Of a stretch of DNA of 64,000 bases, positions 1 through 64,000 are shown in pieces; positions within the stretch are counted from its first letter, which is position 1, and the number at the start of each line of letters is the position of its first letter. Location of the stretch: contig CP066686.1 of NCBI GenBank assembly GCA_016432365.1, positions 346,906-410,905 of the forward strand, given 5' to 3'. The notes below the pieces were generated by a model. The model was not told where the DNA came from, made no database searches, and was given only the letters and a program-made list of their open reading frames with translations. This stretch comes from Candidatus Woesebacteria bacterium (lineage in GTDB: Bacteria; Patescibacteriota; Microgenomatia; UBA8517). The translations under genes and the position numbers were made by a program.

Positions 1-11
1 TGGGGATCGAT

Positions 12-1211
12 ATGATAATTTCTGATCACCATCAGCAAGGGAAAATAAAACCAAAACCGTTGGCACTTATTTATACAACTCAAATTGGAGGCTCTGCGGT
101 GGCGTGGTTTTTTGCAAGAGAAATCGTTAAAAGATTTAAGATTGATGATTCAAGATTTAAGATTGGGGAACGACTACAACTCGCTGCTATTGGAACAGTA
201 GCCGACCAGCTTCCGCTTACCGGGCCAAGCAGATCAATCGTCAAACACGGCTTGGAAGAATTGAGAAATACAAGAAGACCGGGGCTTTTGAGTTTATTTG
301 AAGAAGGAAGAATAGAAAGGGAAAATGTCGGAACCTATGAAATTGGATTTCTGATTGCCCCAAGAATAAATTCGATGGGGCGTCTTAAACACGGACTGGA
401 ATCTTTACGGCTTTTGTGTACAAAGGATAAAGTAAAAGCTAAGGAAATTGCAGGAAATATCGGAAGAACCAATTCCGATAGACAAAAAATTGTTGACGAA
501 GTAGTTTTGCATGCCAAAAAGTCTTTTGCCGAGATTGAAAAACAATCAGTAATTATTTTGGCTGATGAAAGTTATCACGAGGGTGTGATTGGTCTTGCGG
601 CGGCAAAATTGGTGGAAGAGTTTTACAGGCCTGCAATCGTTTTGTCGATAAAAGAAGGTGTGGCTAAGGCCTCGGCCAGGTCGATTTCCGGATTTAATAT
701 TATCGAGTCAATTAGAAAATTTGAAGATTTGTATATCGAAGGAGGGGGACACCCAATGGCTGCCGGTTTTTCTATAAAAACTGAAAATATTCCTGAGTTT
801 TCCCATCGTTTGAACAAACTGGCAAAAGGAATGTTGACAGAAGAGCTACTTCAAAGAAGACTTAAAATAGACTTAGAACTTGATTTTGGAAAAATCAACC
901 CTGAGCTTGTCGAATGGGTTAAAAAATTTGAACCTTCAGGACTCGGAAATCCATCACCAATTTTTGTGAGTAAGAATGTAGAAATTATCTCAGTCAAAAC
1001 TGTGGGGAGGGACTCAAAACATCTTAAACTTAAACTAAAACAGAATGAACATATTTTTGACTCGATATTTTTTGGTGGGGGAGAAATTTACTCAAAACTA
1101 AAAACAGGGGCAGATTCAAACATTAACATTGTTTATCATCTAGAAGAAAATGTTTGGAATGGGAGGTCTGCTATTCAGTTGAAAATTAGGGATTTACGAC
1201 ATGCCAACTAA
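12..1211 (+). CDS. recJ: ssDNA exonuclease RecJ (5' part lies outside the window)
   Basis: DHH motif, GTVAD, PRINSMGRL, SARS and GGHPMAAG (DHHA1) motifs, C-terminal OB fold. Confidence 0.95.
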   Translation: MIISDHHQQGKIKPKPLALIYTTQIGGSAVAWFFAREIVKRFKIDDSRFKIGERLQLAAIGTVADQLPLTGPSRSIVKHGLEELRNTRRPGLLSLFEEGRIERENVGTYEIGFLIAPRINSMGRLKHGLESLRLLCTKDKVKAKEIAGNIGRTNSDRQKIVDEVVLHAKKSFAEIEKQSVIILADESYHEGVIGLAAAKLVEEFYRPAIVLSIKEGVAKASARSISGFNIIESIRKFEDLYIEGGGHPMAAGFSIKTENIPEFSHRLNKLAKGMLTEELLQRRLKIDLELDFGKINPELVEWVKKFEPSGLGNPSPIFVSKNVEIISVKTVGRDSKHLKLKLKQNEHIFDSIFFGGGEIYSKLKTGADSNINIVYHLEENVWNGRSAIQLKIRDLRHAN

Positions 1212-1411
1212 GCATTTTTTTGGATTGGGTATCTAACTTCACAATCCACCTTCTCTTTTACGAGAAATGTTTTTGTAACCCAGGTTTTTAGGTTTGGATC
1301 GAATATTTCCATTTCCTCCAGCCTGAATGTGTAATCGGAAGTGTTAATGCCACGGGAGGCCAGTGTTTCGATCGCAGACTCCAATTCGCTTTTTTGTCTT
1401 TCGTTTTTCAT
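1208..1411 (-). CDS. Small hypothetical protein (67 aa)
   Basis: ORF lying downstream of an attenuator-like leader; no recognisable motif. Confidence 0.5.
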   Translation of the reverse strand: MKNERQKSELESAIETLASRGINTSDYTFRLEEMEIFDPNLKTWVTKTFLVKEKVDCEVRYPIQKNA

Positions 1412-1433
1412 TTTACATATCTTTTTTTGGACT

Positions 1434-1548
1434 AAAAAAAACCTCTTTTATTAAGAGGTTTGTAAACTAAGCCAAAATATACAACCCCCTAAGTAAAGAG
1501 GTTAATTGTGACCATCTTGGCGCAAGGCGAAATTTTCATAATAATCAT
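1434..1548 (-). promoter_or_regulatory. Leader-peptide attenuator with intrinsic terminator
   Basis: uORF (MII)MKISPCAKMVTINLFT*; hairpin AACCTCT..AGGGGGTT; terminator AAACCTCTT-aata-AAGAGGTTT plus T run; alternative pairing GGGGTTGTA/TACAAACCTC. Confidence 0.6.
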
Positions 1549-1602
1549 GTATTTTTACAAATATTGACCCCCTGGTCAAGAGCTGAATATAAGTATGGTA
1601 GT

Positions 1603-1630
1603 TTGACAGATTAATATTTTCCTATATACT
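1603..1630 (+). promoter_or_regulatory. Sigma70 promoter of the T-box/aspS transcript
   Basis: TTGACA-16 bp-TATACT. Confidence 0.65.
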
Positions 1631-1638
1631 GGGTCTGG

Positions 1639-1755
1639 AAGCGATGATGGTAGTGACGCACCGGAGCTTGTAGTTTTAGAGAGTTATAAATAAGGGTGGC
1701 ACCGCGAGGAGACTCGCCCCTGTACCGTAATCTACGGGATAGAGGCGAGTTTTTT
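1639..1755 (+). ncRNA. T-box riboswitch (Asp specifier), minimal form
   Basis: AGGG-TGGCACC-GCGAG antiterminator; overlapping terminator plus T run; ultrashort stem I with GA/K-turn motif and GAC at 1655-1657. Confidence 0.85.
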
Positions 1756-1763
1756 GTTGTAGA

Positions 1764-3107
1764 ATGAAATATATGGAAAGAATATTAATTTGTGAAACAC
1801 CAAAGAAGATAGGTGACAAGGTTCGACTTGCAGGCTGGGTAAATGCTATCCGTGATCATGGAAAGATTACTTTCCTTGATCTAAGAGATAGGAGTGGCAT
1901 AGTCCAATGTGTTGGCAAGGATCTCGAAAAAGTATCATCTGAATCTGTTGTCGAAATAATTGGATCCATTGCTGAAAGACCCGAAAAGTTAATAAATCAA
2001 AATCTAAAAACGGGAAAGGTTGAGGTCCAGATCGAGGAATTGAAAATAATCAGCAAATCCGCAGAGTTGCCTTTTGATATAGGAACAGAAGACTTGAACC
2101 TTGAACTTCCCACGCTCTTGGATTTTAGAAGTCTCACTTTGCGACACCCCAAGATAAAGGCAATATTCAAAGTTCAGGAGGTGGTAATCGATTCATTCAG
2201 AAGAGCATTGCAGGCAAAAGATTTTTTTGAATTTCAAGCGCCATCGATAATTTCCTCGGCCCCCGAGGGTGGAGCAGAAATATTTGAAGTAGATTATTTT
2301 GGACATAAGACTTATTTAGCTCAAAGCCCACAACTGTACAAATCACTACTGGTAAGCATTTTTGAAAGAGTTTTCAGTGTCAATAAAGTATTTAGGGCCG
2401 AACCAAGTGTTACCACGCGCCATTTAACCGAAGTCGTAAGTTTGGACGCTGAGTTTGGTTTTATTGAAGATTACTTAGAGGTAAAGGAAATGGCTGAATA
2501 TACGATCAAATTTGTTTTAGATCAAGTTGCTGAAAAATGTGCGAAAGAACTTGAAATGTGGGGAGCTACGATCCCTAAAGTTTCAAAAAGCATTCCGATA
2601 ATTAAGTTGAGAGAGGCTCAAGAAATAATTTATAAAAGAACAGGAAGAGACTGCCGTAAAGAAAAAGATTTGGCCCCCGAAGACGAACGCGAAATTTGCA
2701 AATGGTCTCTGGAAGAAAAAGGCTCCGATCTCGTCTTTGTAAGCCATTATCCTACAAAGGCAAGACCGTTTTATACATACCCGGATCCGGAGGACCCCGA
2801 ATTTAATCAAGGTTTTGATTTAATTGGAAGGGGGACTGAATGGATGACAGGTGGCCGTAGAATTCACGATTATCAGACGCTAATGGAACATGTCAAAGAA
2901 TGGGGGATAACACCTAAAAATATAGAACTTTACTTGCAAGCTTATAAATATGGAATGCCTCCTCTTGGAGGATTTGCATTTGGGGCTGAGAGGATAACAA
3001 TGCATATTTTAGGACTTAAAAATGTTCGTGAAGCATCGCTTTTCCCGAGAGATATGGAACGGGTCGACTTTAGATTCTCGCAAACCGAAGAAGACTCTTC
3101 AAAATAA
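1764..3107 (+). CDS. aspS: Aspartate-tRNA ligase, short archaeal-like (probably non-discriminating) type
   Basis: OB fold, EGGAE, LAQSPQLYK, motif 2 FRAE, motif 3 GGFAFGAER, FPRD; lacks the bacterial GAD insertion. Confidence 0.93.
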   Translation: MKYMERILICETPKKIGDKVRLAGWVNAIRDHGKITFLDLRDRSGIVQCVGKDLEKVSSESVVEIIGSIAERPEKLINQNLKTGKVEVQIEELKIISKSAELPFDIGTEDLNLELPTLLDFRSLTLRHPKIKAIFKVQEVVIDSFRRALQAKDFFEFQAPSIISSAPEGGAEIFEVDYFGHKTYLAQSPQLYKSLLVSIFERVFSVNKVFRAEPSVTTRHLTEVVSLDAEFGFIEDYLEVKEMAEYTIKFVLDQVAEKCAKELEMWGATIPKVSKSIPIIKLREAQEIIYKRTGRDCRKEKDLAPEDEREICKWSLEEKGSDLVFVSHYPTKARPFYTYPDPEDPEFNQGFDLIGRGTEWMTGGRRIHDYQTLMEHVKEWGITPKNIELYLQAYKYGMPPLGGFAFGAERITMHILGLKNVREASLFPRDMERVDFRFSQTEEDSSK

Positions 3108-3113
3108 GCTGCA

Positions 3114-4094
3114 ATGAATTTACTTACCAAAAAAGACCATTTTTTGTTTTTGGCAATTTTGGCTTTTGTTTTTATATCTTCCACTGCCCTTGCCTTATCC
3201 CGATCTTACAATTTTACAAAAATTTACCAAATTGTAGTAAAGGGTGAAGATAAAAAATATCCTCCTAACCCAGTTCTTAAACAAAATTCAACCTTTCCTG
3301 TTCTTTCTGCTCAAGGAGTTCTGGTTGCGGATTTAAATTCCGGTGTGACACTCTACGAAAAAAATGCTGATCAAAAACTCCTACCGGCGTCGACTACAAA
3401 GATTGTCACGGCTCTTGTGGCCTTAGATTATTATCCGTTAAATCAGGTAATTACCGTTGGACCTGAGGTTAGGGTTGTTGGGCAAAAAATGGGACTTTTT
3501 AAGGGTGAACAAATGAAGGTGGAGGATCTCTTATACGGACTTCTGGTTTATTCTGCAAACGATGCGGCGGAAGTTTTAGCAAACAACTATTGTGCCCCAA
3601 AAGGACCAGAACAAACCCAAACTGGCGAGACGGTGTTTTGTGGATATGACGCCTTTATTTATGCCATGAACAAAAAAGCAAATGAGCTTTCCATGATTAA
3701 CAGCCACTTCGACAATCCGGTTGGCCTCGATACCGAAGGTCAATACGCAACCGTAAGAGATTTGGTTAGAGTTTCGGAGGTGGCCATGAGAAATCCGACT
3801 TTTGCAAAAATAGTTGGGACAAAACAAGTTACTTTTAAAGATGTAACCGGTAAATTTGCGTACAATCTTAATAATATTAATGCGCTTTTGGGGAGTGTCC
3901 CAGGGGTATTGGGAGTAAAAACTGGCTGGACAGAAAATGCCCGCGAAAATTTAGTAACATACATTGAACGCGATGGGCACAAAGTTATGATTGCAGTTTT
4001 GGGAAGCCAGGACAGGTTTGGAGAAACAAAAGAACTTATCGATTGGATATTTTCAAGCTACGAGTGGCAGGAAGTAAATCCTTACTCCCCGTAG
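3114..4094 (+). CDS. D-alanyl-D-alanine carboxypeptidase (peptidase S11)
   Basis: STTK, SAN and KTG motifs; N-terminal membrane anchor. Confidence 0.92.
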   Translation: MNLLTKKDHFLFLAILAFVFISSTALALSRSYNFTKIYQIVVKGEDKKYPPNPVLKQNSTFPVLSAQGVLVADLNSGVTLYEKNADQKLLPASTTKIVTALVALDYYPLNQVITVGPEVRVVGQKMGLFKGEQMKVEDLLYGLLVYSANDAAEVLANNYCAPKGPEQTQTGETVFCGYDAFIYAMNKKANELSMINSHFDNPVGLDTEGQYATVRDLVRVSEVAMRNPTFAKIVGTKQVTFKDVTGKFAYNLNNINALLGSVPGVLGVKTGWTENARENLVTYIERDGHKVMIAVLGSQDRFGETKELIDWIFSSYEWQEVNPYSP

Positions 4095-5134
4095 TAGTCC
4101 GATTTTACAGCAGGCAGATAGGCGGTAAATCCGTTATCCCCCTCAAAAACATAAATGGGTTGGAAGAAATCGGTTATGGTATCAGGGTCAAAGTAAGCAA
4201 GGTAAACCCTTCTTATTTTTAGCGTATCACCATCCTTTGTTAATCCAATGTCTGCTACGAACGCATTTCCGGCTGTAAACTCGGCATACGCCTCGGTTGG
4301 GGTTTTAAGAGGGTAAGTCGAGAATTGAGTTTCGTCGACAGGAAAGTAATGATACTCAGCAGCAATTAGTTGTTGTCGTTTATTGCTGGAACCACTCACT
4401 ATTGCCCAAACATTTGCTTTATTTGGATTACCGGTCATACTTGGCAAGTCGTCGTACTGCTTTCTGAATAAATTAACTTCTATTACATCGCTTTCGGATA
4501 AAGATAGTGCACTAATTAACTTTCCGTCAGATAACTTTAAAAAGTTATGAGTCACCGGTCCGGTCAAGTCGTCCGGTAAAACCCCGGCGGTGGAGAGTGC
4601 AGACCTAAACTTAGAAGCGGCAACTTCCGCGATTGGTGGTTTGGTAGCAATTGGGGATCTGTCCGCGATTAAATCATAACTTATGGAAAAAACTCCGGTA
4701 ATGATGTTAATTTCTAAGACCGAAGGAAAATTTGAACTCCCGAATCTGTACACAGTGTCAGACACTTGGATTGGATCCTTTGTAAATTCGAGAACCTTTG
4801 CTTTGTTTTTGGCAACATCAAGCGAAAGTAAATTTGCACTGATTTTCGGCATAAAGAAAACTTTTGCCTGCCCAGGAATATTGGCGGGAAGTCCGCCCTC
4901 AGGGGTTTCGAGAACATAATTTATTTTTGGAGACGGAGAACCAGAAGGGAAAGGGACTTTTGTGAGTTTTCCAAATTTTACTGTGGGTGGAGGAGGTGGG
5001 GCAGGAAAAACCTTTTTGTATATTGCCACTCCGGAATCAAGCAAAAACTTCCCTACTATTATAAATATTATGAAAAATATTCCATATCGGATGCCCTTTC
5101 TGGCATTTATGGCAACTTGGGTAAGGCCGGTCAT
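4082..5134 (-). CDS. Hypothetical membrane-anchored protein
   Basis: 350-aa ORF, N-terminal TM segment, Pro-rich linker. Confidence 0.8.
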   Translation of the reverse strand: MTGLTQVAINARKGIRYGIFFIIFIIVGKFLLDSGVAIYKKVFPAPPPPPTVKFGKLTKVPFPSGSPSPKINYVLETPEGGLPANIPGQAKVFFMPKISANLLSLDVAKNKAKVLEFTKDPIQVSDTVYRFGSSNFPSVLEINIITGVFSISYDLIADRSPIATKPPIAEVAASKFRSALSTAGVLPDDLTGPVTHNFLKLSDGKLISALSLSESDVIEVNLFRKQYDDLPSMTGNPNKANVWAIVSGSSNKRQQLIAAEYHYFPVDETQFSTYPLKTPTEAYAEFTAGNAFVADIGLTKDGDTLKIRRVYLAYFDPDTITDFFQPIYVFEGDNGFTAYLPAVKSDYYGE

Positions 5135-5325
5135 AGTTATATAGAGTATAAAAGCAGGAGAGCGGGAGAGTTTAAGTTCCGACTTATACTCTTCTACTCT
5201 TCTACTCTTTCAGTATATCGTGGCAGAGCTTCACGTTCAACTTGATATGGTGTAAGTCTACTTTTTTATCGCACAAAAAAAGATCTTGGCCATTTGCTAA
5301 AGCAAATGGTAAAATCTAAGGTACT

Positions 5326-6675
5326 ATGACAAAATTTCGTACTCGTTTTGCGCCTAGCCCAACAGGTTTTTTGCATATCGGTGGTCTTAGAACCGCTCTT
5401 TATGCCTACGCTTTGGCGAAACATAGCGGTGGAGATTTTTTACTTCGTATAGAGGATACCGATCAAAAACGTCAGGTTGAGGGGGCCACGGAAGCTTTGC
5501 AAAAAACTTTAAATAAATTTGATTTAGTTTGGGATGAATATTACGTTCAATCGGAAAGACAAGAAAAGGGACTATATCGCGTGGCGGCCGAAAAACTGAT
5601 TAAAGATGGTCATGCATTTTACTGCCAATGTAAATCTAAAAACGCCAAGGAGGAGGGATTTTCCAGCGTTCTTCGTGATCCATGCAGAGACAAAGGTTTA
5701 ATTGAGGGCGCTATTAAATTAAAAGTCCCGGAAAATAAAATGCTTTCTTATCGCGACTTCGTTCACAAAAAAGAAATTTCATGGAATAGCGATTCCGTTT
5801 ATGATGCAACCTTGCTCAAAACGGACGGATTTCCCACATACCATTTAGCGGTAGCGGTTGATGACACGGATATGAAGATAACACATATTTTGAGGGGACA
5901 TGATTGGCTCCCTTCCACACCGATTCACCTTTTAGTATTTGAATATTTGGGCGCAAAGGTTCCGGAAATAGGGCATGTTACAGATATCCTTTCGGCCGAA
6001 ACCGGTAAAAAATTATCAAAACGGCGCGATTCGGTTTTTGCTGAACAATTTTTGGATCAAGGATATCTTCCCGAAGCTCTTCTTAATTTTGTCATGCTTT
6101 TGGGGTGGGCTCCAAAAGATAATCGTGAACTTTTTACACTTTCGGAATTTGTCGAGCATTTTGATATTGGTGGTTTCCAAGAAGCGAATCCCAGGTTTTT
6201 GGTGGATAAATTGGATTGGTTTAATGGAGAATACATTCGCAAACTCAGCGACGCTGAGCTTTGCGAAAAATTCGAAAATCTAAATCCGAAATTCGAAACA
6301 ATGGATAAAAATTCCAAACTTGAAATTACAAAACTTCTGAAAGACAGGATTAAAAAGATTTCGGACATTAACACACTCGGTAAGTTTTTCTGGGAAGCAC
6401 CCACTGTTGACAAAAACTTATTTGGAGAAAACTACAAAGAACATTTGATCGGTGCATTTGAAGTATTCGAGAAAATTGAGGATGGGGACCTTGAAAGGTT
6501 GGGGATTTCTTTACTGGAGCTTTGCGACAGGAAAAAGTTTCCGCGAGGAGACTTTTTTATGACCATGCGTGTCGCTATTACTGGTCAAAAATTTACCCCA
6601 CCAATTAATGATTCTATGATAATTTTAGGAAAAGAAGAAACACTTGTTCGTTTGCATAAAGCTTTTAGCTCTTAG
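5326..6675 (+). CDS. gltX: Glutamate-tRNA ligase
   Basis: RFAPSPTGFLHIGG, LRIEDTD, KLSKR. Confidence 0.97.
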   Translation: MTKFRTRFAPSPTGFLHIGGLRTALYAYALAKHSGGDFLLRIEDTDQKRQVEGATEALQKTLNKFDLVWDEYYVQSERQEKGLYRVAAEKLIKDGHAFYCQCKSKNAKEEGFSSVLRDPCRDKGLIEGAIKLKVPENKMLSYRDFVHKKEISWNSDSVYDATLLKTDGFPTYHLAVAVDDTDMKITHILRGHDWLPSTPIHLLVFEYLGAKVPEIGHVTDILSAETGKKLSKRRDSVFAEQFLDQGYLPEALLNFVMLLGWAPKDNRELFTLSEFVEHFDIGGFQEANPRFLVDKLDWFNGEYIRKLSDAELCEKFENLNPKFETMDKNSKLEITKLLKDRIKKISDINTLGKFFWEAPTVDKNLFGENYKEHLIGAFEVFEKIEDGDLERLGISLLELCDRKKFPRGDFFMTMRVAITGQKFTPPINDSMIILGKEETLVRLHKAFSS

Positions 6676-6698
6676 TTATTCGTTTTTAGGTTTTTACA

Positions 6699-7646
6699 AT
6701 GTCTCACGATCTGCCCACCACGACATACAAAATAAATAGAGAGAGAGTTGATACTGAATTTATTCGCAACAAACTCAAGTTTAAAAGCTTGGGAGTTAAA
6801 AATTCATTTAATGAAAAGTACCCTCATGTTAAAAAGTTTTTTGATGACCATGGAATTGACCTCGGTAAAATTCGTGCACATTCTGCTAAAGTCATAGCAA
6901 CCGGGGCTTTGACCGGAACATTGCTTTTTGCTCCCCCCATGGGTGTTAAGAATTTGCCGCAATTAACAGAAGTTGTAAAAAATATGACGGATGGCCAGGC
7001 CTTGGGATCAAATATTCCTTATCAGGAACTTCTATTAAACAACCTTCATGCCATTCTCCCCCAAAAAATAGGCCCTCTGGATAGGTCTACCGAAAAAAGT
7101 TTAGAACAGGTTTTCCAGCAAATTATTGGGATAAATGCCAGGGCCGGGTTGGAAGGGGAACATTTAAATACTACATACGGTTACATAGGGGCGGAACAAC
7201 ATTTAATGCGCTATCCTGGGGACACTATGGCAACTCATCCTAAAATCCCAGAGCATGATGAAGGGATGGCGCCCGGACGTGGGGCATGGGGTTATGTTCC
7301 AGCCAAAAACGAAACATGGTATGCTGTTGTCCAAACCTTATATCTGCCCGATTGGAATACACGTCAGCCGTATTTACAAAATTGGTATAAATATAGAAAA
7401 GTCCTAATTGTTAACACGATAAACGGAAACGCAGTTGTCGCCGATATTGCAGACGCCGGCCCCGCAGCTTTCACCGGAAAACATTTTGGCGGAAGTCCTG
7501 AAGTTATGAATTATCTGGGAGGGCCAAGATATAAAAAAGGACCAGTTATAGTCTTTTTTGTTGACGATCCAAATAACAAAGTACCGCTTGGACCGGTAGA
7601 GTACAATATAGTCAATATACCTGGAGTTGAATTAACACAAGCATGA
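6699..7646 (+). CDS. Hypothetical protein
   Basis: 315-aa ORF; C-terminal DAGP region loosely resembles RlpA-like barrels. Confidence 0.75.
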   Translation: MSHDLPTTTYKINRERVDTEFIRNKLKFKSLGVKNSFNEKYPHVKKFFDDHGIDLGKIRAHSAKVIATGALTGTLLFAPPMGVKNLPQLTEVVKNMTDGQALGSNIPYQELLLNNLHAILPQKIGPLDRSTEKSLEQVFQQIIGINARAGLEGEHLNTTYGYIGAEQHLMRYPGDTMATHPKIPEHDEGMAPGRGAWGYVPAKNETWYAVVQTLYLPDWNTRQPYLQNWYKYRKVLIVNTINGNAVVADIADAGPAAFTGKHFGGSPEVMNYLGGPRYKKGPVIVFFVDDPNNKVPLGPVEYNIVNIPGVELTQA

Positions 7647-7975
7647 GCAAATTATTTTTCGACCACTTACTTGATTTAAAAGAAGTGGATAAACAAATCA
7701 AAAAAGTTGCTAAAACCCCCGAGGAAAGGGAAGAGCTATGGGGATTAATAGATGAAATTGTTCACCATAAAGTAATGGGGTGCATACTCGACAATCTTCC
7801 TCGAGAACACCACGGGGAGTTTTTAGAAATGTTTCACACTTCACCTCACGACGAAGAGCTGCTGTTTACATATTTGCGTAGAAAAGTGGGCGAGAATATC
7901 GAAGGCCTTATTAAACAAGAGATCGGCGGACTTGCCGCCGAAATCTTGGAAGAAATCAAAACTACTTCTTCATAG
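7643..7975 (+). CDS. Hypothetical protein
   Basis: 110-aa ORF coupled to the previous gene by an ATGA overlap. Confidence 0.75.
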   Translation: MSKLFFDHLLDLKEVDKQIKKVAKTPEEREELWGLIDEIVHHKVMGCILDNLPREHHGEFLEMFHTSPHDEELLFTYLRRKVGENIEGLIKQEIGGLAAEILEEIKTTSS

Positions 7976-8159
7976 TGAACATCTTGTAAAAAGCATACAC
8001 GCCGCTAAGTCCGACTAATATATATACCCATTGGGTAATCATTCCTACTCCAAACACCATTTCGACCAAATTATATTTAAAAGCTCCAACAAGACCCCAA
8101 TTAATAGCGCCAACGACTACCAAAATCCAAGTAATATAATCCAACGTGTTCATCTTCAT
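7962..8159 (-). CDS. DUF378 small membrane protein
   Basis: LVVVGAINWGLVG...YILVGLSG signature; GGAGG RBS. Confidence 0.9.
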   Translation of the reverse strand: MKMNTLDYITWILVVVGAINWGLVGAFKYNLVEMVFGVGMITQWVYILVGLSGVYAFYKMFTMKK

Positions 8160-8233
8160 ATATTTTTCACCTCCTTTTTAGTTACAATTCAGTATCCACT
8201 TTTTTTAGATCGCGTGTCAAGTTAGAATAGATT

Positions 8234-8572
8234 ATGGACAATCATTTTGGCGGGGTTATTTGGACGAACCACTCTTTAGACAGGTTGCGGGAGAGGGGAA
8301 TAAAACAAGGTGATGCGTGGGCAACCTGGAGAAGGCCTGACCAGTCTTATAAAGGAAATCTTCATAAAGGAGACGATGCTTGGAGATATTACAGGCAATT
8401 TGACGATCAAAGAATAGAAGTGGTTGCAAAACAAAATGAAAAAAAGGAATGGATAATACTTTCAGTCTGGTCACAACGGGTTTCCCGAAACTCCCCAGAT
8501 TCCAGATTTCAGATTCAAGATTCTAAAGTATCCTTTTGGCGCAAATTATATAATTTCATTTTTACAAAGTAA
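8234..8572 (+). CDS. DUF4258-like small protein
   Basis: WTNHSLDRLRERGI motif. Confidence 0.6.
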   Translation: MDNHFGGVIWTNHSLDRLRERGIKQGDAWATWRRPDQSYKGNLHKGDDAWRYYRQFDDQRIEVVAKQNEKKEWIILSVWSQRVSRNSPDSRFQIQDSKVSFWRKLYNFIFTK

Positions 8573-8600
8573 CGCGATTAGAGTACAATTCACACTTGGT

Positions 8601-9680
8601 ATGCGCAAACTATTTAATTTCTTAAATAATTGGAGACTCAAATGGGGCAAGTGGTTTTGGATTATTCTTGGAGTTGTTGCAATTATTATTTGGCGGATTA
8701 TAGTAAATTTAAACAAACCCGTCAAAGTTGAAACGTCGAAAGTTATAAATGGAAACCTGGTTCAGTCCGTGTCAACCTCGGGAACTGTTAAGGCGGATCA
8801 ATATGCTCCGCTTACCTTTCAGGGCGGAGGACTTGTAGCTTGGGTTGGAGTAAAAGCCGGGGACGTTGTTAAAAAAGGTCAGGGGATTGCACAACTCGAC
8901 GCGATTTCACTTAATGCGGCATATCAACAGGCACTGAATAATTACAGAAATTACCAGGCTACAGCAGAAAATGTTTTAGATCAGGTTAAAGATCACTCAA
9001 CAGACGAAACTTTTTCTCAAAAAGCCACAAGAACAACAGCTGAGGTAAACCGCGACAATGCGTATAATGCTGTTTTAGCTGCAAGAGATAACTTAAAAAA
9101 CGCCACAATTTATGCTCCTTTTGCCGGAATTATTGATTCAGTTGTTCCAGCTTCCGCCGGAGTTAACGTCTTGCCGGGAGCAGCTAACTATACAATTGTA
9201 AATCCTGCAACAGTTTATTTTGATGCGGAGGTAGAAGAAACTGATTTGCCAAATGTAAAGGTAGGACAGACGGTTGATATCAGACTTGACGCTTACCCCG
9301 ATATTTTATATCAAGGAAGGGTGGAAGTTATAGGGATGGTGGCTTTTACGTCCCGCACGGGGGGAAACGCTTATCATATCCGAATTAGCCTTCCGGACAA
9401 TGTCGATCAAAAATTCAAGGTGGGTATGGGTGGGGATACTGACATAATTTTTAATACAATTAATCAGGTACTTAAAGTTTCATCTTCTGCTGTTGTAACT
9501 GACACATCTAATTACGTTTGGATAGTTGAGAACGCTAGGGCTAAGAAAGTCAAAGTGGAGATTGGGGCAACGAGCATCGATGAAACCGAAATTAAATCTG
9601 GTCTAACGGAGGGTCAGACTATTATTTCTCAGCCACCAACCCTGCTTAAGCCGGGACAAAAACTAGTAACTAGTGACTAG
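8601..9680 (+). CDS. MacA-like efflux adaptor subunit
   Basis: TM segment, lipoyl-like halves, coiled coil, IYAPFAG. Confidence 0.9.
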   Translation: MRKLFNFLNNWRLKWGKWFWIILGVVAIIIWRIIVNLNKPVKVETSKVINGNLVQSVSTSGTVKADQYAPLTFQGGGLVAWVGVKAGDVVKKGQGIAQLDAISLNAAYQQALNNYRNYQATAENVLDQVKDHSTDETFSQKATRTTAEVNRDNAYNAVLAARDNLKNATIYAPFAGIIDSVVPASAGVNVLPGAANYTIVNPATVYFDAEVEETDLPNVKVGQTVDIRLDAYPDILYQGRVEVIGMVAFTSRTGGNAYHIRISLPDNVDQKFKVGMGGDTDIIFNTINQVLKVSSSAVVTDTSNYVWIVENARAKKVKVEIGATSIDETEIKSGLTEGQTIISQPPTLLKPGQKLVTSD

Positions 9681-9698
9681 TTGCTAGTTACTAGTCTT

Positions 9699-10388
9699 AT
9701 GTCTGTTTTAATTTCTCTATCCAAAGTTACAAAAACGTATAAATTGGGGGATGATGTAGAAGTCTCAGCTCTCAGAGGAGTAGACCTCAATATTAATGAA
9801 GGTGAATTTGTAGCAATAATCGGTCCTTCGGGAAGCGGAAAATCCACCTTAATGCATATGATTGGGATCCTTGACCAACCGACTACAGGTACAGTTGAGT
9901 TGGAAGGAAAAAATATAAGTAAACTTACCGAAGAAAAATTGGCGGAACTACGGAATAAACATATTGGTTTTGTTTTTCAAGCTTTTAATTTGTTACCAAG
10001 GACTTCTGCTTTGGAAAATGTAGAACTTCCGTTAATTTATTCAGGAGACTCGGCTTTGGTTAGAAAACAAAAAGGTGAAGAATCCTTAAGGGTTGTTGGA
10101 TTGGGTGAGCGAATGGACCATACCCCATCTCAACTTTCCGGTGGGCAGCAACAAAGAGTAGCAATTGCTCGGGCACTAATTACTAAACCTAGTTTGATTT
10201 TGGCGGATGAACCAACAGGAAATTTAGACAGCAAGGCCGGAGACGAGATAATATCTCTCTTGAAAGATCTTAATAAACAAGGAAATACGATTGTTTTGGT
10301 TACACATGAGCGGGAAATTGCCGAGCAGGCAAAAAGGATTGTTGAAATTAAAGATGGCCAAATAATTAGTGACAAAAAAATCAAATGA
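9699..10388 (+). CDS. MacB/LolD-family ABC ATPase
   Basis: [31 protein letters not shown]. Confidence 0.95.
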
Positions 10389-11587
10389 TACCTATTGGTG
10401 AAATTGTCAGACTTTCAATTCAAAGTCTGCTAAGAAATAAAACACGATCTATTCTTACCATGCTTGGAATAATTATCGGTGTTTCTGCGGTTATACTTTT
10501 AGTATCTATCGGTCAAGGTTTGCAAAATTATATTACACAGCAGTTTGAGTCTCTGGGAAGTAATTTGGTAATAGTTCTTCCCGGAAAAGTTGGTGGTGGG
10601 GGAGGTGGGTTTGGAGCCCCAAATATTGCAGGAAGCAAGTTGAGTTTGGGAGATGTGGATAAACTCTCCAGAATTGGTGGGGCAGTGGAGTCGGTCGGAG
10701 CGGGGATCGAAATGCCTTCCTCAGTTTCTTATCTTGGCAAAACAAAATATACAACAACCGCGGGGCTAACCGCGGAATATCAAAAAATGAGGAACCTTAC
10801 CGTTTCCTCTGGACGCATGATGTCCGAGAGTGATAATCGAGCCGGTAGAAACGTTGTAAATATTGGGCCGGGAATCGTTGACTCATTGTTCGGTGGGGCA
10901 AATCCTATCGGTAAACAAATAACTTTAGGTGGGCAGAAATTCCAAGTTGTCGGGGTATTAAGTAAAATCGGTTCCGGAGGATTCGGAATAGATGTGAATA
11001 GTTTTGTAGTTCTTCCCCTAACCACAGCACAAAAATTGTTCGGTATGAAGAGCGTCCAGGCAATTGGGATAAAAGCTAAAGATAAAGACAGTATTCCGGA
11101 AGTAATAAGACAAGTAAAAAAAGAATTGAGTAAAAGGTTAAAAGAGGATGATTTTTCTGTTGTAGACTCGTCAAGTCTGGTCGCGACAATTAATCAAATA
11201 CTTGGGGTTGTGACTCTTGCCCTCGGTGGAATCGCCGCAATTTCTTTAATTGTCGGCGGTGTGGGAATTATGAATATAATGCTTGTTAGCGTTACCGAGA
11301 GAACCAGGGAAATTGGACTTAGGAAAGCGGTTGGGGCCAAACCCAAGGATATTTTAATTCAATTTATAATTGAATCTGTAACCTTGTCTGTTGTTGGGGG
11401 AGGAATTGGCGTGTTGATAGGTTTTTTAGGAGCTCTTGCGATTAATCAATTTATCTCCACCACTGTTACTTTTTGGTCGGTTGCATTGGCCTTTGGAGTT
11501 TCCGCCGCAATCGGAGTAATTTTTGGCGTCGCCCCCGCCGCAAGTGCCAGTAAACTCAACCCAATTGACGCACTTAAATATGAATAG
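10385..11587 (+). CDS. MacB/FtsX-family ABC permease
   Basis: [38 protein letters not shown]. Confidence 0.95.
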
Positions 11588-11631
11588 CTATTCTGCTTGT
11601 AGCTTACCTGATTGCGCGCCATAATAGTTTA

Positions 11632-12681
11632 ATGGCAAAAGTTGCTGGAATAATAGTAGCGATCTTAATTATTTTAATTGGTTGGATATCAATTAAAAAC
11701 GGAACAATAAAAAATATAAATTCTGTTATTCCCAATATTCAAACTCAACTTTCGGATTACGTAATTCCCTCGGAACCCTTAAGCATCAAATTTATGCGTG
11801 CCCAAAATTATCCGGGAAGTGATATTAAAATAGAGGAGACACTCGCTCCTGGTTCAAATTATTCAAGGCACATAGTTTCGTATTATTCTGACGGTCTTAA
11901 AGAATTTGCCTTGATGACTATTCCCCAGAGTCCAAAACCCCAGAATGGATTTCCGGTAATCATTTTCAATCATGGTTATATAATTCCTGAAAAATATACT
12001 CCCGATGGAAATTACATAAGCTATGTCGATGCACTTTCTAAAGCGGGATATATTGTTTTTAAACCCGATTATCGAGGAAATGGAAAGTCGGAAGGAATTC
12101 CCGGGAGTTCATATTTCTCGCCAAACTATGCCATCGATGTTTTAAACGCAATTGGATCTGTTAAAAAATTTGTAGCTGCAGACCCTGGTAGAGTGGGTAT
12201 TTGGGGACATTCAATGGGAGCCAATATTGTTATTAGAGTTTCCGAAATTTCGCCGGAAATTAAAGCAACTGTCATTTGGGGAGGGGTAGTCGGAAGTTAT
12301 AGCGACATTCTTTATAACTGGCAAAACAGGGTTACATATAAACCTAATGCAGAAGATTTGTATTTACGGAATTTGGGCTCTCAGGATTTACTTTCCAAAA
12401 ACGGAACCCCATCTCAAAATTCAGCTTTTTGGAACTCAATAGACCCTACTACTAATTTGAATTTTATCAAAGCACCCATTCAAATTCATGTAGGTCTTGC
12501 GGATCCGCAAGTGCCACCGGACTTTTCTAAAAATTTATTTAATAAATTATCCGATCAAAAAAAACTTGTTGAATATTTTGAATATTCCGGCGCCAATCAT
12601 GATATCAATCAGTCTTTTGGCCTAGCTATGCAAAGGACAATAGAATTTTTTGACAGATATCTAAAACAACCTGAATTTTAA
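11632..12681 (+). CDS. Secreted S9-like alpha/beta hydrolase
   Basis: GHSMG nucleophile elbow, DYRG, catalytic D and H, N-terminal TM segment. Confidence 0.85.
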   Translation: MAKVAGIIVAILIILIGWISIKNGTIKNINSVIPNIQTQLSDYVIPSEPLSIKFMRAQNYPGSDIKIEETLAPGSNYSRHIVSYYSDGLKEFALMTIPQSPKPQNGFPVIIFNHGYIIPEKYTPDGNYISYVDALSKAGYIVFKPDYRGNGKSEGIPGSSYFSPNYAIDVLNAIGSVKKFVAADPGRVGIWGHSMGANIVIRVSEISPEIKATVIWGGVVGSYSDILYNWQNRVTYKPNAEDLYLRNLGSQDLLSKNGTPSQNSAFWNSIDPTTNLNFIKAPIQIHVGLADPQVPPDFSKNLFNKLSDQKKLVEYFEYSGANHDINQSFGLAMQRTIEFFDRYLKQPEF

Positions 12682-12690
12682 GCCTCTCAT

Positions 12691-13266
12691 TCATTTAAGA
12701 ATAAATCCTTTCGAAGAACCGTAATCAATAAATCCGCTAATATCCAAAATTGTATTTTTGATTTTGCAGTTGTCAAAACCACAGCCAAATATTTTTGCTT
12801 CCCGAAAATCCGCTTTTTCTAAATTACATTTCTCGAAAACGCCATTCTCTAGAATAGATTTGTTGAAACTTACATCTGCTAAATCACACATAACAAAAAC
12901 ACTGGAAGTTAAATCTGTGTTTTCAAAATTGCAATTCCTAAGGTCAAAATTGCGTCTGTCGCTTTTGCTGCCCATCTTTAATTTTTGAAAAATACAATTT
13001 TTGGCAACAGCATCCGCAAAATTGCAGTTAGTTATCGATGCGCCTCCAAAGTCCAGAAAGCTCAACTTAGTACCCGGGAAAAAACAACCGGAAAATCCCA
13101 CGGATTCAAACATACTTTCCGAAAAATCACATGAATTAAATTTACAACTTTTAAAGTTTGTAAATTTAAATGTCAGAGCTATGAATTTACACGAATCAAA
13201 TACGTCATTTTCAAAATCACGTCCCTGAATTTCCTTTTCAATAAATATTTTTTTGTAATGTTTCAT
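12691..13266 (-). CDS. Pentapeptide repeat protein
   Basis: Repeated (C/A)xFxx pentapeptides; start placed at MKHYKK. Confidence 0.9.
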   Translation of the reverse strand: MKHYKKIFIEKEIQGRDFENDVFDSCKFIALTFKFTNFKSCKFNSCDFSESMFESVGFSGCFFPGTKLSFLDFGGASITNCNFADAVAKNCIFQKLKMGSKSDRRNFDLRNCNFENTDLTSSVFVMCDLADVSFNKSILENGVFEKCNLEKADFREAKIFGCGFDNCKIKNTILDISGFIDYGSSKGFILK

Positions 13267-13277
13267 ACTAATTTGAT

Positions 13278-13376
13278 GACATCCTCCTCGCATTTAAATG
13301 CAAGGTTTCCCTTCAAGGAGGATGACATATCGGCATTCAATTCATCCCCAATTGAATCGGGGTTTTCTTGAATGCT
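13278..13376. mobile_element. IS200/IS605-like non-autonomous palindromic element (two end hairpins)
   Basis: Two related hairpins, ATCCTCCTCGCATTTAAATGCAAGGTTTCC and ATTCATCCCCAATTGAATCGGGGTTTTCT, each nested in an outer stem. Confidence 0.5.
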
Positions 13377-13392
13377 GTTATAAAGACGCTAA

Positions 13393-14121
13393 TCATGGAA
13401 AGAGGGAAAATTTGATCCCAATTATCAGAAGAAAAAAGGCAACCACATATCTAAATTTTTCTTGTGGTATTTTACCGACCATTAATTTACCAATTTTTAC
13501 TCCAGCAATTGAAGCTAAAATAAAAAACGGAATTCCAACAGACAAACCATGATTAATTCTAGTTCCTCCGTTGAAGTAACCAAGAATTCGCGATCCGTCC
13601 ACCGCTGCGCCAACCAAACCTGTTGTAAAAACATAAATATCTTTGGGTAAATTAAATGATGTTAGGACAACGGCTCGAATCGCACCGCCTGCAACACCGG
13701 TTAATCCACCGAATAGACCAGAAAACGCACCACCAAGAAGTGCGACTTTTGTGTTGGGCGTTATCTTAAATTTAGGTCTAAGAAGAATATACGATACATA
13801 ACTTACTAAGAAAATACCAACAATACGTGATAAAACTTCAGTTGGCATTTTGAAAGTCAACGCTGCCCCTATATATGCAGCGACTATACCCGGAATTCCA
13901 AAGGCTAAAATTATTTTCCAGTTAAGACCGCGTTCAAACATAAATATTTTTGTGACGTCACTAAACCAGTGAACTAGACCAACGAATAACAATGTTTCAG
14001 GATACGGAAGAAAGAAAAGCATCACAGGCACCATTAACGTAGAGACTCCGAAGCCACTTATAGTTCCAAGTGCCGATGCGACAATTGTAAGGAGAGATAC
14101 TAGAAGTATTTCTATAACCAT
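13393..14121 (-). CDS. TauE/SafE (TSUP) family membrane protein
   Basis: About 8 TM segments, GFG and GGA repeats. Confidence 0.88.
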   Translation of the reverse strand: MVIEILLVSLLTIVASALGTISGFGVSTLMVPVMLFFLPYPETLLFVGLVHWFSDVTKIFMFERGLNWKIILAFGIPGIVAAYIGAALTFKMPTEVLSRIVGIFLVSYVSYILLRPKFKITPNTKVALLGGAFSGLFGGLTGVAGGAIRAVVLTSFNLPKDIYVFTTGLVGAAVDGSRILGYFNGGTRINHGLSVGIPFFILASIAGVKIGKLMVGKIPQEKFRYVVAFFLLIIGIKFSLFP

Positions 14122-14122
14122 A

Positions 14123-15319
14123 TCATTTCTTAATAAATAGAATTACGTTGGGTAGGTCTCGTCCAGGACCGGCTTTATATCCCCCGTACCAGAGAGCCGT
14201 GGAACCTCCGCTATCCAAATTTAGTGCATTTTCCATTCCCATTGCTTTCATTACGATTGCCGATTCGGCGACTGTAACGTTGTGTGCGACGCCTATATAG
14301 ACAGTATTACCTTTATTGGCTACAAAACTCCTATTCCCCTTACTCCCTTGTTTAGGATCGTCATTTCCACCAAAAGTGATGTTGCCTCCGGAAACCAAGA
14401 GCGGATAGTTACTTAACATACTGTCAATTCCCGTATCCCGTCCCCATTGGGAAACTGCAGATACAAATCGAACATAACTCCCTCCAAAAATAACTCCCGG
14501 GTTGGTGCTATATACATTATTATCGGAATTAAAATATGTTTTGTTTTTATTCATAAGTAATAGGTCAAACGAATTTGTTTTACCGGCGCATGTTGGATAT
14601 GTAGAAGGGCAAAAATACGACCCGTTAACCCCGGCATACGCTCCGTTTCTGGCTACATAAGTTGCCAAGGGGAGAACTGGACAGTCGTTTGCGCAAGTTG
14701 AATCCGAAGCGGTATCTACTATTACACGAGTTGATCCCAAATCTCCAGCTATTATATCAACCAGAAAATTTCCCCTATCTGTGGCTACTTGTTGTTTGGA
14801 ATACGATCCTGAGTTCGGTACAGATGTACTTACAGGTACATTTTTGGGAATTGCTGCGACGGATGTAGCTGCAATTCTGGCTTGTTCAGCGGCGATTTTA
14901 CTTGAAATCTCATCTAACCCCTTCTCTGCACCTATATAGTCTTGTTTGCCAAGAAGGACGAGAATGTTTGCAAACAGTGTATCAAGCCCTTTTATTTCCT
15001 TTGGTGGATTTTCCAGATCTAAAAGTTTTTCATAAATTGTAACTGCATGGGTAAATGTTTTTTGGATATTGTCAATTTGTTTTTTGAGTTCAGTGTTGGT
15101 CTTGTAAGGGTCTGCCGATTTGATATCTGTCAGTTCTTTATTTATCTCCTGAATAGTAATGGTATTTTTGGAGACTGTTGCTTTCAAAGCCGTATTCTGG
15201 AGGTAGAGGTTAACCGAATATCCAATCGACAATAGAAGTACAGCGCTTATTGCAACTAATGATATCGTCATCCACTTTTGCCCGATGAAAATTTTTTTAA
15301 TGTTTAAATTGATTGGCAT
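14123..15319 (-). CDS. Phosphodiester glycosidase (NAGPA/DUF2233) family protein
   Basis: GVNGSYF, RSFVA, ALNLDSGGSTAL; TM segment plus coiled coil. Confidence 0.85.
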   Translation of the reverse strand: MPINLNIKKIFIGQKWMTISLVAISAVLLLSIGYSVNLYLQNTALKATVSKNTITIQEINKELTDIKSADPYKTNTELKKQIDNIQKTFTHAVTIYEKLLDLENPPKEIKGLDTLFANILVLLGKQDYIGAEKGLDEISSKIAAEQARIAATSVAAIPKNVPVSTSVPNSGSYSKQQVATDRGNFLVDIIAGDLGSTRVIVDTASDSTCANDCPVLPLATYVARNGAYAGVNGSYFCPSTYPTCAGKTNSFDLLLMNKNKTYFNSDNNVYSTNPGVIFGGSYVRFVSAVSQWGRDTGIDSMLSNYPLLVSGGNITFGGNDDPKQGSKGNRSFVANKGNTVYIGVAHNVTVAESAIVMKAMGMENALNLDSGGSTALWYGGYKAGPGRDLPNVILFIKK

Positions 15320-15323
15320 CGAT

Positions 15324-15845
15324 TCAATTTACCACAAATCTAGTATCTAAAGCCAACGGCAACACTTTTGAGTCAAGCATCTTTGTGGCAGTTTTCAAAT
15401 CCTTTTTACTTAGTGCCCTACGAATTTTTGTTGCAGAAATCTTGTTAGATTTTTCTTTTCTATCAATCAAAACTTTTGTCTTAAATCTTTCTGCCAGTAC
15501 TTTTAAATCTTCAACACTTCCGCCAAAAAAAGTAAATTTGGCTTTCATCCTTTTTTCCAATTCCTCAACACTATCCAACCATACATTGTTTGTGTCGTTG
15601 TGGAAAGTTATTAAATTGGGTTCCGGGTCGGGTAGGGGGAGAATTCTAATATTCGGATAAATAGAACGAATCATATTTTTTCGTTGACTGAAAGTATAAG
15701 GTGTGCGGGAGTTTATCGTGGTGGAAGACCCTATTATTATCAAAACGCTTTTCTCACCAAAGTCGTAAATTAATTTATCTACAATTTTTTGATGTCCAAG
15801 GTGGAAAGGACAAAACCTTCCGAGTAAGACTGAATACTCTTTCAT
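15324..15845 (-). CDS. NadM-like nucleotidyltransferase (candidate NMN/NaMN adenylyltransferase)
   Basis: GRFCPFHLGH (HxGH), IIGSS, PYTFSQR, ISATKIR. Confidence 0.75.
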   Translation of the reverse strand: MKEYSVLLGRFCPFHLGHQKIVDKLIYDFGEKSVLIIIGSSTTINSRTPYTFSQRKNMIRSIYPNIRILPLPDPEPNLITFHNDTNNVWLDSVEELEKRMKAKFTFFGGSVEDLKVLAERFKTKVLIDRKEKSNKISATKIRRALSKKDLKTATKMLDSKVLPLALDTRFVVN

Positions 15846-17785
15846 CATCGTTTATTTGTTGGCTGTTCATATGGTGACGCTTTCAATGCTGCAAGTAAAT
15901 CTTCAAGTTTAATTCTTGCAACTGCAACCGTGGTGTCTCCTGCCCCGTAGTAAACCAATAGTTGATCTTTTAGAATCACATATCCACAGGAAAAAACGGT
16001 TCCGGGACGAAATCCGCTCATTTCATAATTCTTTTCGGGTTCAAGTATGGGATAGTCTAAAAGATTTTTGATTGTTAAGGGATCCTTAAGGTCTAAAAGC
16101 ATTGCACCTAGTCGATATTTTAAGTCGTCTTTAGAGAGCCCGTGGAATATAAGCAGCCATCCTTGGGTAGTTCTAATTGGCGTCCCGGTTATCCCTACTT
16201 TTTCGGAGTACCATTTGTCGGACCTTGGTTCAAAAAGTATATTACCCTGAATCCATCTGCCGTCGCTAAAATCCATGGTGTCGGTATAGTCAATCCAAAT
16301 TCTGTGATTGGTTCTATGGAAAATTGCGTATTTTCCTCCGATTTTTTCTGGCAGAACACATGCGTTTTTGTCGTTTATCTCACGCGGGGAGACAATCATG
16401 GCTTTGCTCCAATTCCATTTTTTCTGCAAAAAATCATCTACACTAATAGTGCTAAAGGCTATATGGGTTGGGTCACCGTCTTTATATGCGGTGTAAAAAA
16501 GATAGAGTGTATCACCAATTCTAGTAATTCTGGGGTCTTCACAACCTAAAGTTTCGTAATCTTCTCGTGGTACATACACAGGTTTATCCAATCTTTCTTC
16601 AATGGTCACTCCATCAGTCGAATTCGCATAGCCCAGAGTCGATACATTGTCTGTCCCTTGGGCTCGGTAGAGAATGTGAACTTTTTCCTCAAGTACAATT
16701 GCAGTGGGGTTAAATGTATACATTGCTTCCCATTTGCTTAAGGGCCTTGGGGAAATAATCGGGTTTCCTTCAAATCTTGCTAAATGCGCCTTCATTGGCC
16801 TAATGCCTGCGCCGGTCTTTTCGTCAAAATACATGTTGTTAATAAGAAGGTCCAAATTAATCGATGCGACCGCGCTTACACTATCTGCCGCGCCATAATA
16901 AACGTATAAAATTCCGTCATTAACAACTGCCCCGCTTGGAAATATTACATATGGGACTTCTCCAAAAAGTTCATATTGCTCCTTCGGAGTAAGCAAGGGG
17001 TCTGTGGTTCGGGCCAGAATAGTCTGGGGATCGTCTGCTTTAAGAAGAACCGCCTCAATTCCAAATTTTTGATCAGAAGAAAAATAATCGCTGATGTACG
17101 AGTGGATCAAAAGCCATCCATATTTGGTTTTAATGGGTACTGCCCCAACTTCAACCTGGTGCGAACTGTCGCGTAGAAGGTCGATTTTATTGAGGTCAAT
17201 GTTTTTTTGCCACTTATCCCAATAATCCTCGGACCAAATGTCGTTAATTTCGTCAAAATAGGCGATACAAATTTTAGAAGGTGGCCTATCGGGATTAACA
17301 GTAATCAGCATTGCATATTTGCCGTTAATTTTTTCCGGAAAAAGGCAAGCAGCTTTGGCATTGAACGGGGTGACCAGGTGTTTTTCTTCGATAGTTTTAA
17401 AGTCGTGGGTTATCGCAACCCCAACTTTTATGCAATCAGCGTTATAGGGATAATTAGAAAGAGCGGTATAAAAGATATAATAGATATCGTCGATTTTTGT
17501 GATTCTTGGGTCTTCGCATCCATATTTTTCCCAATCGTACTCGGGTTCTATTAGTTGTTTTCTGTTTACAAAATGTATCGGGTCTGGAGAATTTGCGTAC
17601 CCGATTGTTGAAAGTTTTATTTCTTTGTCAAAATATGGCTTTGCTTTTGAAAGCGCCCTATAAACCATGTGATACAAATGTCCGTCTTCGATAACTGATG
17701 GATTAAAACTTGCCTGGTTTTCCCACCTGTTTGTGGCAGAAGGGGATAATATTGGATTTTCGAATGATCTAGTTAGCTTTAACAT
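15845..17785 (-). CDS. Two-domain GH130/DUF377 glycoside phosphorylase-like protein
   Basis: Two copies of NP(S/T), GCEDPRIT and YYGA(A/G)D; start placed at MLKLTR. Confidence 0.88.
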   Translation of the reverse strand: MLKLTRSFENPILSPSATNRWENQASFNPSVIEDGHLYHMVYRALSKAKPYFDKEIKLSTIGYANSPDPIHFVNRKQLIEPEYDWEKYGCEDPRITKIDDIYYIFYTALSNYPYNADCIKVGVAITHDFKTIEEKHLVTPFNAKAACLFPEKINGKYAMLITVNPDRPPSKICIAYFDEINDIWSEDYWDKWQKNIDLNKIDLLRDSSHQVEVGAVPIKTKYGWLLIHSYISDYFSSDQKFGIEAVLLKADDPQTILARTTDPLLTPKEQYELFGEVPYVIFPSGAVVNDGILYVYYGAADSVSAVASINLDLLINNMYFDEKTGAGIRPMKAHLARFEGNPIISPRPLSKWEAMYTFNPTAIVLEEKVHILYRAQGTDNVSTLGYANSTDGVTIEERLDKPVYVPREDYETLGCEDPRITRIGDTLYLFYTAYKDGDPTHIAFSTISVDDFLQKKWNWSKAMIVSPREINDKNACVLPEKIGGKYAIFHRTNHRIWIDYTDTMDFSDGRWIQGNILFEPRSDKWYSEKVGITGTPIRTTQGWLLIFHGLSKDDLKYRLGAMLLDLKDPLTIKNLLDYPILEPEKNYEMSGFRPGTVFSCGYVILKDQLLVYYGAGDTTVAVARIKLEDLLAALKASPYEQPTNKR

Positions 17786-19607
17786 TAAAATTAGATAGGT
17801 CCTCTGTCCCAATACTGTCCAAATGCGGCGAATTGTCAAACTTAAGTGCGTCCAAAAATTCGTTTACATTGGCCATGGCGGCTGCTATATATGTGTCGGA
17901 AGCGCCATAATAAACAATTAGTTTTTCATCAATTACTACAGCCCCGCACGGATAGACTACACCAGGTTTAAAACCCGAATTTTCATAATGTGCTGCAGGT
18001 TCAAGTATTGGACGGCTTGATCTATATAATACTTTTGTTGGGTCTTTCAGGTCCAGTAGCATCGCTCCAATCTTGTAAACTCCGTGATCAAAACCCACGG
18101 CTTGATAAATGGCAAGCCACCCATCCTTAGTTTTTATGGGTGGTGGCCCGATGCCGACTTTTTTACTGTCCCAAAAATTCGGTCGTGGGTGGATTCTGAA
18201 TTCACCGGAAAGCCATGCACTTTTTCCGTCGAAATCCAAATCATCGACAAAATCAATTAATATATCCGGGTAAATTCTATGGAATATTACGTATTTACCG
18301 TCAATTTTCTCCGATAAAATACATGCATTTTTGTCTACAACTCCCGGGGGTGAAATTAAAACTGACTTTGCCCAGTTTTCCCATTTTTGATTTTCGAAGT
18401 CTTTGGTTGAAATATAGGTGAGTGCCACACGGGGTTCGGATTTGCCGTTATAGGCAACGTAAGTGAGGTAAAATTTATCATCAATTTTAGTTATCCTCGG
18501 ATCTTCAATTCCGCCGTAGCCACCGCCACCCGACACAAACGGTGATGTTTTAATCGGGATATCGTAATTTGGATGTTCAAATTCCTCCTTGGGAACATAG
18601 GCAGGGGTCGAAAATCTGCTGTCGACGTTTACACCGTTACTGCTTGTTGCATACCCCAAAACAGAGGTGTCGTGATCTCCAATAGCCCTGTAGAGAAGAT
18701 GGACTTTTTCGCCGTGATAAACCGCAGCGGCGTTAAATACCTGTTTTGATTCCCAGAGATTGGAACTTGGAGTAATTATCGGGTTGTTTAGAAACCGTAT
18801 TAAAGTTGCATGCGGAAGCGGTGAGCCGCTTATTACATATTCTTCGACCGGTGTATGAACTACACAAAAAACTCCTTTTTGTTCCATTTCCCAGTAAGAA
18901 TAATATGTGCCTCCGTATTCGATAATGCCGACCGGTTTTATCGGTTTCCCTGTCCATTCCTGAGGGGCTTGCCAGTAGGCTTTTTCAGTTTTCCACTTAA
19001 CAAGAGTCGGATCTAATGGATCCAGATTAACAATCCAAATTGAATAATGGTTATGGCCTTCATGCTCTTCCTCCCGGAAGTACGTCATGACAATACCTTC
19101 CGGAGTCTCTTTAACGGAACCCATCGTATAATGGAATTTTGAGGCCGGTAAATCAACTTTTTTTATATTCCACCTTTCGTTGTCTTCCGACAGGCCAACA
19201 TTCAGCGATGTTCCACCAAAGAAAACAACAGATTGATCCTTGTGCTTGAAAAACGGAACGGAAATTGCGGCCTCGGTAATAGGGAAAAGACGTTTTGAGC
19301 CTTTCCAATGGCAAAAATCGGTTGATGTGGCCATATTCAAATATTTATGCCCAGCCTTTTCGGATAGGTATAAAAGTTGATAAATATCCCCGGTTTTTAT
19401 CGAGTTAAACGAAGAAGTTCCCAAAATTGCTTCCGACGAACTTAAACCCTCTATCGTGCATTCATCAGTATATTTATTGAATATTTTACCATCGGTACTA
19501 TAATCCATTCGAAAATTTGGAGACTTGTTTTGGGCGGGGTTATAGCAAATAAATATTTTTTCGTCGAACGAGGCTACACCCAATGTTTTAAATACGTTAT
19601 CTTCCAT
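17769..19607 (-). CDS. GH130/DUF377 protein with degenerate N-terminal propeller
   Basis: FNAAA, GIEDPRIT, DKNA, VVYPCG, YYGASD. Confidence 0.88.
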   Translation of the reverse strand: MEDNVFKTLGVASFDEKIFICYNPAQNKSPNFRMDYSTDGKIFNKYTDECTIEGLSSSEAILGTSSFNSIKTGDIYQLLYLSEKAGHKYLNMATSTDFCHWKGSKRLFPITEAAISVPFFKHKDQSVVFFGGTSLNVGLSEDNERWNIKKVDLPASKFHYTMGSVKETPEGIVMTYFREEEHEGHNHYSIWIVNLDPLDPTLVKWKTEKAYWQAPQEWTGKPIKPVGIIEYGGTYYSYWEMEQKGVFCVVHTPVEEYVISGSPLPHATLIRFLNNPIITPSSNLWESKQVFNAAAVYHGEKVHLLYRAIGDHDTSVLGYATSSNGVNVDSRFSTPAYVPKEEFEHPNYDIPIKTSPFVSGGGGYGGIEDPRITKIDDKFYLTYVAYNGKSEPRVALTYISTKDFENQKWENWAKSVLISPPGVVDKNACILSEKIDGKYVIFHRIYPDILIDFVDDLDFDGKSAWLSGEFRIHPRPNFWDSKKVGIGPPPIKTKDGWLAIYQAVGFDHGVYKIGAMLLDLKDPTKVLYRSSRPILEPAAHYENSGFKPGVVYPCGAVVIDEKLIVYYGASDTYIAAAMANVNEFLDALKFDNSPHLDSIGTEDLSNFNVKAN

Positions 19608-19743
19608 TTTATGAAATTAATACCTCGACATTCAAGTTAACCACATACAGATATGTTTTTGAATGGCCATTTCGGATCAATATTTTTTAAATATGATAAT
19701 TATCTAATGTTACTATTTAGTAACACAAAATTGAATAAGTAAG

Positions 19744-19995
19744 TTATGCTTTGCTATTTTTGAGGACTAGCGCATTCTTTTTAGTCTTGGGCAATCGCTT
19801 TATTTCCGCTTCCCGTTTTAGAGCCTCAGATCTTGTAGAGAATTCTTTCTGGTAAATAATTTTTTCAGGCTTGTGGCTCTTAGTATAACGTGCCCCACGA
19901 CCTTCAACATGGTCCTTGAATCGTTTTTTGATATTGTTGGTAGAGCCTGTGTAGTAGCTACCGTCTTGGCAAAGCAGAATGTATACAAACCACAT
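19744..19995 (-). CDS. GIY-YIG nuclease (UPF0213-like)
   Basis: FVYIL..DGSYYTGST, GARYT, ALKRE. Confidence 0.92.
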   Translation of the reverse strand: MWFVYILLCQDGSYYTGSTNNIKKRFKDHVEGRGARYTKSHKPEKIIYQKEFSTRSEALKREAEIKRLPKTKKNALVLKNSKA

Positions 19996-19999
19996 AATT

Positions 20000-20404
20000 T
20001 TACTGCCTATTCTCAAACCATAAAGGATTCTCGATTTTGTTTCCGTGGCGGTAGTCAAAAGTTATTTCTTCATCTTTTTTAATGTTTTTTAAGGCAATAA
20101 ATTCGACTATTTCTTTTTTTGGATAAATTTTGAAATTTGAGTTCGGCGTTTCGGAATGATTGTAGATTGATCCAAAACCAAGCATGATACACAAGCGTTC
20201 TTTAGTTTTTCCGAAGTAAAGAAAGTAAGTTACCAAAAAACTTTCATATAACTTAGAAGTATCACCTATTGGTATTTCTATGATCGGACATTTTTCGATA
20301 ATTTCTCCTTTTTTGATATTGCACTTAGCAAACACCCCTCGTCCGGCGCTGGAAATTTTCGACTCGGAAACGTAAATTTTATCTGATGCCGAAAGTTTTC
20401 TCAT
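20000..20404 (-). CDS. SET domain protein
   Basis: GRGVFA, YNHSETPN, EEITFDY. Confidence 0.92.
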   Translation of the reverse strand: MRKLSASDKIYVSESKISSAGRGVFAKCNIKKGEIIEKCPIIEIPIGDTSKLYESFLVTYFLYFGKTKERLCIMLGFGSIYNHSETPNSNFKIYPKKEIVEFIALKNIKKDEEITFDYRHGNKIENPLWFENRQ

Positions 20405-20441
20405 GATGTGATTATACTATTATTCAGGTTATAATTTACTC

Positions 20442-21299
20442 ATGTCTTGGCAATTTTTGATTGGAATAAGTATATTGCTATACTCTGTTTCTGTTCTTCT
20501 CCAAAGAGTTTTGCTAAAAGACGACCAGACTGAACCAATATCCTTTTCGATATTCTTTCAGATCGGAGTTGCAACAGTTATTGGAATATTGGTTTTAGTA
20601 ATTCGCGGTGGAATCCCGATTCCAGATTTGAGTCAAATATCTTGGAGTGTTTTGGTAATGACGGCTTTATATGCTCTCGCAAATATTTTCATTTTTAAAT
20701 CCCTAAAGACCACCGAGGCTTCGAGATTTACAGTAATATTTTCAAGTAAAACACTTTTTGCTGTACTTGGTTCATCCTTGATTTTTAGAGAAGGTTTGAC
20801 AAGCGCTCAGTGGGCTGGGGCGATATTAATTGTTATGGGAGTTATCGTAATTGCGATAAAAGATTTAAGCAAGAAAATAAATAAAGGAGACATTTTTGCT
20901 CTTTTTGCAGCCGTTATGTTTGGGTTAGCTAATACAAACGATCGATTCTTGGTCCAATTTTTTGATCCTTACTCGTACGTAGTTATTGGATTTTTACTGC
21001 CAGGAGTAGCAATAGCTCTTTTTTATCCAAAAAAACTTATTAATTTTAAAATTTATTTTAAAAAGGCATTTGTTTATAAAATGGTAATCCTTTGCCTACT
21101 GTATGGCCTAGCTGCGGTAACATTTTTTGCGGCATTGCAAGCTACACCTAACTCATCACAACTTTTCTCAATTAACTCATTTGGGGCCATATTGGCTGTT
21201 GTTTTTTCAATAATTTTTCTTAAAGAAACAGACAAAATTGCTAAGAAGATTTTGGGTGCGGTAATAAGTGTTGCCGGGCTTTTGCTAGTAAATAAATGA
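20442..21299 (+). CDS. EamA/DMT family transporter
   Basis: 10 TM segments arranged as two repeats. Confidence 0.85.
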   Translation: MSWQFLIGISILLYSVSVLLQRVLLKDDQTEPISFSIFFQIGVATVIGILVLVIRGGIPIPDLSQISWSVLVMTALYALANIFIFKSLKTTEASRFTVIFSSKTLFAVLGSSLIFREGLTSAQWAGAILIVMGVIVIAIKDLSKKINKGDIFALFAAVMFGLANTNDRFLVQFFDPYSYVVIGFLLPGVAIALFYPKKLINFKIYFKKAFVYKMVILCLLYGLAAVTFFAALQATPNSSQLFSINSFGAILAVVFSIIFLKETDKIAKKILGAVISVAGLLLVNK

Positions 21300-22264
21300 A
21301 ACTTAAGTTATTTGATACAGTTGAAATTATTCCGACCACTCCTTTTGATTTTGATTCAACCTTTCACAAGCCCGATCATTTTACGTCCGGTGATAATCTT
21401 TGGCAAAAGGGAATAAAGTGGCAGACGTGGAACTGTAGGGGGGAATATTTGGGACTCAAATTTGTAAACAAAGGAACTGTGGAAAAACCAAAATTGGGTG
21501 TCAACATTTATTCTAATAAAAAATTGAGCAAGGCATTTGTCGACTCACTTATCGGCGAAATTAAATATAGATACAATCTCAATTTAGATTTAGCAGACTT
21601 TTACAGAACTTTTAACGAAGATAAAATATTAGGACCAATAATTAATAAGTTTAGAGGTATGCGGCCGGGTCATCCGAGTTCCCTTTATGAATATTTGTTG
21701 ATAGGGATAGTTCTTCAAAACGCGACAGTAAGAAGGAGTGTTCAAATGTTTAAAGCCCTTTTAGAAAACTATGGAACATTATTAAAATTCGACGATAAAG
21801 AGCTTTGGTGTTTCTTTAAACCCGGAGCTTTGCAAAAAGCTTCTGAGGAGGAGTTAAGAAGTTTAAAACTTGGTTATAGAGTAAGGTCTATAAAGAGGAT
21901 CGACGACTATTTTGCGCAAGGGTTAATGGACGAAATGGTATTAAGAAAAAATGATAGAGAAACACAGAGGACAGAACTATTAAAATTGTATGGTGTTGGC
22001 CCAGCCACCGTCTGGTATCTGCTTTTTGATGTTTTTCATCATTGGGATTTTTTTAACCATGTCTCTCCATGGGAACAAAAAATATATTCTAAAGTTTTCT
22101 TCGATGTAGATCCCGAGAGTCCCGTGCCGGTTGAAAAGATATTAAAGCACTTTGAAAAATTCGGAGATTATAAACAACTGGCAGTTCACTATATTTGGGA
22201 GGATTTGTGGTGGAAAAGAAAAAACAAGAACATTCCTTGGTTAGAAAAACAGATAAGAATATAA
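21296..22264 (+). CDS. HhH-GPD DNA glycosylase-like protein
   Basis: LQNAT, LGYR, HhH motif LLKLYGVGPATV. Confidence 0.75.
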   Translation: MKLKLFDTVEIIPTTPFDFDSTFHKPDHFTSGDNLWQKGIKWQTWNCRGEYLGLKFVNKGTVEKPKLGVNIYSNKKLSKAFVDSLIGEIKYRYNLNLDLADFYRTFNEDKILGPIINKFRGMRPGHPSSLYEYLLIGIVLQNATVRRSVQMFKALLENYGTLLKFDDKELWCFFKPGALQKASEEELRSLKLGYRVRSIKRIDDYFAQGLMDEMVLRKNDRETQRTELLKLYGVGPATVWYLLFDVFHHWDFFNHVSPWEQKIYSKVFFDVDPESPVPVEKILKHFEKFGDYKQLAVHYIWEDLWWKRKNKNIPWLEKQIRI

Positions 22265-22275
22265 TACCCATTGGA

Positions 22276-23136
22276 ATGATAAACAAAAGCAAGACCATTA
22301 AATTAAAGGACGGTAGAAGTCTTGGTTACATTGAATATGGCGACCCAAAAGGAAAACCAGTATTTTTCTTTCATGGTTGGCCGGGGTCAAGATATTCCGG
22401 TAAGGAAACGGACTTGGATGCCAAAAGAATCGGGGTAAGGGTAATTTCTACAGATAGGCCCGGAATTGGATTATCGGATTTTAAAAAAGACAGAAAGCTT
22501 CTCGATTGGCCGGACGATATAGAAGAATTAGCCGATTATCTAAAAATAAAAAAGTTTTCCGTAATGGGTGTTTCCGGTGGCGGGCCATACGTGGCGGTCT
22601 GCGCATATAAAATTCCCAAAAGGATAATTAAAGCAGGGATTGTTGTTGGACTGGCTCCGATTACAAAAAAAAATTTAGAGGGAATGTCATTTCGGGGAAA
22701 TTTGGGTTGGGCTAACTATCATAGATTTCCGTTTCTAAGAACACTTTCGGCACTAAACTCGGAAATTCTCTTTAAGTACATTCCATTTCTTGGACAACTT
22801 CTCGCTTTTCCTACCAAACAAGACCACTTGGCATATGTCGAGGCTGTGAATAATAAAGTAGGCGAGGAATCCGGCGTAAAAGAAGCCTTTAGTCAGGGAA
22901 TAAAAGGACCTGCGGAAGAACTTCGAATTTATACCGATGATTGGGAATTTGATTTAAAAGATATAAAAGCAAAAGTTTACTTATGGTATGGCGCGAAAGA
23001 TAAGTGTGTTTCTTTGAATATGGCCAGGTATTATGAGTCCCGAATTCCAGGAAGCAAGTTGTATATCGATAAAAATGGTGGCCATCTTGCCAGGTACAAA
23101 TTTGAGGATAAAATATTGAAGACTTTAGTAAGTTAG
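22276..23136 (+). CDS. Alpha/beta hydrolase
   Basis: HGWPGS, DRPGIG, GVSGG. Confidence 0.9.
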   Translation: MINKSKTIKLKDGRSLGYIEYGDPKGKPVFFFHGWPGSRYSGKETDLDAKRIGVRVISTDRPGIGLSDFKKDRKLLDWPDDIEELADYLKIKKFSVMGVSGGGPYVAVCAYKIPKRIIKAGIVVGLAPITKKNLEGMSFRGNLGWANYHRFPFLRTLSALNSEILFKYIPFLGQLLAFPTKQDHLAYVEAVNNKVGEESGVKEAFSQGIKGPAEELRIYTDDWEFDLKDIKAKVYLWYGAKDKCVSLNMARYYESRIPGSKLYIDKNGGHLARYKFEDKILKTLVS

Positions 23137-24110
23137 ATTCTTAAGTACTTGTCAATATTGGTCTTGTGTTCTTCGTATGTTTTTGCGCAGTGAATTTGTT
23201 CAAATTTGTCATGCAAATAAAATAAACAATCTGTTTCTTCGGGATTTAAGGCCGCGTCTATTGCATCAATATTCGGACTGCAAATTGGGGTTGGTGGAAG
23301 ACCTTTGGTCCGGTAACTGTTGTATGGAGAGTCACTTCGTTTTTGTTCCAGGCTTATTTTTCCCCACCAGCTTCCGTCTGCCTGTTTACCAAGTGTATAC
23401 TGCATTGTTGCATCAATCTGGAGAGCCATATTTTTATTCAAACGGTTCCAAATAATTCCGGAAATTATTTTCATATCTTCCTTCCCTCCTGCTTCTCGGG
23501 CAATCAATGATGCAATCTTAAGAACCGTTGTCCATTTAATATTTTTTTCATTCGCCTCAGAGGAAAAGGGGGAAAATTTTTCGTTAAAACGATTAATAAA
23601 TCTATTCGCAATTTGCGCGCCATTCTCTTCCCGTGGTATCAAATAGGTGTCGGGGTAATAGACTCCCTCAAAATACTCAGGTTTGGTATTTGTATAAACA
23701 GTATTCCACTTTTCAAGTGTTTCAGGGTCCCAATCAAGAGCTTTTGCCAGTTTTTCCCCGACTTGCTCTTTTCGGGGACAAAAAGAAATCGTGATCCAAG
23801 ATAAATCTTCTTTTGACGTGACCTTTTCCATCACCTGCCAAGCATTCATACTTTGGCTCAATTTATAACCACCGGGGGACGTAAATTTTCCCAATGCAAA
23901 AGTATCCATTAGGAAATTAAAACCAGTTGCGCTTTTTATTAATCCCTCTTTTTCCAATTCTTTTGCAATATCAAAATCAATTTGATCTTGGGGAATTACA
24001 AACACTTGGGTCTGTATAGAGTTCCCAGGTGAGTCAAAATAAACAAACCAGATTATAGAAGCAGAAACTAAAAATAGAAGAATAATGAAAATCACCAGTA
24101 GCTTTCTCAT
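23133..24110 (-). CDS. mltG: Endolytic transglycosylase MltG
   Basis: EGVYYPDTY, ASLIARE, LQIDAT, SPYNSY, GLPPTPI. Confidence 0.92.
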   Translation of the reverse strand: MRKLLVIFIILLFLVSASIIWFVYFDSPGNSIQTQVFVIPQDQIDFDIAKELEKEGLIKSATGFNFLMDTFALGKFTSPGGYKLSQSMNAWQVMEKVTSKEDLSWITISFCPRKEQVGEKLAKALDWDPETLEKWNTVYTNTKPEYFEGVYYPDTYLIPREENGAQIANRFINRFNEKFSPFSSEANEKNIKWTTVLKIASLIAREAGGKEDMKIISGIIWNRLNKNMALQIDATMQYTLGKQADGSWWGKISLEQKRSDSPYNSYRTKGLPPTPICSPNIDAIDAALNPEETDCLFYLHDKFEQIHCAKTYEEHKTNIDKYLRI

Positions 24111-24153
24111 CTTTGTTTGCCCCCCGTATTATAACAGTAGAAAATGCTATGGC

Positions 24154-24777
24154 CTAAATAAATCGGTATAAGACGGCCGGACGATGAGGGACGTTTTTTT
24201 GGATCATGGTCACTTTGCGAATCGTTCCGGAGCTAATAATCTTCTTTCTAAAATTTCTGTTGTCCAGTTTCTTTTTTCCGATAATTTCATGAACAGTCTG
24301 AAGACCGTTGAGCGGAAAATAAGGGGGCATAAACTCTTTAACTATCTGGTTATCCAAATTTTCCTTAAGATATTCCAAAGCTTTTTCTATAATTTCCTTA
24401 TGGTCAAATGCCAGTTTTGGTAAGGTTCCTATTCTTTGAAAATTATCAAAATTGGCCACTTTATCAGGAGAAATTAAAGCAATAAACCCGATAGAAACAA
24501 CTCTGCCTCTGGGGTCGCGGTTGGGCTTAGTGAATGAATAAAATTGTTTTAAAAATACATTTTTCTTACCAAAAATATCTTTAATTTTTCTGGACAGTGT
24601 CTGCTCGGCTGACTCTAGTTTCCTAAGTAGCCCTCCGGGAAGTTCTGACAGATTTTTGTATGGTTCTTTTTCGCGGGAATTCAGGTACACAAGAAGCTCA
24701 CCGTCTTTAATTGTAAGAATGACTGCATTTACAGCAATACTACTCTCCTCATAGCCCGACAAGATTTTTGTCCTCAT
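24154..24777 (-). CDS. nrtR: NrtR-family transcriptional regulator (NUDIX + wHTH), copy 1
   Basis: LPGG, degenerate Nudix box, RDPRGRVVS, LAFDH, DNRNFRKK, RPAVLYRF. Confidence 0.88.
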   Translation of the reverse strand: MRTKILSGYEESSIAVNAVILTIKDGELLVYLNSREKEPYKNLSELPGGLLRKLESAEQTLSRKIKDIFGKKNVFLKQFYSFTKPNRDPRGRVVSIGFIALISPDKVANFDNFQRIGTLPKLAFDHKEIIEKALEYLKENLDNQIVKEFMPPYFPLNGLQTVHEIIGKKKLDNRNFRKKIISSGTIRKVTMIQKNVPHRPAVLYRFI

Positions 24778-24797
24778 TAGAGTTATTGTATCACACC

Positions 24798-24818
24798 TTA
24801 ACGTAAAAATCACGTATT
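24798..24818. promoter_or_regulatory. NrtR operator
   Basis: TTAACGT-AAAAATC-ACGTATT, GT-N7-AC core. Confidence 0.7.
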
Positions 24819-24852
24819 GATTTAAATTGGTTTAGTTTTACAATCGTCATGC

Positions 24853-24873
24853 TTAGCGTTATTAATACGTTAA
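24853..24873. promoter_or_regulatory. NrtR operator
   Basis: TTAGCGT-TATTAAT-ACGTTAA. Confidence 0.75.
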
Positions 24874-24894
24874 GAATGGAAAGGGGGTGAAAAT

Positions 24895-25221
24895 ATGTCG
24901 CCAGAAAGAATCAAACCAATAAGTCAAAAAGAAGTTGCCAACGAAAAACAAAGGCTGTTCCCGAATGAAGTTTTCGAAGCATTTAACGAGATGATCATTC
25001 AAAATGCCGGGGGAGGTGGTGGACAAATATCTGTCGATCAGGGGGAAGTGGTAAAACTGATGGTAAAAAAAGGCCTGAATCGTGATCAAATATTCAAAAA
25101 CGGTTGGCTGGATGTAGAAGATGTTTACAGAAAAGCAGGTTGGAAAGTAGAATACGATAAACCGGCTTACAACGAAGACTACTCAGCCTACTTTATATTT
25201 AGCCGGTCAGATAAAGGTTAA
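24895..25221 (+). CDS. Conserved hypothetical protein (108 aa)
   Basis: GGGGG RBS; WLDVEDVYRKAGWKVEYDKP motif. Confidence 0.85.
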   Translation: MSPERIKPISQKEVANEKQRLFPNEVFEAFNEMIIQNAGGGGGQISVDQGEVVKLMVKKGLNRDQIFKNGWLDVEDVYRKAGWKVEYDKPAYNEDYSAYFIFSRSDKG

Positions 25222-25233
25222 GTTCAGTACGGG

Positions 25234-25866
25234 TCAAGCGGCCGCTGGCCCAGCAATGTAGCTACGCACCTTATCGTAAACGGATTCAACCGGATCGTTT
25301 GCGTCGATTTCGACAACATTCCAATTGGGGTGATTTCTAATTATTCTCAATCTTTCGTCAAGTTGGTTGTAAAATTTATCTAGCCGGCTCTTTAGCGCGT
25401 CTTCGGTGTCGTCACTTCTTTTTCTGGCATTTTTCCCAGTTACCAGTCTTTCGAAACAAACTTCAATGGGTATATTTAAATAAATTATTGTTATGGGAAG
25501 GTCCCTTCCTGCTTTTTCTAAAGTTGCCTTAAATTCTCGGGTCTCTTCGACAGTGCGAAAACCACCGTCTAGGATAAAACCATTTTCAGTGTCTTCGCGG
25601 CTAAATCTGTCGCTCATAATTTCGAGGAGTAAATCACCGGCCAGGTATGTATGTTCGGAAAACATTACTCTGCACGCTTCACCCAGTCTTCCGGGATCAT
25701 TGGCTGCATATTCACGAAGGGTGTCCCCGGTAGTTAAGTATGGCTTACCGGATTCAGAAGATAGTAGATTTGCAATTGTAGTTTTTCCCGATCCTTCAGG
25801 GCCAATGAAAGATATTATTCTTTTCCCGATGTTGATTCTCTCCTGTCCAAAATCAATCTCTTTCAT
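25234..25866 (-). CDS. Adenylate kinase family protein
   Basis: GPEGSGKTT, TGDTLR, FILDGGFR, RSDD. Confidence 0.88.
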   Translation of the reverse strand: MKEIDFGQERINIGKRIISFIGPEGSGKTTIANLLSSESGKPYLTTGDTLREYAANDPGRLGEACRVMFSEHTYLAGDLLLEIMSDRFSREDTENGFILDGGFRTVEETREFKATLEKAGRDLPITIIYLNIPIEVCFERLVTGKNARKRSDDTEDALKSRLDKFYNQLDERLRIIRNHPNWNVVEIDANDPVESVYDKVRSYIAGPAAA

Positions 25867-25957
25867 GAAGTGATATTATGATTGGAGCAAATAAAAAACA
25901 AGAGGCTTGTCTAAGTTCTTTTATGTCCAACTGAGGAGGGCCAAGACAATTTGGAGA

Positions 25958-26722
25958 CTACAATGAAGGAACCTCGTTAATTAAGAAATCAACAAATATT
26001 TTTCCGACAGCTTTATTTGCCCTGATATTTGGATGGGAGTCAACTGGGATTAGACTGCAATATTCTCTTTTCAACATATTTGTATTCTTTCCTGTTTTAT
26101 CAGCCAGCAGATCAAAAAAGTTAAATACCGCCAGGTTCTTTTGTTTCTGACTTGCAAGCCAGACTGATAATTCTCTTGCATTCTCGGCCCATTCCGGTTT
26201 TGTAACCTCGTGTCGTAGTGGGGGCGGCGTAAAGATAACAAACTTGTTTGGAAATCTTGAAAGCCCCTGAATTATTAGTGAATAATATCTTTTATATTCC
26301 TCCAGTTTTTCTTTAGTTTCTATTTTTGATGTTGGAAAACAATTTTTAAAAATTACAATATCAAATTTTAAAATGTTCCCTAAAGTAAAATCTTCCGGAC
26401 TTCTGTTAAATATATCTGCGTATTCTTTGGGGGAGTTGTTGCTGATTACTATTTTAAAATCTTTTCCGACCATTTTACCTCGCCCATCCGTAAGTCCTGT
26501 CCTAAAAGTAAAGCGACCCAATATTTTAGACAAAAGAAACGACGGGTAAAGGTCGTAACCGTGATCCCAAAACTCAATATTGGGAGCAACCTTTTTTAAC
26601 AATTTTCGAATTTTTCCAAAGTAGATTAGAAGACCGCCGGTTGAATGATGGATAAAAAGTACTCTAATTCTATTCGTCACAAATGAAGTATAAATCAAAT
26701 TAGAAGAATTGTGATATGCCAA
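25958..26722 (-). CDS. Hypothetical protein (SGNH-like fold possible)
   Basis: FIHHSTG, FKNCFP, DSHPN; true start probably about 40 nt downstream. Confidence 0.7.
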   Translation of the reverse strand: MAYHNSSNLIYTSFVTNRIRVLFIHHSTGGLLIYFGKIRKLLKKVAPNIEFWDHGYDLYPSFLLSKILGRFTFRTGLTDGRGKMVGKDFKIVISNNSPKEYADIFNRSPEDFTLGNILKFDIVIFKNCFPTSKIETKEKLEEYKRYYSLIIQGLSRFPNKFVIFTPPPLRHEVTKPEWAENARELSVWLASQKQKNLAVFNFFDLLADKTGKNTNMLKREYCSLIPVDSHPNIRANKAVGKIFVDFLINEVPSL

Positions 26723-26757
26723 TTCCGCAGTAGTACCAAGATGGTATAATTGTGAAC

Positions 26758-27378
26758 ATGGAGTATAAATATATTATTTTTGATTGTTTTGGGACTCTGG
26801 TTTCTGACGACGAGATTAATATAAAAGGCAAGCTTCTAAGAGAAAAGTTATCAGAAACCGAGAATTTAGTCTTTGTGGCACATTGGAGAGATTGGCATAG
26901 AAATAGTTATTTGTTAGAAAAATTTATCGGGGATATTGCAGATACAGGCCTATTTAATGACGAAAAAATAGCGTTAATTAAAGACCGAGTGACTATTGAA
27001 TCCCTCTCATTATATGAGGAAGTTTTACCGACACTAAGGTCTTTAAAAGAAAAAGGCTACAAACTTGCCATCCTTTCAAACGCACCCCCCAGTGTTAAAG
27101 AACTATATAAAAATAAAAAGGATTTAAATGTCTTGATTGAAGAGGTTTTTTGGTCATGTGATTTGGGTTGCGGAAAACCTGAAAAACAGATTTTTAAGGT
27201 AGTAATAGACTCTCTAAAGTGTAAAGCGGATGAGGTTTTGTATGTAGGTGACTCCTATGAAAATGACTACCTGGGAGCTAAAAATGCCGGAATTGATTCA
27301 ATACTTATTGATAGGCAAAAAAGGTTCAACTTAAAAAATAGCATAGAAGACTTATCAGAGCTGATAGATCTGGTGTAG
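26758..27378 (+). CDS. HAD-family hydrolase
   Basis: FDCFGTL, LSN, KP, VGDS..D. Confidence 0.9.
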   Translation: MEYKYIIFDCFGTLVSDDEINIKGKLLREKLSETENLVFVAHWRDWHRNSYLLEKFIGDIADTGLFNDEKIALIKDRVTIESLSLYEEVLPTLRSLKEKGYKLAILSNAPPSVKELYKNKKDLNVLIEEVFWSCDLGCGKPEKQIFKVVIDSLKCKADEVLYVGDSYENDYLGAKNAGIDSILIDRQKRFNLKNSIEDLSELIDLV

Positions 27379-27425
27379 TAGGTTACTTTTGCTTATAGTC
27401 GCATGTTTTGATAGACTTCGCCTTT

Positions 27426-27938
27426 ATGGAACGAATCGGACGGTTGACGGCAATATATATTAGCCCCGAAGCTGGTGATTATGAAAATCCTGTTCCCATG
27501 CAAGAAGTTGACGAGGTAGAAGTTATTGAGACCGGTTTAAAAGGTGATAGGTATTCAAAGGACGGAGGTTTTTGGCAAGTTGCGGATCAAAAAAGACCCC
27601 CAGAGAAAAGAAAACTAAGGGGTGTAAGTGGTTTTTCCAGAGAGGATTTGGAAAAAGGAAATTTATTGAATGATACGAATATTGAACCAATCGACACCAG
27701 AAGAAACTTCGAAATTGAAGGAGTGGGGGATATTCAACAGTTGATTGGAAGAACAATTCAGATTGGTGAAACTGTACAAATTGATTTAACAGGCGATTGT
27801 GATTCTTGTAACCGCCCCTCAAGACTATCCGGTAAATCGGGTTATGAAAAACATGGAAAACTTGGCGGAGTAAGGGGTATGCCTAGAAAAGACAAACTGG
27901 GAGTAGTCAAAAAAGATGACCCCGTCTTTGTTATTTGA
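27426..27938 (+). CDS. MOSC domain protein
   Basis: GLKGDRY, TRRNF, CDSC, GGVRG. Confidence 0.8.
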   Translation: MERIGRLTAIYISPEAGDYENPVPMQEVDEVEVIETGLKGDRYSKDGGFWQVADQKRPPEKRKLRGVSGFSREDLEKGNLLNDTNIEPIDTRRNFEIEGVGDIQQLIGRTIQIGETVQIDLTGDCDSCNRPSRLSGKSGYEKHGKLGGVRGMPRKDKLGVVKKDDPVFVI

Positions 27939-28029
27939 ACTTTTTGCATTCAACTTTATCCATCTGGATACACAAAACCAATCTCTTAAAGATAACTTTT
28001 TAAGAGTGAAAAGCCACCAATGTGATGTT

Positions 28030-28122
28030 TATATCATCTGCTTCTCCCATTTCTTCCCCGGCTTTAATTAGATCTACCATTTTCCGAGGAATTAAAAATG
28101 AACCAGTCCGGCCCTTACTTTT
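28030..28122 (-). pseudogene. Fragment of a YjjX-like inosine/xanthosine triphosphatase
   Basis: Reverse strand reads KSKGRTGSFLIPRKMVDLIKAGEEMGEADDI with no intact ORF around it. Confidence 0.6.
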
Positions 28123-28204
28123 ACGAAGTTTTGTGAGTTGTTAGCGATAAGCAATTAGTCCTTGGATCGTTTGGACTTACAGTCGTTAGCGGGTGTGTTA
28201 GATC

Positions 28205-28894
28205 TTATTGTGTGAAGTCGAAAGTAGAGAGGATTTGAGAAAACTCTTTCCACTCGGAAGTTTTCTTTAGTTCTTCATAGCTTTTTGTGTTCCAAAACAA
28301 GAGATGCATATAAATAATCCGGTCTTTTTCTGGATAGGCTACGAAAGTGTTGATCTCGGGAACGTCGGTTGGTCCTAAATCCTCAGTCGCTTTATACTGT
28401 TCTGTTGTAAGGCCTCCAATCACGATATCAGACACGTCCATTTTCTTAGCTGTTTCGTTGAGAAGGTTTTTTAAAAATTCACCCCTCTCTTGATAGTTGT
28501 TTGATCCCTGTCTCTTTGAATAAACAGCGAAATCAATTTTTATAGCAGGTTTGTCTCCAAGATATTTTGCCCAATCAACCAATCCGTGATTCATGTATTT
28601 CTCGACTTCGGTTGGTGAGTAATTCTGCAAACTGTTTGAACCAAATAGAATTTCTGGATCTTTCTCGTTAAACATTTGTATGCTCCATGTCTTTGGGTAT
28701 TTAAATGAGTAATTAAAAACCGAGCTCGCATACGTTTCCCAACCGGCCGTTAAATCATCTGTAGGTTTTGTAGTGGGTGTCACTCTTAGAGTTTGTAAAA
28801 TATCACTTTTATTTGTTACAAAATAATATGAACCACAGAGTGCAACAAATATAAAAAGAACAATTAAAACAGTGGAAAAACCTTTTTGTATCAT
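28205..28894 (-). CDS. Hypothetical surface protein (PsbP-like YP..W motif)
   Basis: QKGF plus hydrophobic N-terminus; WETY..YSFKYPKTW; QILSTF. Confidence 0.75.
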   Translation of the reverse strand: MIQKGFSTVLIVLFIFVALCGSYYFVTNKSDILQTLRVTPTTKPTDDLTAGWETYASSVFNYSFKYPKTWSIQMFNEKDPEILFGSNSLQNYSPTEVEKYMNHGLVDWAKYLGDKPAIKIDFAVYSKRQGSNNYQERGEFLKNLLNETAKKMDVSDIVIGGLTTEQYKATEDLGPTDVPEINTFVAYPEKDRIIYMHLLFWNTKSYEELKKTSEWKEFSQILSTFDFTQ

Positions 28895-29026
28895 AATTTA
28901 GTATCTATTATTTATGCCAACAAAACAAGTTTTTAATTGTCGGGTAGTAGAGTCGTGGGCCGTTCGGACCCATAACTAATTCATCATATTAATTCAGTTG
29001 GTGGTTGTCTATACTTAACAAACAAT

Positions 29027-29425
29027 ATGTTTCTAAAGCTTTATCTCATCGCATTCCCTATTTTTTTGGCAATCGATATGGTTTGGTTAACATTAATTGC
29101 CAAGAATTTTTATGCCAAACATATTGGGTATTTAATGGCTAAAAATCCCAATCTCTTTGCCGCACTGATCTTTTATCTCATTTTTATTGCGGGACTGGTA
29201 TTTTTTGTAATTACTCCGGCACTTGATAAAAAAATGTGGACACAGGCTCTTTTGGCAGGCGCCTTTTTTGGCTTAGTGACCTATGCAACTTATGATCTTA
29301 CAAACCTGGCAACTGTAAAAGATTGGCCGCTTATTATTACAATTGTTGATTTGATTTGGGGGATGGTACTCTCTGCATCAGTTTCTGTAATAACATACTT
29401 TATAGCTATTAAATTTGGACTATAA
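29027..29425 (+). CDS. DUF2177 membrane protein
   Basis: DMVWL, YATYDLTNLAT, DLIWG. Confidence 0.9.
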   Translation: MFLKLYLIAFPIFLAIDMVWLTLIAKNFYAKHIGYLMAKNPNLFAALIFYLIFIAGLVFFVITPALDKKMWTQALLAGAFFGLVTYATYDLTNLATVKDWPLIITIVDLIWGMVLSASVSVITYFIAIKFGL

Positions 29426-29485
29426 CAAACTCAAAAAAATGTTTGATTTTTGAGTTTGATATATAGGAATACCATAAATTTACCT

Positions 29486-29514
29486 AACAACATGTCAATA
29501 AGTGACATGTTGTT
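29486..29514. promoter_or_regulatory. Perfect 12-bp inverted repeat, operator-like
   Basis: AACAACATGTCA-ataag-TGACATGTTGTT just upstream of the ORF at 29528. Confidence 0.55.
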
Positions 29515-29527
29515 TTAATATGACTAT

Positions 29528-29749
29528 ATGAATTATTACTTCGTTCTTACCCTTTCACTTCTTGGGTATATGACCGTCTGGTTTATTATTTCTGTTATCA
29601 AAAAGAGGAATGACGTTGCGGATATTGCTTGGGGATTGTGGTTTGTACTTATGGCTTGGCTCTCGTTTTTAATTTCCGGTTTTCTATTAAAGCGGTTTTG
29701 GTCAATATTTTGGTACCATTTATACCCTTACTCCCCAAGAAACCGTTGA
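29528..29749 (+). pseudogene. Truncated DUF1295 (steroid 5-alpha-reductase-like) gene
   Basis: KRNDVADIAWG N-terminal signature; ends at 73 aa next to an att-like site. Confidence 0.7.
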
Positions 29750-29770
29750 AGGTCACTTAGTGTCCAGTCT

Positions 29771-29846
29771 TGCTGGGGAACAGGGATTTGTGTCAAATTA
29801 TCTTCCCGAGCACTATCAAATCACATGACCGTAGCAAGCGGGTGCG
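29771..29846 (-). repeat. tRNA-trailer element plus degenerate tRNA-Gln 3' end (distal copy)
   Basis: ..GTGATTTGATAGTGCT..TTTGACA|CAAATCCCTGTTCCCCAGC. Confidence 0.75.
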
Positions 29847-29889
29847 ATCTGGATATTGTTGACGTCTTACAAGCTCCTATCAAGAAAAG

Positions 29890-30609
29890 CTAGATTGAAA
29901 GGAAATCCAGTATTTTGGAGAAGGTAGATTGGTCAACTGCAAGGACTTGTCCCGTTTGGGTTGAAACAACCAGGCTTTTTGGGACAGATACATCAAAAAC
30001 GCCTAATAATTTTTCGTGCTTGGTTCCTTCAATGTTGTATGTCAAACTGCCGTCGTCTTGAGTCTCGATACGAACACTTGATGTAGAGTTGACTATCCCG
30101 GCGGCGAGCATGTTATCAGCTGCCTCTTGCGGCAAAACAGCAACCATGCGGCTTCCGGTTGGGCTAGTTACGGTTAACTCTCTTGTGACAGGATTAACCG
30201 ATAACGGGAAGTTGCTTTCAACACTAAACTTTGTTCCCTCCTGTTGAAACTCGAATTTGTTCTTGCCACTTCTGATTTTAATTTTTGATTCGCTTGTACC
30301 TTCTTTGACCTCAAATTCACTCTCTCCCTCAAACTCCTCCGGCTCGGGCGTTTCCTCCGGTTCAGGGGTTTCCTCCGGTTCAGGGGTTTCATTTTTCTCA
30401 TCCTCCTTCTCATCTTTGGTTTCGGTTTGCCCAGAAGTTCCTGAATCCTCACCTTTATTATCTGACTCGCTAAGCACATTTTCTGAGACAGACTGAGAAT
30501 TCCCGCTCTGGCTATAAACGGCAAAACCGGAAACCATCACAAATACAATAATAAGAAGTGGTAAAACAGAAACAAATCCCAAAATGTTTTTATTAGACAG
30601 CTTTTTCAT
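29890..30609 (-). CDS. Hypothetical secreted protein with ETPEPE repeats
   Basis: TM segment, acidic linker with three 18-bp repeats. Confidence 0.8.
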   Translation of the reverse strand: MKKLSNKNILGFVSVLPLLIIVFVMVSGFAVYSQSGNSQSVSENVLSESDNKGEDSGTSGQTETKDEKEDEKNETPEPEETPEPEETPEPEEFEGESEFEVKEGTSESKIKIRSGKNKFEFQQEGTKFSVESNFPLSVNPVTRELTVTSPTGSRMVAVLPQEAADNMLAAGIVNSTSSVRIETQDDGSLTYNIEGTKHEKLLGVFDVSVPKSLVVSTQTGQVLAVDQSTFSKILDFLSI

Positions 30610-30700
30610 TAATAAATAAAACTAGCACAGAATAATTAAATCTGTCAATCTGTGGTTTGGGAATATTTTAACAACAAACCTTATCTGCCTAATACTTACC

Positions 30701-30784
30701 TGCTGGGGGACGGGGATTTGTGCGCATAACATACAATTCCCTAATTAGCGCTATTAAATCACCGATACCAGCGAACGAAGTGGG
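30701..30784 (-). repeat. tRNA-trailer element plus degenerate tRNA-Gln 3' end (proximal copy)
   Basis: CCCACTTCGTTCG..GTGATTTAATAGCGCT..TGCGCA|CAAATCCCCGTCCCCCAGC. Confidence 0.8.
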
Positions 30785-30855
30785 CTGGGGAGCAGGGATT
30801 TGAACCCCAATAGGCAGATCCAGAATCTGCAGTCCTACCATTAGACGACTCCCCA
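30785..30855 (-). tRNA. tRNA-Gln(CUG)
   Basis: Cloverleaf: TGGGGAG/CTCCCCA acceptor stem, GCAGA-TTCTGGA-TCTGC anticodon arm, GTTCAAATC. Confidence 0.95.
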
Positions 30856-30947
30856 TCGTCGAAACTGGTTTCGCTGTCGGTTTACAGCTTACGCCTAAAC
30901 CTTATCGCTCCACCGTTTCTCCTCTCAAAATTCTCGAAGAATTTTGT
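30856..30947 (-). ncRNA. Conserved structured tRNA 5'-leader element (copy 1)
   Basis: Colinear homolog of 46438-46530 with compensatory stem changes. Confidence 0.7.
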
Positions 30948-30989
30948 ACTGAGGACAAAAGGTCCAACAGTAAGGCTATTATACCATCC

Positions 30990-32030
30990 TTAGCCTGTAA
31001 TTTTGGAGGCTAAGGGAATTTTGTGGATTAGGAAAGCAGCCAAAAACGAGAGTCCGAGAACCACTCCAAAAAATATCGGGTCAAAAATAATTTTCCCTAC
31101 CGGCATAGACCCAAAAGAGTTAAACAAAGATTTCCCGACAAATTTCCAAACATTTTCCAAAATGATTACATGTATAAAGAATACAAAAAACGAAGCATCC
31201 GAAAGTTTTTTACGGGGTGAAGATTTAAGATGTTCTTTGTCAAAAATATAATAAAAAATTAAGCCGAACAAAATTGTGTAAACCAAAGTACTTGGCCTGA
31301 AGTTTGAATAAAAAGTCAGGTAATTGCCGGTCTTTAAGAAATTTGTCATTCCTTCCAAAAAAATAAAGAAGCCGGTTATTGCCGCGGAACCGGCCAAAAT
31401 AAATCTCCATTTTTTTGCAGATTCCAAGATTCTGTCTTTGTTTCTCGCAGCGACCATACCTAATATAAAGACAAAATAACACATGAGAGCGGTATGCAAC
31501 GGATCGTTAAGGTGGTATGGTTTTACATAATAATCTTGCCGCAAAATATACGCTTGAGAAATAAACAAACCAATCAGAATCCATTTGTTGGCAACAAATC
31601 TGTAAATTTTGTGGAGAAGGGGAAAAACTAAATAGAAAATAAAAAGAGTTGGAATAAAATAAAGTTGGTAAGAGGCGTTACCTAAATATAAGACTTTGAA
31701 AAAATTATCGCTGTTTTGGTTATAAACAAAAAAATAATAAATAAGACTCCAAAAAATATAAGGAATTAAAATTCTACTAAAACGCTTCCTGAGATATGAA
31801 AAATAGTTAGTGTGATTTGAATAATTAAGTTCAAGTGCAAAACCCGAGACGATAAAGAATAGGGGAACTGCAAACCTTGCGATCTGGTTCAGAAAAAGAG
31901 TAAATGGAAAACCCGTTAAGTTGTCTTTTGTCGCTTCGATTGTTCGGGTTGTTGTATGAATCAAAACCACAGCAGAAATTGCGATAGCCCTCATCGCGTC
32001 CAGTGATTTAACATAGACTTTTTCGGTCAT
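30990..32030 (-). CDS. Acyltransferase 3 family membrane protein
   Basis: LDAMRAIA..VVLIH, RFAVPLFFIVSG, YQLYFI. Confidence 0.9.
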   Translation of the reverse strand: MTEKVYVKSLDAMRAIAISAVVLIHTTTRTIEATKDNLTGFPFTLFLNQIARFAVPLFFIVSGFALELNYSNHTNYFSYLRKRFSRILIPYIFWSLIYYFFVYNQNSDNFFKVLYLGNASYQLYFIPTLFIFYLVFPLLHKIYRFVANKWILIGLFISQAYILRQDYYVKPYHLNDPLHTALMCYFVFILGMVAARNKDRILESAKKWRFILAGSAAITGFFIFLEGMTNFLKTGNYLTFYSNFRPSTLVYTILFGLIFYYIFDKEHLKSSPRKKLSDASFFVFFIHVIILENVWKFVGKSLFNSFGSMPVGKIIFDPIFFGVVLGLSFLAAFLIHKIPLASKITG

Positions 32031-32040
32031 ATGAATATAT

Positions 32041-33549
32041 CTATTCGATTATTTGCTCCTCTTTCTTTGCCGACAAAAACTGAACCCACGAATCAATGAA
32101 TCCCAGTATTATTTTAAATGGCGCTTCAAGGATGAAGTCAAATGTAAATGCCAAAAAGTTTAACTTGGAAAGCCCCTGGCTTAACCTGCTTCCGATTGCC
32201 AAAATTGGCAAAGAAAGAATTTCAATAAAAGTCGCTCCCCGCGCTTCCGTTCCTTTCCATGAATATACTTTAGCGATTTGAGCGATTCTATAAGCGAAAA
32301 AGGCGATTATTGTAAGGAAGAATATGAATATAAATTTACTGAAGAAGGTGTATCCTATCCGTCCTAACGTGTAATATATTGCCCAAAAAACTCCAAAGAA
32401 AAATATGGCATAGAGAATAGAGAATAGATAGTATACAAAGTTGTGATCTCCTTCACTTTCGGAATTTCTTAAGACATCTTTTTCGTTCTTAAGAGAATCA
32501 AAATTTTCCAAAATATACCAGGCACGCTCTATTAGCGAGGCTTTTTCTTTTTTGGATGGGAGCTTAATCTGCATTGTCGTTAACCACATGAGTAAGGGTG
32601 GAAAAGTCAGGTTTACCGTCAGTGGGAGAATGCTTAAATGTCCGTAGACAAATACTTCGAATGGGACTTCCAGTCCGAACGCCAGGATCATCTTGGTAAG
32701 GAATACGTAAAAAACACTTCTGACTCCGGCTGTAGCGATTTTCCCGGACATCTGGTCAAGCTGAGTTTTTAAAACTTCTTCTGCTCGTTTATCAAATACC
32801 CCCTTTTTTGTGATCGTGCTTTTAAATTCGACCGGTGCATAAAAATATATATCTCTGAGGATTATCATTGGTGGCATTTGACGCCTGACAAATTTACTGA
32901 TTCTGGGAAGTTCTTTATGCGTTCTGGCTTGTATAAATAGTTTCCAAGCCTCTTCGAACTTGTCTCTTGTGATGGTGCCTCCTGCAAGTCCAAGTATGTG
33001 GTAGGCAATTTGTTCATCATCACTTGCCGCATAAACCTTGTCGGTCGCAAAAAATGTAATTAGGTCCAGATCCGTCCCGGTCATTGCAATTTTCTGTCGG
33101 ACTACTTGGTAGGCGAAGAAAGTAAATTGTTTATAATCGGTGTTTAAATTAAAAAGTTCTTCAATTTCGGCCGAAGCAATTTTCAAAATCCACTCTGTGG
33201 GTACAGAGCTACCGATAAAACTGACATATTTTGCAAGCACATTCTTAAGATTTGCTTTGTCGGAAACTTTTAGCTCTTCATACGAAACATATTTTGCCCA
33301 AGCAAGCTCTGTTAATAAGCGGTCGGCAATTTTTATGGGATCTTTGGTCAGAATTACTATTCTTTTTAGTATCCTTTCAATTGCTGCTCGCCTTACCAGG
33401 TTATCTGCGCGGTACTCCAAGGCATTCCTTGCTTTTTCGTATACTCCTGCTAGGGTTTCTACAAAACCATTGGAACTTTCTCTGTTTTTTTCATTAATTA
33501 TTCCGCCATAAGACAAACGCGAAAGAAGCGCAACAAGTGGTTTGTTCAT
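32041..33549 (-). CDS. Hypothetical polytopic membrane protein
   Basis: 502 aa; YEKARNALEY..RRAAIERIL; C-terminal TM segments. Confidence 0.8.
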   Translation of the reverse strand: MNKPLVALLSRLSYGGIINEKNRESSNGFVETLAGVYEKARNALEYRADNLVRRAAIERILKRIVILTKDPIKIADRLLTELAWAKYVSYEELKVSDKANLKNVLAKYVSFIGSSVPTEWILKIASAEIEELFNLNTDYKQFTFFAYQVVRQKIAMTGTDLDLITFFATDKVYAASDDEQIAYHILGLAGGTITRDKFEEAWKLFIQARTHKELPRISKFVRRQMPPMIILRDIYFYAPVEFKSTITKKGVFDKRAEEVLKTQLDQMSGKIATAGVRSVFYVFLTKMILAFGLEVPFEVFVYGHLSILPLTVNLTFPPLLMWLTTMQIKLPSKKEKASLIERAWYILENFDSLKNEKDVLRNSESEGDHNFVYYLFSILYAIFFFGVFWAIYYTLGRIGYTFFSKFIFIFFLTIIAFFAYRIAQIAKVYSWKGTEARGATFIEILSLPILAIGSRLSQGLSKLNFLAFTFDFILEAPFKIILGFIDSWVQFLSAKKEEQIIE

Positions 33550-33651
33550 TTGACAGATTGTATACCTAAAAAGCTATTATTTGCACGCAAGTGAATAAAT
33601 GTTGCGAAAAGGTAACTTGACAGTCGGTATACTTTTTGGTAGTTTATATTC

Positions 33652-34368
33652 ATGAAGTCAAGATTGGCAATAATAAGTGTAGTCATTTTTATCGGTCTGC
33701 TTTTTCATTACAATTCAGGTGTTTATGCCAGAGATTCGTCTGATACTTCGTCCGATTCAGATGAAAGTTTGGAACTGAAGACTTCACGACCGGAACGATT
33801 TATTACCGAATTTAGAACCCCGAAACCATCAGAGTCTCCTGAGCCTTCAGAGTCGCCTGAACCTTCGGAGACGCCACGAGTAAAAGGTGTGGATCGCCTG
33901 GAGAATCAGAGACTTAGATTTTGTGAGAATCATCAAGACGAAATTGATAATCATTTGACAAGTTTAGGAAATTTGGTGGCATCAATGTTAGGAAAATTTG
34001 ATTCGATTGCGGCCAAAGTGCAAGAGTTTTATACGACAAAAGTTGCACCAACCGGCAAGACAGTCGCGAACTATGCAGCATTGGTTGCGGACATTGAAGC
34101 AAAAAGAACCGCAGTTGAGACGGCTTTAGCCAATAGTCACAAGGACGTTACTAACTTTACTTGTACCGGAGAAAATCCCAAAGGGCAGATTAGGCTTTAT
34201 AGGACTGATATGCAATTAGTCAAAAAAGCTTTACAAGACTATCGAACTTCGATTAAAAATCTGATTGTAGCAATAAAGTCGGTAGTGGGGGAAACAAATC
34301 GCGAATCTCCCGAACCAAGTGAAACGCCTAAATCGACAACCAGCCCTGTTCCGACCGCAACACCGTAA
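33652..34368 (+). CDS. Hypothetical secreted helical protein with ESPEPS repeats
   Basis: Signal peptide, Pro/Ser/Glu repeats. Confidence 0.8.
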   Translation: MKSRLAIISVVIFIGLLFHYNSGVYARDSSDTSSDSDESLELKTSRPERFITEFRTPKPSESPEPSESPEPSETPRVKGVDRLENQRLRFCENHQDEIDNHLTSLGNLVASMLGKFDSIAAKVQEFYTTKVAPTGKTVANYAALVADIEAKRTAVETALANSHKDVTNFTCTGENPKGQIRLYRTDMQLVKKALQDYRTSIKNLIVAIKSVVGETNRESPEPSETPKSTTSPVPTATP

Positions 34369-34664
34369 TGAAAATGAAAAATAACCAAAAAGGAATAATA
34401 CAGTTATTATTAGTAATAGGGATTGTTGCGGTGTTAACGTTTATCGGTTATCTTTTGTACACACAAAATATGCAAAAACAAAAGATTTCTGTTTCGGCGG
34501 TTCCGTCCCCTTACCAAGTTCAGTATCAAAAAGCCGGGGATGAGGTTGCACCCGTAAAAGACTCGAGCGATTTGACCTCTGTTGATGCCACACTAGATGC
34601 AACTGACATAACTGAATTAGATACCAGCCTTAATGCTTTGGGTTCGGCTACTGCAGGCTTCTGA
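34368..34664 (+). CDS. Small protein with pilin-like leader
   Basis: NQKG|IIQLLLV class III-like signal. Confidence 0.65.
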   Translation: MKMKNNQKGIIQLLLVIGIVAVLTFIGYLLYTQNMQKQKISVSAVPSPYQVQYQKAGDEVAPVKDSSDLTSVDATLDATDITELDTSLNALGSATAGF

Positions 34665-34672
34665 AACTTTAG

Positions 34673-35038
34673 TTAAAAGAGAATCTTCAATTTTGGGAGG
34701 AATAGAAGTGCCCCGATTATTATCGACCCCATAGAAGCTACAAGTACACACGCCGCTGCGACGTCCTTGGCGATTTTTGCTTTTTCCCGAAACTCCGGAC
34801 TTATAAGATCTACTATTTCTTCGATAGATGTGTTTACAAGTTCAAGAATTAGAACAAGCGTGATAATAGCAACCAGATTAAGCCATTCGCTAAGGTTGAG
34901 TTTAAGGGCAAAGCCCAAAATAACGGCCAACATACCGATAAACAGTTGGATTTTGAAATTTCTTTCTTGAAGAATCACACCTTTTAGTCCGTTAATGGCA
35001 AATCGGAAACTTTTTAAAAGTGAGTGCCTATGCTCCAT
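34673..35038 (-). CDS. dgkA: Diacylglycerol/undecaprenol kinase
   Basis: ERNFKI, ELVNTSIEEIVD, AKIAKDVAA. Confidence 0.92.
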   Translation of the reverse strand: MEHRHSLLKSFRFAINGLKGVILQERNFKIQLFIGMLAVILGFALKLNLSEWLNLVAIITLVLILELVNTSIEEIVDLISPEFREKAKIAKDVAAACVLVASMGSIIIGALLFLPKLKILF

Positions 35039-35071
35039 ACGATATGATACCATTTTAGTATATCTCAAGCC

Positions 35072-35557
35072 ATGGAGGATCTAATTATTATTTATTTTGC
35101 AAGCTTTTTCATTTATTTCCTATTCTTAGGACTTGTTGTTTTGTGGTTTATTGACGGTAAAATCAAAAAGGAACAGGTGGTTCATGCTCTGTTTGCCTGC
35201 CTTTTTGCTTGGATAATTGCCGCTCTAATAAAGCATTTTTTCCCAACCTTACGCCCTTTTGTTGTTAATGGAGGCGAGACGGGAGTAATCTTAAGGCCTA
35301 CGGACGGAGCATTTCCCTCCGAGCATACCACCCTCGCGTTCGCTCTAGCTATAACAGTTTTTATGCATGATAGGAAAATTGGTTGGTTTTTTTTGATAGG
35401 CGCTCTTACTGTCGGAATTGCCAGGGTATTAGCCAATGTTCATTATCCGATTGATATTATTGGCGGAGCTTTCTTGGGTACGTTGGTAGCAGTAATAGTT
35501 GAAAAACTACATTTTTTGGATTTGATAAACAAACTTTCTCCAAGAAACAGGAAGTAA
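35072..35557 (+). CDS. PAP2 phosphatase (undecaprenyl-diphosphatase-like)
   Basis: K..RP, FPSEH, ARV..VHYPID. Confidence 0.9.
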   Translation: MEDLIIIYFASFFIYFLFLGLVVLWFIDGKIKKEQVVHALFACLFAWIIAALIKHFFPTLRPFVVNGGETGVILRPTDGAFPSEHTTLAFALAITVFMHDRKIGWFFLIGALTVGIARVLANVHYPIDIIGGAFLGTLVAVIVEKLHFLDLINKLSPRNRK

Positions 35558-35644
35558 AATTTGAGGGGCCTTGCCCCGTAATTTCGCCCTTGCGACGCAA
35601 ACATGGAGTATTTGGGAGCAAGTAAGAAAGTATGGGGTTGACAA

Positions 35645-35671
35645 TTAGCAGACGATCATTTAGACTGCTAA
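35645..35671 (+). promoter_or_regulatory. CIRCE-like HrcA operator upstream of lon
   Basis: TTAGCAGAC-N9-GACTGCTAA directly after TTGACA (35638-35643). Confidence 0.75.
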
Positions 35672-35679
35672 ATAATTAA

Positions 35680-38100
35680 ATGCAAAAATTGCAAAAAGAT
35701 ACAGCCAGACGCGTTCCAATAGTTCCGGTAAGAGGGACTGTCGTTTTTCCTCACACCGATACGTTAGTCTCCTTCGGACGCGCAAAAAGTATTGCCGCTG
35801 TTAATTCCGCATTTCAGGAAGACAGAGTAGTTGCTATTTTTACACAAAAAGATTCCAGAACGGAGGATCCGGGCAAGGAAGATCTTTTTGAGGTTGGCAC
35901 AATCGCGACCATCACTCAAATGATGTCTACGGACGGTGAAATTCACGCCTTGATCCGTGGGCAAGCAAGAATTAGCCTTCTCGAAATACTTACCGAAGAG
36001 CCGTTCCTTGTTGGTAAAGTTGAAGAAATCCCTGAGGAGATTGAGGTAACCCCCGAAATTTCTGTGTTGGCAAAAAATCTTCAGGAGTTATTCAAAAAAT
36101 CTATTAATTTGGGCAAACAAGCAGAAATAATGACTGTTATGAAGTTGGTCTCCGGCGGGGTCGAGCCTGTCGAAATGGTAGACCAGGTAGCATCGCTTTT
36201 GGAAGTGAAACAAAATGAAAAACAAAAGCTTTTGGAAGAATTAAATCTTAAAACACGTTTAGATAAAGTCTCGGAGTTGCTTGTAAAAGAGGTAAATGCT
36301 CTTGAAGTTGAGCGAACCATCTCATCAAAAACACAAAAGAGATTTGAGGATCAGATGAAAAAGGCCATGCTTCGGGAAAAGAAGAGAACAATTGAAGAAG
36401 AGTTGGGAGAGATGGCAGATGAGGGAGAACTAACTAATGAAGAAGCCAAAGAGTATAAAAATAAAATCAAAGAGGCCGGGATGCCTTTAGAAGTAAGAAA
36501 TAGAGCAGAAAAAGAACTTAAACGTCTAGTTAGTATGTCTCCCAACAACCCCGAGGGAGCCTATATAAGAAACTATTTAGATTGGCTTTGTGACATGCCC
36601 TGGAGCAAGGTAAGTCCCAACAATGTTGCTATGAAGAAAGCGGCCAAAATTTTGGAAGATGAGCATTTTGGAATTGACAAAGCAAAAGAGAGAATTTTGG
36701 AATTTATGGCTGTGATGAAAATTAAAAAGGCTGCCAAAATCAAAGATGGCGGGGCACATCCGACAATTCTTTGTTTCATTGGGCCCCCAGGGGTTGGTAA
36801 AACTTCAATTGGAAGATCGATTGCAAAAGCACTGAATCGTAAATTTGTCAGGGTTTCTCTTGGAGGAATCAGAGACGAAGCGGAGATTAGGGGACACAGG
36901 CGCACCTATGTCGGTGCACTTCCTGGCCGTATTGTTCAGGGAATCAAAGATGCGGGTACAAAAAATCCTGTTTTTATGTTGGATGAAATAGATAAAATCG
37001 GAGTAGATTTCCGAGGCGATCCAAGTTCTGCACTTTTGGAAGCCCTGGACCCTGAACAAAACAAAGAGTTTTCCGATCATTATTTGGAAGTTCCTTTTGA
37101 TTTGAGCGAAGTCATGTTTATTTGTACCGGAAATGTGTTGGATACAATTCCGGGTCCACTCAAAGATAGAATGGAAGTAATAACATTCCCGGGTTATACC
37201 GAAGTGGAAAAATTTCAGATTGCGAAGAAATTCCTTTGGCCCAAACAGTTAAAAGCTACGGGGTTGGAAGATAAGAAAATCGAAATAGAAGACGCCGGTC
37301 TTAAAGAGGTAATAGGTAGCTATACCAGGGAAGCCGGGGTACGTAATTTGGAAAGAAATCTGGCCTCGGTTTGCCGCAAAGTGGCAAGACTTGTCGCGGA
37401 AGGCAAAAAATACCCCAAAAAAGTTGAAGTTTCCAATATCCGTAAATTCTTAGGGAGTCATAGATTTTCGTCCCAAATTGCTGAGAAAAAAGATGAGGTG
37501 GGAGTAAGTACGGGACTTTCCGTAACTCCGTTTGGCGGCGAAATATTATTTATCGAAGTGTCTTTAATGCCGGGGAAAGGTAAGCTTACATTAACCGGAC
37601 AGTTGGGAGATGTTATGCGGGAGAGCGCCAAGGCAGCCTTCACCTGGACGCGCTCGCATTACTACGAACTAGGTCTTAAACCAAATTTTTCGGAAAATAT
37701 TGATATCCACATCCACGTTCCAGAAGGAGCGGTTCCTAAAGATGGTCCCTCAGCCGGTGTGTCGATTACTACAGCCCTAGTTTCTGCTCTCACAGGAGTT
37801 CCTGTTAAACGTGATGTGGGAATGACCGGAGAGGTTACTCTGCGCGGCCACGTACTCGAAATTGGGGGACTTAAAGAAAAATCGATTGCAGGGCACCGTG
37901 CTGGTCTAAAAACTATTATTGCTCCCAAGGAGAATAAAAAAGATTTGGATGAGTTTCCGGAGGCTGTTAAGAAAGATATTAAGTTTGTTTTTGCGGAAGA
38001 AGTAGAAGATGTACTAAAGGTAGCACTTTCGGAATGGCCGCTCAAAGTCCGCAAGGAAACAAAGTTTACTTCAATTTCCTCAACCCTTGTGGCCAATTAA
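35680..38100 (+). CDS. lon: ATP-dependent Lon protease
   Basis: LON N domain, GPPGVGKTS, RGHRRTYVG, PKDGPSAG. Confidence 0.98.
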   Translation: MQKLQKDTARRVPIVPVRGTVVFPHTDTLVSFGRAKSIAAVNSAFQEDRVVAIFTQKDSRTEDPGKEDLFEVGTIATITQMMSTDGEIHALIRGQARISLLEILTEEPFLVGKVEEIPEEIEVTPEISVLAKNLQELFKKSINLGKQAEIMTVMKLVSGGVEPVEMVDQVASLLEVKQNEKQKLLEELNLKTRLDKVSELLVKEVNALEVERTISSKTQKRFEDQMKKAMLREKKRTIEEELGEMADEGELTNEEAKEYKNKIKEAGMPLEVRNRAEKELKRLVSMSPNNPEGAYIRNYLDWLCDMPWSKVSPNNVAMKKAAKILEDEHFGIDKAKERILEFMAVMKIKKAAKIKDGGAHPTILCFIGPPGVGKTSIGRSIAKALNRKFVRVSLGGIRDEAEIRGHRRTYVGALPGRIVQGIKDAGTKNPVFMLDEIDKIGVDFRGDPSSALLEALDPEQNKEFSDHYLEVPFDLSEVMFICTGNVLDTIPGPLKDRMEVITFPGYTEVEKFQIAKKFLWPKQLKATGLEDKKIEIEDAGLKEVIGSYTREAGVRNLERNLASVCRKVARLVAEGKKYPKKVEVSNIRKFLGSHRFSSQIAEKKDEVGVSTGLSVTPFGGEILFIEVSLMPGKGKLTLTGQLGDVMRESAKAAFTWTRSHYYELGLKPNFSENIDIHIHVPEGAVPKDGPSAGVSITTALVSALTGVPVKRDVGMTGEVTLRGHVLEIGGLKEKSIAGHRAGLKTIIAPKENKKDLDEFPEAVKKDIKFVFAEEVEDVLKVALSEWPLKVRKETKFTSISSTLVAN

Positions 38101-38141
38101 AAAAACCTCCGTCTGAGAAAATTTCCCAAAAAACGGAGGTT
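38099..38141 (-). terminator. Intrinsic terminator between convergent genes
   Basis: AACCTCCGT..ACGGAGGTT with T run on the minus strand. Confidence 0.65.
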
Positions 38142-38170
38142 CATTGTAACTAGGTTACAGAAAAAGTTTG

Positions 38171-39316
38171 TTATCTGCGTTGAAGGCCTTTCAAGAAATT
38201 CCTCGTCATCGGATCATCGAGTCCGCGTATGGCAGCCTCACTTTCCTGTTTGGTGACATGTTCACCATCGAGCTGTTTGCCAAGTGCAACCAGGACGTTT
38301 CCAACGTTGGGTTCATCTCTTGTGACAGCTTCCTTGTGGCAAAAATGCGCAAAGTCATCAATTCCACCAGGACCATCGCGACGGAAGCTCGGCCATGCAC
38401 GGTCAAAGGCATCGGCATCAAGCTTGGTAAAGTGGCGTATGAATTTTGCCATTTCTGTCCAGTGGCCTGATGTAAACCATGGTCTGCCGTCTTGATAGTG
38501 CCAGCCTTTGTCATCTGTTTGGCGTGCAGCGCTTAGGATACGCCTATGTAGGGTGGTTGAAACAGGGAGTGGGGCCCAATGCCACGATTCGTAAATACTG
38601 ATTGTTTCCGGAATTGGGAGGCGGTCATATTCAGCATACTGCTTTCCCTTCCACACCTTGACGATTTTATGGTTCCAATAGGAGCCATAGTGATCGTAAG
38701 GCTCAATCACGGCCGTGTTTCGATTCCAGTTAAGGTCATACTTAATGGCAATCAGCTTTCCTTGACCAACCGAACCATAAGACCATTTTCCTTCATTACG
38801 CTTGAGGTAAGCTTCTGCTTTTTCGCCTGTGACAACTGACAATCCACCTTTAAGGAACTCTGGGTAAAGGTAGAGAATCCCATTTTCCGTATCCCATTCC
38901 TTGACCTTCATGCGGAGTTCCGGTGCGAACATTCCACGTTCCTCATCGTTGTTGAAGACGAAGGTAAAGGTGGAACCATCAACCAGTTCGTAATACGTGA
39001 CAGCGCCGCACTTTTCGCATTTATGTCCGTGCGATTGGATGCCGGTGGTGGAAATCTGTTGATGACAGGTACCGCAAATACCAAAACGAAGATTCGGAAG
39101 TTTAGCGAACCAAAGCGACCAACCGTTTATCTCCATTGTGGCAACAGGAACGCCGTCTTTCTTGCGGTAATCTGATTGGCGGAGGTCTTCAACTTCATAT
39201 CCACTCTTTCGGAGCTCTTTCAACAGGCGATTGAGGGCTTCTGGTGTTTTGGCATAAATATCCCCCATTACGTCGATGAGATCGTCATTTTTGACAGTGA
39301 GATTTAACCCTAACAT
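38171..39316 (-). CDS. Hypothetical protein with CxxC..CxxC zinc ribbon
   Basis: 381 aa, AAGGAGG RBS, CGTC/CEKC; visibly more GC-rich than its flanks. Confidence 0.85.
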   Translation of the reverse strand: MLGLNLTVKNDDLIDVMGDIYAKTPEALNRLLKELRKSGYEVEDLRQSDYRKKDGVPVATMEINGWSLWFAKLPNLRFGICGTCHQQISTTGIQSHGHKCEKCGAVTYYELVDGSTFTFVFNNDEERGMFAPELRMKVKEWDTENGILYLYPEFLKGGLSVVTGEKAEAYLKRNEGKWSYGSVGQGKLIAIKYDLNWNRNTAVIEPYDHYGSYWNHKIVKVWKGKQYAEYDRLPIPETISIYESWHWAPLPVSTTLHRRILSAARQTDDKGWHYQDGRPWFTSGHWTEMAKFIRHFTKLDADAFDRAWPSFRRDGPGGIDDFAHFCHKEAVTRDEPNVGNVLVALGKQLDGEHVTKQESEAAIRGLDDPMTRNFLKGLQRR

Positions 39317-39373
39317 TGATGCCTCCTTTAGGCCTCAAATTGAATACAGATATTAAAAATATTCTGTTTTTTG

Positions 39374-39429
39374 TGAATGTACTTAAGACACTGAGGCTGA
39401 ATGTTACTACCACCACATTTCAAAGTCAA
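39374..39429 (-). promoter_or_regulatory. Promoter plus NrtR operator
   Basis: TTGACT-17-TAACAT, then TCAGTGT-CTTAAGT-ACATTCA (39394-39374). Confidence 0.65.
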
Positions 39430-39484
39430 TTATTACAGGGTGTGTTAACTGAAGAATCACGGAGGTCGATTTGTATTTTTAGGA

Positions 39485-40135
39485 TCAGCTATTGCCTGAA
39501 TCCTCTAAAACGCCAACGCTTAAGTCTGTTCCGTCGTAATTAAAAATGAAAGTAATAGGTTTTTCTTTGTTGTTAACAATATAAAGGTTTTGACGGGAAC
39601 TGTTGGCAAAGGCTCCAGGCATAAAGCGGATGGAAACTCCATATTCCCTGGGAACATCGTTGATCTTAGCAAAGTCGTGTCTGGCAAGAGACACGGATGT
39701 AAGACCAGCATCCAAGGCAACCCAATGTATGAACGATGCTAAATGGCAGACACCGTCCCCAACTAAGTACCCGTCAGATTTAAAACCGTCATCTGAGTTA
39801 AAGTGGGCATTAGTGGTCTTGACCACGGTTTTGCTGTATTCAGGCAAAACTTGATCGTGAAAGGCAAAACCCTCTCCGGGTTTAAGGGTAAACTGGGTTT
39901 GAAACGGTTTTTCTACTTCTGGCCAGGAAATATCCTCTCTGTTCTTTACATCACCGTCCATATACCTGAGGGTTAAAAGAATGTTGTCCCTAAAGACCTC
40001 GTTTACCGAGGCTACGTTGTACCTATTTTCCATGGAATAGCTACGGGATGCCAACTCCACGCTGGAGGCTCCAGACACACGGGGGGTGTGCGGGTTAGAA
40101 ACTAAGGCCATAATTAGCAATAAGTCAGTAAACAT
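39485..40135 (-). CDS. VanW-family protein
   Basis: LKPGEGFAF, GDGVCHLAS. Confidence 0.8.
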   Translation of the reverse strand: MFTDLLLIMALVSNPHTPRVSGASSVELASRSYSMENRYNVASVNEVFRDNILLTLRYMDGDVKNREDISWPEVEKPFQTQFTLKPGEGFAFHDQVLPEYSKTVVKTTNAHFNSDDGFKSDGYLVGDGVCHLASFIHWVALDAGLTSVSLARHDFAKINDVPREYGVSIRFMPGAFANSSRQNLYIVNNKEKPITFIFNYDGTDLSVGVLEDSGNS

Positions 40136-40250
40136 AGGTAAAAAGACCCGAAGCAAGTTCAGGCGAGTGTGAATTCTATCATACTATGGGGCGGAAGTCA
40201 ACTTTAGTGGGGGAGCTTTACATCAGTCGAAGAATCGGCTAATCTGGAAT

Positions 40251-40907
40251 ATGACCAGAAAAAAGTTAACAAAAAAATTCAATTGGTTTAATTTTGCATT
40301 ATTTTTTCTAGCTTCAATTGCAGGTGTTTTTGTCCTCCAAAAATCAATTATAGGGACCACCTGTGCAAATACAGGAAGTTGTAAGGAAAGCTTGAGTCTC
40401 AAAGTTGAAAATGGAGCTGTCGGAAAATTTAACGGTCAAAAAGTAACACCTCCTCAAATAGATCTTGCGAAGAAGGAAACTCCAACCAAAGTTTTGGGTG
40501 AAGCGACTCTTACTGGAGAAAAACATATTTATGTTGATTTAACTACCCAAACCCTTTCGGCTTATCAGGGAGATACACTTTTCTTGCAAACCCTCATTTC
40601 TTCGGGCAAATCATTTCCGACGCCAACAGGTGAATTCACAATTTGGGAAATGTTGCGTGCCACGCGTATGTCCGGTGGATCAGGGGCTTTTGCATACGAT
40701 TTACCAAATGTTCCATATGTGATGTTTTATTCAGGCAGTGGAATTGCCGCGGCGCAGGGCTTTAGTCTTCATGGGACTTATTGGCACAACAACTTTGGCC
40801 ACCCCATGAGTCATGGCTGTGTAAACATGAGGACAATAGATGCAGAAAAGATTTTTTATTGGGCGGAGGTAGGAACTAAAATAACAGTATATGGACAAGC
40901 ACCTTAG
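40251..40907 (+). CDS. L,D-transpeptidase (YkuD family)
   Basis: TPTG, LHGTYWH..SHGCVNM. Confidence 0.92.
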   Translation: MTRKKLTKKFNWFNFALFFLASIAGVFVLQKSIIGTTCANTGSCKESLSLKVENGAVGKFNGQKVTPPQIDLAKKETPTKVLGEATLTGEKHIYVDLTTQTLSAYQGDTLFLQTLISSGKSFPTPTGEFTIWEMLRATRMSGGSGAFAYDLPNVPYVMFYSGSGIAAAQGFSLHGTYWHNNFGHPMSHGCVNMRTIDAEKIFYWAEVGTKITVYGQAP

Positions 40908-41508
40908 TTTTTATATCACCGCTTTTATCTTCGCAGTTATTGGTATACTCCTTCTGGTCCAGTCTGGAAAAGGGAACAACCCCAAAGTGCCGGCATTCGT
41001 AGAAGCTGTACAACCAAGCTCGTCCCCTATGAGCTTATCAATTGAAGAAGCGCTTTCGCCGGATGGCAAAAAAATTTTGATGATGAAGCAACAAGCTAAA
41101 GACGGTGTGATTACTTATACATTTTCTGTTTTGACACCCGCTGATAATTCAAAAAAAATTGTGTTTACAAAGACGTTCGGGCCTGAGACCACACTTGTGA
41201 TTCCACGCAACACTTTTTCACCCGATAATAAGTATGCTTTGTTGGCAGAAAAGAGTGGCGAAAAATTTGCATATTTTGTTATCCCACTTTTTGATTCACC
41301 AAATTTTCAAGAACCTCTAAACCTTCCTGTCATTAACGACCACTTTTATACCAAGTATCAGGATTACAAAATTACGGATGTTACAGGTTGGGGTGGTATA
41401 GGTCTTGTAGTTGTAAATACGGACATGGCTGCAGGCGGAATTGGGCCATCTTTTTGGTTTGATGTTTCAAACTCGTCTTTTATTATGCTTTCGACACGCT
41501 TCAACTAA
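40891..41508 (+). CDS. Hypothetical membrane-anchored protein
   Basis: TM segment, SPDG/SPDN propeller-like motifs. Confidence 0.75.
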   Translation: MDKHLSFYITAFIFAVIGILLLVQSGKGNNPKVPAFVEAVQPSSSPMSLSIEEALSPDGKKILMMKQQAKDGVITYTFSVLTPADNSKKIVFTKTFGPETTLVIPRNTFSPDNKYALLAEKSGEKFAYFVIPLFDSPNFQEPLNLPVINDHFYTKYQDYKITDVTGWGGIGLVVVNTDMAAGGIGPSFWFDVSNSSFIMLSTRFN

Positions 41509-41513
41509 CTGGT

Positions 41514-43082
41514 TCAATCAGTTCGGTAATGGCATCCGGCACTTTTGGTGTTTTCCCATGCAGCGTTTGCTATTAAGTTACCGACCAGTACTAAATTTCT
41601 AAGTCCGATTAATGATTCGTTTAGATTTTTTTGTTGATAAAAACTTTCAATTCTGTGAGTAAGATACGAAAGATCTGCTTTGGCTCTAGTTAAGCGTTCT
41701 TTATTTCTCACCAGGCCTACACAATTCCACATTATTTGTTTAATCAAATTTGTATCTTGATTAATAAGTGCAGGGTCGGGATCTTCTTTGCCTTGATCGA
41801 CCCATTGGGGAATTTGGGTTGGATTTGGAACTTGTGTTTTTTTTGTCCGGTTGATGTTGTGGGCAGCGATATATCCCCAGGTTAATCCTTCAAGAAGAGA
41901 AGTCGAGGCAAGTCGATTTGCACCATGAAGGCCGGTACAGGCAACTTCGCCTACGGCATATAAATTTTTTATGGTTGTAGCGCCATTCTCATCCACCCAA
42001 AGCCCACCGCAATGATAATGGGCGGCAGGAACAACAGGAACCAGATCGCGGGTTAAATCGATTCCGTATTTTAAACACTCTTTGTGGATATTGGGAAAGT
42101 GGGTCAAGATTCTTTCCTTCGAAATATAACTTTTTAGGTCCAGATAGACATTTGTTATTCCGCCTTCCAGCATTTCTGTATAAATCGCACGTGCTACAAC
42201 ATCCCGGGGGGCAAGGTCCTTCCACTGTTTACTGTATTTATCCATGAAAGGGACGCCATTTGAATTTGTTAGGCGAGCGCCATCTCCCCGTATGGCCTCG
42301 GTAAGCAAGAAACGCGGAGCATCTTTGTGGTAAAAAGCAGTAGGATGAAACTGAACATACTCCATATTGATTACGCGTGCGCCGGCCCTTTGGGCCATAG
42401 CAATTCCATCTCCACGAGCCCCATCCGGGTTTGTTGAATATAAGTAGACATTTCCAAGTCCGCCGGTTGCCAAGACCACATTTTTTGCAATGATTCTAAC
42501 GACCCTTTTATCTATTGGATCAAAGAAATAGGCTCCAAGACAGGCGACGGGGTCGTAAATTGCCAACTTGTTTGTAGAATTGTGTGATGAAGTAATTAGG
42601 TCGACAGCGGAAAGATTTGCGAGGAGTTTAATCTTTTTATTACTTTTGACTTTTTCTATTAAGGCACTTTCTATTGATTTACCGGTAGCGTCGGCTTGAT
42701 GGATTATTCTGGCAATGCCGTGTCCGCCTTCCTTTGCCAGTGAGAGGTCAAATCCTTCCCGGTCAAACGAAACGCCAATTCTGTCTATAAGAAATTTTTT
42801 GACCAGGGACGGTCCAACTTTCGTCAAAATATCAACCGCCTTTGGATTTGATAGATTTACCCCGGCATTGAAGATATCTTTTGCCAGGAGGGATGGGGAG
42901 TCGTCCTTGCCCTTATAAATAATTCCACCCTGAGCATAATAAGTATTTGATTCCTCAGGTTTTTTATTTTTGGTAATAAGAATAACCTTATGCCCTAAGT
43001 GTGCAAGTTCCAGGGCGCATGTAGCACCCGCAATTCCACTTCCGATAATGAGAGTATCAGTAGTAACTAATTCTTTTTGCAT
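41514..43082 (-). CDS. nadB: L-aspartate oxidase
   Basis: GSGIAG, AQGG, EGGH, QFHPT, EAIRG, AHYHCGG, LHGANRLASTSLLEG. Confidence 0.96.
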   Translation of the reverse strand: MQKELVTTDTLIIGSGIAGATCALELAHLGHKVILITKNKKPEESNTYYAQGGIIYKGKDDSPSLLAKDIFNAGVNLSNPKAVDILTKVGPSLVKKFLIDRIGVSFDREGFDLSLAKEGGHGIARIIHQADATGKSIESALIEKVKSNKKIKLLANLSAVDLITSSHNSTNKLAIYDPVACLGAYFFDPIDKRVVRIIAKNVVLATGGLGNVYLYSTNPDGARGDGIAMAQRAGARVINMEYVQFHPTAFYHKDAPRFLLTEAIRGDGARLTNSNGVPFMDKYSKQWKDLAPRDVVARAIYTEMLEGGITNVYLDLKSYISKERILTHFPNIHKECLKYGIDLTRDLVPVVPAAHYHCGGLWVDENGATTIKNLYAVGEVACTGLHGANRLASTSLLEGLTWGYIAAHNINRTKKTQVPNPTQIPQWVDQGKEDPDPALINQDTNLIKQIMWNCVGLVRNKERLTRAKADLSYLTHRIESFYQQKNLNESLIGLRNLVLVGNLIANAAWENTKSAGCHYRTD

Positions 43083-43083
43083 T

Positions 43084-44175
43084 TTAACTAATTGTCATCA
43101 TTCGTCTGACCGCAACTTCTGCAGGGCGTCTAATTTCTTCGGGGATCGTTACTTCATACTGATCAAATCTGAGGGCATCGAGAGTTTGTTCTAATGTAAT
43201 TGTGTGCATAAACTTACATCGTATATTGCACATTCTAACTAAGTTTTCGTTAAGTTCCGGGTGAGTGGCAACTATATTGTCAGCCATGGAACATTCTGTA
43301 AGAAGTGCAATTTTTTTATCTGCTCCGTTTTCCGTAACCCATTTTGTCATTGCAGAAGTACTTCCGGAAAAATCCGATTTTGCGATTACACCCGGCGGAC
43401 ATTCCGGATGGGCCAAGATGACTGCTCCCGGATAATCTTTTCTTATGTCATCGACAAGTTGGGGAGTGTATTGTTCGTGAACATAACAGCGGGCATCCCA
43501 TCCGATTATTGTCGGTTTTTGGGTAACTTCTGCTTCACTTTTGACAGAATCTTTTGTCGGGAAATATAAATCCATTTTTAGATCATTCGCAACATTGCCG
43601 GCCATATATTTGTCCGGAAGAAATATAACTGATGGTACGTTGAAATACTTTTTAGCCCAAGCAATTACCTGGTTAACATTTCCTGAAGTACAACATACAT
43701 CAGTCAAAGCTTTAACGTCGGCAGTTGTATTGATGTAACTTACTATTGGGAGATTGGGATATTTTTCGCGGAGCCAAACAAGATTTTCCGGTTTAATTCC
43801 TTCCGCCAGAGAACAACCGGCATCAAGTGATGGAATTAAAACTTTTTTGCTTGGATTTAAAATCTTGGCAGTTTCAGCCATAAAATGAACACCGCAAAAA
43901 ACGATCGTATCTGCATCTGTTTCCGCTGCACGTTTAGAAAGTTCCAGCGAGTCCCCTCTAAAATCAGGAACTGTGTGGAAGAGAACCGGCTCCATATAAT
44001 TATGTCCCAAAATCACGGCATTTTTCTGACGTTTCAATTCCATGATTTGACTAACCAGGTCTGCTTTATATTTAAGTTCGAAATCTGGCACCACGCTTTC
44101 CGGAATTGATCTTCTGAGATCGACTCTTAATCTTTCGTAAACTTCACTTGATGATTCTTGTCGTTCTGTTTTCAT
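43084..44175 (-). CDS. nadA: Quinolinate synthase
   Basis: GHNY, GDSLEL, FCGVHFMAETAKILNP, GCSLA, HPEC; three Fe-S cysteines. Confidence 0.97.
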   Translation of the reverse strand: MKTERQESSSEVYERLRVDLRRSIPESVVPDFELKYKADLVSQIMELKRQKNAVILGHNYMEPVLFHTVPDFRGDSLELSKRAAETDADTIVFCGVHFMAETAKILNPSKKVLIPSLDAGCSLAEGIKPENLVWLREKYPNLPIVSYINTTADVKALTDVCCTSGNVNQVIAWAKKYFNVPSVIFLPDKYMAGNVANDLKMDLYFPTKDSVKSEAEVTQKPTIIGWDARCYVHEQYTPQLVDDIRKDYPGAVILAHPECPPGVIAKSDFSGSTSAMTKWVTENGADKKIALLTECSMADNIVATHPELNENLVRMCNIRCKFMHTITLEQTLDALRFDQYEVTIPEEIRRPAEVAVRRMMTIS

Positions 44176-45008
44176 TATATTTCTAAACTAACATCCATCG
44201 CTTTTACCGAATGGGTGAGGGCACCTACTGAAATGTGAGTTACACCCGTTGCTGCAATACTTCTTACTGTTTGGAGATTGACGTTTCCGGAAGCTTCGAG
44301 TGGAACACGGCCGTTGGTAATACTAACGGCCTCACGCATTTTTTCTAAACTCATGTTGTCAAGTAAAATTCTATTGACAGGGAACTTTAAAGCTTCGGTT
44401 AGCTCTTCAATATTTTTTACTTCCACCTCGACGGGGAGGTTTAAAGAGTTTGCTGTAAGAACTTTTTCCAAGGTTGCGCCGATAGTTCCCACCGCCGCAA
44501 TGTGGTTGTCTTTAATGAGAATTGCGTCACTTAAGTTATAACGGTGATTTTGTCCGCCTCCCGCTTTAACCGCTATTCTGTCCATCAGTCTTAAACCGGG
44601 GGCGGTTTTTCTGGTATCCAGAATTATTGTTTCGTACGGCTCAACGGCCTTTACAAATTGATGTGTTAGGGTTGCAATTCCGCTCATTCGTTGAAGAAAA
44701 TTCAAAGCAACTCTTTCGGCGGTTAATATACTTCTGGTTTTCCCAAAAATTGTAGCGGGAATGTCACCTTTTTTTACTTCTGTGCCATCTGGAATTATAT
44801 GTTCAAATTGAATATCCGGATCAAAAGTTTCAAATGTAATTCTTGCGATATTTAGCCCGGCGATAACACCCTCGCTTTTTACCAGAAGTTCTGCGGTTGA
44901 CCTTGCTTCCTCGGGGATAGAGAGATTGGTGGTCACGTCTCCGTTAATGCCAACATCTTCCGCAAGCGCCCCTTTTACTATTTGAACAATTTTTTCGTTC
45001 TCGATCAT
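44175..45008 (-). CDS. nadC: Quinolinate phosphoribosyltransferase
   Basis: ERVALN, DTRKT, NHR, LIKDNH, EVEV, LLDN, EASG; start placed at MIENEK. Confidence 0.97.
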   Translation of the reverse strand: MIENEKIVQIVKGALAEDVGINGDVTTNLSIPEEARSTAELLVKSEGVIAGLNIARITFETFDPDIQFEHIIPDGTEVKKGDIPATIFGKTRSILTAERVALNFLQRMSGIATLTHQFVKAVEPYETIILDTRKTAPGLRLMDRIAVKAGGGQNHRYNLSDAILIKDNHIAAVGTIGATLEKVLTANSLNLPVEVEVKNIEELTEALKFPVNRILLDNMSLEKMREAVSITNGRVPLEASGNVNLQTVRSIAATGVTHISVGALTHSVKAMDVSLEI

Positions 45009-45065
45009 ATGTGTATAAATTACACTTTCTAAAATGAGTGTATTCCTTACACTAACTATTGTCAA
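45008..45065 (-). promoter_or_regulatory. nad operon promoter with two NrtR operators
   Basis: TTGACA-17-TACACT; boxes TATGTGT-N7-ACACTTT (45008-45028) and TGAGTGT-N7-ACACTAA (45035-45055). Confidence 0.8.
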
Positions 45066-45100
45066 GTATCAGTTAAAAGATGGTACAATCATCAATTAGA

Positions 45101-46297
45101 ATGGCAAAAGAAAGCGCTGAAATAAAAGTCGACGACAGACTAAAGTATCTGAGTTTCGGCAAAGATGCTTATTATAATGAGTTTACCTACCAACCGGACG
45201 AGACTCCTGATATCCGACTCGATATATTTCTCAAAGACCCGGCCAGAGTAAAAGAGCGGGGAAAGATGCTGGACAACATTGACACCCTAGATAGACGACT
45301 TGGGGATCCCGAAACTTTAAAGCTAACAGGTGAGGAATCTTTTGACAAGCAGTTAATTAAAACAGTTAAACAAGTTGCTGTTAGTTCCGGAGCTTCACCC
45401 GATTTCATTAATAGTCTTGATAAGCCGGGAATGTTATTTGCTCATCAAAAAGAAATCGGCGATTCGGGAGTTGCCCTCTTCCAACAAATTGAGGAAGTAG
45501 TTGGACCTGGCCGGATTTTATCTTCCAGACAAGTAATCTTGATGGAATTCGCCGATCGAACACACGACACATTTAAGCTCCTGGGGAGCATGAATGCCCA
45601 AATAGACCCTGATCATGAGGTTGTTTATAGAAAAATCATGGGCAAACATCTGGAAGGCAAGGCTTTTATTCCTACCAAAGGGGATCCGATTGTTTTTACC
45701 GCCGAGGACGTAAAATTTATTACGTCAGTTGTCGGTTTTCATGAAGATATTTGGCGAGAGGAAAGTTTTGCAAAACAGGCAAACTTTCTTAAACAGTCAA
45801 ATGATGTTAATAGTCCTGAAGTTGCGGTGGCCAGAGCCCGCACTGTCTTACATGTCATAGATATTTTCGGGAACGCCGTTAGGTTTGAGAGTGGCGTTCT
45901 TAAAATTGTAAATGCAGAAGCATTTCAAGCAAGGTTTGTTGACTTATTTACGCGCCACATAAGCTTGCCATTAGTAACAAATGGAGACACTACATTAATT
46001 GATTGGTCCCGCGGAAAAGTATTTCGACCATCATGGGGTCTTCATGGGGTGGCTGGATTAACATGGACGTTTGGGATACTTAAAGATGAGTGGGGAATTG
46101 ACGTTGATCCGAATCTGAACCTATCAGTTCAGAATGGAATTCTTGGAGTACTAAAGGAGGCAGAGAGGGCGATAACAGAAACACAGGCGGGAACTTCAAA
46201 ATATCGGTCGACTAATGATCCCGAACTTTCGGCAAAACTTACAGTTATTCAGAATACCATAACCAAGTTGGAAGATGAAATTAAAAAGGGAAAGTGA
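45101..46297 (+). CDS. Hypothetical protein (possible HD-like fold)
   Basis: H..HD..K and FHED motifs. Confidence 0.7.
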   Translation: MAKESAEIKVDDRLKYLSFGKDAYYNEFTYQPDETPDIRLDIFLKDPARVKERGKMLDNIDTLDRRLGDPETLKLTGEESFDKQLIKTVKQVAVSSGASPDFINSLDKPGMLFAHQKEIGDSGVALFQQIEEVVGPGRILSSRQVILMEFADRTHDTFKLLGSMNAQIDPDHEVVYRKIMGKHLEGKAFIPTKGDPIVFTAEDVKFITSVVGFHEDIWREESFAKQANFLKQSNDVNSPEVAVARARTVLHVIDIFGNAVRFESGVLKIVNAEAFQARFVDLFTRHISLPLVTNGDTTLIDWSRGKVFRPSWGLHGVAGLTWTFGILKDEWGIDVDPNLNLSVQNGILGVLKEAERAITETQAGTSKYRSTNDPELSAKLTVIQNTITKLEDEIKKGK

Positions 46298-46437
46298 TTT
46301 GACTTTAGCCTTACTCAGCCATTCCCCATGTGATACGAGACCATACTTGCTCGCACCGAAATAAAAATTATAGGTCGTGGGATCTATTATATTTGGTTAA
46401 TTCTGGTAAAATACTCGTAGCGCCCCGTTCTCACCCC

Positions 46438-46530
46438 ACGAAATTCTCTTAGAATTTCGAGAGGAGGAATAGTCAAGCGGTAGGGTTTAAGCGCTAGTGG
46501 TAAACCCAAAAGCGAAACTTATTCCGACGA
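46438..46530 (+). ncRNA. Conserved structured tRNA 5'-leader element (copy 2)
   Basis: Homolog of 30856-30947; ends in CGACGA directly before a tRNA 5' end. Confidence 0.7.
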
Positions 46531-46549
46531 GGCCCCATCGTCTTAGCGG
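46531..46549 (+). repeat. Duplicated 5' end of tRNA-Glu
   Basis: GGCCCCATCGTCTTAGCGG versus tRNA GGCCCCATCGTCTAGCGG. Confidence 0.8.
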
Positions 46550-46594
46550 AGCAAATGCGACGCGGACGATTGCGTAGCATGCCAATTCAGAATT

Positions 46595-46667
46595 GGCCCC
46601 ATCGTCTAGCGGTCTAGGACACTAGATTCTCATTCTAGTAACTTGGGTTCGAGTCCCAATGGGGTCA
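46595..46667 (+). tRNA. tRNA-Glu(CUC)
   Basis: GGCCCCA/TGGGGTC acceptor stem, CTAGA-TTCTCAT-TCTAG anticodon arm, GTTCGAGTC. Confidence 0.95.
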
Positions 46668-46748
46668 CCCACTTCGTTCGTTTCCCATTGTGTCTCGATA
46701 GTGCTGTTTGGGGCTTCGCATTTTGCACACGAGTCCCAATGGGGTTAC
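46668..46748 (+). repeat. tRNA-trailer element plus duplicated tRNA-Glu 3' end
   Basis: CCCACTTCGTTCG..GATAGTGCT..TGCACA|CGAGTCCCAATGGGGTTAC. Confidence 0.8.
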
Positions 46749-46776
46749 AGGTGGGATAATTTGGTATACTTTATGC

Positions 46777-49260
46777 GTGACTCAAAAGGGCCTCACAACA
46801 GCAAAAGCGAATAGGTTATTGGCCCAATATGGAACAAATGAGATTAAAGAAAAGCCAAAAGCCACTTTGTTTCAGGTTTTTCTGTCACAATTTACAAGTC
46901 TTCTTGTAGTTCTTTTAATCTTAGCTTCAATAGGATCAATTTTTTTGGGTGACTTATTGGATGGTGTATTTATCCTGTTAATAGTAATCATTAATGGCAT
47001 TCTTGGTTTTATCCAAGAATACAAAGCCGAAAAAGCCATAAAAGCTTTAAAGAACATGACTGTTTCCCAAGTACGGGTAATTCGTGACGGAGTTGAACAG
47101 ATGATCGACTCTAAATTCATTGTAAAAGGAGACATAGTTAACCTTAATGAGGGGGACAAGATACCGGCTGATTGCGTAATAATTGAGGGTCTCCATTTCG
47201 AGGCGAACGAAGCATCGCTTACAGGTGAGTCATTCCCTGTCGGAAAAAATATTCATGACAATATATTCCTAGGTACAATTGTTTCCAAAGGTAGGTGTAT
47301 TGCCGTTGTCGAAAAAACCGGTATGAATACACGTTTTGGAAAAATTGCATATACCTTGTCTGAGATTGAGGATAACGAGACCCCGCTTCAAAAAAAACTA
47401 ACACTTCTTGGAAAACAACTGGGAATTCTGGCAATCGGATCCAGTTTAGTTGTATTTATAATCGGTTATTTTAAGAATAACGGATTAATTGAAATGATTT
47501 TAACCAGCGTTAGCTTGGCGGTTGCGGCGGTTCCTGAAGGCTTACCCGCGGTTATAACAATAACACTCGCCCTTGGAATGGAAAGAATGGCCAAAAAACG
47601 TGCTATTCTCCGAAAATTATCTTCGATTGAAGCTCTTGGTGGGGTCACTGTAATAGCTACTGATAAAACTGGTACGTTGACTAAAAACGAAATGCACGTA
47701 ACTAAACATTGGTTGAACAGTGATGTAAAACTTTCACAAATTATAACTGCAGGAATAGTTTGCAACAATTCAAGTCTGGTCTACAAACAAGATAGTGAAA
47801 CCTATGATGTTTTGGGTGATACGACAGAAGGAGCACTTCTTGTTTTTGCAAACTCAAACAAATTTGATATCGAAAAAACTAAAGGTAGTTACGAACTCCT
47901 GGAAGAGTTCGCATTCGACCCAACCTTAAAACTAATGTCCGTGGTTACAAATAAAGATGGTATCAAAAATATCTATTCAAAAGGGGCTCCCGAATCAATA
48001 CTTTCAAGGTGTGTCGGTATGGACAGTAAAAAACTTATAAAGTTGGAAATGATATTTGAAGAATATGCAAAACAGGGTTTGCGTGTTCTTGCTCTTGCGC
48101 AAAAGAAAGTGAAGACGATACCCAAAAAAAGAGAAGACGCAGAAAAAGATCTAAATTTGTTGGGGTTTGTTGGAATTTCTGACCCACCACGTTTGGAGGT
48201 CAAAGAGGCAATTAAAATTGCCGAGGTTGCAGGTATAAAAACGATAATGATAACGGGGGACAATGAACTTACCGCAAAAACAATTGCTATCCAAATCGGA
48301 CTAATTAAGAAGAATGAAGAAATTGTAACAGGTTTACAGTTTGCCAAAATGACCGACGATGAAGTGTTGGCCAGAATTGATAACATTAGAATTTTTGCGC
48401 GAACATCCCCTGACCAGAAACTCAGGATTGTTGAACTTCTTCAGCAAAAGGGGCATGTTGTTGCCGTTACGGGGGACGGAGTAAATGATGCATTGGCAAT
48501 TAAGCAAAGCGATGTTGGGGTAGCAATGGGGATAACGGGGACAGATGTGGCCAAGGAGGCTAGTGATATGATTATTACAGACGACAATTATGCGTCACTT
48601 GTGACAGCGGTTGAAGAGGGCCGTACCATATTCGATAATATTAAAAGCGCAATTAAATATTTAGTAGGCTGCAACTTTGGTGAAGTAGCCGCGGTTCTTC
48701 TGGGCATGCTTTTTGGTTGGCCTTTAATTCTCACACCACTCCAACTTCTTTATGTAAACTTGGTTACAGACGGTTTGCCTGCCATTGCGCTTGCAGCAAC
48801 TCCCAAACACGAAGGAATAATGAAACGCAACCCTCGAACAAATAAAAACATCTTTTTGGGAATTGATTTTGCTTGGTTCCTTGAAGTTGGTGTGTTAACA
48901 GCAGGTACAACTTTGACTGCCTTCTGGATTGGAATGAAGTCTGGAAACATTGAAATTGCACGAGCAATGGCCTTCACCACTCTCATACTCGTACAGCATT
49001 TCATACTCCTGGACATTCGGGTAAGAACTAGATCTTTTTTTAAAGTCAACTTGTTTAAAGATAAATTTTTCGTTTTTGCCTTTACAGCCCCGTTATTATT
49101 ACAAATATTAATTCTTTATATCCCTTATTTGGAGGGTATATTTAAAATTCAGACAATTTCTTTTATACAACTATTTGGTATTGTGGGCATTTCTTCTATA
49201 CTTTTATTTTCGTCTGAAATCAGAAAACTTTTGTTTAGGAGTTTTCGAGAAGCTAATTAG
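46777..49260 (+). CDS. Cation-transporting P-type ATPase (type IIA, Ca2+-like)
   Basis: TGES, PEGL, DKTGTLT, KGAPE, TGDGVND; GTG start just after TATACT. Confidence 0.95.
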   Translation: MTQKGLTTAKANRLLAQYGTNEIKEKPKATLFQVFLSQFTSLLVVLLILASIGSIFLGDLLDGVFILLIVIINGILGFIQEYKAEKAIKALKNMTVSQVRVIRDGVEQMIDSKFIVKGDIVNLNEGDKIPADCVIIEGLHFEANEASLTGESFPVGKNIHDNIFLGTIVSKGRCIAVVEKTGMNTRFGKIAYTLSEIEDNETPLQKKLTLLGKQLGILAIGSSLVVFIIGYFKNNGLIEMILTSVSLAVAAVPEGLPAVITITLALGMERMAKKRAILRKLSSIEALGGVTVIATDKTGTLTKNEMHVTKHWLNSDVKLSQIITAGIVCNNSSLVYKQDSETYDVLGDTTEGALLVFANSNKFDIEKTKGSYELLEEFAFDPTLKLMSVVTNKDGIKNIYSKGAPESILSRCVGMDSKKLIKLEMIFEEYAKQGLRVLALAQKKVKTIPKKREDAEKDLNLLGFVGISDPPRLEVKEAIKIAEVAGIKTIMITGDNELTAKTIAIQIGLIKKNEEIVTGLQFAKMTDDEVLARIDNIRIFARTSPDQKLRIVELLQQKGHVVAVTGDGVNDALAIKQSDVGVAMGITGTDVAKEASDMIITDDNYASLVTAVEEGRTIFDNIKSAIKYLVGCNFGEVAAVLLGMLFGWPLILTPLQLLYVNLVTDGLPAIALAATPKHEGIMKRNPRTNKNIFLGIDFAWFLEVGVLTAGTTLTAFWIGMKSGNIEIARAMAFTTLILVQHFILLDIRVRTRSFFKVNLFKDKFFVFAFTAPLLLQILILYIPYLEGIFKIQTISFIQLFGIVGISSILLFSSEIRKLLFRSFREAN

Positions 49261-49289
49261 GGGGGGTGCCTTGATGTTATCCCATAATC

Positions 49290-49530
49290 TTGACATTTGG
49301 GGGTATGTCGTGTATACTACTCTTCCTATCCGTTAAGAGTCGTATATGGTTTGATGTAGATGGAAGTATTGACACGACTTTCCTGGGGTTATACAATCAC
49401 CCTCATCAGCCTTAATATTATGAAATTAAGTCCCTCTATTTATAATTTTAATACCCTTATTATTAAGGGTAATTAATTTTGGGGAGACATTAATTATTAA
49501 GGTCCCTCCATAAAATAGGAGGGATTTTTT
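49290..49530 (+). promoter_or_regulatory. greA tandem promoters and attenuator leader
   Basis: TTGACA-17-TATACT (49290) and TTGACA-17-TACAAT (49369); uORF 49420-49476; terminator TCCCTCC..GGAGGGA-T6 (49503-49530). Confidence 0.7.
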
Positions 49531-49542
49531 AGTATAAAGAAT

Positions 49543-50007
49543 ATGAATAAAAATCTAAAACTTACAAAGCAAGGACTCGAGACTCTGAAAAAAGAGTTTA
49601 CTGAACTTGTGGAAGTAAAACGCCCCAAACTTGTGGACAGGCTTTCTAATGCCAGATCTCAAGGGGATCTATCCGAAAACTCCGATTATCAGTCAGCCAA
49701 AGAGGAACTTGAATTCCTTGATGGCAGAATTGACGAACTTGATGAGGTGCTTAAAAATGCTACAGTTGTTGCCGCAGACGGAAAAAGCAATTCGGGAGTT
49801 GGCATTGGTACTAAAGTTACAGTTAAAGTTAACGGCAAAGAAATTGTATTTGATATAGTGGGTGAATGGGAGGCAGATCCAGTTAACAAAAAAATTTCTC
49901 ACGATTCACCACTTGGTGTGGCGCTTCTTGGCAAAAATGCAGGAGATAAAGCCGAAGTAGACGCTCCAGCCGGAAAAATTCAGTACGAGATTCTCTCGGT
50001 TGAATAA
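49543..50007 (+). CDS. greA: Transcription elongation factor GreA
   Basis: GDLSENSDY, ISHDSPLG. Confidence 0.96.
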   Translation: MNKNLKLTKQGLETLKKEFTELVEVKRPKLVDRLSNARSQGDLSENSDYQSAKEELEFLDGRIDELDEVLKNATVVAADGKSNSGVGIGTKVTVKVNGKEIVFDIVGEWEADPVNKKISHDSPLGVALLGKNAGDKAEVDAPAGKIQYEILSVE

Positions 50008-50037
50008 AAGTTGTCTTCAAGCTAAAATTAGCTTCGT

Positions 50038-51642
50038 ATGCACTGGGCAGACAAAGTAGCACAAGATATAATCGCTTCGAACAAATTTAAACCTTATTGG
50101 GTAGACGACATGAAGACCCCTTCAGGTTTTGCTCACATTGGTTCAATGCTCGGGCCGGTTATCCATAGCGCCGTTTATCGTGCGCTCAAGGACGCTCAGG
50201 TTGATGCAACTCTTACTTATGTTTTTAATGACTTTGATACAGCCGACGAGTTCCCTGCTCAGTTTAAAGAACTTTTGACCGGTAACGAAGGAAAAGTTCT
50301 TAAAATGGTGCCCTCGCCGGATCCCGCTTACGAAAATTTTGCAGATTACATTGCCGACGATCTTAAAAAGTCTATTGAGTATTTAGGGTTTGAGGCGAGA
50401 TATATTTCTTCTTGGGAACTTTACCATCAAGGAAAATTTGATGAGGTTATCAAAATGGCTCTGGATAATGCCGAAAAAATTCAGGATATTTACGAAAGAA
50501 TCTCCGGCAGTAAAAAGAAAGAATCCGGTTGGCTCCCATTTCAGGTAATATGTCCCAATTGTGGAAAATTAGGAACTACAAAAGTTTTTGCATGGGATGG
50601 AAAAGAAGTTTCCTATAAGTGTGAAGAAAATCTTGTGACCTGGGCAAAAGGATGTGGACATGAGGGGAAAATGTCTCCGTTTGGCGGAGCAGGAAAGCTG
50701 CCATGGAAGGTTGACTGGGCAGCCCACTGGAAAGTTATCGGTGTAACAATAGAGGGCGCCGGCAAAGATCATGCATCGGCCGGTGGAAGTTATGATATTG
50801 CAATGGCCATTTGTAAGGAAGTTTTTGGGTATCCCGAGCCTTATAAATTGCCATACGAATTTTTATTAATCGGGGGACACAAAATGTCTTCTTCAAAAGG
50901 AGTAGGACTTAAAGCCCACGATTTAGTTCAAATACTTCCCGCCTCAGTTGCCAGGTTTTTGTTTATTAATAACGATATTAAGTCTCAAGGCAATTTCGAC
51001 CCAAATGGGACAATGGCAATTCCAGACCTTTTTGATAAATATGATGAAGCTTGGGAGGCCTATGATAAGCAAAGCTTGCCATCGAATGGTAAAAATGGCG
51101 ATGAAAAGCTGGGCAGGACTTATGTTTTGTCTCAAATCAAGGAAATCCCCGGCAAGGAAAAAGGATTTTTCGCTCCACGCTTCCGTGACATTGCGAATTA
51201 TTTGTCACAAGGCCTTTCCGAAAAAGAAGTTTTGGAAAAAATGGAAAAAACAAAAGGCGGAAAAATTGACGAAAGTGAAATGGAAATTCTCGAAGAAAGA
51301 ATTAAGTATGCAAAAGTTTGGCTGCAAGATTACGCTCCTAACGAATACAGATTCGAAATGACAGAAGAAGTTCCTGAAGCGGCCAAAAAATTGTCAGATG
51401 AACAAAAGAAATACCTAACTGCAGTTGTAAAACTTTTTGATAACGAAGTTACTGCAGACTCTTTGCAAATTGATCTCTATGAACTTTCAAAACAAATGGG
51501 CCTAGCCCCCAAGGACGCGTTTTCTGCAATTTATACTGTTTTTATAGACAAAACTCACGGCCCCAGGGCCGGCATGCTTTTAACCAATTTTGGAAAAGAG
51601 AAAGTGGTTGAAAGAATTAGCAACTTATCAAAGTTAGATTGA
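50038..51642 (+). CDS. lysS: Lysine-tRNA ligase, class I
   Basis: MHWAD, PSGFAHIG, KLPWKVDW, GKDH, KMSSSKG. Confidence 0.95.
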   Translation: MHWADKVAQDIIASNKFKPYWVDDMKTPSGFAHIGSMLGPVIHSAVYRALKDAQVDATLTYVFNDFDTADEFPAQFKELLTGNEGKVLKMVPSPDPAYENFADYIADDLKKSIEYLGFEARYISSWELYHQGKFDEVIKMALDNAEKIQDIYERISGSKKKESGWLPFQVICPNCGKLGTTKVFAWDGKEVSYKCEENLVTWAKGCGHEGKMSPFGGAGKLPWKVDWAAHWKVIGVTIEGAGKDHASAGGSYDIAMAICKEVFGYPEPYKLPYEFLLIGGHKMSSSKGVGLKAHDLVQILPASVARFLFINNDIKSQGNFDPNGTMAIPDLFDKYDEAWEAYDKQSLPSNGKNGDEKLGRTYVLSQIKEIPGKEKGFFAPRFRDIANYLSQGLSEKEVLEKMEKTKGGKIDESEMEILEERIKYAKVWLQDYAPNEYRFEMTEEVPEAAKKLSDEQKKYLTAVVKLFDNEVTADSLQIDLYELSKQMGLAPKDAFSAIYTVFIDKTHGPRAGMLLTNFGKEKVVERISNLSKLD

Positions 51643-51722
51643 ACTGATATATTGACAGCTTATCAAAGTTAATTCGAGCTGATAGAATAACAACTATCTT
51701 AGAAATGAGGTGACAAATTATT

Positions 51723-52034
51723 ATGATGAATGAAGACATGAAGTGGATGAAAATGAAATGGATGCACAAAAATGTCATGACTGATTTTTTGATGTCTATT
51801 TCGTTTTCAGTTTTTGGAATGCTTCTTATTTTCGGGCTTGGTTTTGTCTTCCCTACAATTAATCCTTATGTAGTAATTAAATGGATTATTATAGTTGCAG
51901 GGGTAGTCTTTGCACTTTCATTTCTTAAATACCTTGTTTATATGGGTATGAAGATGAAAATGATGAAGATGATGAACACGGAGTCTCGTGATGAGGTAAA
52001 GGTTGTTAAAGCGAAAAAGACTTCCAAGAAATGA
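51723..52034 (+). CDS. Met-rich small membrane protein
   Basis: GAGGT RBS, two TM segments, MK-rich termini. Confidence 0.7.
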   Translation: MMNEDMKWMKMKWMHKNVMTDFLMSISFSVFGMLLIFGLGFVFPTINPYVVIKWIIIVAGVVFALSFLKYLVYMGMKMKMMKMMNTESRDEVKVVKAKKTSKK

Positions 52035-52591
52035 CTAAAGAAAAAGCTTTAGAATTATTGCATTCAAAAATGCAATCGCAGAATCTGCGCAAACACTGTT
52101 ATAGTGTTGGCGCAGTTATGCGTTCGTTAGCAAAACATTTTAACGAGGATGAAAATCGCTATGAAATAGTTGGGCTTCTTCATGATGGAGATTATGAATT
52201 TACTAAAGATGATCCCGGTAATCATGCTAAACTTATGGCAAATTGGGCCAGGGAAAACGGTGAAACCGACGAAGAACTTCTTACAGGTATTGAATCACAC
52301 GGTTGGTTTCATCAAGGTAAAAAACCGGAAACCAAAATGCAGTGGGCTCTTTTTTGCTGCGACGAACTAACAGGTTTAATAATTGCAGTAACTTTAATCC
52401 GTCCGGATCGTAAACTCGCGACTGTCACTGTTGATAACATATTAAGTAAGTGGAATCAAAAAAGTTTTGCAGCTGGGGTCAAAAGGGAAGATATAGAAAA
52501 CTGCGAAAAAGAGCTTGGAATTACTTTAAAAGATTTTATTCAAATCGCTCTAACCGCAATGCAGGGAATTTCGGAAGAATTAGGATTATAA
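52031..52591 (+). CDS. HDIG/HD-domain protein
   Basis: KHC, LLHDGDYE, DELTGLI. Confidence 0.88.
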   Translation: MTKEKALELLHSKMQSQNLRKHCYSVGAVMRSLAKHFNEDENRYEIVGLLHDGDYEFTKDDPGNHAKLMANWARENGETDEELLTGIESHGWFHQGKKPETKMQWALFCCDELTGLIIAVTLIRPDRKLATVTVDNILSKWNQKSFAAGVKREDIENCEKELGITLKDFIQIALTAMQGISEELGL

Positions 52592-52649
52592 TACCGATAC
52601 GGTATCAGATTAGTTTTGCGAAACCATATTTTCTGAAAAGTCGGAGCTA

Positions 52650-53192
52650 TTAAATTTGTCTCTCTCTTCCTTTAGTTGAAGCCCTACCACCCTGCCACTG
52701 TCCGCGATACGAGTGAACCGGATTTCCTTTTATTTCGTGGAAGTACACGGAAACATATCTTGCTCCCATTTCAATTTCTACATCTACTGGTCCCTCGTTA
52801 ATTACTCCAAAATAAAGTGGGCCGTGATAGCCGGGATTTCCGATTCCGGTTCTAACAACAAGACCTGATCTAAAAGTTGTAGTTCTGGGTTTAAATACCG
52901 CCGCAATATTATCCGGCAAATTAACTTCTTCAATTGTTTTAGTCAAATAATATTTTCCCGGTTTAAATATAAAAGTAGATTTCTTCTTTGGATCAAACGA
53001 GACTTTTTCAACCAAATTTGGAGTTTCCCTTTCATCAATTCCCAAAAAAGCTTTACCTTTAAGCGAGTAAACTTTTTCAATTCTCAGATCCAAAACGCAC
53101 CCTTCGGGATCTTTCATTTCCCTCTCGGCAAGGTTTGTAACAAGATTAATTTTTTTTATTAATTTTTTGAGTTCGCTATGTCCAAGAATCAT
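52650..53192 (-). CDS. dCTP deaminase/dUTPase family protein
   Basis: DLR, E.VNLP, PRTTTFRSG, PGYHG, YRGQW. Confidence 0.85.
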   Translation of the reverse strand: MILGHSELKKLIKKINLVTNLAEREMKDPEGCVLDLRIEKVYSLKGKAFLGIDERETPNLVEKVSFDPKKKSTFIFKPGKYYLTKTIEEVNLPDNIAAVFKPRTTTFRSGLVVRTGIGNPGYHGPLYFGVINEGPVDVEIEMGARYVSVYFHEIKGNPVHSYRGQWQGGRASTKGRERQI

Positions 53193-53213
53193 TTAACGAT
53201 TATATATCAACTT

Positions 53214-53816
53214 TTACCTTCTTTTTTCTGTCCAAACGTTTTGCCACCACTCAGATGGGTTTTGTTTCTCAATTTCTTTGGCCAAAATTTTGGCTGATTT
53301 TGAATAAAGAAGCCGGTAATGCGAATTTCCTTTTCTTCCACCGCTTTTTTTCCATCTTGCGGCTTCTTGGTTGCCAGTCATTGCGTATTCGTTAATCAGT
53401 AAAATTTGATCTAGGAGATCGGCGTCTTTTGCTATTTTTGATTCTTTTGTAAGGCGTTCCCCGTATTCATTTATAGTCTCTCTCAACTCATTTTCCGCCG
53501 GAAGTTTGTCCATTTGATCGTTGATAATTTCCTGTTCATAAACTTTTACATATTTTTTGTGTACCCAATTCTGGTCGTTGCTTCTTACTTCAGTTATGTC
53601 ATGAGACAGACACATTAAAAGAACCTTATCGGCGTCAACTTTTTCCATTTTGGCCAGTAAATATCCTATCCAAGCAACCCTAAAGCTATGAGAGGCAATA
53701 TTATCGCTCATATCATCCGTTAAAAGGCTTTGCCTATGGGCCCTGGCAATTTTTCTCATCGATCCGACCTCATATAGAAATGATGCGGTTTTTTTAATCT
53801 GACTGGGTTTTACCAT
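53214..53816 (-). CDS. HD-domain (YfbR-like) hydrolase
   Basis: IASHSFRV, SHDITE, KDADLLD. Confidence 0.85.
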   Translation of the reverse strand: MVKPSQIKKTASFLYEVGSMRKIARAHRQSLLTDDMSDNIASHSFRVAWIGYLLAKMEKVDADKVLLMCLSHDITEVRSNDQNWVHKKYVKVYEQEIINDQMDKLPAENELRETINEYGERLTKESKIAKDADLLDQILLINEYAMTGNQEAARWKKSGGRKGNSHYRLLYSKSAKILAKEIEKQNPSEWWQNVWTEKRR

Positions 53817-55008
53817 TCCGGTAGTATCTTTTACCATTAAGTTTATCGGGAAGCAAGGACTCTTTTGTATATTTGTCATACCCTTTTCCGTATCCGACAT
53901 CTTTCATTAACTTTGTAACAGGATTTCTGATTTTTAATGGGACCGGAAGGTTGCCGAATTTGTTAACATCAGCTAGCGCTTCCATATATGCGTTATAGGC
54001 AGATCTGTCTTTCTTCGCTTCGCTCAGATAAACAACACCTGCCGCTAAATTTTCCTGACACTCAGGGTAACCTATCGTATTGCATGCCGCAAAAACCGCA
54101 TTGGCAACTACAAGTGCGGTTGGGCTAGCGACGTCCTCTGATGCAAACACGACCATCCTCCTGGCAATATAGAGCGGGTCTTGTCCCGCCGCAACCATTC
54201 TGGCCAAGTAATAAAGAGCTGCATCTGTGTCACTTGCTCGCATAGATTTAATAAACGCAGAAATTACGTCGTAAAATTGGTCTCCATTTTTATCAAAAGT
54301 ATATTGACGTCTTTGAAGAGCGGTTTCGATGTCTGAGAGTAAAAGAGTAAGCGGAGCTTGGCCAGACGAGGCCCTGGTGGAAGAGCGGGAGAGCTGAGAA
54401 GCAATTTCGATCACATTTAACATCACCCGCGCATCGCCATTTGACGCTTCGAGTAAAAATTTCTCGGCCTTTTTGTTCACTTTCTTTTTAATGTATTTAA
54501 GAGCTCTTGTTAAAATTTTTAGTAAATCTTTTTCTGAAAGCTGAGCCAGAATTAAAACTCTACACCTGGAAAGAAGCGGTCCTATTACTTCAAATGAGGG
54601 ATTTTCGGTTGTAGCGCCAATAAATAAAATCTTGCCCGATTCAACATATGGCAATAGCTTATCTTGTTGGGCTTTATTAAAACGGTGGATTTCGTCTATA
54701 AATATTAAGGGAGATTGAGACGAGTCCTCCTCTACTACTTTTTCGATATCTTTTATTTTTGCATTAACGGCTGAAAACTCGTAAAAATCTCTTTTTAATG
54801 TGTTGGCAATAATACGGGCAAGAGTGGTCTTACCTGTACCGGGAGGACCCCAGAATATTAATGACGGAAACCCAACTTCGCTCTTCGATCTTCGCTGGGC
54901 GAGGAAAAGCTTTGAAATTATCCCGTTTGGCCCAACCAGGTTTTCCTGCCCAACAAAATCTTTTAAAGTTTTAGGTCTTAGAAGTTCCGGAAGTGGAATG
55001 TTTGACAT
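53794..55008 (-). CDS. rarA: Replication-associated recombination protein A
   Basis: [41 protein letters not shown]. Confidence 0.95.
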
Positions 55009-55083
55009 ATAAAGATTTTATCCATAATAAACCCGAAAAACAACCCCCCATATTTTGAGACGATTTAGGGATATAATATTTGT

Positions 55084-56904
55084 ATGAAAGGAATTAAAAG
55101 CGGAATAGCTTCATTTAAAGAAATTTTATTCAATCTTAAACGAATGCTTGCCTTGTCCTGGCAAACAGACAAGTTTTTAACCGTCGGTTACTACGGTTCT
55201 TCCGGACTCGCGGCGATTTTTCCGATAATTGCGAGTTATATTTTTAAACTGTTTATTGATAACACAATTGCCAATTTGGGTATAAAACCAACGGTCCCTC
55301 TGATTTTAGTGGCAATTTTAGCCGCCAGATATATTTCCAGCTGGATATGGGACGTAATTTCTTGGGTATTTAAAGAAACTTATTTTGATTATTTGGTACG
55401 GTACAAACTTCAAAATAAATTCAACAATTTGTTCTGCAACAAGATTTCTCACTTGGATATTCAACATTTGGAGAATTCAGAAACTCAGGATCTTATCAAT
55501 AAAGCAAAAGATACTATGACGTGGAGACCCCCTGATTTTTTGAGGGCGTTTTCGTACCTTTTTACAAACTTGGTTGCACTTGTTTCATCCTTTTTACTTT
55601 TGGGTCAATATAACTGGTATTTACCATTTATTATTCTTCTTTTCGGTTTACCGAGGCTTTACCTGAGGGCGAAAATGGGCTCGATTCAGTGGTCTGTTTG
55701 GGGAAGCAGTACTCCGGAATCCCGCAAAATGTGGTATTTACAGTCACTTCTTACACAGAAGAATGCGATTATAGAGTCAAAAATTTTCCAATCAACAGAC
55801 TCATTAATTAAGAAAAGTATAGATATTCAAACCGATCTTTATGAAAAGAATAAAAAACCTGTCCAGAGTTTTATTAAAGTCGGTTCCATACCGCAGTTTT
55901 TTGAAATGTTTGTTGTATTTGGTTTTGCATTGGCACGTTTACCGTTGGTACTAAACGGGCAAATGTCTGTTGGAGATTTCTCGTTTTTTATCGACATGTT
56001 GGACAGGGTTTTAAATTCTGTGGCAGGAACTGTGGGCAATCTAGGTTGGATGTACGAAAACAACTTATACGTAAATCATTTTTTTGAAGTCATGAATTTG
56101 CCTAAAATTGTTCAGGAGCCGGCGAATCCAATTGCTATTGACCCATCGGTCAATCCACCGGAAATTGAATTTAAAAATGTCTCTTTCGCATACCCAAATT
56201 CTAAAAAGAGAGTTTTGAAGAATTTAAACTTTAAAATTAAATCGGGAGAAAATGTTGCTCTGGTTGGGAAAAACGGTGCCGGTAAAACTACAATAGTGAA
56301 ACTTTTGTGCAGATTTTACGATGTAACCGGGGGAGAAATACTTATTAACGGGATCAATATAAAAGATGTAGATTTAAAAGACTGGTATCGGTATTTAGGT
56401 ACGCTTTTCCAGGAATTTATTAAATATGATTTTACAGTTAAGGAAAACATTACTTTAGGAAAAACTGAAAATTTCGATCAGGAAAAAATGATTTTTGCTG
56501 CCAAGCAAAGCGGGGCAGATAAATTTATCAATGAACTTCCCAAGAAATATGATCAGATATTAGGTAAACAATTTGAAGGAGGTAAAGAGCTTTCAATAGG
56601 TCAGTGGCAAAAAATCGCAATTGCAAGAGCCTTTTACGAAGGTGCTCCGATTTTGATTTTGGACGAACCAACAAGTGCAATTGACGCCGAAACCGAATAT
56701 TCGATTTTTAAAAATCTTGACAGGGAGTATAAAAATAAAAGTTTACTTTTGATTTCCCACAGGTTTTCTACAGTCAGAAATGCCGACAGAATATTGGTAA
56801 TCGATAATGGAGAAATAATTGAAGAGGGAACCCACGAAAAATTAATTGCCAAAAAAGGAGAATATTCCACAATGTTTAACAAACAGGCGATTGGATACAA
56901 ATAA
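55084..56904 (+). CDS. ABC exporter, fused permease/ATPase
   Basis: TM domain, GKNGAGKT, LSIGQWQK, DEPTSAID. Confidence 0.93.
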   Translation: MKGIKSGIASFKEILFNLKRMLALSWQTDKFLTVGYYGSSGLAAIFPIIASYIFKLFIDNTIANLGIKPTVPLILVAILAARYISSWIWDVISWVFKETYFDYLVRYKLQNKFNNLFCNKISHLDIQHLENSETQDLINKAKDTMTWRPPDFLRAFSYLFTNLVALVSSFLLLGQYNWYLPFIILLFGLPRLYLRAKMGSIQWSVWGSSTPESRKMWYLQSLLTQKNAIIESKIFQSTDSLIKKSIDIQTDLYEKNKKPVQSFIKVGSIPQFFEMFVVFGFALARLPLVLNGQMSVGDFSFFIDMLDRVLNSVAGTVGNLGWMYENNLYVNHFFEVMNLPKIVQEPANPIAIDPSVNPPEIEFKNVSFAYPNSKKRVLKNLNFKIKSGENVALVGKNGAGKTTIVKLLCRFYDVTGGEILINGINIKDVDLKDWYRYLGTLFQEFIKYDFTVKENITLGKTENFDQEKMIFAAKQSGADKFINELPKKYDQILGKQFEGGKELSIGQWQKIAIARAFYEGAPILILDEPTSAIDAETEYSIFKNLDREYKNKSLLLISHRFSTVRNADRILVIDNGEIIEEGTHEKLIAKKGEYSTMFNKQAIGYK

Positions 56905-56908
56905 CTCC

Positions 56909-57547
56909 ATGTTTGGAACGAAAATTCTTGAAGAAAAAAAGTCTAAATTTAACGGAGATATTCGTGTTGTTAAAACCTGGGGGATGGGAACTTATATTCA
57001 AGCGAATGGGCTGACTCAGTCTGGGGGGATCGTCGAAAGTATTTGGAAACAAACTTTAAAAAAAGCGAAAAGCGATAAGCAAAGCTTGCCATCAGATGGT
57101 AAGCTAAAAGTGAAGAGCGTGCTAATACTCGGACTTGGAGGAGGTACTGTGGCAAAGATAGTTAGAAAAAACTGGCCCGAGGCAAAAATTACAGGAATAG
57201 ATATCGATCCTCTAATAGTGGAACTTGGTAATAAGTATATGGGTTTACAAAAACATAACGTTAAGACCATTATCTCCGACGCCTCTAATCTGCCTAGTCA
57301 AAAATTCGATTTAATAATTATTGATCTTTATAACGGCGACAAATTTCCCGAGAAGTTTGAAAAAGATAATTATTTAAAACTTGTAGGGCGCCATCTTACA
57401 GATAATGGTATTGCGGTGTTTAACAGACTTTATTACAAAGAGAAAAATATCGAGGCGGAGGAGTTTGGAAAAAAACTTAAGAAAATATTTAAAAACGTTG
57501 AACCATTCCGACCGGTTTCAAATATGATGTATATATGCACCAACTAA
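56909..57547 (+). CDS. Spermidine synthase-like SAM-binding protein
   Basis: LILGLGGGT, IDIDP, FDLIIIDL. Confidence 0.8.
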   Translation: MFGTKILEEKKSKFNGDIRVVKTWGMGTYIQANGLTQSGGIVESIWKQTLKKAKSDKQSLPSDGKLKVKSVLILGLGGGTVAKIVRKNWPEAKITGIDIDPLIVELGNKYMGLQKHNVKTIISDASNLPSQKFDLIIIDLYNGDKFPEKFEKDNYLKLVGRHLTDNGIAVFNRLYYKEKNIEAEEFGKKLKKIFKNVEPFRPVSNMMYICTN

Positions 57548-58986
57548 TCTTTGGTCCGGCTTTATTCTTCGCCAGTCAGGCGCTGTTTTACGATTTGCCT
57601 GAATATTTAAATATTGTTTCAAATAACTCATTTCTCCAAGTCTTTTCTCTCGGTCACTTTCCTATTCACCCAATATTCATGGGAATTCTTTGGATTTTGA
57701 CAAGGTTCCTCCCTGTCAACGCAATTGCAATGGTTTTTGGAGCAATATCGATTATCATTTTTCATAAAATTGCCAAGTTGATATTTAAAAATGGTTCATA
57801 TTGGTTATCGACGGTTATCTTTGCGCTCTTTCCGGCAGTTTGGTTAATAAATACAAATTTGATGGTTGAGTCGGTGACTTTAACCCTTTATCTTGCGGGA
57901 CTTTATTTCTTTTTAACGAAAAAAGCGATGCCATTTTTTATCAGTTTATTTTTAATGATCGGAACCCACCTGCAGTCTATTTTTTGGATCCCGGCATTAT
58001 TTCTTGCTCCCTATATTTTTGAGGTAAATTTCAAAAAGGAGGATGTTATCAAATTTATAAAAATTGCTTTGGCCGGAATATCAATGTCCATTGTTTTTTA
58101 CATTCTCTTATATTATTGTTCCGGCAGAATTCCGGGGGGTACAACTGAGCAGCTCGCAACATATTTATCTTCGGGAATATTACGAATGATTAGAAACATT
58201 TGGCTTTCTTTTATCCGTAATTTTGGGACGCTTACACCATTTGTTTTGACATTGGTTTTGGTCAGAAAAATCAAGTCGAAAAAAGTATCAATAGCCTGGA
58301 TAATGTTTCTGGTTCTAGTCGCGATAATGGGTGCCAACTGGCAAGGGGACTTTATGGGTAGGAGAATTATTTTTTCGGGGGTAATTTTAGCACTTGGTCT
58401 TTATAAATATTTACAGAAATGGTCCGTCTTTTTCATTTTGTATTTATTACCGATCGTCGCAGCAAATGTGATTTTGTATTCAAACTCCAGTCCGTTCATA
58501 ACTCCAAATATCCCCAAAGGTCAGGTGTTAATTGAAACGCACTTTCTCAAACCCTTTATAAAATATGATGGTACGACTCTTTGGATTGGCGAAAGTGACC
58601 TTGGTGTTATCGACAATTATTTAAAAAATGGAACAAGAGTATTTTTAACCGAACAAGCTATCACGGCTCCATATTTACTCTTAGTCGGACAAAACTATCA
58701 TATCACTTCATTGGGGAAGGTTGGGGATTCGGAATCAAGATTTCTGTTCAAAAAATACACAGTTGAACAGTATAACGACAGCTTTGAGTTAAAAAGGTTC
58801 AATGGAGTAGTTTCGGCGGAGGCGGGAAGTCCGGTAATTTACTACGATCAAAGCTTTTGGGGGAGACTTGCGAGAAGGAGAATCGACTATGGAGATATAG
58901 GAACTTGGCTTTGGGCATTTGCGGCAAACCATCGCGACCCGACAGGCTGGATTTATAAAGACGCTAGAGGTGTAGTTACCTATTGA
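57535..58986 (+). CDS. Polytopic membrane protein, GT-C-like
   Basis: More than 10 TM segments, YD..EY and HP loop motifs. Confidence 0.6.
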   Translation: MHQLIFGPALFFASQALFYDLPEYLNIVSNNSFLQVFSLGHFPIHPIFMGILWILTRFLPVNAIAMVFGAISIIIFHKIAKLIFKNGSYWLSTVIFALFPAVWLINTNLMVESVTLTLYLAGLYFFLTKKAMPFFISLFLMIGTHLQSIFWIPALFLAPYIFEVNFKKEDVIKFIKIALAGISMSIVFYILLYYCSGRIPGGTTEQLATYLSSGILRMIRNIWLSFIRNFGTLTPFVLTLVLVRKIKSKKVSIAWIMFLVLVAIMGANWQGDFMGRRIIFSGVILALGLYKYLQKWSVFFILYLLPIVAANVILYSNSSPFITPNIPKGQVLIETHFLKPFIKYDGTTLWIGESDLGVIDNYLKNGTRVFLTEQAITAPYLLLVGQNYHITSLGKVGDSESRFLFKKYTVEQYNDSFELKRFNGVVSAEAGSPVIYYDQSFWGRLARRRIDYGDIGTWLWAFAANHRDPTGWIYKDARGVVTY

Positions 58987-59020
58987 CAAGGTATAGTAGT
59001 TAGTGTATATACTACAATTA
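58983..59020 (+). promoter_or_regulatory. nrtR copy 2 promoter with autoregulatory operator
   Basis: TTGACA at 58983; TTAGTGT-ATATACT-ACAATTA (59000-59020) overlapping the -10. Confidence 0.75.
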
Positions 59021-59022
59021 GT

Positions 59023-59679
59023 ATGAAGGATACAAAGACATTTGCAGTATTGGCCACAGACGTTGCAGTTTTGACTATCGACAATGGTGTTCTTAAAGTC
59101 CTTTTAACCCAGGCGACATCTAAAAACTTTAAGGGAATGTTGACTTTGCCTGGAGGTTTAGTTGGTCATAAAGAACGTACCGAAGAAGCTGCTATAAGAG
59201 TCCTCAAGGAAATAATGATAAAAACGGATTACTATAACGAGCAACTTTATACATTCGACGATCCCGGCAGAGATCCTGAGGGTCGAGTCGTAACAGTTGC
59301 CTATTTAATGTTGGTTCCGGAAGATGAGGCTAAAAGAGTAACTAGAAAAGACGCTTCGTGGCACGCCGTGAAAACTTTACCAAAGTTGGCATATGATCAT
59401 AATGAAGTTGTGAAAGCTGCTGTGAAAAGGCTAATGGGAAAATTGACCTACACTAATATTGTTTACTCTTTGATGCCCTTGGAGTTTACTCTTTCAGATT
59501 TGCAGAAAACCTACGAAACTGCGCTGGAACTAACCCTAGATAAAAGGAATTTTATTAAAAAAATAAAGAGTTTAAATCTTGTTCATAAGACAACCCATAA
59601 GGTTGAGGGTAGTGCACACCGCCCGGCAACCCTTTACAGGTTCAGGGAGCGAAAATATAAGAGGGTTGACTTATTTTAG
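59023..59679 (+). CDS. nrtR: NrtR-family transcriptional regulator, copy 2
   Basis: LPGG, EQLYTF..RDP, LAYDH, FTLSDLQ, DKRNF, RPATLYRF. Confidence 0.9.
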   Translation: MKDTKTFAVLATDVAVLTIDNGVLKVLLTQATSKNFKGMLTLPGGLVGHKERTEEAAIRVLKEIMIKTDYYNEQLYTFDDPGRDPEGRVVTVAYLMLVPEDEAKRVTRKDASWHAVKTLPKLAYDHNEVVKAAVKRLMGKLTYTNIVYSLMPLEFTLSDLQKTYETALELTLDKRNFIKKIKSLNLVHKTTHKVEGSAHRPATLYRFRERKYKRVDLF

Positions 59680-59742
59680 AAAATACCTATAATACGAAGT
59701 TGATATTTTTAAGCACTTTAGTTAGTGTAAAATATACATTTT
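59666..59742 (+). promoter_or_regulatory. Operon promoter plus NrtR operator
   Basis: TTGACT-16-TATAAT; TTAGTGT-AAAATAT-ACATTTT (59722-59742). Confidence 0.7.
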
Positions 59743-59939
59743 CAAGATTGAAATGAAGGTTTTTCAGAAAAACCTCCTGACAATTTTTAATTTGTACTTT
59801 AACAGTTAAAGAGTGTTACTAAAGATTCAGAACTGTTTGTGACGGTCACACCCTTTCGACTAAATATTAGCCGGAAGAGAGTGACTGTTACAGCAGAAAC
59901 TGAAGCTGTGATGGCATATATCTACAAAAGGAGATCACT

Positions 59940-60869
59940 ATGGACGAAACCAAAAGCACTGATTTGAGCATTGTGCCTGTAAAGCCCGATGCCGCATTGG
60001 TGGCCACCCTTACTCACGAATTCGACTTCGTCGGCGCGAGTGGGGCGAATTACGAGGCCTACAGTCTTGGTGGCAAGCCGTTGGTGGAAACACCGACTTT
60101 CAAGTTGGCTATCACCAAACTTCCGTCCGGCCAGTTTGGCTTGACGATGATTGCGTCCGAACCCAAGCACAATTGGCGGATCGAAACACAACAGCATGTT
60201 CTGCATACCTTGCAGGAAATGGCTGCGTTTGAAGACGCTGAGACAAAAGGCGATAAGCCTTTCTTCGGCGCACTTTTCCCCACCATGGTAGATACCATGG
60301 ACACGGGCGAGGACAATCCTCGGGCCGGGCTTGTAATGGGTTTCCATCCGGAAATCGCAAGCTACAAGCAGCTGGTTCCGCTCTCGGTTGTTCTCAAAGG
60401 CGGCAAACGCGTCGATCTTCAGACCAGTGTTTGGATGCTAAGTAAGGCCCTCAAGCTCCTGGACTTTGTCCACGCAATGGGTTTCGCGATCAACTGGATC
60501 GATGAGGATAATTACCTGATCGAGACTGCCCGCCACGGCGTTTTCATCCTGAATTGGATGGAATCGATCGAGGAAGCATCGGTTGATGAGCAGAAGACCG
60601 ACATCAAGGACCTTGCCAATCTCGTTTGGCGCGCTGCTGGCGGCACGGACAAATCGAATCCCCCTCATGACGAAAAGATCATGGACAAGGCCGGATACGA
60701 CAAGTTCGTCGCCTTTTTGAAGCGCTTGATGAGCGAGCCGGATACGGCTGGCAATGAAATGGACGCGCTCCTTGCGCTGGCCGATTCGATCTGGGAACGG
60801 ACTGCTTTCCCCGGCGTTCGCACGCCCGATGGCAAGAAGCGTCCTTTCCATGAATTCGTTACGTACTAG
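59940..60869 (+). CDS. Protein-kinase-like protein, probably catalytically inactive
   Basis: WMLSKALKLLDFVHAMG..NYLI..HGVFILNW resembles kinase subdomains VIa-VII without HRD/DFG; AGGAG RBS. Confidence 0.65.
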   Translation: MDETKSTDLSIVPVKPDAALVATLTHEFDFVGASGANYEAYSLGGKPLVETPTFKLAITKLPSGQFGLTMIASEPKHNWRIETQQHVLHTLQEMAAFEDAETKGDKPFFGALFPTMVDTMDTGEDNPRAGLVMGFHPEIASYKQLVPLSVVLKGGKRVDLQTSVWMLSKALKLLDFVHAMGFAINWIDEDNYLIETARHGVFILNWMESIEEASVDEQKTDIKDLANLVWRAAGGTDKSNPPHDEKIMDKAGYDKFVAFLKRLMSEPDTAGNEMDALLALADSIWERTAFPGVRTPDGKKRPFHEFVTY

Positions 60870-60878
60870 GAGGTCGAA

Positions 60879-62027
60879 ATGAAGACAGAAGACACTGCAA
60901 TGTTCAATACGAAAAAGTATGAATCCACTGTGGAAGCAATGCGCTCCCGCGGCGAAGAGGTTCATGCCAAAGGCCGTGAGATTTATCGCCGGACCAAGCG
61001 TATGGATCCTCTGGTTGATGTCAACGGCAAGCTCCGCTTGTCCCACAACTCGTTCAAAAAAGTTGATGGCAAGCCAGTGCTCGTCAACGGCCCAGCCCTG
61101 CCGATCTGGTCCGGGTTCGATGGAACCGGTTCGATGGGTGAAAATGCCGGCCGCGCACACGCTGCACTCGCGGAAATCAACGCGATGCTCAATGGAATCC
61201 GCGGAACCTACAATCCGCAACTCGCGACATCGGTAATTCAGGATGTGGATGACCCCCACCCTGTCTTCCAGATGTCCCAGTTTGAGCCTGATGAACGGAT
61301 CGCAGAGCAAATTCGTCTGCTGATCCCCGACGGCGCTGGTGGCGATGAGACCGAAGACTACCAGCTTGCGCTGGCCTATCTCATGTTGGCGACCGATTTC
61401 GATATCGCCAACTTCTATGGCCTCAAGGGCTATGGATTCATCGTTGGTGATGAAATCGGGCGCGAAGACGTGACCGTGAAAGATGTCGAAAAACATCTCG
61501 GCCACAAGCTTCAGAGCAAAATGACCACCAAGGCTGTTGCCAAGGAACTGGCCAAGAAGATGCATCTCTTCTACATCCACGTTCAACTTGGGCATAGCCA
61601 TGGCCATTCACCTGCCTGGTGGCAAGACAAATTCGGCGCCGGCCATGTCGTGGTCGCGACTGACGTCAGCCTCTTGGCTGAACTTCAGGCCGGGCTCATC
61701 TACGTGACCGAAACTCTCGAACCGACCGAAGCTGGTCTCTTCGAATTTCTGTCGGCTGGTGGATCGAACAAGCATGCTACCAAGAGCGCAGTTGCCAAGG
61801 TCTGGTCTTGGATCACTGAAGCCGGCGTTCCTTTCGGCGCTCAGGTCAAGCTTGCCGGTTACAAAGACCTTCCCAAACCGGGAGACGTCTTTGAGAACAT
61901 CCGTCATCAGTGGCCCGTCGGTCACAAACGCTTCGCTGAGAATGTGATCGCCCCCGAGGCGACCGTCACCGAAGTGCACGTCAGCTCTCCCAAGAGCGAA
62001 AAACCCGATTGGTCTCGCTTCGGCTAG
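60879..62027 (+). CDS. vWA-domain protein
   Basis: MIDAS-like DGTGSM, GAGGDETEDY, IVGDE; GGAGG RBS. Confidence 0.8.
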   Translation: MKTEDTAMFNTKKYESTVEAMRSRGEEVHAKGREIYRRTKRMDPLVDVNGKLRLSHNSFKKVDGKPVLVNGPALPIWSGFDGTGSMGENAGRAHAALAEINAMLNGIRGTYNPQLATSVIQDVDDPHPVFQMSQFEPDERIAEQIRLLIPDGAGGDETEDYQLALAYLMLATDFDIANFYGLKGYGFIVGDEIGREDVTVKDVEKHLGHKLQSKMTTKAVAKELAKKMHLFYIHVQLGHSHGHSPAWWQDKFGAGHVVVATDVSLLAELQAGLIYVTETLEPTEAGLFEFLSAGGSNKHATKSAVAKVWSWITEAGVPFGAQVKLAGYKDLPKPGDVFENIRHQWPVGHKRFAENVIAPEATVTEVHVSSPKSEKPDWSRFG

Positions 62028-62172
62028 ATCGTCTGAACTGTAACACTCTTTTCGTGTACCCACTCGCATCCTTTGGGGTGGGTACACGATCTTGCATAAG
62101 ATCTTTAATTTTTGAAACGACGTCATTGCGATGTCAATTTATTCGAAAATTAGAAAGATCCATGCAAGAAAC

Positions 62173-62227
62173 TAACCCTCTTCCGATGTGTGTCGGAACC
62201 GATGAGCCCCAAAGGGCGAAAGGGATA
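62173..62227 (+). ncRNA. Type III hammerhead ribozyme-like RNA (U4C core variant)
   Basis: CCC-UC / stem I UUCCGA-UGUGUG-UCGGAA / CCGAUGA / stem II GCCC-CAAA-GGGC / GAAA-GGG. Confidence 0.75.
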
Positions 62228-62232
62228 ATAAA

Positions 62233-63657
62233 ATGGAAAGACAAACTGCCATTGTAACAGGACTAGGCATTGGCGATGAAGCCAAGGGTGCGACAGTTGA
62301 GTGGCTTACACGCCAGCTCAATGCTCATACCAATCTCCGATCCGGCGGACCTCAGGGCGGGGCTCATATATCAAGAATCGACGGACGTGAGCAGATGTTT
62401 TCGCAATTTGGAGCCGGTACTTTTGAGGGAGCAAAAACACATCTTCTGCACATGGTGGTTAGCCCCTGGGATCTTTTCAACGAAGCAGTGGATCTTGAAA
62501 AAAATGGCGTGGAAAAACCACTCGAACGAATAACAATCGATTCAGAAAGTTTAATCCTTACCCCGTATCACAGCGCAATTAGCAGATTTAGGGAAATTAT
62601 GCGTGATGAGAAAAAAGGAACGGTGGGTAAGGGTGTAGGGGAAGCGATTCGCGACTCTAAAAATCCGGAACTTTCAATCCGGGCGTGGGAATTCTTCGAA
62701 CCCAAGGAAACACTTGCGCGTAAAGTTGAAGCGATCAGATCTTCCAAATATTCAGAGGCTCTGGAAATAATTAGACAAAAAAACGGAAAGGAAATGCCCG
62801 GGGCGGCTCAAATGGAACTAAACATTCTTCTTAATAGGAGACTGGTTGGGCAAACTGTAGACATGTTTTCTTATATGGCCGGTTTGGTTAAGATAGTTGA
62901 CCGTTCTTATCTGGACGACATTCTAAATCTTCCCGGATCGATTGTGGCGGAATCGTCACAGGCCGCACTTCTGGACCCCAGAATTGGCTTTGTGCCCCAT
63001 GTTACTCAGGTTGATACTACAGGAAGAAGGGTTATTAATACGCTTAAGGATCATGATTACAGAGGAAAAGTAATTCGGCTTGGGGTAAGCCGCACCTATA
63101 TGATAAGGCACGGTGCCGGTCCTTTTGTAAGTTATAGTCCGGAAATGACAAAAACGCTCCCTGAAGCTCATAATGCAAATCCCGTAGACACTCCATGGTC
63201 GGGTGAATTCAAAAGAGGGCATTACGATGTGGTTGCCATGAAATATGCGATTGATGCAACGGGCGGGAGGCGTGCGTACGACGGATTGGTTATAAATTTC
63301 ATGGATATTTTGAAAGATAGAAAGGAATGGGATGTGTGTGTAGCCTATGATTATGACGGCGATAAACACGATTTAGAAGATTTCTTTGTAGTTGAAAATG
63401 GTCTGATCCGAGGTATAAAAGTTCACCATGATGACGGTAGCTCGGCCCATCTCAATCACCTGGCTCAACTCACAAAACTACTCGCCAAAAGTCATCCCGT
63501 TTTAACTACATTAAAAGCTGAGGACAGCAAATCTCTTTCGGAAGTGTTTATAGATTTCGTTGAATCTAGCCTTGAAGTTCCTGTGGTTGCTACCGCCGAC
63601 GGGCCTTACGTTGAAGATAGGCATATCCGATCGGGACACGAAAATTCATTTGGTTGA
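62233..63657 (+). CDS. Divergent adenylosuccinate synthetase-like protein
   Basis: GDEAKG, GGPQGGAH, GTVGKGVG, ESSQ..LLD, RTYMIRHGAGPF, NFMD, DGP. Confidence 0.85.
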   Translation: MERQTAIVTGLGIGDEAKGATVEWLTRQLNAHTNLRSGGPQGGAHISRIDGREQMFSQFGAGTFEGAKTHLLHMVVSPWDLFNEAVDLEKNGVEKPLERITIDSESLILTPYHSAISRFREIMRDEKKGTVGKGVGEAIRDSKNPELSIRAWEFFEPKETLARKVEAIRSSKYSEALEIIRQKNGKEMPGAAQMELNILLNRRLVGQTVDMFSYMAGLVKIVDRSYLDDILNLPGSIVAESSQAALLDPRIGFVPHVTQVDTTGRRVINTLKDHDYRGKVIRLGVSRTYMIRHGAGPFVSYSPEMTKTLPEAHNANPVDTPWSGEFKRGHYDVVAMKYAIDATGGRRAYDGLVINFMDILKDRKEWDVCVAYDYDGDKHDLEDFFVVENGLIRGIKVHHDDGSSAHLNHLAQLTKLLAKSHPVLTTLKAEDSKSLSEVFIDFVESSLEVPVVATADGPYVEDRHIRSGHENSFG

Positions 63658-63918
63658 TGTCAGGTCGGGCAGGAAAACCTTGCTAAGAAATAAAAGCGAA
63701 GCTATTTGTCTGTATCCAGAATCCCAAAAGTCACTTTTCCAATCGATTAGATTTGAATGTGTAGTTCCTTCCTCTTTTTTCGACGGATATAATTTTCTGT
63801 AACCTTTGTGCATTATCCGGAATTGTAGGACGTCCAATTCGAGCATAAGCAAAAGTTTTGTCCTAACCAAATCTTTTTGATCTCCGAACCTTTCCAAATT
63901 GAGGTATTTTTCCATCAA
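63646..63918 (-). CDS. Hypothetical protein (start uncertain near the window edge)
   Basis: 90-aa ORF convergent with the PurA-like gene. Confidence 0.4.
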   Translation of the reverse strand: MMEKYLNLERFGDQKDLVRTKLLLMLELDVLQFRIMHKGYRKLYPSKKEEGTTHSNLIDWKSDFWDSGYRQIASLLFLSKVFLPDLTSTK

Positions 63919-64000
63919 GTCCTGCCTGAATTTTGTAAGTTCCCTACCAAACCCTATCCAAACTCCACCAAATAGGAAGTGAATTTGTTCGGCCCCTATT

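Follow-up and report, generated by a model that had tools for sequence, protein, structure and literature searches.

A polar, hairpin-forming repeat at tRNA gene borders in Patescibacteria: a candidate non-autonomous mobile element

Two different tRNA genes in a genome of Candidatus Woesebacteria are each accompanied by a structured element of about 92 nt, and the question is whether this element serves the tRNA as a leader RNA or only lodges beside it. The window, i.e., the whole 64,000-nt stretch of DNA that was analyzed, carries two copies, both A-type halves. Copy 1 (30856..30947, minus strand) and copy 2 (46438..46530, plus strand) align with one gap and 69 of 93 positions identical, as nearly gapless as the original prediction had it. 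They score 99.9 and 100.1 bits, respectively, with model R1, for which both served as training sequences. The TGnTAnAAT sequence claimed as a promoter for both was confirmed: an extended -10 promoter-like box lies 30 nt upstream of copy 1 (TGGTATAAT; 30978..30986, minus strand) and another 25 nt upstream of copy 2 (TGGTAAAAT; 46404..46412, plus strand). On the minus strand, copy 1 consists of hairpin 1 (30946-30926), an AGAGGA linker (30925-30920), a long interrupted stem (30919-30861) that closes with tandem GA/GA and a G-C pair, and the CGACGA end (30861-30856). Copy 2 has the same architecture and ends in CGACGA at 46525-46530. All of the stems and motifs named at the outset are present in both copies, except that copy 2 has three AGCG motifs and not two.

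Both CGACGA ends had been placed at a tRNA +1. This is exact for copy 1, which ends at the +1 (30855) of tRNA-Gln(CTG) (30785..30855, minus strand; ARAGORN; Rfam RF00005, 54.8 bits). Copy 2 instead adjoins a displaced 5' fragment of tRNA-Glu, which together with a separate small cassette (46531..46594, plus strand) stands between copy 2 and the working tRNA-Glu(CTC) gene (46595..46667, plus strand; Rfam RF00005, 60.1 bits; ARAGORN). The fragment is an exact duplicate of the first 13 nt of tRNA-Glu (46531-46543), 64 nt before the true +1, and was left by the separate 64-nt cassette. Further cassettes, read from the sequence and outside the element, lie behind tRNA-Gln (30702..30782, minus strand) and behind tRNA-Glu (46669..46748, plus strand). 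The former terminates in an imperfect duplicate of the T-loop-to-3' end (30720-30702) and the latter in a duplicate of the same part (46730-46748). The tRNA-fragment duplicates in the window are a property of these neighboring cassettes and not of the element. A DNA contig from another study contained a diverged copy at tRNA-Gln, with 19 other letters and 3 gaps in 165 nt.

The unit is 92 to 100 nt long, with two hairpins and a tandem-GA base, and its predicted fold in each window copy has a z score of about -3.9 for RNA and of -3.4 to -3.5 for DNA. Over 18 copies, 18 of 28 pairs had changed on both sides, which none of 500 shuffles equaled. The stems therefore covary as proposed, and this covariation across copies upholds a selected single-strand structure. 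The 3' copies keep GGA (58 of 59) and the GAC end (57 of 59) on the GA-rich strand even though it is there the complement of the tRNA sequence, and the GAC end is kept in 182 of 193 5' copies; internally deleted copies of 41 to 72 nt retain both ends. The claim that no recognized family matches also stood: at the gathering and E-value thresholds of Rfam, only tRNA passed in the window, with no match over the element, and none passed over the element in 20 Clostridia loci. The result listings of an open-access literature search contained no description of this repeat family.

The window pair is not special, being 2 of 17 copies in the genome. All 17 R1 matches lie at a tRNA or tmRNA end or at a 5' fragment; the 12 sense copies are at tRNA/tmRNA 5' ends and the 5 antisense copies at tRNA 3' ends. 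They border about one-third of the genome's tRNA genes, although streamlined Patescibacteria keep little noncoding DNA. Scatter away from tRNAs, which would have been at odds with the original prediction, is limited in Patescibacteria, where 252 of 297 distinct hits adjoin the end of a tRNA or a fragment of such an end (193 as 5' sense and 59 as 3' antisense copies), and prevails in Clostridia, where the copies mostly lie elsewhere. The 297 hits include L175 and L191, weak unassigned rows among the rejected left-motif-only pattern matches, and 6 hits at start codons.

Junctions at the 5' side are mostly exact, with an offset of 0 from +1 in 123 of 157 direct 5' copies. The expectation that hits always abut +1 held to this extent and failed for the 3' antisense, the start-codon, and the mostly non-tRNA Clostridia copies. 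Offsets of +1 and +3 also occurred, and 36 copies, window copy 2 among them, are detached from the true +1. The 3' antisense copies lie right after N73-C74, or after CCA where it is encoded; 44 of 47 tRNA genes end at N73-C74, the genomic gene end. Thirty-three of the 59 3' copies belong to outward-facing, back-to-back A/B dimers that fill tRNA spacers, and the 5' copies are mostly solo halves, with 36 of 193 in pairs. Short inverted termini, TCGTC...GACGA, occur in the dimer only. A -10-like box lies upstream of 114 of 157 solo 5' copies versus 7 of 26 solo 3' copies.

No target-site duplication was found: direct repeats of at least 8 nt flanked 2/157 (the solo 5' copies; null, 1.3%), 1/26, and 3/50 copies, against nulls of 1.3 to 2%, and inverted flank copies were likewise at null level. 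One locus (L507) has an 18-nt direct repeat. An att remnant of an integrative element was rejected, as there is no flanking direct repeat and the nearby tRNA duplicates belong to the neighboring cassettes.

Occupancy varies among relatives. Matches were carried by 12 of 41 relatives (0 to 16 per genome), and the element by 39 of 125 genomes of the family. The tRNA-Gln(CTG) site is filled in G000, empty in G001, and taken by another cassette in G002, and filled and empty orthologous sites also exist for tRNA-Glu(CTC) and tRNA-Lys(TTT) in G002 versus G001. Congeners use the same promoter and tRNA-Gln(CTG) without the element; in G001, the element-free tRNA-Gln(CTG) is preceded by a box matching TGGTATAAT. 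Copies are about 64% identical on average, and for 74 of 93 the nearest neighbor sits beside a different tRNA in a different genome. There was no recent burst in Patescibacteria, where identity within a genome reached at most 86%.

Strand-switched placement at tRNA ends, together with the non-tRNA copies in Clostridia, makes a small mobile element likely rather than a tRNA-processing leader. We lean toward the view that the 92-nt unit represents half of a polar repeat that forms hairpins and borders tRNA genes with its CGACGA end, and that it is probably a non-autonomous mobile element, recognized as folded single-stranded DNA and moved in trans. This supports the second option of the original prediction, a tRNA-targeting non-autonomous element, and the best reading of its kind is an uncatalogued REP/REPIN-like single-stranded-DNA hairpin. 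The GA-rich strand may fold while heavily transcribed loci are transiently single-stranded, and a REP/RAYT-like or Ssn-like cut beside the CGACG end would join the unit to the gene border, with the mobilizing enzyme acting in trans. Only insertions sparing +1 and C74/CCA would survive, copies would circulate between genomes, and mobility restricted to foldable copies would preserve the fold. A passenger role is predicted at 5' sites, where the pre-tRNA leader would include the transcribed element until RNase P cleaves it off.

The first option, a functional pre-tRNA leader RNA (for processing, stability, or regulation) that RNase P would release as a structured RNA of 100 to 125 nt and that may be a domesticated repeat, is unlikely. 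It would account for the 193 of 252 tRNA-end copies that lie in sense orientation at the 5' end, or at a 5' fragment, of a tRNA, for their exact offsets and promoter-like boxes, and for the strong covariation, and RNase P RNA and protein are both encoded. One orthologous pair at Leu(TAA), in G000 and G001, has kept its stems intact with 8 differences, mostly unpaired, while the neighboring gene is far more diverged; this stem retention would fit host selection. In addition, G-U exceeds A-C on the transcribed strand at 5' sites (G-U:A-C, 117:63; p = 7e-5); the ratio is 19:13 in 3' copies and 62:17 in Clostridia copies. The bias is weak but real. However, it lies much below that of tRNA, since the stems of the genome's own tRNAs, taken as the reference, gave 28:2 (Fisher p = 0.001 for 5' and 0.002 for 3' copies). 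Moreover, the 59 antisense 3' copies carry the same strand-specific motifs, 36 copies stand off the true +1, congeners manage the same promoter and tRNA without the element, and none of 53 examined Clostridia hits is at a tRNA +1. The RNA runs contained only 3 to 7% of the sequence words, too few for the contigs of run X10, which covered tRNA bodies and not the element, to bear on expression.

The same A/B architecture was found in a second phylum, in 36 of 150 sampled genomes from the class of the Clostridia MAG G288, mostly off tRNAs, and G288 itself has 10 A/B dimers, all of them away from tRNAs. Nine of the 53 examined hits are antisense directly after a tRNA CCA, and one copy is at a 5S rRNA 5' end. 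The start of a MobA/MobL relaxase lies 360 to 390 bp from two of the copies, and three have a large serine recombinase gene within about 600 bp. These few copies favor a second alternative, also unlikely in our judgment, in which the element is an orientation-specific single-stranded-DNA site (a single-strand origin, or a priming or packaging signal) of relaxase/serine-recombinase mobilizable elements, left or spread at tRNA attachment regions. The AGCG motifs resemble the CS-6 box of ssoA, which we count in its favor. Single-strand origins such as ICEBs1 sso1 are likewise orientation-specific multi-hairpin DNA (PMC4595007), a likeness by description only, and the element, unlike these origins of rolling-circle plasmids and ICEs, is multicopy, chromosomal, and at tRNA borders. 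Against this alternative, only about 6 of the 53 Clostridia hits (five scanned) are near relaxase or recombinase genes, the genes and promoters around Patescibacteria copies look ordinary when read by eye, and the element itself brings no tRNA duplication. In BLAST searches of phage and plasmid collections, neither a window copy nor a Clostridia copy had a match, and viral contigs gave 0 matches to the full pattern and 10 to a looser one, none of which scored with the model.

It is still less probable that the element moves through an RNA intermediate, RNase P freeing a leader with a CGACGA-3'OH from which a reverse transcriptase (RT) copies onto tRNA ends by template jumping (5') or tRNA priming (3'). 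One template end would explain both orientations; the junctions are nucleotide-exact, the 3' copies come directly after CCA where CCA is encoded, and error-prone copying would be in keeping with the high divergence among copies. However, G000 and G014 have no RT match and RTs occur in element-free genomes; the 3' copies of the family follow N73-C74, the genomic gene end, and not the mature CCA; and the 3' (B-type) copies mostly have their closest match in another B-type copy (11 of 15 nearest neighbors), yet have no promoter of their own. A self-cleaving ribozyme that generates tRNA 5' ends is scarcely credible: most 5' copies do abut +1 exactly, but RNase P is encoded, no Rfam ribozyme matches, offsets of +1 and +3, antisense copies, and start-codon copies occur, and copies shortened to 41 to 72 nt persist.

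What, then, might move the repeat? No mobilizing enzyme was found. Neither a Y1 transposase (PF01797) nor an RT was matched in G000 and G014, which have the most copies of the 41 genomes; G288 has no Y1 (PF01797) or small GIY-YIG match, and the element is absent from both Y1 loci of G292. Nearly every genome has small GIY-YIG genes, with a family match in 40 of 41; none of 21 loci read by eye in seven genomes is bracketed by element ends, and in two the element lies one tRNA gene away. Across the 41 genomes, the presence of RT, Y1, or GIY-YIG does not track the element. A GIY-YIG nuclease as the mobilizer is not supported for this family. An autonomous parent was likewise not seen, with no ORF in the long stem and no bracketed enzyme in the 59 genome-scan loci, the loci of the relatives, or the Clostridia half-element loci, a check in which ORFs were read by eye, few were scanned against Pfam, and 80 metagenome loci were left out. 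The contigs showed no excision or joined circle, at low power. Matches in a Bacillus relative, an Anaerolineales MAG, an archaeon, and three gut firmicute MAGs had the left motif only and were rejected.

If the repeat is mobile, its targeting is exact, on both strands, and duplication-free and leaves the gene intact, unlike that of integrase islands and known REPs, and points to an unknown mobilizer. A broader proposal, which we regard as tentative and rather doubtful, is that of a cross-phylum, enzyme-less mobile DNA that reads, on either strand and to the exact nucleotide, the borders of stable-RNA genes (tRNA +1, tRNA C74/CCA, tmRNA, and 5S rRNA), moved by unrecognized single-stranded-DNA or RNA-templated chemistry, as a natural safe-harbor insertion system. 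Were it true, insertions could be aimed at tRNA ends with the gene neither damaged nor duplicated. Since A/B dimers also occur in Clostridia, some of which are culturable, the mechanism is testable there. For noncoding RNA screens, there is a caution that what looks like a textbook "leader RNA" with covariation can turn out as a hairpin repeat of DNA.

Among known systems, CGTC-tagged REP repeats are 20 to 40 bp long, with an 8- to 9-bp stem starting AT, a 4- to 5-nt loop, a CCA tail, and no linked transposase, according to Di Nocera et al. 2013 (PMC3733652). Compared with that description, the element likewise has an unpaired CGTC beside a stem (on the strand opposite the GA motifs), polarity, outward-facing (HH) heterodimers with a spacer, patchy copy number, and no linked transposase. 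It differs in its 92 to 100 nt and two hairpins, in a stem not starting AT, a loop not of 4 to 5 nt, and no CCA tail, and in numbering 17 copies instead of hundreds, with tRNA borders as its sites in Patescibacteria. Unlike REP/RAYT (Y1 HUH) systems, no Y1 transposase is flanked by the element in the genomes examined for it. Bacterial MITEs (Correia, ERIC, and Nezha; Delihas 2011, PMC3184786) are similar in being noncoding, shorter than about 200 bp, and folded, and the empty and filled orthologous sites are MITE-like; inverted termini are confined to the dimer, whereas most 5' copies are solo halves. The element departs from them in lacking target-site duplications and a discernible parent IS, in its mostly solitary halves, and in the low mean identity of its copies. 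Like T-box and other Rfam cis-elements of tRNA 5' leaders, it stands between promoter and +1 at 5' sites; unlike them, it has no Rfam match, has antisense and non-tRNA copies, and comes and goes between congeners.

The GIY-YIG single-stranded-DNA nuclease SsnA cuts just outside the CGTC of NTS/SRM, as stated by Chenal et al. 2025 (PMC11893778), and the element, too, is a predicted directional single-stranded-DNA hairpin with host DNA just outside CGTC. In a by-eye comparison with the NTS consensus quoted there, it lacks the SRM consensus, and unlike in Ssn/SRM systems, it brackets no small GIY-YIG gene. Such genes share the same tRNA flanks, 9 of 16 loci being within about 300 bp of a tRNA, and where small GIY-YIG genes are truly flanked by SRM, in G012 and G175, the repeat is not this element but another one (L115 and L121).

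The two window copies, copy 1 at 30947-30856 (-) and copy 2 at 46438-46530 (+), proved to be nearly gapless relatives, with identity at 69 of 93 positions and one gap. In each, a 9-bp hairpin was followed by an AGAGGA linker and then by a long interrupted stem; the folding z score per copy was about -3.9 for RNA and about -3.5 for DNA. At its base, the long stem read G-GA...GA-C, a G-C pair lying outside two facing GA dinucleotides that may form sheared G-A pairs. A TGnTAnAAT box preceded both copies. Rfam matches were tRNAs alone, with none over the element. In the original prediction, both copies ended exactly at a tRNA +1. This was correct for copy 1, at tRNA-Gln(CTG), and incorrect for copy 2, which stopped where a 13-nt repeat of the start of tRNA-Glu begins, 64 nt before the working tRNA-Glu at 46595.

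A covariance model (R1) built from 18 copies lying before tRNAs (5' copies), and containing no tRNA sequence, detected 17 copies in the source genome (1.08 Mb, single contig, 40% GC). Nine abutted a tRNA or tmRNA +1, three abutted a displaced 5' fragment, and the remaining five lay on the opposite strand directly after tRNA N73-C74. The retrained model (R2) added one weak match (E 0.01). R1 matched 12 of 41 relatives and 22 of 151 genomes phylum-wide, and R2 matched 39 of 125 genomes of the family. By title, most public genomes with exact-pattern matches were Woesebacteria, other Microgenomates, or Patescibacteria, and many bore the title "uncultured Gammaproteobacteria." Matches with retrieved loci were pooled into 297 distinct sequences, which include kin and are hence non-independent. 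Among these, 157 lay in sense at a tRNA or tmRNA 5' end (offset 0, 123; +1, 15; +3, 14), another 36 abutted displaced 5' fragments, 59 were antisense at tRNA 3' ends or 3' fragments (3' copies), and 6 were at start codons, 3 of them in genes that by eye encode ribosomal proteins. The other 39 (27 without an assignment and 12 without a called terminus) were by eye often degenerate fragments or tRNA ends truncated at a contig edge, and a few were false. Thus, 252 of 297 copies touched tRNA ends or fragments, against a chance rate of about 0.04% per position, in agreement with a tRNA-targeting non-autonomous element. The expectation that matches always abut +1 held for the 123 copies at offset 0 and not for the antisense, displaced, and start-codon copies.

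Back-to-back pairing with a 5' copy was found for 33 of the 59 3' copies: 27 of these dimers had a 4-12-bp spacer, 4 had a common hairpin 1, and 2 were arranged otherwise. Between many different pairs of tRNAs, a dimer took up the entire spacer; two tRNAs carried the element on either side. The 3' copies tended to form a B subtype of their own (the dimer half other than the A-type window copies), with another 3' copy as nearest neighbor in 11 of 15 cases. Mean identity among copies was ~64%, and no two copies of a single genome exceeded 86%. Between genomes, copies at a shared tRNA were scarcely closer (0.65 versus 0.63), and for 74 of 93 copies the nearest neighbor lay at another tRNA in another genome. 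At tRNA-Gln(CTG), the congener G001 had a matching promoter box and no element, and the congener G002 had a different cassette. Shortened copies of 41-72 nt retained both ends, and a flank direct-repeat test found no target-site duplication at element copies.

The predicted stem covariation was confirmed, since 18 of 28 pairs changed on both sides in an unfitted alignment and 0 of 500 shuffles scored as high; in a model-fitted alignment of 63, the count was 25 of 28. The structure is conserved, yet its pattern is unlike that of an RNA leader. The 59 antisense copies kept the strand-specific motifs on the GA-rich folded strand (GGA in 58, GAC end in 57). A -10-like box lay upstream of 114 of 157 solo 5' copies versus 7 of 26 solo 3' copies, which makes transcription of the folded strand improbable for 3' copies. 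G-U:A-C counts, taken over 174 of the 252 tRNA-end copies with the rows of alignment A9 left out, were 117:63 for 5' copies and 19:13 for 3' copies, compared with 28:2 in the acceptor and T stems of 47 source-genome tRNAs. The bias at 5' sites was significant and favored the transcribed strand, which speaks for a functional leader RNA, as does the orthologous Leu-TAA pair of the source genome and G001, where the stems were kept while the adjacent gene was far more diverged. A recent recombination tract could also have caused this retention. Overall, a leader RNA appears unlikely.

Beyond Patescibacteria, one pattern match titled Clostridia was a complete A/B dimer alignable with the Patescibacteria dimers. 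Its Clostridia genome (G288) held 21 matches, which made up 10 dimers plus a single half. All of them were intergenic and away from any tRNA, often in mosaics with other repeats. R2 matched 36 of 150 scored genomes of this class. Of 53 Clostridia matches examined, 9 lay antisense directly behind a tRNA CCA, 44 lay elsewhere (one copy abutted a 5S rRNA 5' end), and none was placed at a tRNA +1. Matches away from tRNAs, which would speak against the original prediction, were the majority of those examined in Clostridia and the minority of those pooled from Patescibacteria. The selected single-strand structure of that prediction was upheld by the covariation and the conserved GA-strand motifs; its processing-leader role was not, given the antisense 3' copies and the absence of the examined Clostridia copies from +1. 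Clostridia G-U:A-C counts, again on the GA strand and from related copies in a fitted alignment, totaled 62:17, and the nine antisense copies gave 16:1. About 6 of the 53 copies had a MobA/MobL relaxase gene or a large serine recombinase gene nearby. A single-strand-origin-like site of mobilizable elements is likewise improbable as an explanation of the element.

The copies show defined placement and polarity, dimers, patchiness, and cross-phylum spread. With moderate confidence, we favor a non-autonomous REP/REPIN-like repeat that would be recognized as folded single-stranded DNA (ssDNA) and whose CGACG end a trans-acting enzyme would join to the borders of stable-RNA genes, with selection sparing +1 and C74/CCA. 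By analogy with the REP/RAYT and Ssn (GIY-YIG ssDNA nuclease) precedents (PMC3733652, PMC11893778), the ssDNA would be recognized and cut, and a carrier would be involved. The element resembles the CGTC-tagged REP dimers and SRM repeats in its way of working and differs from them in size, stem, and partner gene; it also lacks the duplication expected of a MITE. For these reasons, it was kept out of all three families. A literature search by listings, largely of open-access papers, showed no description of the family.

The search for a mobilizing enzyme found none. Among 41 genomes, copy numbers were highest in the source genome and the relative G014, and neither contained a match to a Y1 (HUH) transposase or a reverse transcriptase (RT). 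RT-mediated copying of a leader released by RNase P is quite unlikely. A ribozyme is very improbable and unnecessary because RNase P RNA and protein are both encoded in the source genome. GIY-YIG matches occurred in 40 of the 41 genomes, and small GIY-YIG genes frequently adjoined tRNAs; none was bracketed by the element in 21 loci read, and none was found in G288.

Genes for 80-90-aa GIY-YIG proteins lay between tandem tRNA genes or ended at or near a tRNA +1 at L107 (G002), L109 (G001), L127, L130, L132, and L133. In the Lys-Glu spacer of the source genome, a 3' element stood in place of such a gene. The window held a stand-alone 83-aa GIY-YIG gene at 19744-20058 (-) (PF01541, 75 bits), with no element ends around it. 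At L112 (G000:C1 ~701.6-701.9 kb, source genome), a GIY-YIG gene ran directly into a second tRNA-His 3' end, at a distance of 10 kb from tRNA-His itself, probably the far end of an integrated island.

In Clostridia, the copy at L507:770-868 (-) lay inside an 18-nt direct repeat, the sole clean duplication seen, and a large serine recombinase gene followed 86 bp later. A GGG-YC motif immediately left of hairpin 1 occurred in 26 of 50 Clostridia copies versus 5 of 157 solo 5' Patescibacteria copies (Clostridia L473-L511; phylum-level L070, L083, L084, and L087) and may mark the true left end of the element. At L465 and L464 (G291), an A-type half followed a displaced 5' fragment of an apparent amidase gene whose start was repeated downstream; at L464, the 167-bp unit formed tandem repeats.

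Other cassettes were also observed. By sequence, a 64-nt cassette at 46531-46594 (+) duplicates the tRNA-Glu 5' end, and comparable 5' duplicates, often with a AAGCAAAGCTTG core, precede many tRNAs in the source genome and relatives. Related ~80-nt 3' cassettes of tRNA-Gln and tRNA-Glu, at 30702-30782 (-) and 46669-46748 (+), start with CCACTTCGTTCG and end with a T-loop-to-3'-end duplicate. Similar ones lie behind tRNA-Gln(TTG), Pro(TGG), Leu(TAG), Thr(TGT), Cys, and tmRNA in the source genome; these cassettes look like gene-less mini-islands with crossover within the T-loop. Unusual tRNA calls were Ser(ACT), Ile(TAT), and Thr(AGT) with a 212-nt interruption (G000:C1:155877-155962, 74788-74861, and 144277-144563, respectively), and odd tRNA-like genes clustered near 655.5 kb (G000:C1:655448-656048). 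In a metagenome tRNA cluster (L351), seven element copies within 2.1 kb were interleaved with 3' and 5' tRNA-fragment cassettes.

Follow-up and report, generated by a model that had tools for sequence, protein, structure and literature searches.

A predicted NrtR-controlled module with a non-canonical PurA-fold protein, a leader–trailer helix and a hammerhead motif in a Candidatus Woesebacteria genome

We analyzed a 64,000-nt stretch of the Candidatus Woesebacteria contig CP066686.1 (the whole of it is called the window below). An initial annotation, made from the letters alone, had described near its 3′-end an NrtR-controlled operon with a pseudokinase, a vWA protein, a divergent PurA and an RNA-processing layer. 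All listed parts were found between 59000 and 63657: nrtR, two operators, a kinase-fold gene, a vWA gene, a spacer with a hammerhead and a PurA-like gene. Three of four DNA runs, possibly the source of the region, contain it in one piece and without differences. The features are as follows.

45008–45055, minus strand: two more operator copies upstream of nadC-nadA-nadB, same predicted regulon, outside the module
59000–59020, plus strand: predicted NrtR operator 1 (GT-N7-AC), overlapping the nrtR promoter (−35 TTGACA at 58984)
59023–59679, plus strand: nrtR, Nudix plus winged-helix repressor, 218 aa (Nudix + NrtR_WHD, E 1e-21)
59666–59693, plus strand: predicted module promoter, sigma-70-type, 11/12 match
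59722–59742, plus strand: predicted NrtR operator 2, in the interval between promoter and first gene
59794–59805, plus strand: boxA-like motif, immediately 5′ of the helix 5′ arm, in the layout of the host 16S leader
59808–59819, plus strand: long-range leader–trailer helix, 5′ arm
59823–59907, plus strand: long leader hairpin (similar core in related loci L011, L012, L052 and L066)
59940–60869, plus strand: pseudokinase of Ser/Thr kinase fold, 309 aa, GC3 0.655, lacking the VAIK Lys, αC Glu, HRD Asp and DFG Asp
60879–62027, plus strand: vWA protein with MIDAS-type DxTxS, 382 aa, GC3 0.634
62040–62051, plus strand: long-range leader–trailer helix, 3′ arm
62052–62170, plus strand: two hairpins, predicted end of the upstream cleavage product
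62176–62224, plus strand: type III hammerhead, U4C core variant, predicted cut after C62180
62218–62224, plus strand: hammerhead 3′ arm, predicted purA Shine–Dalgarno (GAAAGG), 8 nt before the ATG
62233–63657, plus strand: retooled adenylosuccinate-synthetase-fold protein, 474 aa, His41 replaced by Ala, the only PurA homolog in the genome
63646–64000, minus strand: 3′-end of a convergent Pol-beta-type nucleotidyltransferase gene, 631 aa, running past the window (L084:6552–8447)

The nrtR product has both the Nudix domain and the NrtR winged helix, and its own operator as well as that at the downstream promoter, both proposed by the initial annotation, fit the GT-N7-AC consensus (PMC2330246, Rodionov et al. 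2008). Such 21-bp sites were also found at promoters of NAD genes. A matrix trained on the two module operators only ranked the pre-nadC sites 3rd and 10th of 1,078,965 genome positions, while in the reverse test a matrix from the pre-nadC sites ranked the module operators 3rd and 4th (training sites are counted in these ranks). Only five sites in the genome reach at least 16 bits; two other high-scoring operator-like sites were inspected, and no NAD gene was seen there. The genome has two NrtR paralogues, either of which may bind these sites. Among 63 non-redundant related loci, seven have an intergenic site of at least 16.7 bits upstream of the kinase or vWA gene.

The predicted model of the kinase-like protein has a bilobal kinase fold and resembles PknB-type Ser/Thr kinases (pLDDT 93; Foldseek E 5e-10). 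The claim that it lacks HRD and DFG held: there is no HRD Asp, the DFG Asp is changed to Asn (N205), and the substitutions K70M and E84Q affect the other two positions. Across its family (n = 92) the Lys is kept in 64, the Glu in 64 and the Asp in 84 sequences, and the HRD Asp is not conserved. Judging by these residues, the protein looks catalytically stripped. The vWA model resembles integrin/vWA domains, with a Rossmann-like fold, and its MIDAS residues D81-x-T83-x-S85 are invariant in 72 of 72 sequences.

The PurA-like protein matches PF00709 (E 2e-41) and has the PurA fold and the GDxxKG P-loop with Asp13; it scores 118 bits with the purA equivalog model, against a cut-off of 402. T129 and R143 of PurA are ligands of the IMP 5′-phosphate and His41 is catalytic; in this copy the three are Val, Glu and Ala. 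R131 is also lost, and in place of T300, T301 and R303 of the aspartate-binding loop we found Trp, Ser and a deletion. The loss of His41 is shared by six close relatives, some of them without His at the next position too. Among 48 family members G12, K16, G17, G130 and E221 are invariant; Asp or Glu at position 13 (48), Q38 (47), H41 (47) and V273H (48) are conserved. R303, with its role in aspartate binding (PMC8342488), is deleted in all 48; T300 is Trp or Tyr in all 48, and T129 is kept in one. In a model search of the genome we found no PurB-family gene (controls 14/14). The initial annotation had called this protein a non-canonical PurA and had named ordinary IMP + Asp + GTP activity as an observation that would speak against it. 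The sequences support the former, suggesting that the family is not an ordinary IMP + Asp enzyme and that its contacts to aspartate and to the IMP phosphate are lost.

The gene-neighborhood comparison recommended in the initial annotation showed that the genes co-occur widely. The PurA-like gene follows the vWA gene in 50 of 63 loci, i.e. in all 50 with room for it, mycobacteriophages included, as in the remaining 13 at most 185 nt of DNA is left (counts exclude 20 duplicate or overlapping loci and G207, a weak vWA match without PurA-like). The proposed trio stood in part: the vWA–PurA-like link is fixed, the kinase is replaceable, and a conserved fourth member had been overlooked, the nucleotidyltransferase gene, whose 3′-end overlaps purA. 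For this fourth gene, atlas searches yielded nucleotidyltransferase leads that were all below 0.9, and for a recurrent neighbor (c5) nothing usable. As judged from gene content, the conserved core is vWA plus PurA-like, with the nucleotidyltransferase added in Patescibacteria.

Several related loci adjoin NAD genes: nadE (L021, L063), nrtR with nadE-pncB (L023) and nadR-pnuC-nrtR (L039, L042); on a Rhodococcus plasmid an NrtR-like Nudix gene and a GT-N7-AC site lie next to the module. In an even phylum sample NrtR was present in three of four other module genomes and in 15 of 396 without the module (Fisher p 3e-4; small numbers); for NadE the counts, one of four and 32 of 396, did not differ significantly (p 0.29). 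In 11 of 19 module genomes the search gave no NrtR, and it gave none in the four named genomes nearest by vWA sequence, three of which pair a boxA with the leader–trailer bracket described below. NrtR control and the RNA layer differ in distribution.

The leader folds at z −4.48, in agreement with its annotation as structured, and its 5′ arm pairs over 12 of 12 bp with the trailer ∼2.2 kb away. The motif immediately upstream, which like the loss of His41 is absent from the initial annotation, we label boxA-like from the general consensus and, as a further basis, from the host rrn leader; the pattern occurs at 36 places in the genome. The 16S operon of the same genome has the same layout, boxA and then arm. 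In one Patescibacteria subclade a boxA-like motif, together with a covarying leader–trailer helix, brackets a GC-rich, over-folded kinase–vWA block; the arms vary in sequence among loci with pairing kept, always 3′ of the boxA-like motif. The long-range stem layer of the initial annotation is thus conserved in related loci. The mean Watson–Crick run is 10.2 with a locus' own trailer versus 6.2 across loci. Twelve of 13 bracket loci, picked after inspection, do better than 97% or more of random windows (L011 fails), and the own trailer ranks first against other trailers in only seven of 13. NusB and RNase III are encoded in the genome. The helix, a putative RNase III substrate, is 12 bp here; E. 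coli 30S assembly requires a leader–trailer helix of >17 bp (PMC10250234).

The spacer (62028–62232, 205 nt) folds at z −6.55 and ends, as had been noted, in a hammerhead; no other type III match occurs in the genome. The core elements CUGANGA, GAAA and NUH and three stems are present. Rfam gave no hammerhead, whether with gathering or with E-value thresholds; a sequence pattern and a custom model recovered the family. We found 24 further homologues in 17 loci with compensatory changes; in an unfitted 12-row alignment 168 of 168 cells are paired and six of 14 pairs are compensatory. Of the 15 copies upstream of purA, 10 lie 3–9 nt before the start and five at 15–21 nt. The tail of the host 16S rRNA is complementary to the 3′ arm; in an equilibrium model access to three G positions of the Shine–Dalgarno rises modestly after cleavage, from 0.32/0.01/0.21 to 0.63/0.11/0.46. 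No hammerhead match was found in the phage and Lachnospiraceae copies of the module, and no exact pattern in viral contigs. A U4C core reportedly makes hammerheads less active in vitro, and the functions of bacterial hammerheads are largely unproven (PMC3088659).

With moderate confidence, at a level where we would expect to be right about half of the time, we characterize the locus as an NAD-regulon module released by ADP-ribose, in which a rebuilt PurA-fold enzyme is predicted to use a substrate different from IMP plus aspartate and the message would undergo rRNA-precursor-like processing and be split by the hammerhead. From the predicted sites and the behavior of the family, NrtR would repress its own gene, the module and nadCAB, with ADP-ribose releasing it. 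The boxA-like motif after the promoter could load NusB-type factors. The covarying leader–trailer pairing would enclose the GC-rich kinase–vWA message and may govern RNase III cleavage and message stability. The hammerhead, given its structure, would cut after C62180 and so part an upstream message capped by hairpins from the purA message, whose Shine–Dalgarno had belonged to stem III; adaptor proteins and enzyme could thus be made at different levels. The enzyme would keep the PurA step, phosphoryl transfer from an NTP to the purine 6-oxo group, followed by attack of a small amine, most likely ammonia. By analogy with the J-domain and AAA+ partners in relatives, the vWA protein and pseudokinase may be non-catalytic assembly or activation partners, and the nucleotidyltransferase may act on the product. 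The copy without His41 may turn over slowly, rely on a different acid or serve for nucleotide binding only. More tentatively, and with the balance against it, the exact chemistry could be a nucleotide-repair reaction, the amination of hypoxanthine carrying a substituted 5′ phosphate (e.g. deaminated NAD or ADP-ribose). Induction by toxins, phage or host defence and a modified purine as the product, both suggested in the initial annotation, would be hypothetical additions to this reading.

An unlikely alternative, which we nevertheless take seriously, is protein-directed conflict or signaling: the vWA protein and a pseudokinase, with a J-domain in some cases, would present a protein to which the PurA-fold and Pol-beta enzymes attach a nucleotide, or sense one, in phage–host conflict. 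The trio occurs in mycobacteriophage I3 and on plasmids as well as in large IMG/VR contigs; a query with the PurA-like protein matched 201 records of Mycobacterium phages, and scanning viral contigs with a vWA profile gave no locus. J-domains and AAA+ ATPases are found among relatives, and the distribution is patchy, with the module in none of five same-family genomes. The His41 loss in this copy would fit a binding role, and passages of PMC9503650 describe Nudix-regulated systems with vWA chaperones in ADP-ribose conflict loci. Against this, the neighbors are housekeeping NAD genes, a Pfam scan of neighbor clusters showed no recurrent known defence gene, and the small-molecule active-site core is kept in 47–48 of 48 members. 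NAD upkeep appears to fit better than anti-phage defence because the module adjoins nadE, pncB, nadR and pnuC and occurs in lytic phages.

It is doubtful that the kinase–vWA block is a cassette recently swapped in from a GC-rich donor, with the arms being DNA inverted repeats, the hammerhead a phage-type insulator and no tie to the NAD regulon. The block is indeed GC-richer, as the initial annotation had stated (GC3 0.655 and 0.634 versus 0.39 for nrtR and purA and 0.37 ± 0.05 over 510 genome ORFs); GC3 shifts exactly between the arms, and prophage hammerheads flank gene blocks (PMC3088659). The identities of the four genes are uncorrelated within the hammerhead subclade (rho −0.06 to 0.34, not significant), though such correlations do not separate co-descent from swapping. 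Still, high GC3 of these two genes recurs in many independent hosts that are AT-rich, with purA host-like, and the arms differ between loci and yet pair, 3′ of a boxA-like motif. At fixed codon content the coding RNA is over-folded: with 7–12 synonymous shuffles each, z is −2.0 for kinase and −5.6 for vWA here and −8.0/−3.1, −5.3/−6.1 and −1.7/−1.2 in three relatives, whereas purA is not over-folded, with z +0.6 here and −0.8, −1.7 and +0.8 in the relatives. No mobility gene adjoins the block, and no block-skipping joint was seen among contigs of the four DNA runs, contigs being a form of the data that drops rare variants.

The idea that the PurA-like protein replaces NadE, as a non-orthologous NAD synthetase amidating the nicotinate carboxyl of NaMN or NaAD via an acyl-phosphate, is attractive in this genome and improbable as a general explanation. 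Related P-loop ligases amidate carboxylates through acyl-phosphate; nadCAB is under the same operator, a NadM-like adenylyltransferase candidate is present, and NadE was not found in the genome by two models (controls 14/14). The 16S gene spans the contig ends, which suggests a closed circle, although the genome is rated 96% complete. The idea is not general because strong NadE matches occur in 26 of the 37 other module genomes, some adjoining the module; those without NadE mostly lack nadC and pncB as well. The protein has no PF02540 or TIGR00552 match, and its distribution is not complementary to that of nadE. Finally, despite the PF00709 match, the database names and its being the sole PurA homolog, it is highly improbable that the protein is a divergent but ordinary adenylosuccinate synthetase whose neighbors are unrelated, given the missing residues (aspartate loop with R303, R131, T129, R143, H41), scores far below equivalog cut-offs, the negative PurB search and the fixed linkage to vWA.

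If the reading as an ADP-ribose-released NAD-regulon module is right, it points to an uncharacterised PurA-fold reaction tied to NAD/ADP-ribose in bacteria, plasmids and cultured mycobacteriophages. The RNA layer, if true, would place natural rRNA-style processing signals on an mRNA and a hammerhead at a ribosome-binding site, giving bacterial hammerheads a concrete role; a composition anomaly resembling recent transfer could then arise from selection on RNA structure. One could speculate, with low expectation of being right in full, that Patescibacteria moved the rRNA-operon toolkit of boxA, leader–trailer helix and strongly base-paired RNA onto an mRNA ending in a hammerhead that doubles as the next ribosome-binding site, stockpiling the partners of a PurA-fold NAD-repair aminase. 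This enzyme, carried by large phages too, would turn the base of deaminated NAD or ADP-ribose back into adenine.

Our literature search, with subscription journals mostly outside it, returned no paper on this module or RNA layout, and comparison is thus with parts of known systems. With PurA (E. coli 1ADE/1KJX; 3HID) the protein shares the fold, the P-loop G12-D13-x-x-K16-G17, E221, Q224, T239 and D333; it differs by the absence of the aspartate loop (T300/T301/R303), T129, R131 and R143, by N38Q, V273H, K331F and, in this copy, H41A, by having no PurB counterpart in the genome and by always following a vWA gene. PurZ, the 2-aminoadenylosuccinate synthetase of Z-genome phages, is likewise a repurposed PurA in phages, and mycobacteriophage members bear a PurZ-type name in RefSeq; however, our protein scores 24.5 bits against a cut-off of 300, has an acidic residue at position 13 where PurZ carries Ser, lies in a different gene context and has no PurZ chain among its 22 PDB matches. 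In the TerY-P triad and MoxR-vWA systems, too, a vWA protein has a kinase fold or AAA+ ATPase as its partner; here there is no PP2C phosphatase, the kinase looks dead and the fixed partner is a PurA-fold enzyme (for vWA chaperones see passages of PMC7824862 and PMC9503650).

As in described NrtR regulons, a Nudix-wHTH repressor is combined with 21-bp GT-N7-AC sites overlapping promoters or preceding starts and with nad targets; the main text of PMC2330246 mentions neither purA nor adenylosuccinate. Like an rRNA operon leader (PMC10250234), the transcript has a boxA-like motif and, directly after it, a strand pairing with a trailer kilobases distant, but the helix encloses protein-coding genes, has 12 bp versus >30 bp in Enterobacteriaceae and is followed by a hammerhead. 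Prophage hammerheads (Perreault et al. 2011; PMC3088659, a text in which the word ‘Shine’ is absent) have the same core, three stems, U4C variant and position between genes; in contrast, those of the module are chromosomal and bound to one operon family, with an arm that is the predicted Shine–Dalgarno of the next gene.

Checks of ORFs, domains and RNA folds recovered every part listed in the initial annotation where it had been placed, and added a fourth gene of the module downstream. We read the resulting arrangement, with about even confidence, as a module of the NAD regulon under an NrtR repressor that would be released by ADP-ribose, with a transcript processed in the manner of an rRNA precursor and cut by a hammerhead ribozyme. 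The features are as follows.

59000-59020, predicted NrtR operator
59023-59679, nrtR
59722-59742, predicted NrtR operator
59794-59805, boxA-like motif
59808-59819 and 62040-62051, arms of a long-range helix
59940-60869, kinase-like gene
60879-62027, vWA gene
62176-62224, type III hammerhead
62233-63657, gene of the PurA-like protein (purA)
from 63646, convergent nucleotidyltransferase gene

The nrtR product carries Nudix and NrtR winged-helix domains (domain search). Structure prediction and comparison gave a Ser/Thr kinase fold for the 309-aa protein; in alignment the HRD and DFG aspartates earlier reported missing are indeed absent, and the VAIK lysine and alphaC glutamate are gone too. Most members of the kinase family keep the VAIK lysine, alphaC glutamate and DFG aspartate; the HRD aspartate is not conserved. 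The 382-aa protein has a predicted vWA fold and a DxTxS motif invariant in the family alignment, in agreement with its description as a MIDAS protein. The 474-aa protein, the sole PurA homolog in the genome, scored far under the purA and PurZ cut-offs, and the convergent gene encodes a 631-aa Pol-beta-type nucleotidyltransferase that shares 28-40% identity with 20 others. The genome is a single contig (1.08 Mb, 40% GC, rated 96% complete), the ends of which are crossed by a 16S gene. Elsewhere in the window (38171-39316, minus strand) we saw a 381-aa ORF of no known function that contains two CxxC pairs and whose GC3 is raised (0.48).

The expectation that the module proteins co-occur across genomes held in 63 non-redundant loci collected through the vWA gene: a PurA-like gene lies downstream of vWA in 50, and the remaining 13 loci end within 185 nt. 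Kinase-like genes, belonging to one or the other of two families, occur in 39 of the 63 and the nucleotidyltransferase in 21, nearly always directly after purA; in one further locus (L052 7191-10499) PurA-like protein and nucleotidyltransferase are fused in a single 1,102-aa protein. In some other loci (L015, L018-L021, L023, L024, L028 and L063) the place of the kinase-like gene is taken by an AAA+ ATPase, a pyruvate-kinase barrel protein and a second vWA, in the order unknown gene, AAA+ ATPase, vWA, pyruvate-kinase barrel protein, vWA, PurA-like, nucleotidyltransferase. None of these variant loci showed a hammerhead match. A 208-kb viral contig, mycobacteriophage I3 and a Rhodococcus plasmid each carry a J-domain kinase, vWA and PurA-like protein, and the plasmid has in addition a GT-N7-AC site and an NrtR-like gene; the PurA-like query matched 201 Mycobacterium phage records. 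The module was absent from all five same-family genomes examined. Upstream of the phage trio in locus L001, an ORF (323-796) with what we take to be a macrodomain-like motif had no Pfam match at 1e-3. That the module is instead a protein-directed conflict system is possible, if doubtful.

In many AT-rich hosts the kinase and vWA genes are high in GC3, with purA and the nucleotidyltransferase host-like: the values are 0.65 and 0.63 versus 0.39 in this genome, and 0.75 and 0.79 versus 0.16, and 0.67 and 0.68 versus 0.20, in two other AT-rich hosts. The coding RNA of kinase and vWA folds better than synonymous shuffles and that of purA does not, as judged from few shuffles. One could regard the kinase-vWA block as a DNA cassette; since high GC3 recurs in many AT-rich hosts, unlike the outcome of one recent transfer, selection on RNA structure fits better and a cassette appears unlikely, but gene distances compared inside the subclade gave no significant result.

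The hammerhead-like RNA noted at the end of the spacer proved to have a type III core, unique in the genome, with compensatory changes among homologues: in an alignment with 12 unfitted rows, 168 of 168 cells are paired and compensatory change is seen at 6 of 14 pairs. An Rfam search missed it. Pattern scanning of the loci gave 20 clear hammerheads and two poor matches (none in shuffled controls), and a model recovered another 24 copies from 17 of 65 other sources. The U4C hammerhead core is a natural, slower variant according to PMC3088659. The ribozyme lies before purA in 15 copies, at most 9 nt from the start in 10; its GAAAGG arm complements the tail of the host 16S, and modelled access to the ribosome site after cleavage showed a modest gain only. 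Cleavage and processing of the transcript would lead to unequal expression of kinase-vWA and purA.

Other hammerheads end blocks of two GC-rich genes without known function. Beside the module, two or three GC-rich genes of neighbour-gene clusters c5/c8 and c6, without Pfam or Atlas assignment, recur in blocks that have a hammerhead at their end and, in several cases, a boxA-like motif at their start:

L016 8750-10337, c5/c8-c6 block
L046 11368-12751, c5/c8-c6 block
L047 10785-12315, c5/c8-c6 block
L067 3589-5158, c5/c8-c6 block
L054 3367-4849, c5/c8-c6 block

A separate 319-nt contig in metagenome run X1 (record 2) matches the hammerhead alone (62182-62221, 6 differences), so this metagenome also has the ribozyme type in a different setting.

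The long-range stem proposed earlier is present, as a short helix, in the minimum-energy fold of 2,436 nt, and the pairing recurs, with covariation, in related loci. We paired the 20 nt 3′ of the boxA-like motif with the 60 nt that follow the last GC-rich gene in 13 loci, picked after inspection, having complete flanks and a boxA-like match. The mean pairing run was 10.2 with a locus's own trailer versus 6.2 across loci; at least 97% of random windows paired less well in 12 of the 13 (L011 fails), and the locus's own trailer was best among all trailers in seven. The boxA-like motif by itself matches 36 places in the genome. This genome's 16S leader shows the same order, a boxA-like motif and then a pairing arm, and boxA followed by leader-trailer pairing is the layout of rRNA operons (PMC10250234). 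NusB and RNase III are encoded in the genome, and Nus factors may load on the module transcript. As a side observation, ~22 kb separates the 16S 3′ end from the 23S 3′ motif (host contig G000:C1 1078052-1056231, minus strand), where a motif search found no good match to the 23S 5′ motif; this rRNA operon is split or intron-rich.

Both module operators match the GT-N7-AC consensus of NrtR sites given in PMC2330246, and NrtR presumably binds them and would be released by ADP-ribose. Two further copies (45008-45055) lie upstream of nadC-nadA-nadB, a full de novo NAD operon at 41514-45065 (minus strand); a matrix from one operator pair ranks the other pair 3rd to 10th among 1,078,965 genome positions. 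A second NrtR paralogue (24154-24813, minus strand, 37% identical) had no strong operator match upstream. Among 63 other loci, 7 have an intergenic operator copy ahead of the module, and in five loci the module is next to nadE, pncB, nadR or pnuC. When the phylum was sampled evenly, NrtR occurred in 3 of the 4 other module genomes versus 15 of 396 without the module (p 3e-4). Two results count against the link: only 8 of the 19 module genomes searched yielded NrtR, and NadE, although enriched in the set obtained by searching (8 of 18 other Patescibacteria versus 33 of 401), was not significantly so in the even sample (p 0.29).

NadE and PncB were not found in this genome despite nadC-nadA-nadB and a NadM-like gene, which leaves a pathway hole in NAD synthesis. 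One could suppose that the PurA-like protein substitutes for NadE; such a role cannot hold generally, given that NadE is present in 26 of 37 module genomes, and we consider it quite unlikely.

Comparison of 48 PurA-like family members with E. coli PurA showed that the P-loop, D/E13, E221, Q/H224 and T/S239 are retained, and H41 in 47. Phage I3 gp273 is one member that bears His41. T129, R131 and R143 are lost, T129 and R143 being ligands of the IMP 5′-phosphate in PurA. Common changes are N38Q, V273H, replacement of T300 by Trp or Tyr, and loss of R303 by deletion; in PurA, R303 contacts aspartate and the IMP ribose (PMC8342488). A PurB-family gene was not found in the genome. Given these losses and the missing PurB, an IMP-plus-aspartate reaction is unlikely; with the score far under the purA cut-off the protein is, as first described, non-canonical, and an ordinary PurA is very improbable. 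The residues suggest a small amine as substrate, since the aspartate pocket is filled, and a 5′-substituted substrate, since 5′-phosphate ligands are lost. Together with the NAD context, these features lead us to propose, quite tentatively, that the family would re-aminate the hypoxanthine of deaminated NAD or ADP-ribose. The copy in this genome has Ala at His41, as do six close relatives, some without a neighbouring His; it may therefore be weak or non-catalytic.

A literature search, with most subscription journals outside its coverage, found no description of the module or its RNA layout; PurA is unmentioned in the available parts of PMC7824862 and PMC9503650, one supplement of the latter included; module genes could appear in the NrtR regulon supplement of PMC2330246. 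Taken singly, the parts of the module are of known kinds; the system as a whole, RNA layout included, matches none.

Follow-up and report, generated by a model that had tools for sequence, protein, structure and literature searches.

An RNA with the fold of a type III hammerhead ribozyme, carrying the core change U4C and the cleavage triplet CUC, is found at 62176..62224 on the forward strand of the window (the whole stretch of 64,000 nucleotides of Candidatus Woesebacteria DNA analysed here), where it is identified by descriptor, fold and covariation. A vWA-like gene upstream and a gene related to adenylosuccinate synthetase (PurA) downstream are separated by 205 nt of spacer, at the end of which the hammerhead lies. 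The reading to which we incline is that it ends a boxA-led kinase-vWA unit behind a hairpin and would uncouple from that unit a PurA-like message that is likely less stable, with an overlap between the ribozyme and a predicted Shine-Dalgarno (SD) sequence that likely tunes output and is not the conserved purpose of the element.

The hammerhead fold

The three-stem topology of type III is found, with stems I and II closed by loops and stem III open. The 5' strand of stem III, CCCU (62176-62179, read from the sequence), pairs with 62221-62224 and is followed by C17 at 62180, after which cleavage is predicted. Stem I pairs UUCCGA (62181-62186) with UCGGAA (62193-62198) around the loop UGUGUG, its 6 bp becoming 7 bp if a closing U-G wobble is allowed, and is followed by the core CCGAUGA (62199-62205), by stem II with GCCC (62206-62209), the loop CAAA and GGGC (62214-62217), by GAAA at 62218-62221 and by GGG at 62222-62224. 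The core nucleotides C3, G5, A6, G8, A9, G12, A13 and A14, the pair A15.1-U16.1 and H17 are all present in the window, the C at 62200 being position 4, where the consensus U4 is not found. Each of these elements lies where an earlier, sequence-only reading of this DNA had placed it, with U4C as the single core deviation. That reading had also drawn attention to the first U of loop I (U62187) and the last A of loop II (A62213), and both are present and invariant in 18 aligned copies; in type III hammerheads loops I and II make a tertiary contact.

Compared with the type III hammerhead of Rfam (RF00008, clan CL00010), the topology, the three stems, C3-G8, G5, A6, A9, G12-A13-A14, A15.1-U16.1, H17 and the invariant loop nucleotides are the same, whereas U4C, a CUC triplet with G15.2 in place of the usual GUC, and the lack of an RF00008 score are different. 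The Infernal search of Rfam that had been proposed as a check was run and returned no hammerhead at gathering score in the window, the best match being HH9, out of register, with 14 bits and an E-value of 2.3. The sole Rfam matches at cut-off in the window are two tRNA genes (46595-46667, +, and 30785-30855, -). The RF00008 (Hammerhead_3) cut-off is 48.5 bits, the best of seven relatives (L021) reaches 27.7 bits, a phage copy (L012) reaches 44.5 bits in the Rfam scan, and these hammerheads are missed by Rfam.

The type III site is unique in the 1.08-Mb genome when both strands are searched with a descriptor that has loose stems and allows any base at position 4, and 40 Mb of simulated third-order Markov DNA gave no match to the type III descriptor; a looser descriptor for all types adds four weak type I/II matches in the genome. 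The stability of the 76-nt fold is modest (z -1.85, with 7 of 200 shuffles as good) and that of the entire spacer very high (z -6.64, 0 of 200). Stem III has 4 bp and an ensemble probability of 0.12-0.38 in the window under models without the tertiary contact, and in the fold ensemble C3-C4 mispair with the GG of stem III at a probability of about 0.2. Translation from the AUG within the hammerhead core was considered and rejected, the frame in the window stopping after 8 codons.

The unit that the hammerhead would close

All features of the operon are on the forward strand. An NrtR-type Nudix/wHTH regulator gene (59023..59679; PF21906, PF00293) is followed upstream of the operon by a sigma-70-like promoter, TTGACT-16-TATAAT (59666..59693), which matches at 11 of 12 positions and has a similar sequence in genome G002. 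Two similar TAGTGTA...TAC boxes, at 59003-59020 before nrtR and at 59719-59742 just after the operon promoter, are candidate NrtR operators, judged by the consensus. A boxA-like motif, TGTACTTTAACA (59793..59804), is related to a motif in the host rRNA leader and stands directly before the leader strand AAAGAGUGUUAC (59808..59819). The genes that follow are kinase-like (59940..60869; Pkinase-fold matches, and phrog_3043 kinase with an E-value of 5.7e-7) and vWA-like (60879..62027), the latter name being only a lead from the nearest named clusters (vWA, score 0.82), a TM of 0.71 to a putative vWA cluster and phrog_2971. Both have a strong SD and a high GC content, of 53-55% as against 41-47% for the PurA-like gene; across the genome a strong SD is mostly a feature of high-GC genes (35-54% vs 3%).

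Behind the vWA-like gene the trailer strand GUAACACUCUUU (62040..62051) is complementary over all 12 nt to the leader strand, which lies 2.2 kb further upstream; right after the trailer come a GC-rich hairpin (62052..62089) and an 80-nt hairpin of -27.9 kcal/mol (62090..62169), which ends 6 nt before stem III. As a control for chance, 3 of 300 random 20-mers reach a 12-nt complement within 9 kb. Covarying leader-trailer pairs were seen by eye in 9 of the 9 loci with both ends, with an energy control of 1 of 60 or better in just 3 of these 9. The arrangement resembles the boxA and leader-trailer helix of rRNA operons (PMC10250234, accessible part) in its boxA-like motif, which the host rRNA leader has too, in the complementary leader and trailer that enclose the unit, and in the presence of NusB and Rho, both encoded by the host; it differs from what that part of the source describes in having protein-coding genes inside, a helix of about 12-14 bp, and a hairpin and ribozyme after it. 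BoxA-like motifs recur in the genome (G000:C1 406698, 429619, 1050445, 1012 in the rRNA leader, and others), and several are followed by a strand with a complement of 10-14 nt lying 0.7-2.9 kb downstream, before long hairpins, which suggests a class of rRNA-style mRNA units in the host genome.

Downstream of the hammerhead, the divergent PurA-like gene (62233..63657) encodes 474 aa (PF00709, E 1.7e-41) and is the only PurA-family gene in the genome. The protein scores 94.8 bits with TIGR00184, the canonical PurA model with a cut-off of 395.55, and is below every NCBIfam cut-off. It has a GDEAKGA P-loop where the canonical protein has GDEGKGK, the sequence QGGAH with Ala where the E. coli enzyme has His41, and SQA in place of the HG motif of the family. 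The changes GDEAKGA, Ala and SQA are common to it and to its closest protein, P0002 (70% identical), and its best PHROG, phrog_1211, is labelled 2-aminooxy adenylosuccinate synthetase.

Relatives and copies elsewhere

The 39 closest proteins were aligned and their loci fetched, which gave 16 distinct relatives with upstream DNA after L025 (no upstream DNA), L032 (partial match) and L028 (the same as L026) had been dropped. In 14 of the 16 a type III hammerhead with U4 lies before the start codon; it is absent from L031 and L035. Three of the real copies (G002, L027 and L036), each with one mismatched pair, were missed by the descriptor. In an alignment of 18 copies, which takes its structure from the window and has a few rows misaligned in stem II or III, 95.9% of cells pair and 11 of 15 pairs have changed on both sides in a compensatory manner, a level of pairing reached by none of 500 shuffles, with slid controls at 31-57%. 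C3, G5, A6, G8, A9, A14, A15.1 and U16.1 are invariant in the 18 copies, and G12 and A13 are kept in at least 90%. Apart from longer stem II hairpins, no aptamer-sized insert was found in the 18. The identity of the element as a hammerhead and the splitting of a polycistron, both proposed from the window's letters, are thus supported by conservation and compensatory pairs, the cleavage itself being a prediction.

The PurA-linked hammerhead is tied to one gene across 44-56% protein identity, and its start codon is always near, at 48-68 nt from the cut site. The six more distant PurA-like loci L037-L042 gave no hammerhead with the descriptor (the L042 leader being judged by descriptor alone), scanning GTDB contigs with a single protein gave no close relative, and no relative of the close PurA-like clade turned up in IMG/VR. 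Where a PurA-like junction has no ribozyme the slot is filled by a hairpin, with a U-run in L031 and L038 and without one in L035, L037 and L040. It is apparent that 11 of 38 homologous proteins (P0002, P0008, P0009, P0010, P0012, P0018, P0025, P0030, P0031, P0032 and P0036) open with the hammerhead read as codons, for example as MSPKGRK or TDESKRTK, and these extensions are, by their sequence, likely an artefact of gene calling. A PurA-like frame of 1090 codons at L026:3917-7189 may be a fusion.

Two pattern searches of the same 401 genomes of the host's class extended the family. The first, with G forced at 15.2, gave 12 matches outside the window in 7 genomes, and the second, with the bias at 15.2 removed, found 43 in 34 genomes, compared with 8 found by a reversed control. 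These tallies include G203, whose locus L212 was dropped, and 30 loci were fetched for the 43. Full type III folds are found in 10 of the 12 first-pattern matches and in 22 of the 29 second-pattern matches examined. A hairpin ends 0-6 nt before stem III in all 14 parsed PurA-linked copies, and one ends within 6 nt in 3 of 3 second copies, in 10 of 10 class copies with G15.2 and in 16 of 22 other class copies. An ATG that starts an ORF within 22 nt was found by script for only 6 of 32 non-PurA class copies, with 4 more added by eye, and at L046, L050, L051, L053 and L054 a promoter-like or boxA-like site was seen by eye after the hammerhead. No start lies near the second copies (L018b, L023b and L029b), each of which closes a unit upstream of it. 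The common pattern is a stop codon, a long hairpin and a hammerhead.

Within this class the copies are found in a variety of settings. Family f26 (L221, L225-L227, L231, L232, L234-L236) is a second junction that is conserved: the hammerhead lies immediately before a start, the upstream genes vary and no SD is found; the downstream gene appears glycosyltransferase-like by its sequence. Contig G458:C4 has three hammerheads about 3.5 kb apart (L044, L051, L053) and genome G248 has five (L048, L052, L054, L055, L236), and in every case a small block of genes ends at the hammerhead. The same hairpin and hammerhead also terminate a further unit, which encodes an unnamed protein of 300-380 aa and one of roughly 100 aa (L018:7481-9142, L023:189-635, L029:122-1717, L036:85-1490), and the larger of the two can also directly precede the PurA-like gene. 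Two other records, L059 (366 bases) and L060 (377 bases), have loop I and stem II sequences in common and appear by their size to resemble plant-virus satellite RNAs.

Clustered hammerheads of bacteria and prophages were described by Perreault et al. (2011; PMC3088659, accessible part), where they lie between co-directional genes, with polycistron processing proposed and tandem cleavage shown in vitro. The present copies are likewise between co-directional genes and at times in tandem (L018, L023, L029, G458, G248). They differ from what that part of the paper describes in that they are chromosomal and tied to the PurA-like gene, with a long hairpin and leader-trailer pair upstream and a stem III that overlaps an SD-like sequence.

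Predicted cleavage, ribosome loading and decay

Overlap with an SD had been proposed for this site, with AGGGA hidden in stem III, cleavage needed to free it, and translation of the PurA-like gene thereby turned on. AGGGA does lie at 62221-62225, 7 nt before the ATG at 62233, but the sequence ahead of the PurA-like start that pairs best with the anti-SD is GAAAGGGA (62218..62225, +), which takes in the catalytic G12-A13-A14 as well as the 3' strand of stem III. The host 16S has an anti-SD, taken here from its 3' region with the mature end assumed. In the window GAAAGG stands 9 nt before the AUG, within the 8-10 nt peak of the host, where 13 of 19 AAAGG sites lie at that distance; of 631 crude starts, 8 have it upstream where 2.3 would be expected, and the window's anti-SD energy of -7.8 kcal/mol is in the top 6.5% of the 631 crude ORF starts. 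AGGGA is not enriched before host starts (8 vs 5.9 expected), and SD use is rare in the host, with 6% of ORFs at -8 kcal/mol or below as against a background of 3.4%. The position and energy of GAAAGG make the overlap plausible in the window, whereas a conserved SD spacing across the family is not found.

That cleavage turns translation on seems unlikely, although several observations favour it. AAAGG follows the core in 13 of 15 PurA-linked copies but in only 4 of the 32 full type III folds found elsewhere in the class, 10 of the 15 have an anti-SD energy of -6 or below compared with 12% of host ORFs, the predicted gain in SD accessibility on cleavage is at least 0.15 in 9 of the 15, and the C-G pairs at 15.2 and 15.3 are kept in 15-16 of 17 rows whereas stem I pairs vary. 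A phage type III U4C hammerhead (L012:2973-3040) also carries an SD in its stem III, AGGAG, with a GTG frame of 115 codons opening 6 nt further on; in phage L014 the frame is only 23 codons. However, the distance from AAAGG to AUG in the 15 copies is 5-9 nt in ten, 3 nt in one and 20-22 nt in two, and falls at 8-10 nt in only two; the remaining two copies have no AAAGG. Stem III is weak, the predicted accessibility in the window changes from just 0.59 to 0.66 (in a model without the tertiary contact), and GAAA is dictated by the core in any case. GAAAGG persists in the second copies, for which the ATG rule of the script gives no start in the next 100 nt, starts in f26 directly adjoin hammerheads that have GAAAC or GAAAU, and none of 7 SD-bearing phage type III copies has its SD in stem III. 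No ligand, sensor or conserved alternative fold controlling cleavage was found in the PurA-linked copies, so any translation gate would be constitutive. Engineered hammerhead switches that release a ribosome-binding site were reportedly made by Wieland and Hartig in 2008, and in RiboJ-type insulators a hammerhead defines a 5' end; the window shares with these an SD in the closing stem or a type III hammerhead setting a 5' end, and differs from them in being natural and without an aptamer, with a short stem III and an SD that overlaps the catalytic GAAA.

The opposite outcome, an off switch with a glmS-like result, is rather improbable. Here a ribosome on GAAAGG would mask G12-A13-A14 and block cleavage, and untranslated messages would be cut and their PurA-like part destroyed by RNase J. 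The SD does overlap the catalytic GAAA itself, the host has an RNase J above cut-off, RNase J1 degrades the 5'-OH products of hammerhead and glmS cleavage (PMC7967978, accessible part), and the ribosome would gain from a core slowed by U4C; against this, no metabolite-sensing part is present and the stems are minimal, the SD-AUG spacing is scattered over 3-22 nt, and the ribozyme is completely transcribed before the AUG. A switch between the trailer and the SD was rejected: pairing of the trailer with GAAAGGG is in the minimum-energy fold of the window but is not conserved, since among 12 other loci stem III is the stronger of the two in 9, matches it in 1 and is the weaker in 1, and blocking this pairing leaves the stem III probability unchanged. 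Compared with the glmS ribozyme and its RNase J1 decay (PMC6765202, PMC7967978, as far as these sources were accessible), the window has likewise an RNA of self-cleaving type 5' of a metabolic-enzyme gene in an RNase J host, yet the ribozyme is of another class, lacks a cofactor site and lies inside an operon.

It is very unlikely that the U4C copy of the window is simply too slow to matter, leaving a relic or only hairpins. Such a reading draws on the 14 PurA-linked relatives with DNA, all of which keep U4, on the two relatives without a ribozyme, on the mispairing of C3-C4 and on the 'considerably' decreased activity of U4C in vitro (PMC3088659, accessible part). In the same text, however, a viroid variant with U4C is still infectious (the natural U4C viroid hammerhead of Ambros and Flores 1998, its ref 30), which has the core change in common with the window and differs from the copies described here, which are DNA-encoded in bacteria and phage and recurrent. 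The stems of the window's copy are perfect, and a search of IMG/VR with the same stem II pattern gave 15 U4C matches, with 13 of 14 distinct ones being complete hammerheads, and at least 128 with U4 (80 of these, 75 of them distinct, being analysed), but none for each of G5A, A6G and U4A. With another pattern all 4 U4C matches were full hammerheads, and the second copy L029b has U4C too. The N-terminal extension of P0002, RCVSQPMSPKGRK, agrees with the window's frame-read CVSEPMSPKGRK and differs from the CVSELMSPKGRK of U4 loci, and because it reads like the U4C frame, U4C is, judged from protein alone, likely common to the window and P0002. The recurrence in phage, the matches of this other pattern, L029b and P0002 therefore make U4C a likely case of a tolerated slow form rather than of decay.

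The reading that we prefer, a hammerhead that ends the kinase-vWA unit, would work as follows. The ribozyme would cut itself after C62180, more slowly with U4C, and the upstream product would end behind the 80-nt hairpin, which would protect its 3' end. The downstream PurA-like RNA would begin with a 5'-OH, with stem I at its very end and GAAAGG open, and would be exposed to RNase J. The ribozyme would thereby stand in for a terminator or processing site, PurA-like output would be uncoupled from kinase-vWA output and possibly lower, and a slow U4C would favour the uncut message. Genes for RNase J and RNase Y were found in the host genome and none for RNase E; in Gram-positives RNase J1 degrades the 5'-OH products of hammerheads (PMC7967978, accessible part, citing Collins 2007). 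With RNase J in the host, the effect of cleavage on expression could be a decrease instead of an increase. Circularisation by RtcB was rejected, no RtcB being found in G000 (95.98% complete) and only one hammerhead being present.

This unit-ending role is favoured by the shared order of stop codon, hairpin and hammerhead, by the scarcity of starts near non-PurA copies, the promoter-like or boxA-like sites that follow several copies and the second copies with no nearby start, by the hairpins at ribozyme-less junctions, by the tolerance of U4C, by the host's set of RNases and by the precedent for polycistron processing (PMC3088659, accessible part). Against it stand the constant nearness of the start in the PurA clade, the retention of AAAGG there, and position 15.2, at which 28 of the 29 type III copies from phage have C, unlike the G15.2 of PurA-linked copies; stem I at the first base of the downstream product could also block RNase J. 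The PurA-linked copies are moreover one clade, so their 13 of 15 AAAGG are not 13 independent events, and 2 of 16 relatives lack the ribozyme. The enrichment of AAAGG at the PurA junction points to extra selection on the sequence, which a pure 3'-end role leaves unexplained. With G12-A13-A14 forming part of the SD, a loading ribosome and a folding ribozyme would be in competition, and because they would exclude each other the overlap likely tunes output.

Type III hammerheads, U4C and a proposed role of bacterial hammerheads in polycistron processing are known, and the role of bacterial self-cleaving ribozymes other than glmS has been called largely elusive (PMC3088659, PMC6765202 and PMC6155905 for the former, PMC6765202 for the latter, accessible parts). 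No paper was found that ties a hammerhead to adenylosuccinate synthetase, to Patescibacteria/CPR or to a natural bacterial SD, in a search whose full texts lay mostly outside subscription journals, and the hammerhead lists of surveys and the supplements of Perreault 2011 may hold these sequences. What is new is the enrichment of G15.2 and of an SD at the PurA junction, the controls on U4C tolerance, and the placement in a boxA and leader-trailer unit. A bolder proposal is offered only tentatively: that the catalytic GAAA and stem III double as the SD of the next gene, making cleavage and ribosome loading mutually exclusive, that in Patescibacteria the element closes an mRNA unit of rRNA style, with a boxA, a leader-trailer helix and a hairpin at the 3' end, and that U4C is a selected slow setting which would fix the ratio of PurA-like to kinase/vWA product.

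The PurA-like junctions form a family of natural controls, with and without the ribozyme (hairpin only), with U4 or U4C, SD-overlapping or SD-free, and start-proximal or unit-terminal. Reporters should respond in opposite ways under the models of processing, of translation turned on and of decay, so that a single series of constructs would tell the three apart. This is a family of hammerheads to whose copies Rfam is blind and inside which gene callers mis-start the PurA-like protein. Through its overlap with the predicted ribosome-binding site the hammerhead may link cutting with translation, a role for bacterial self-cleaving RNAs that can be put to the test.
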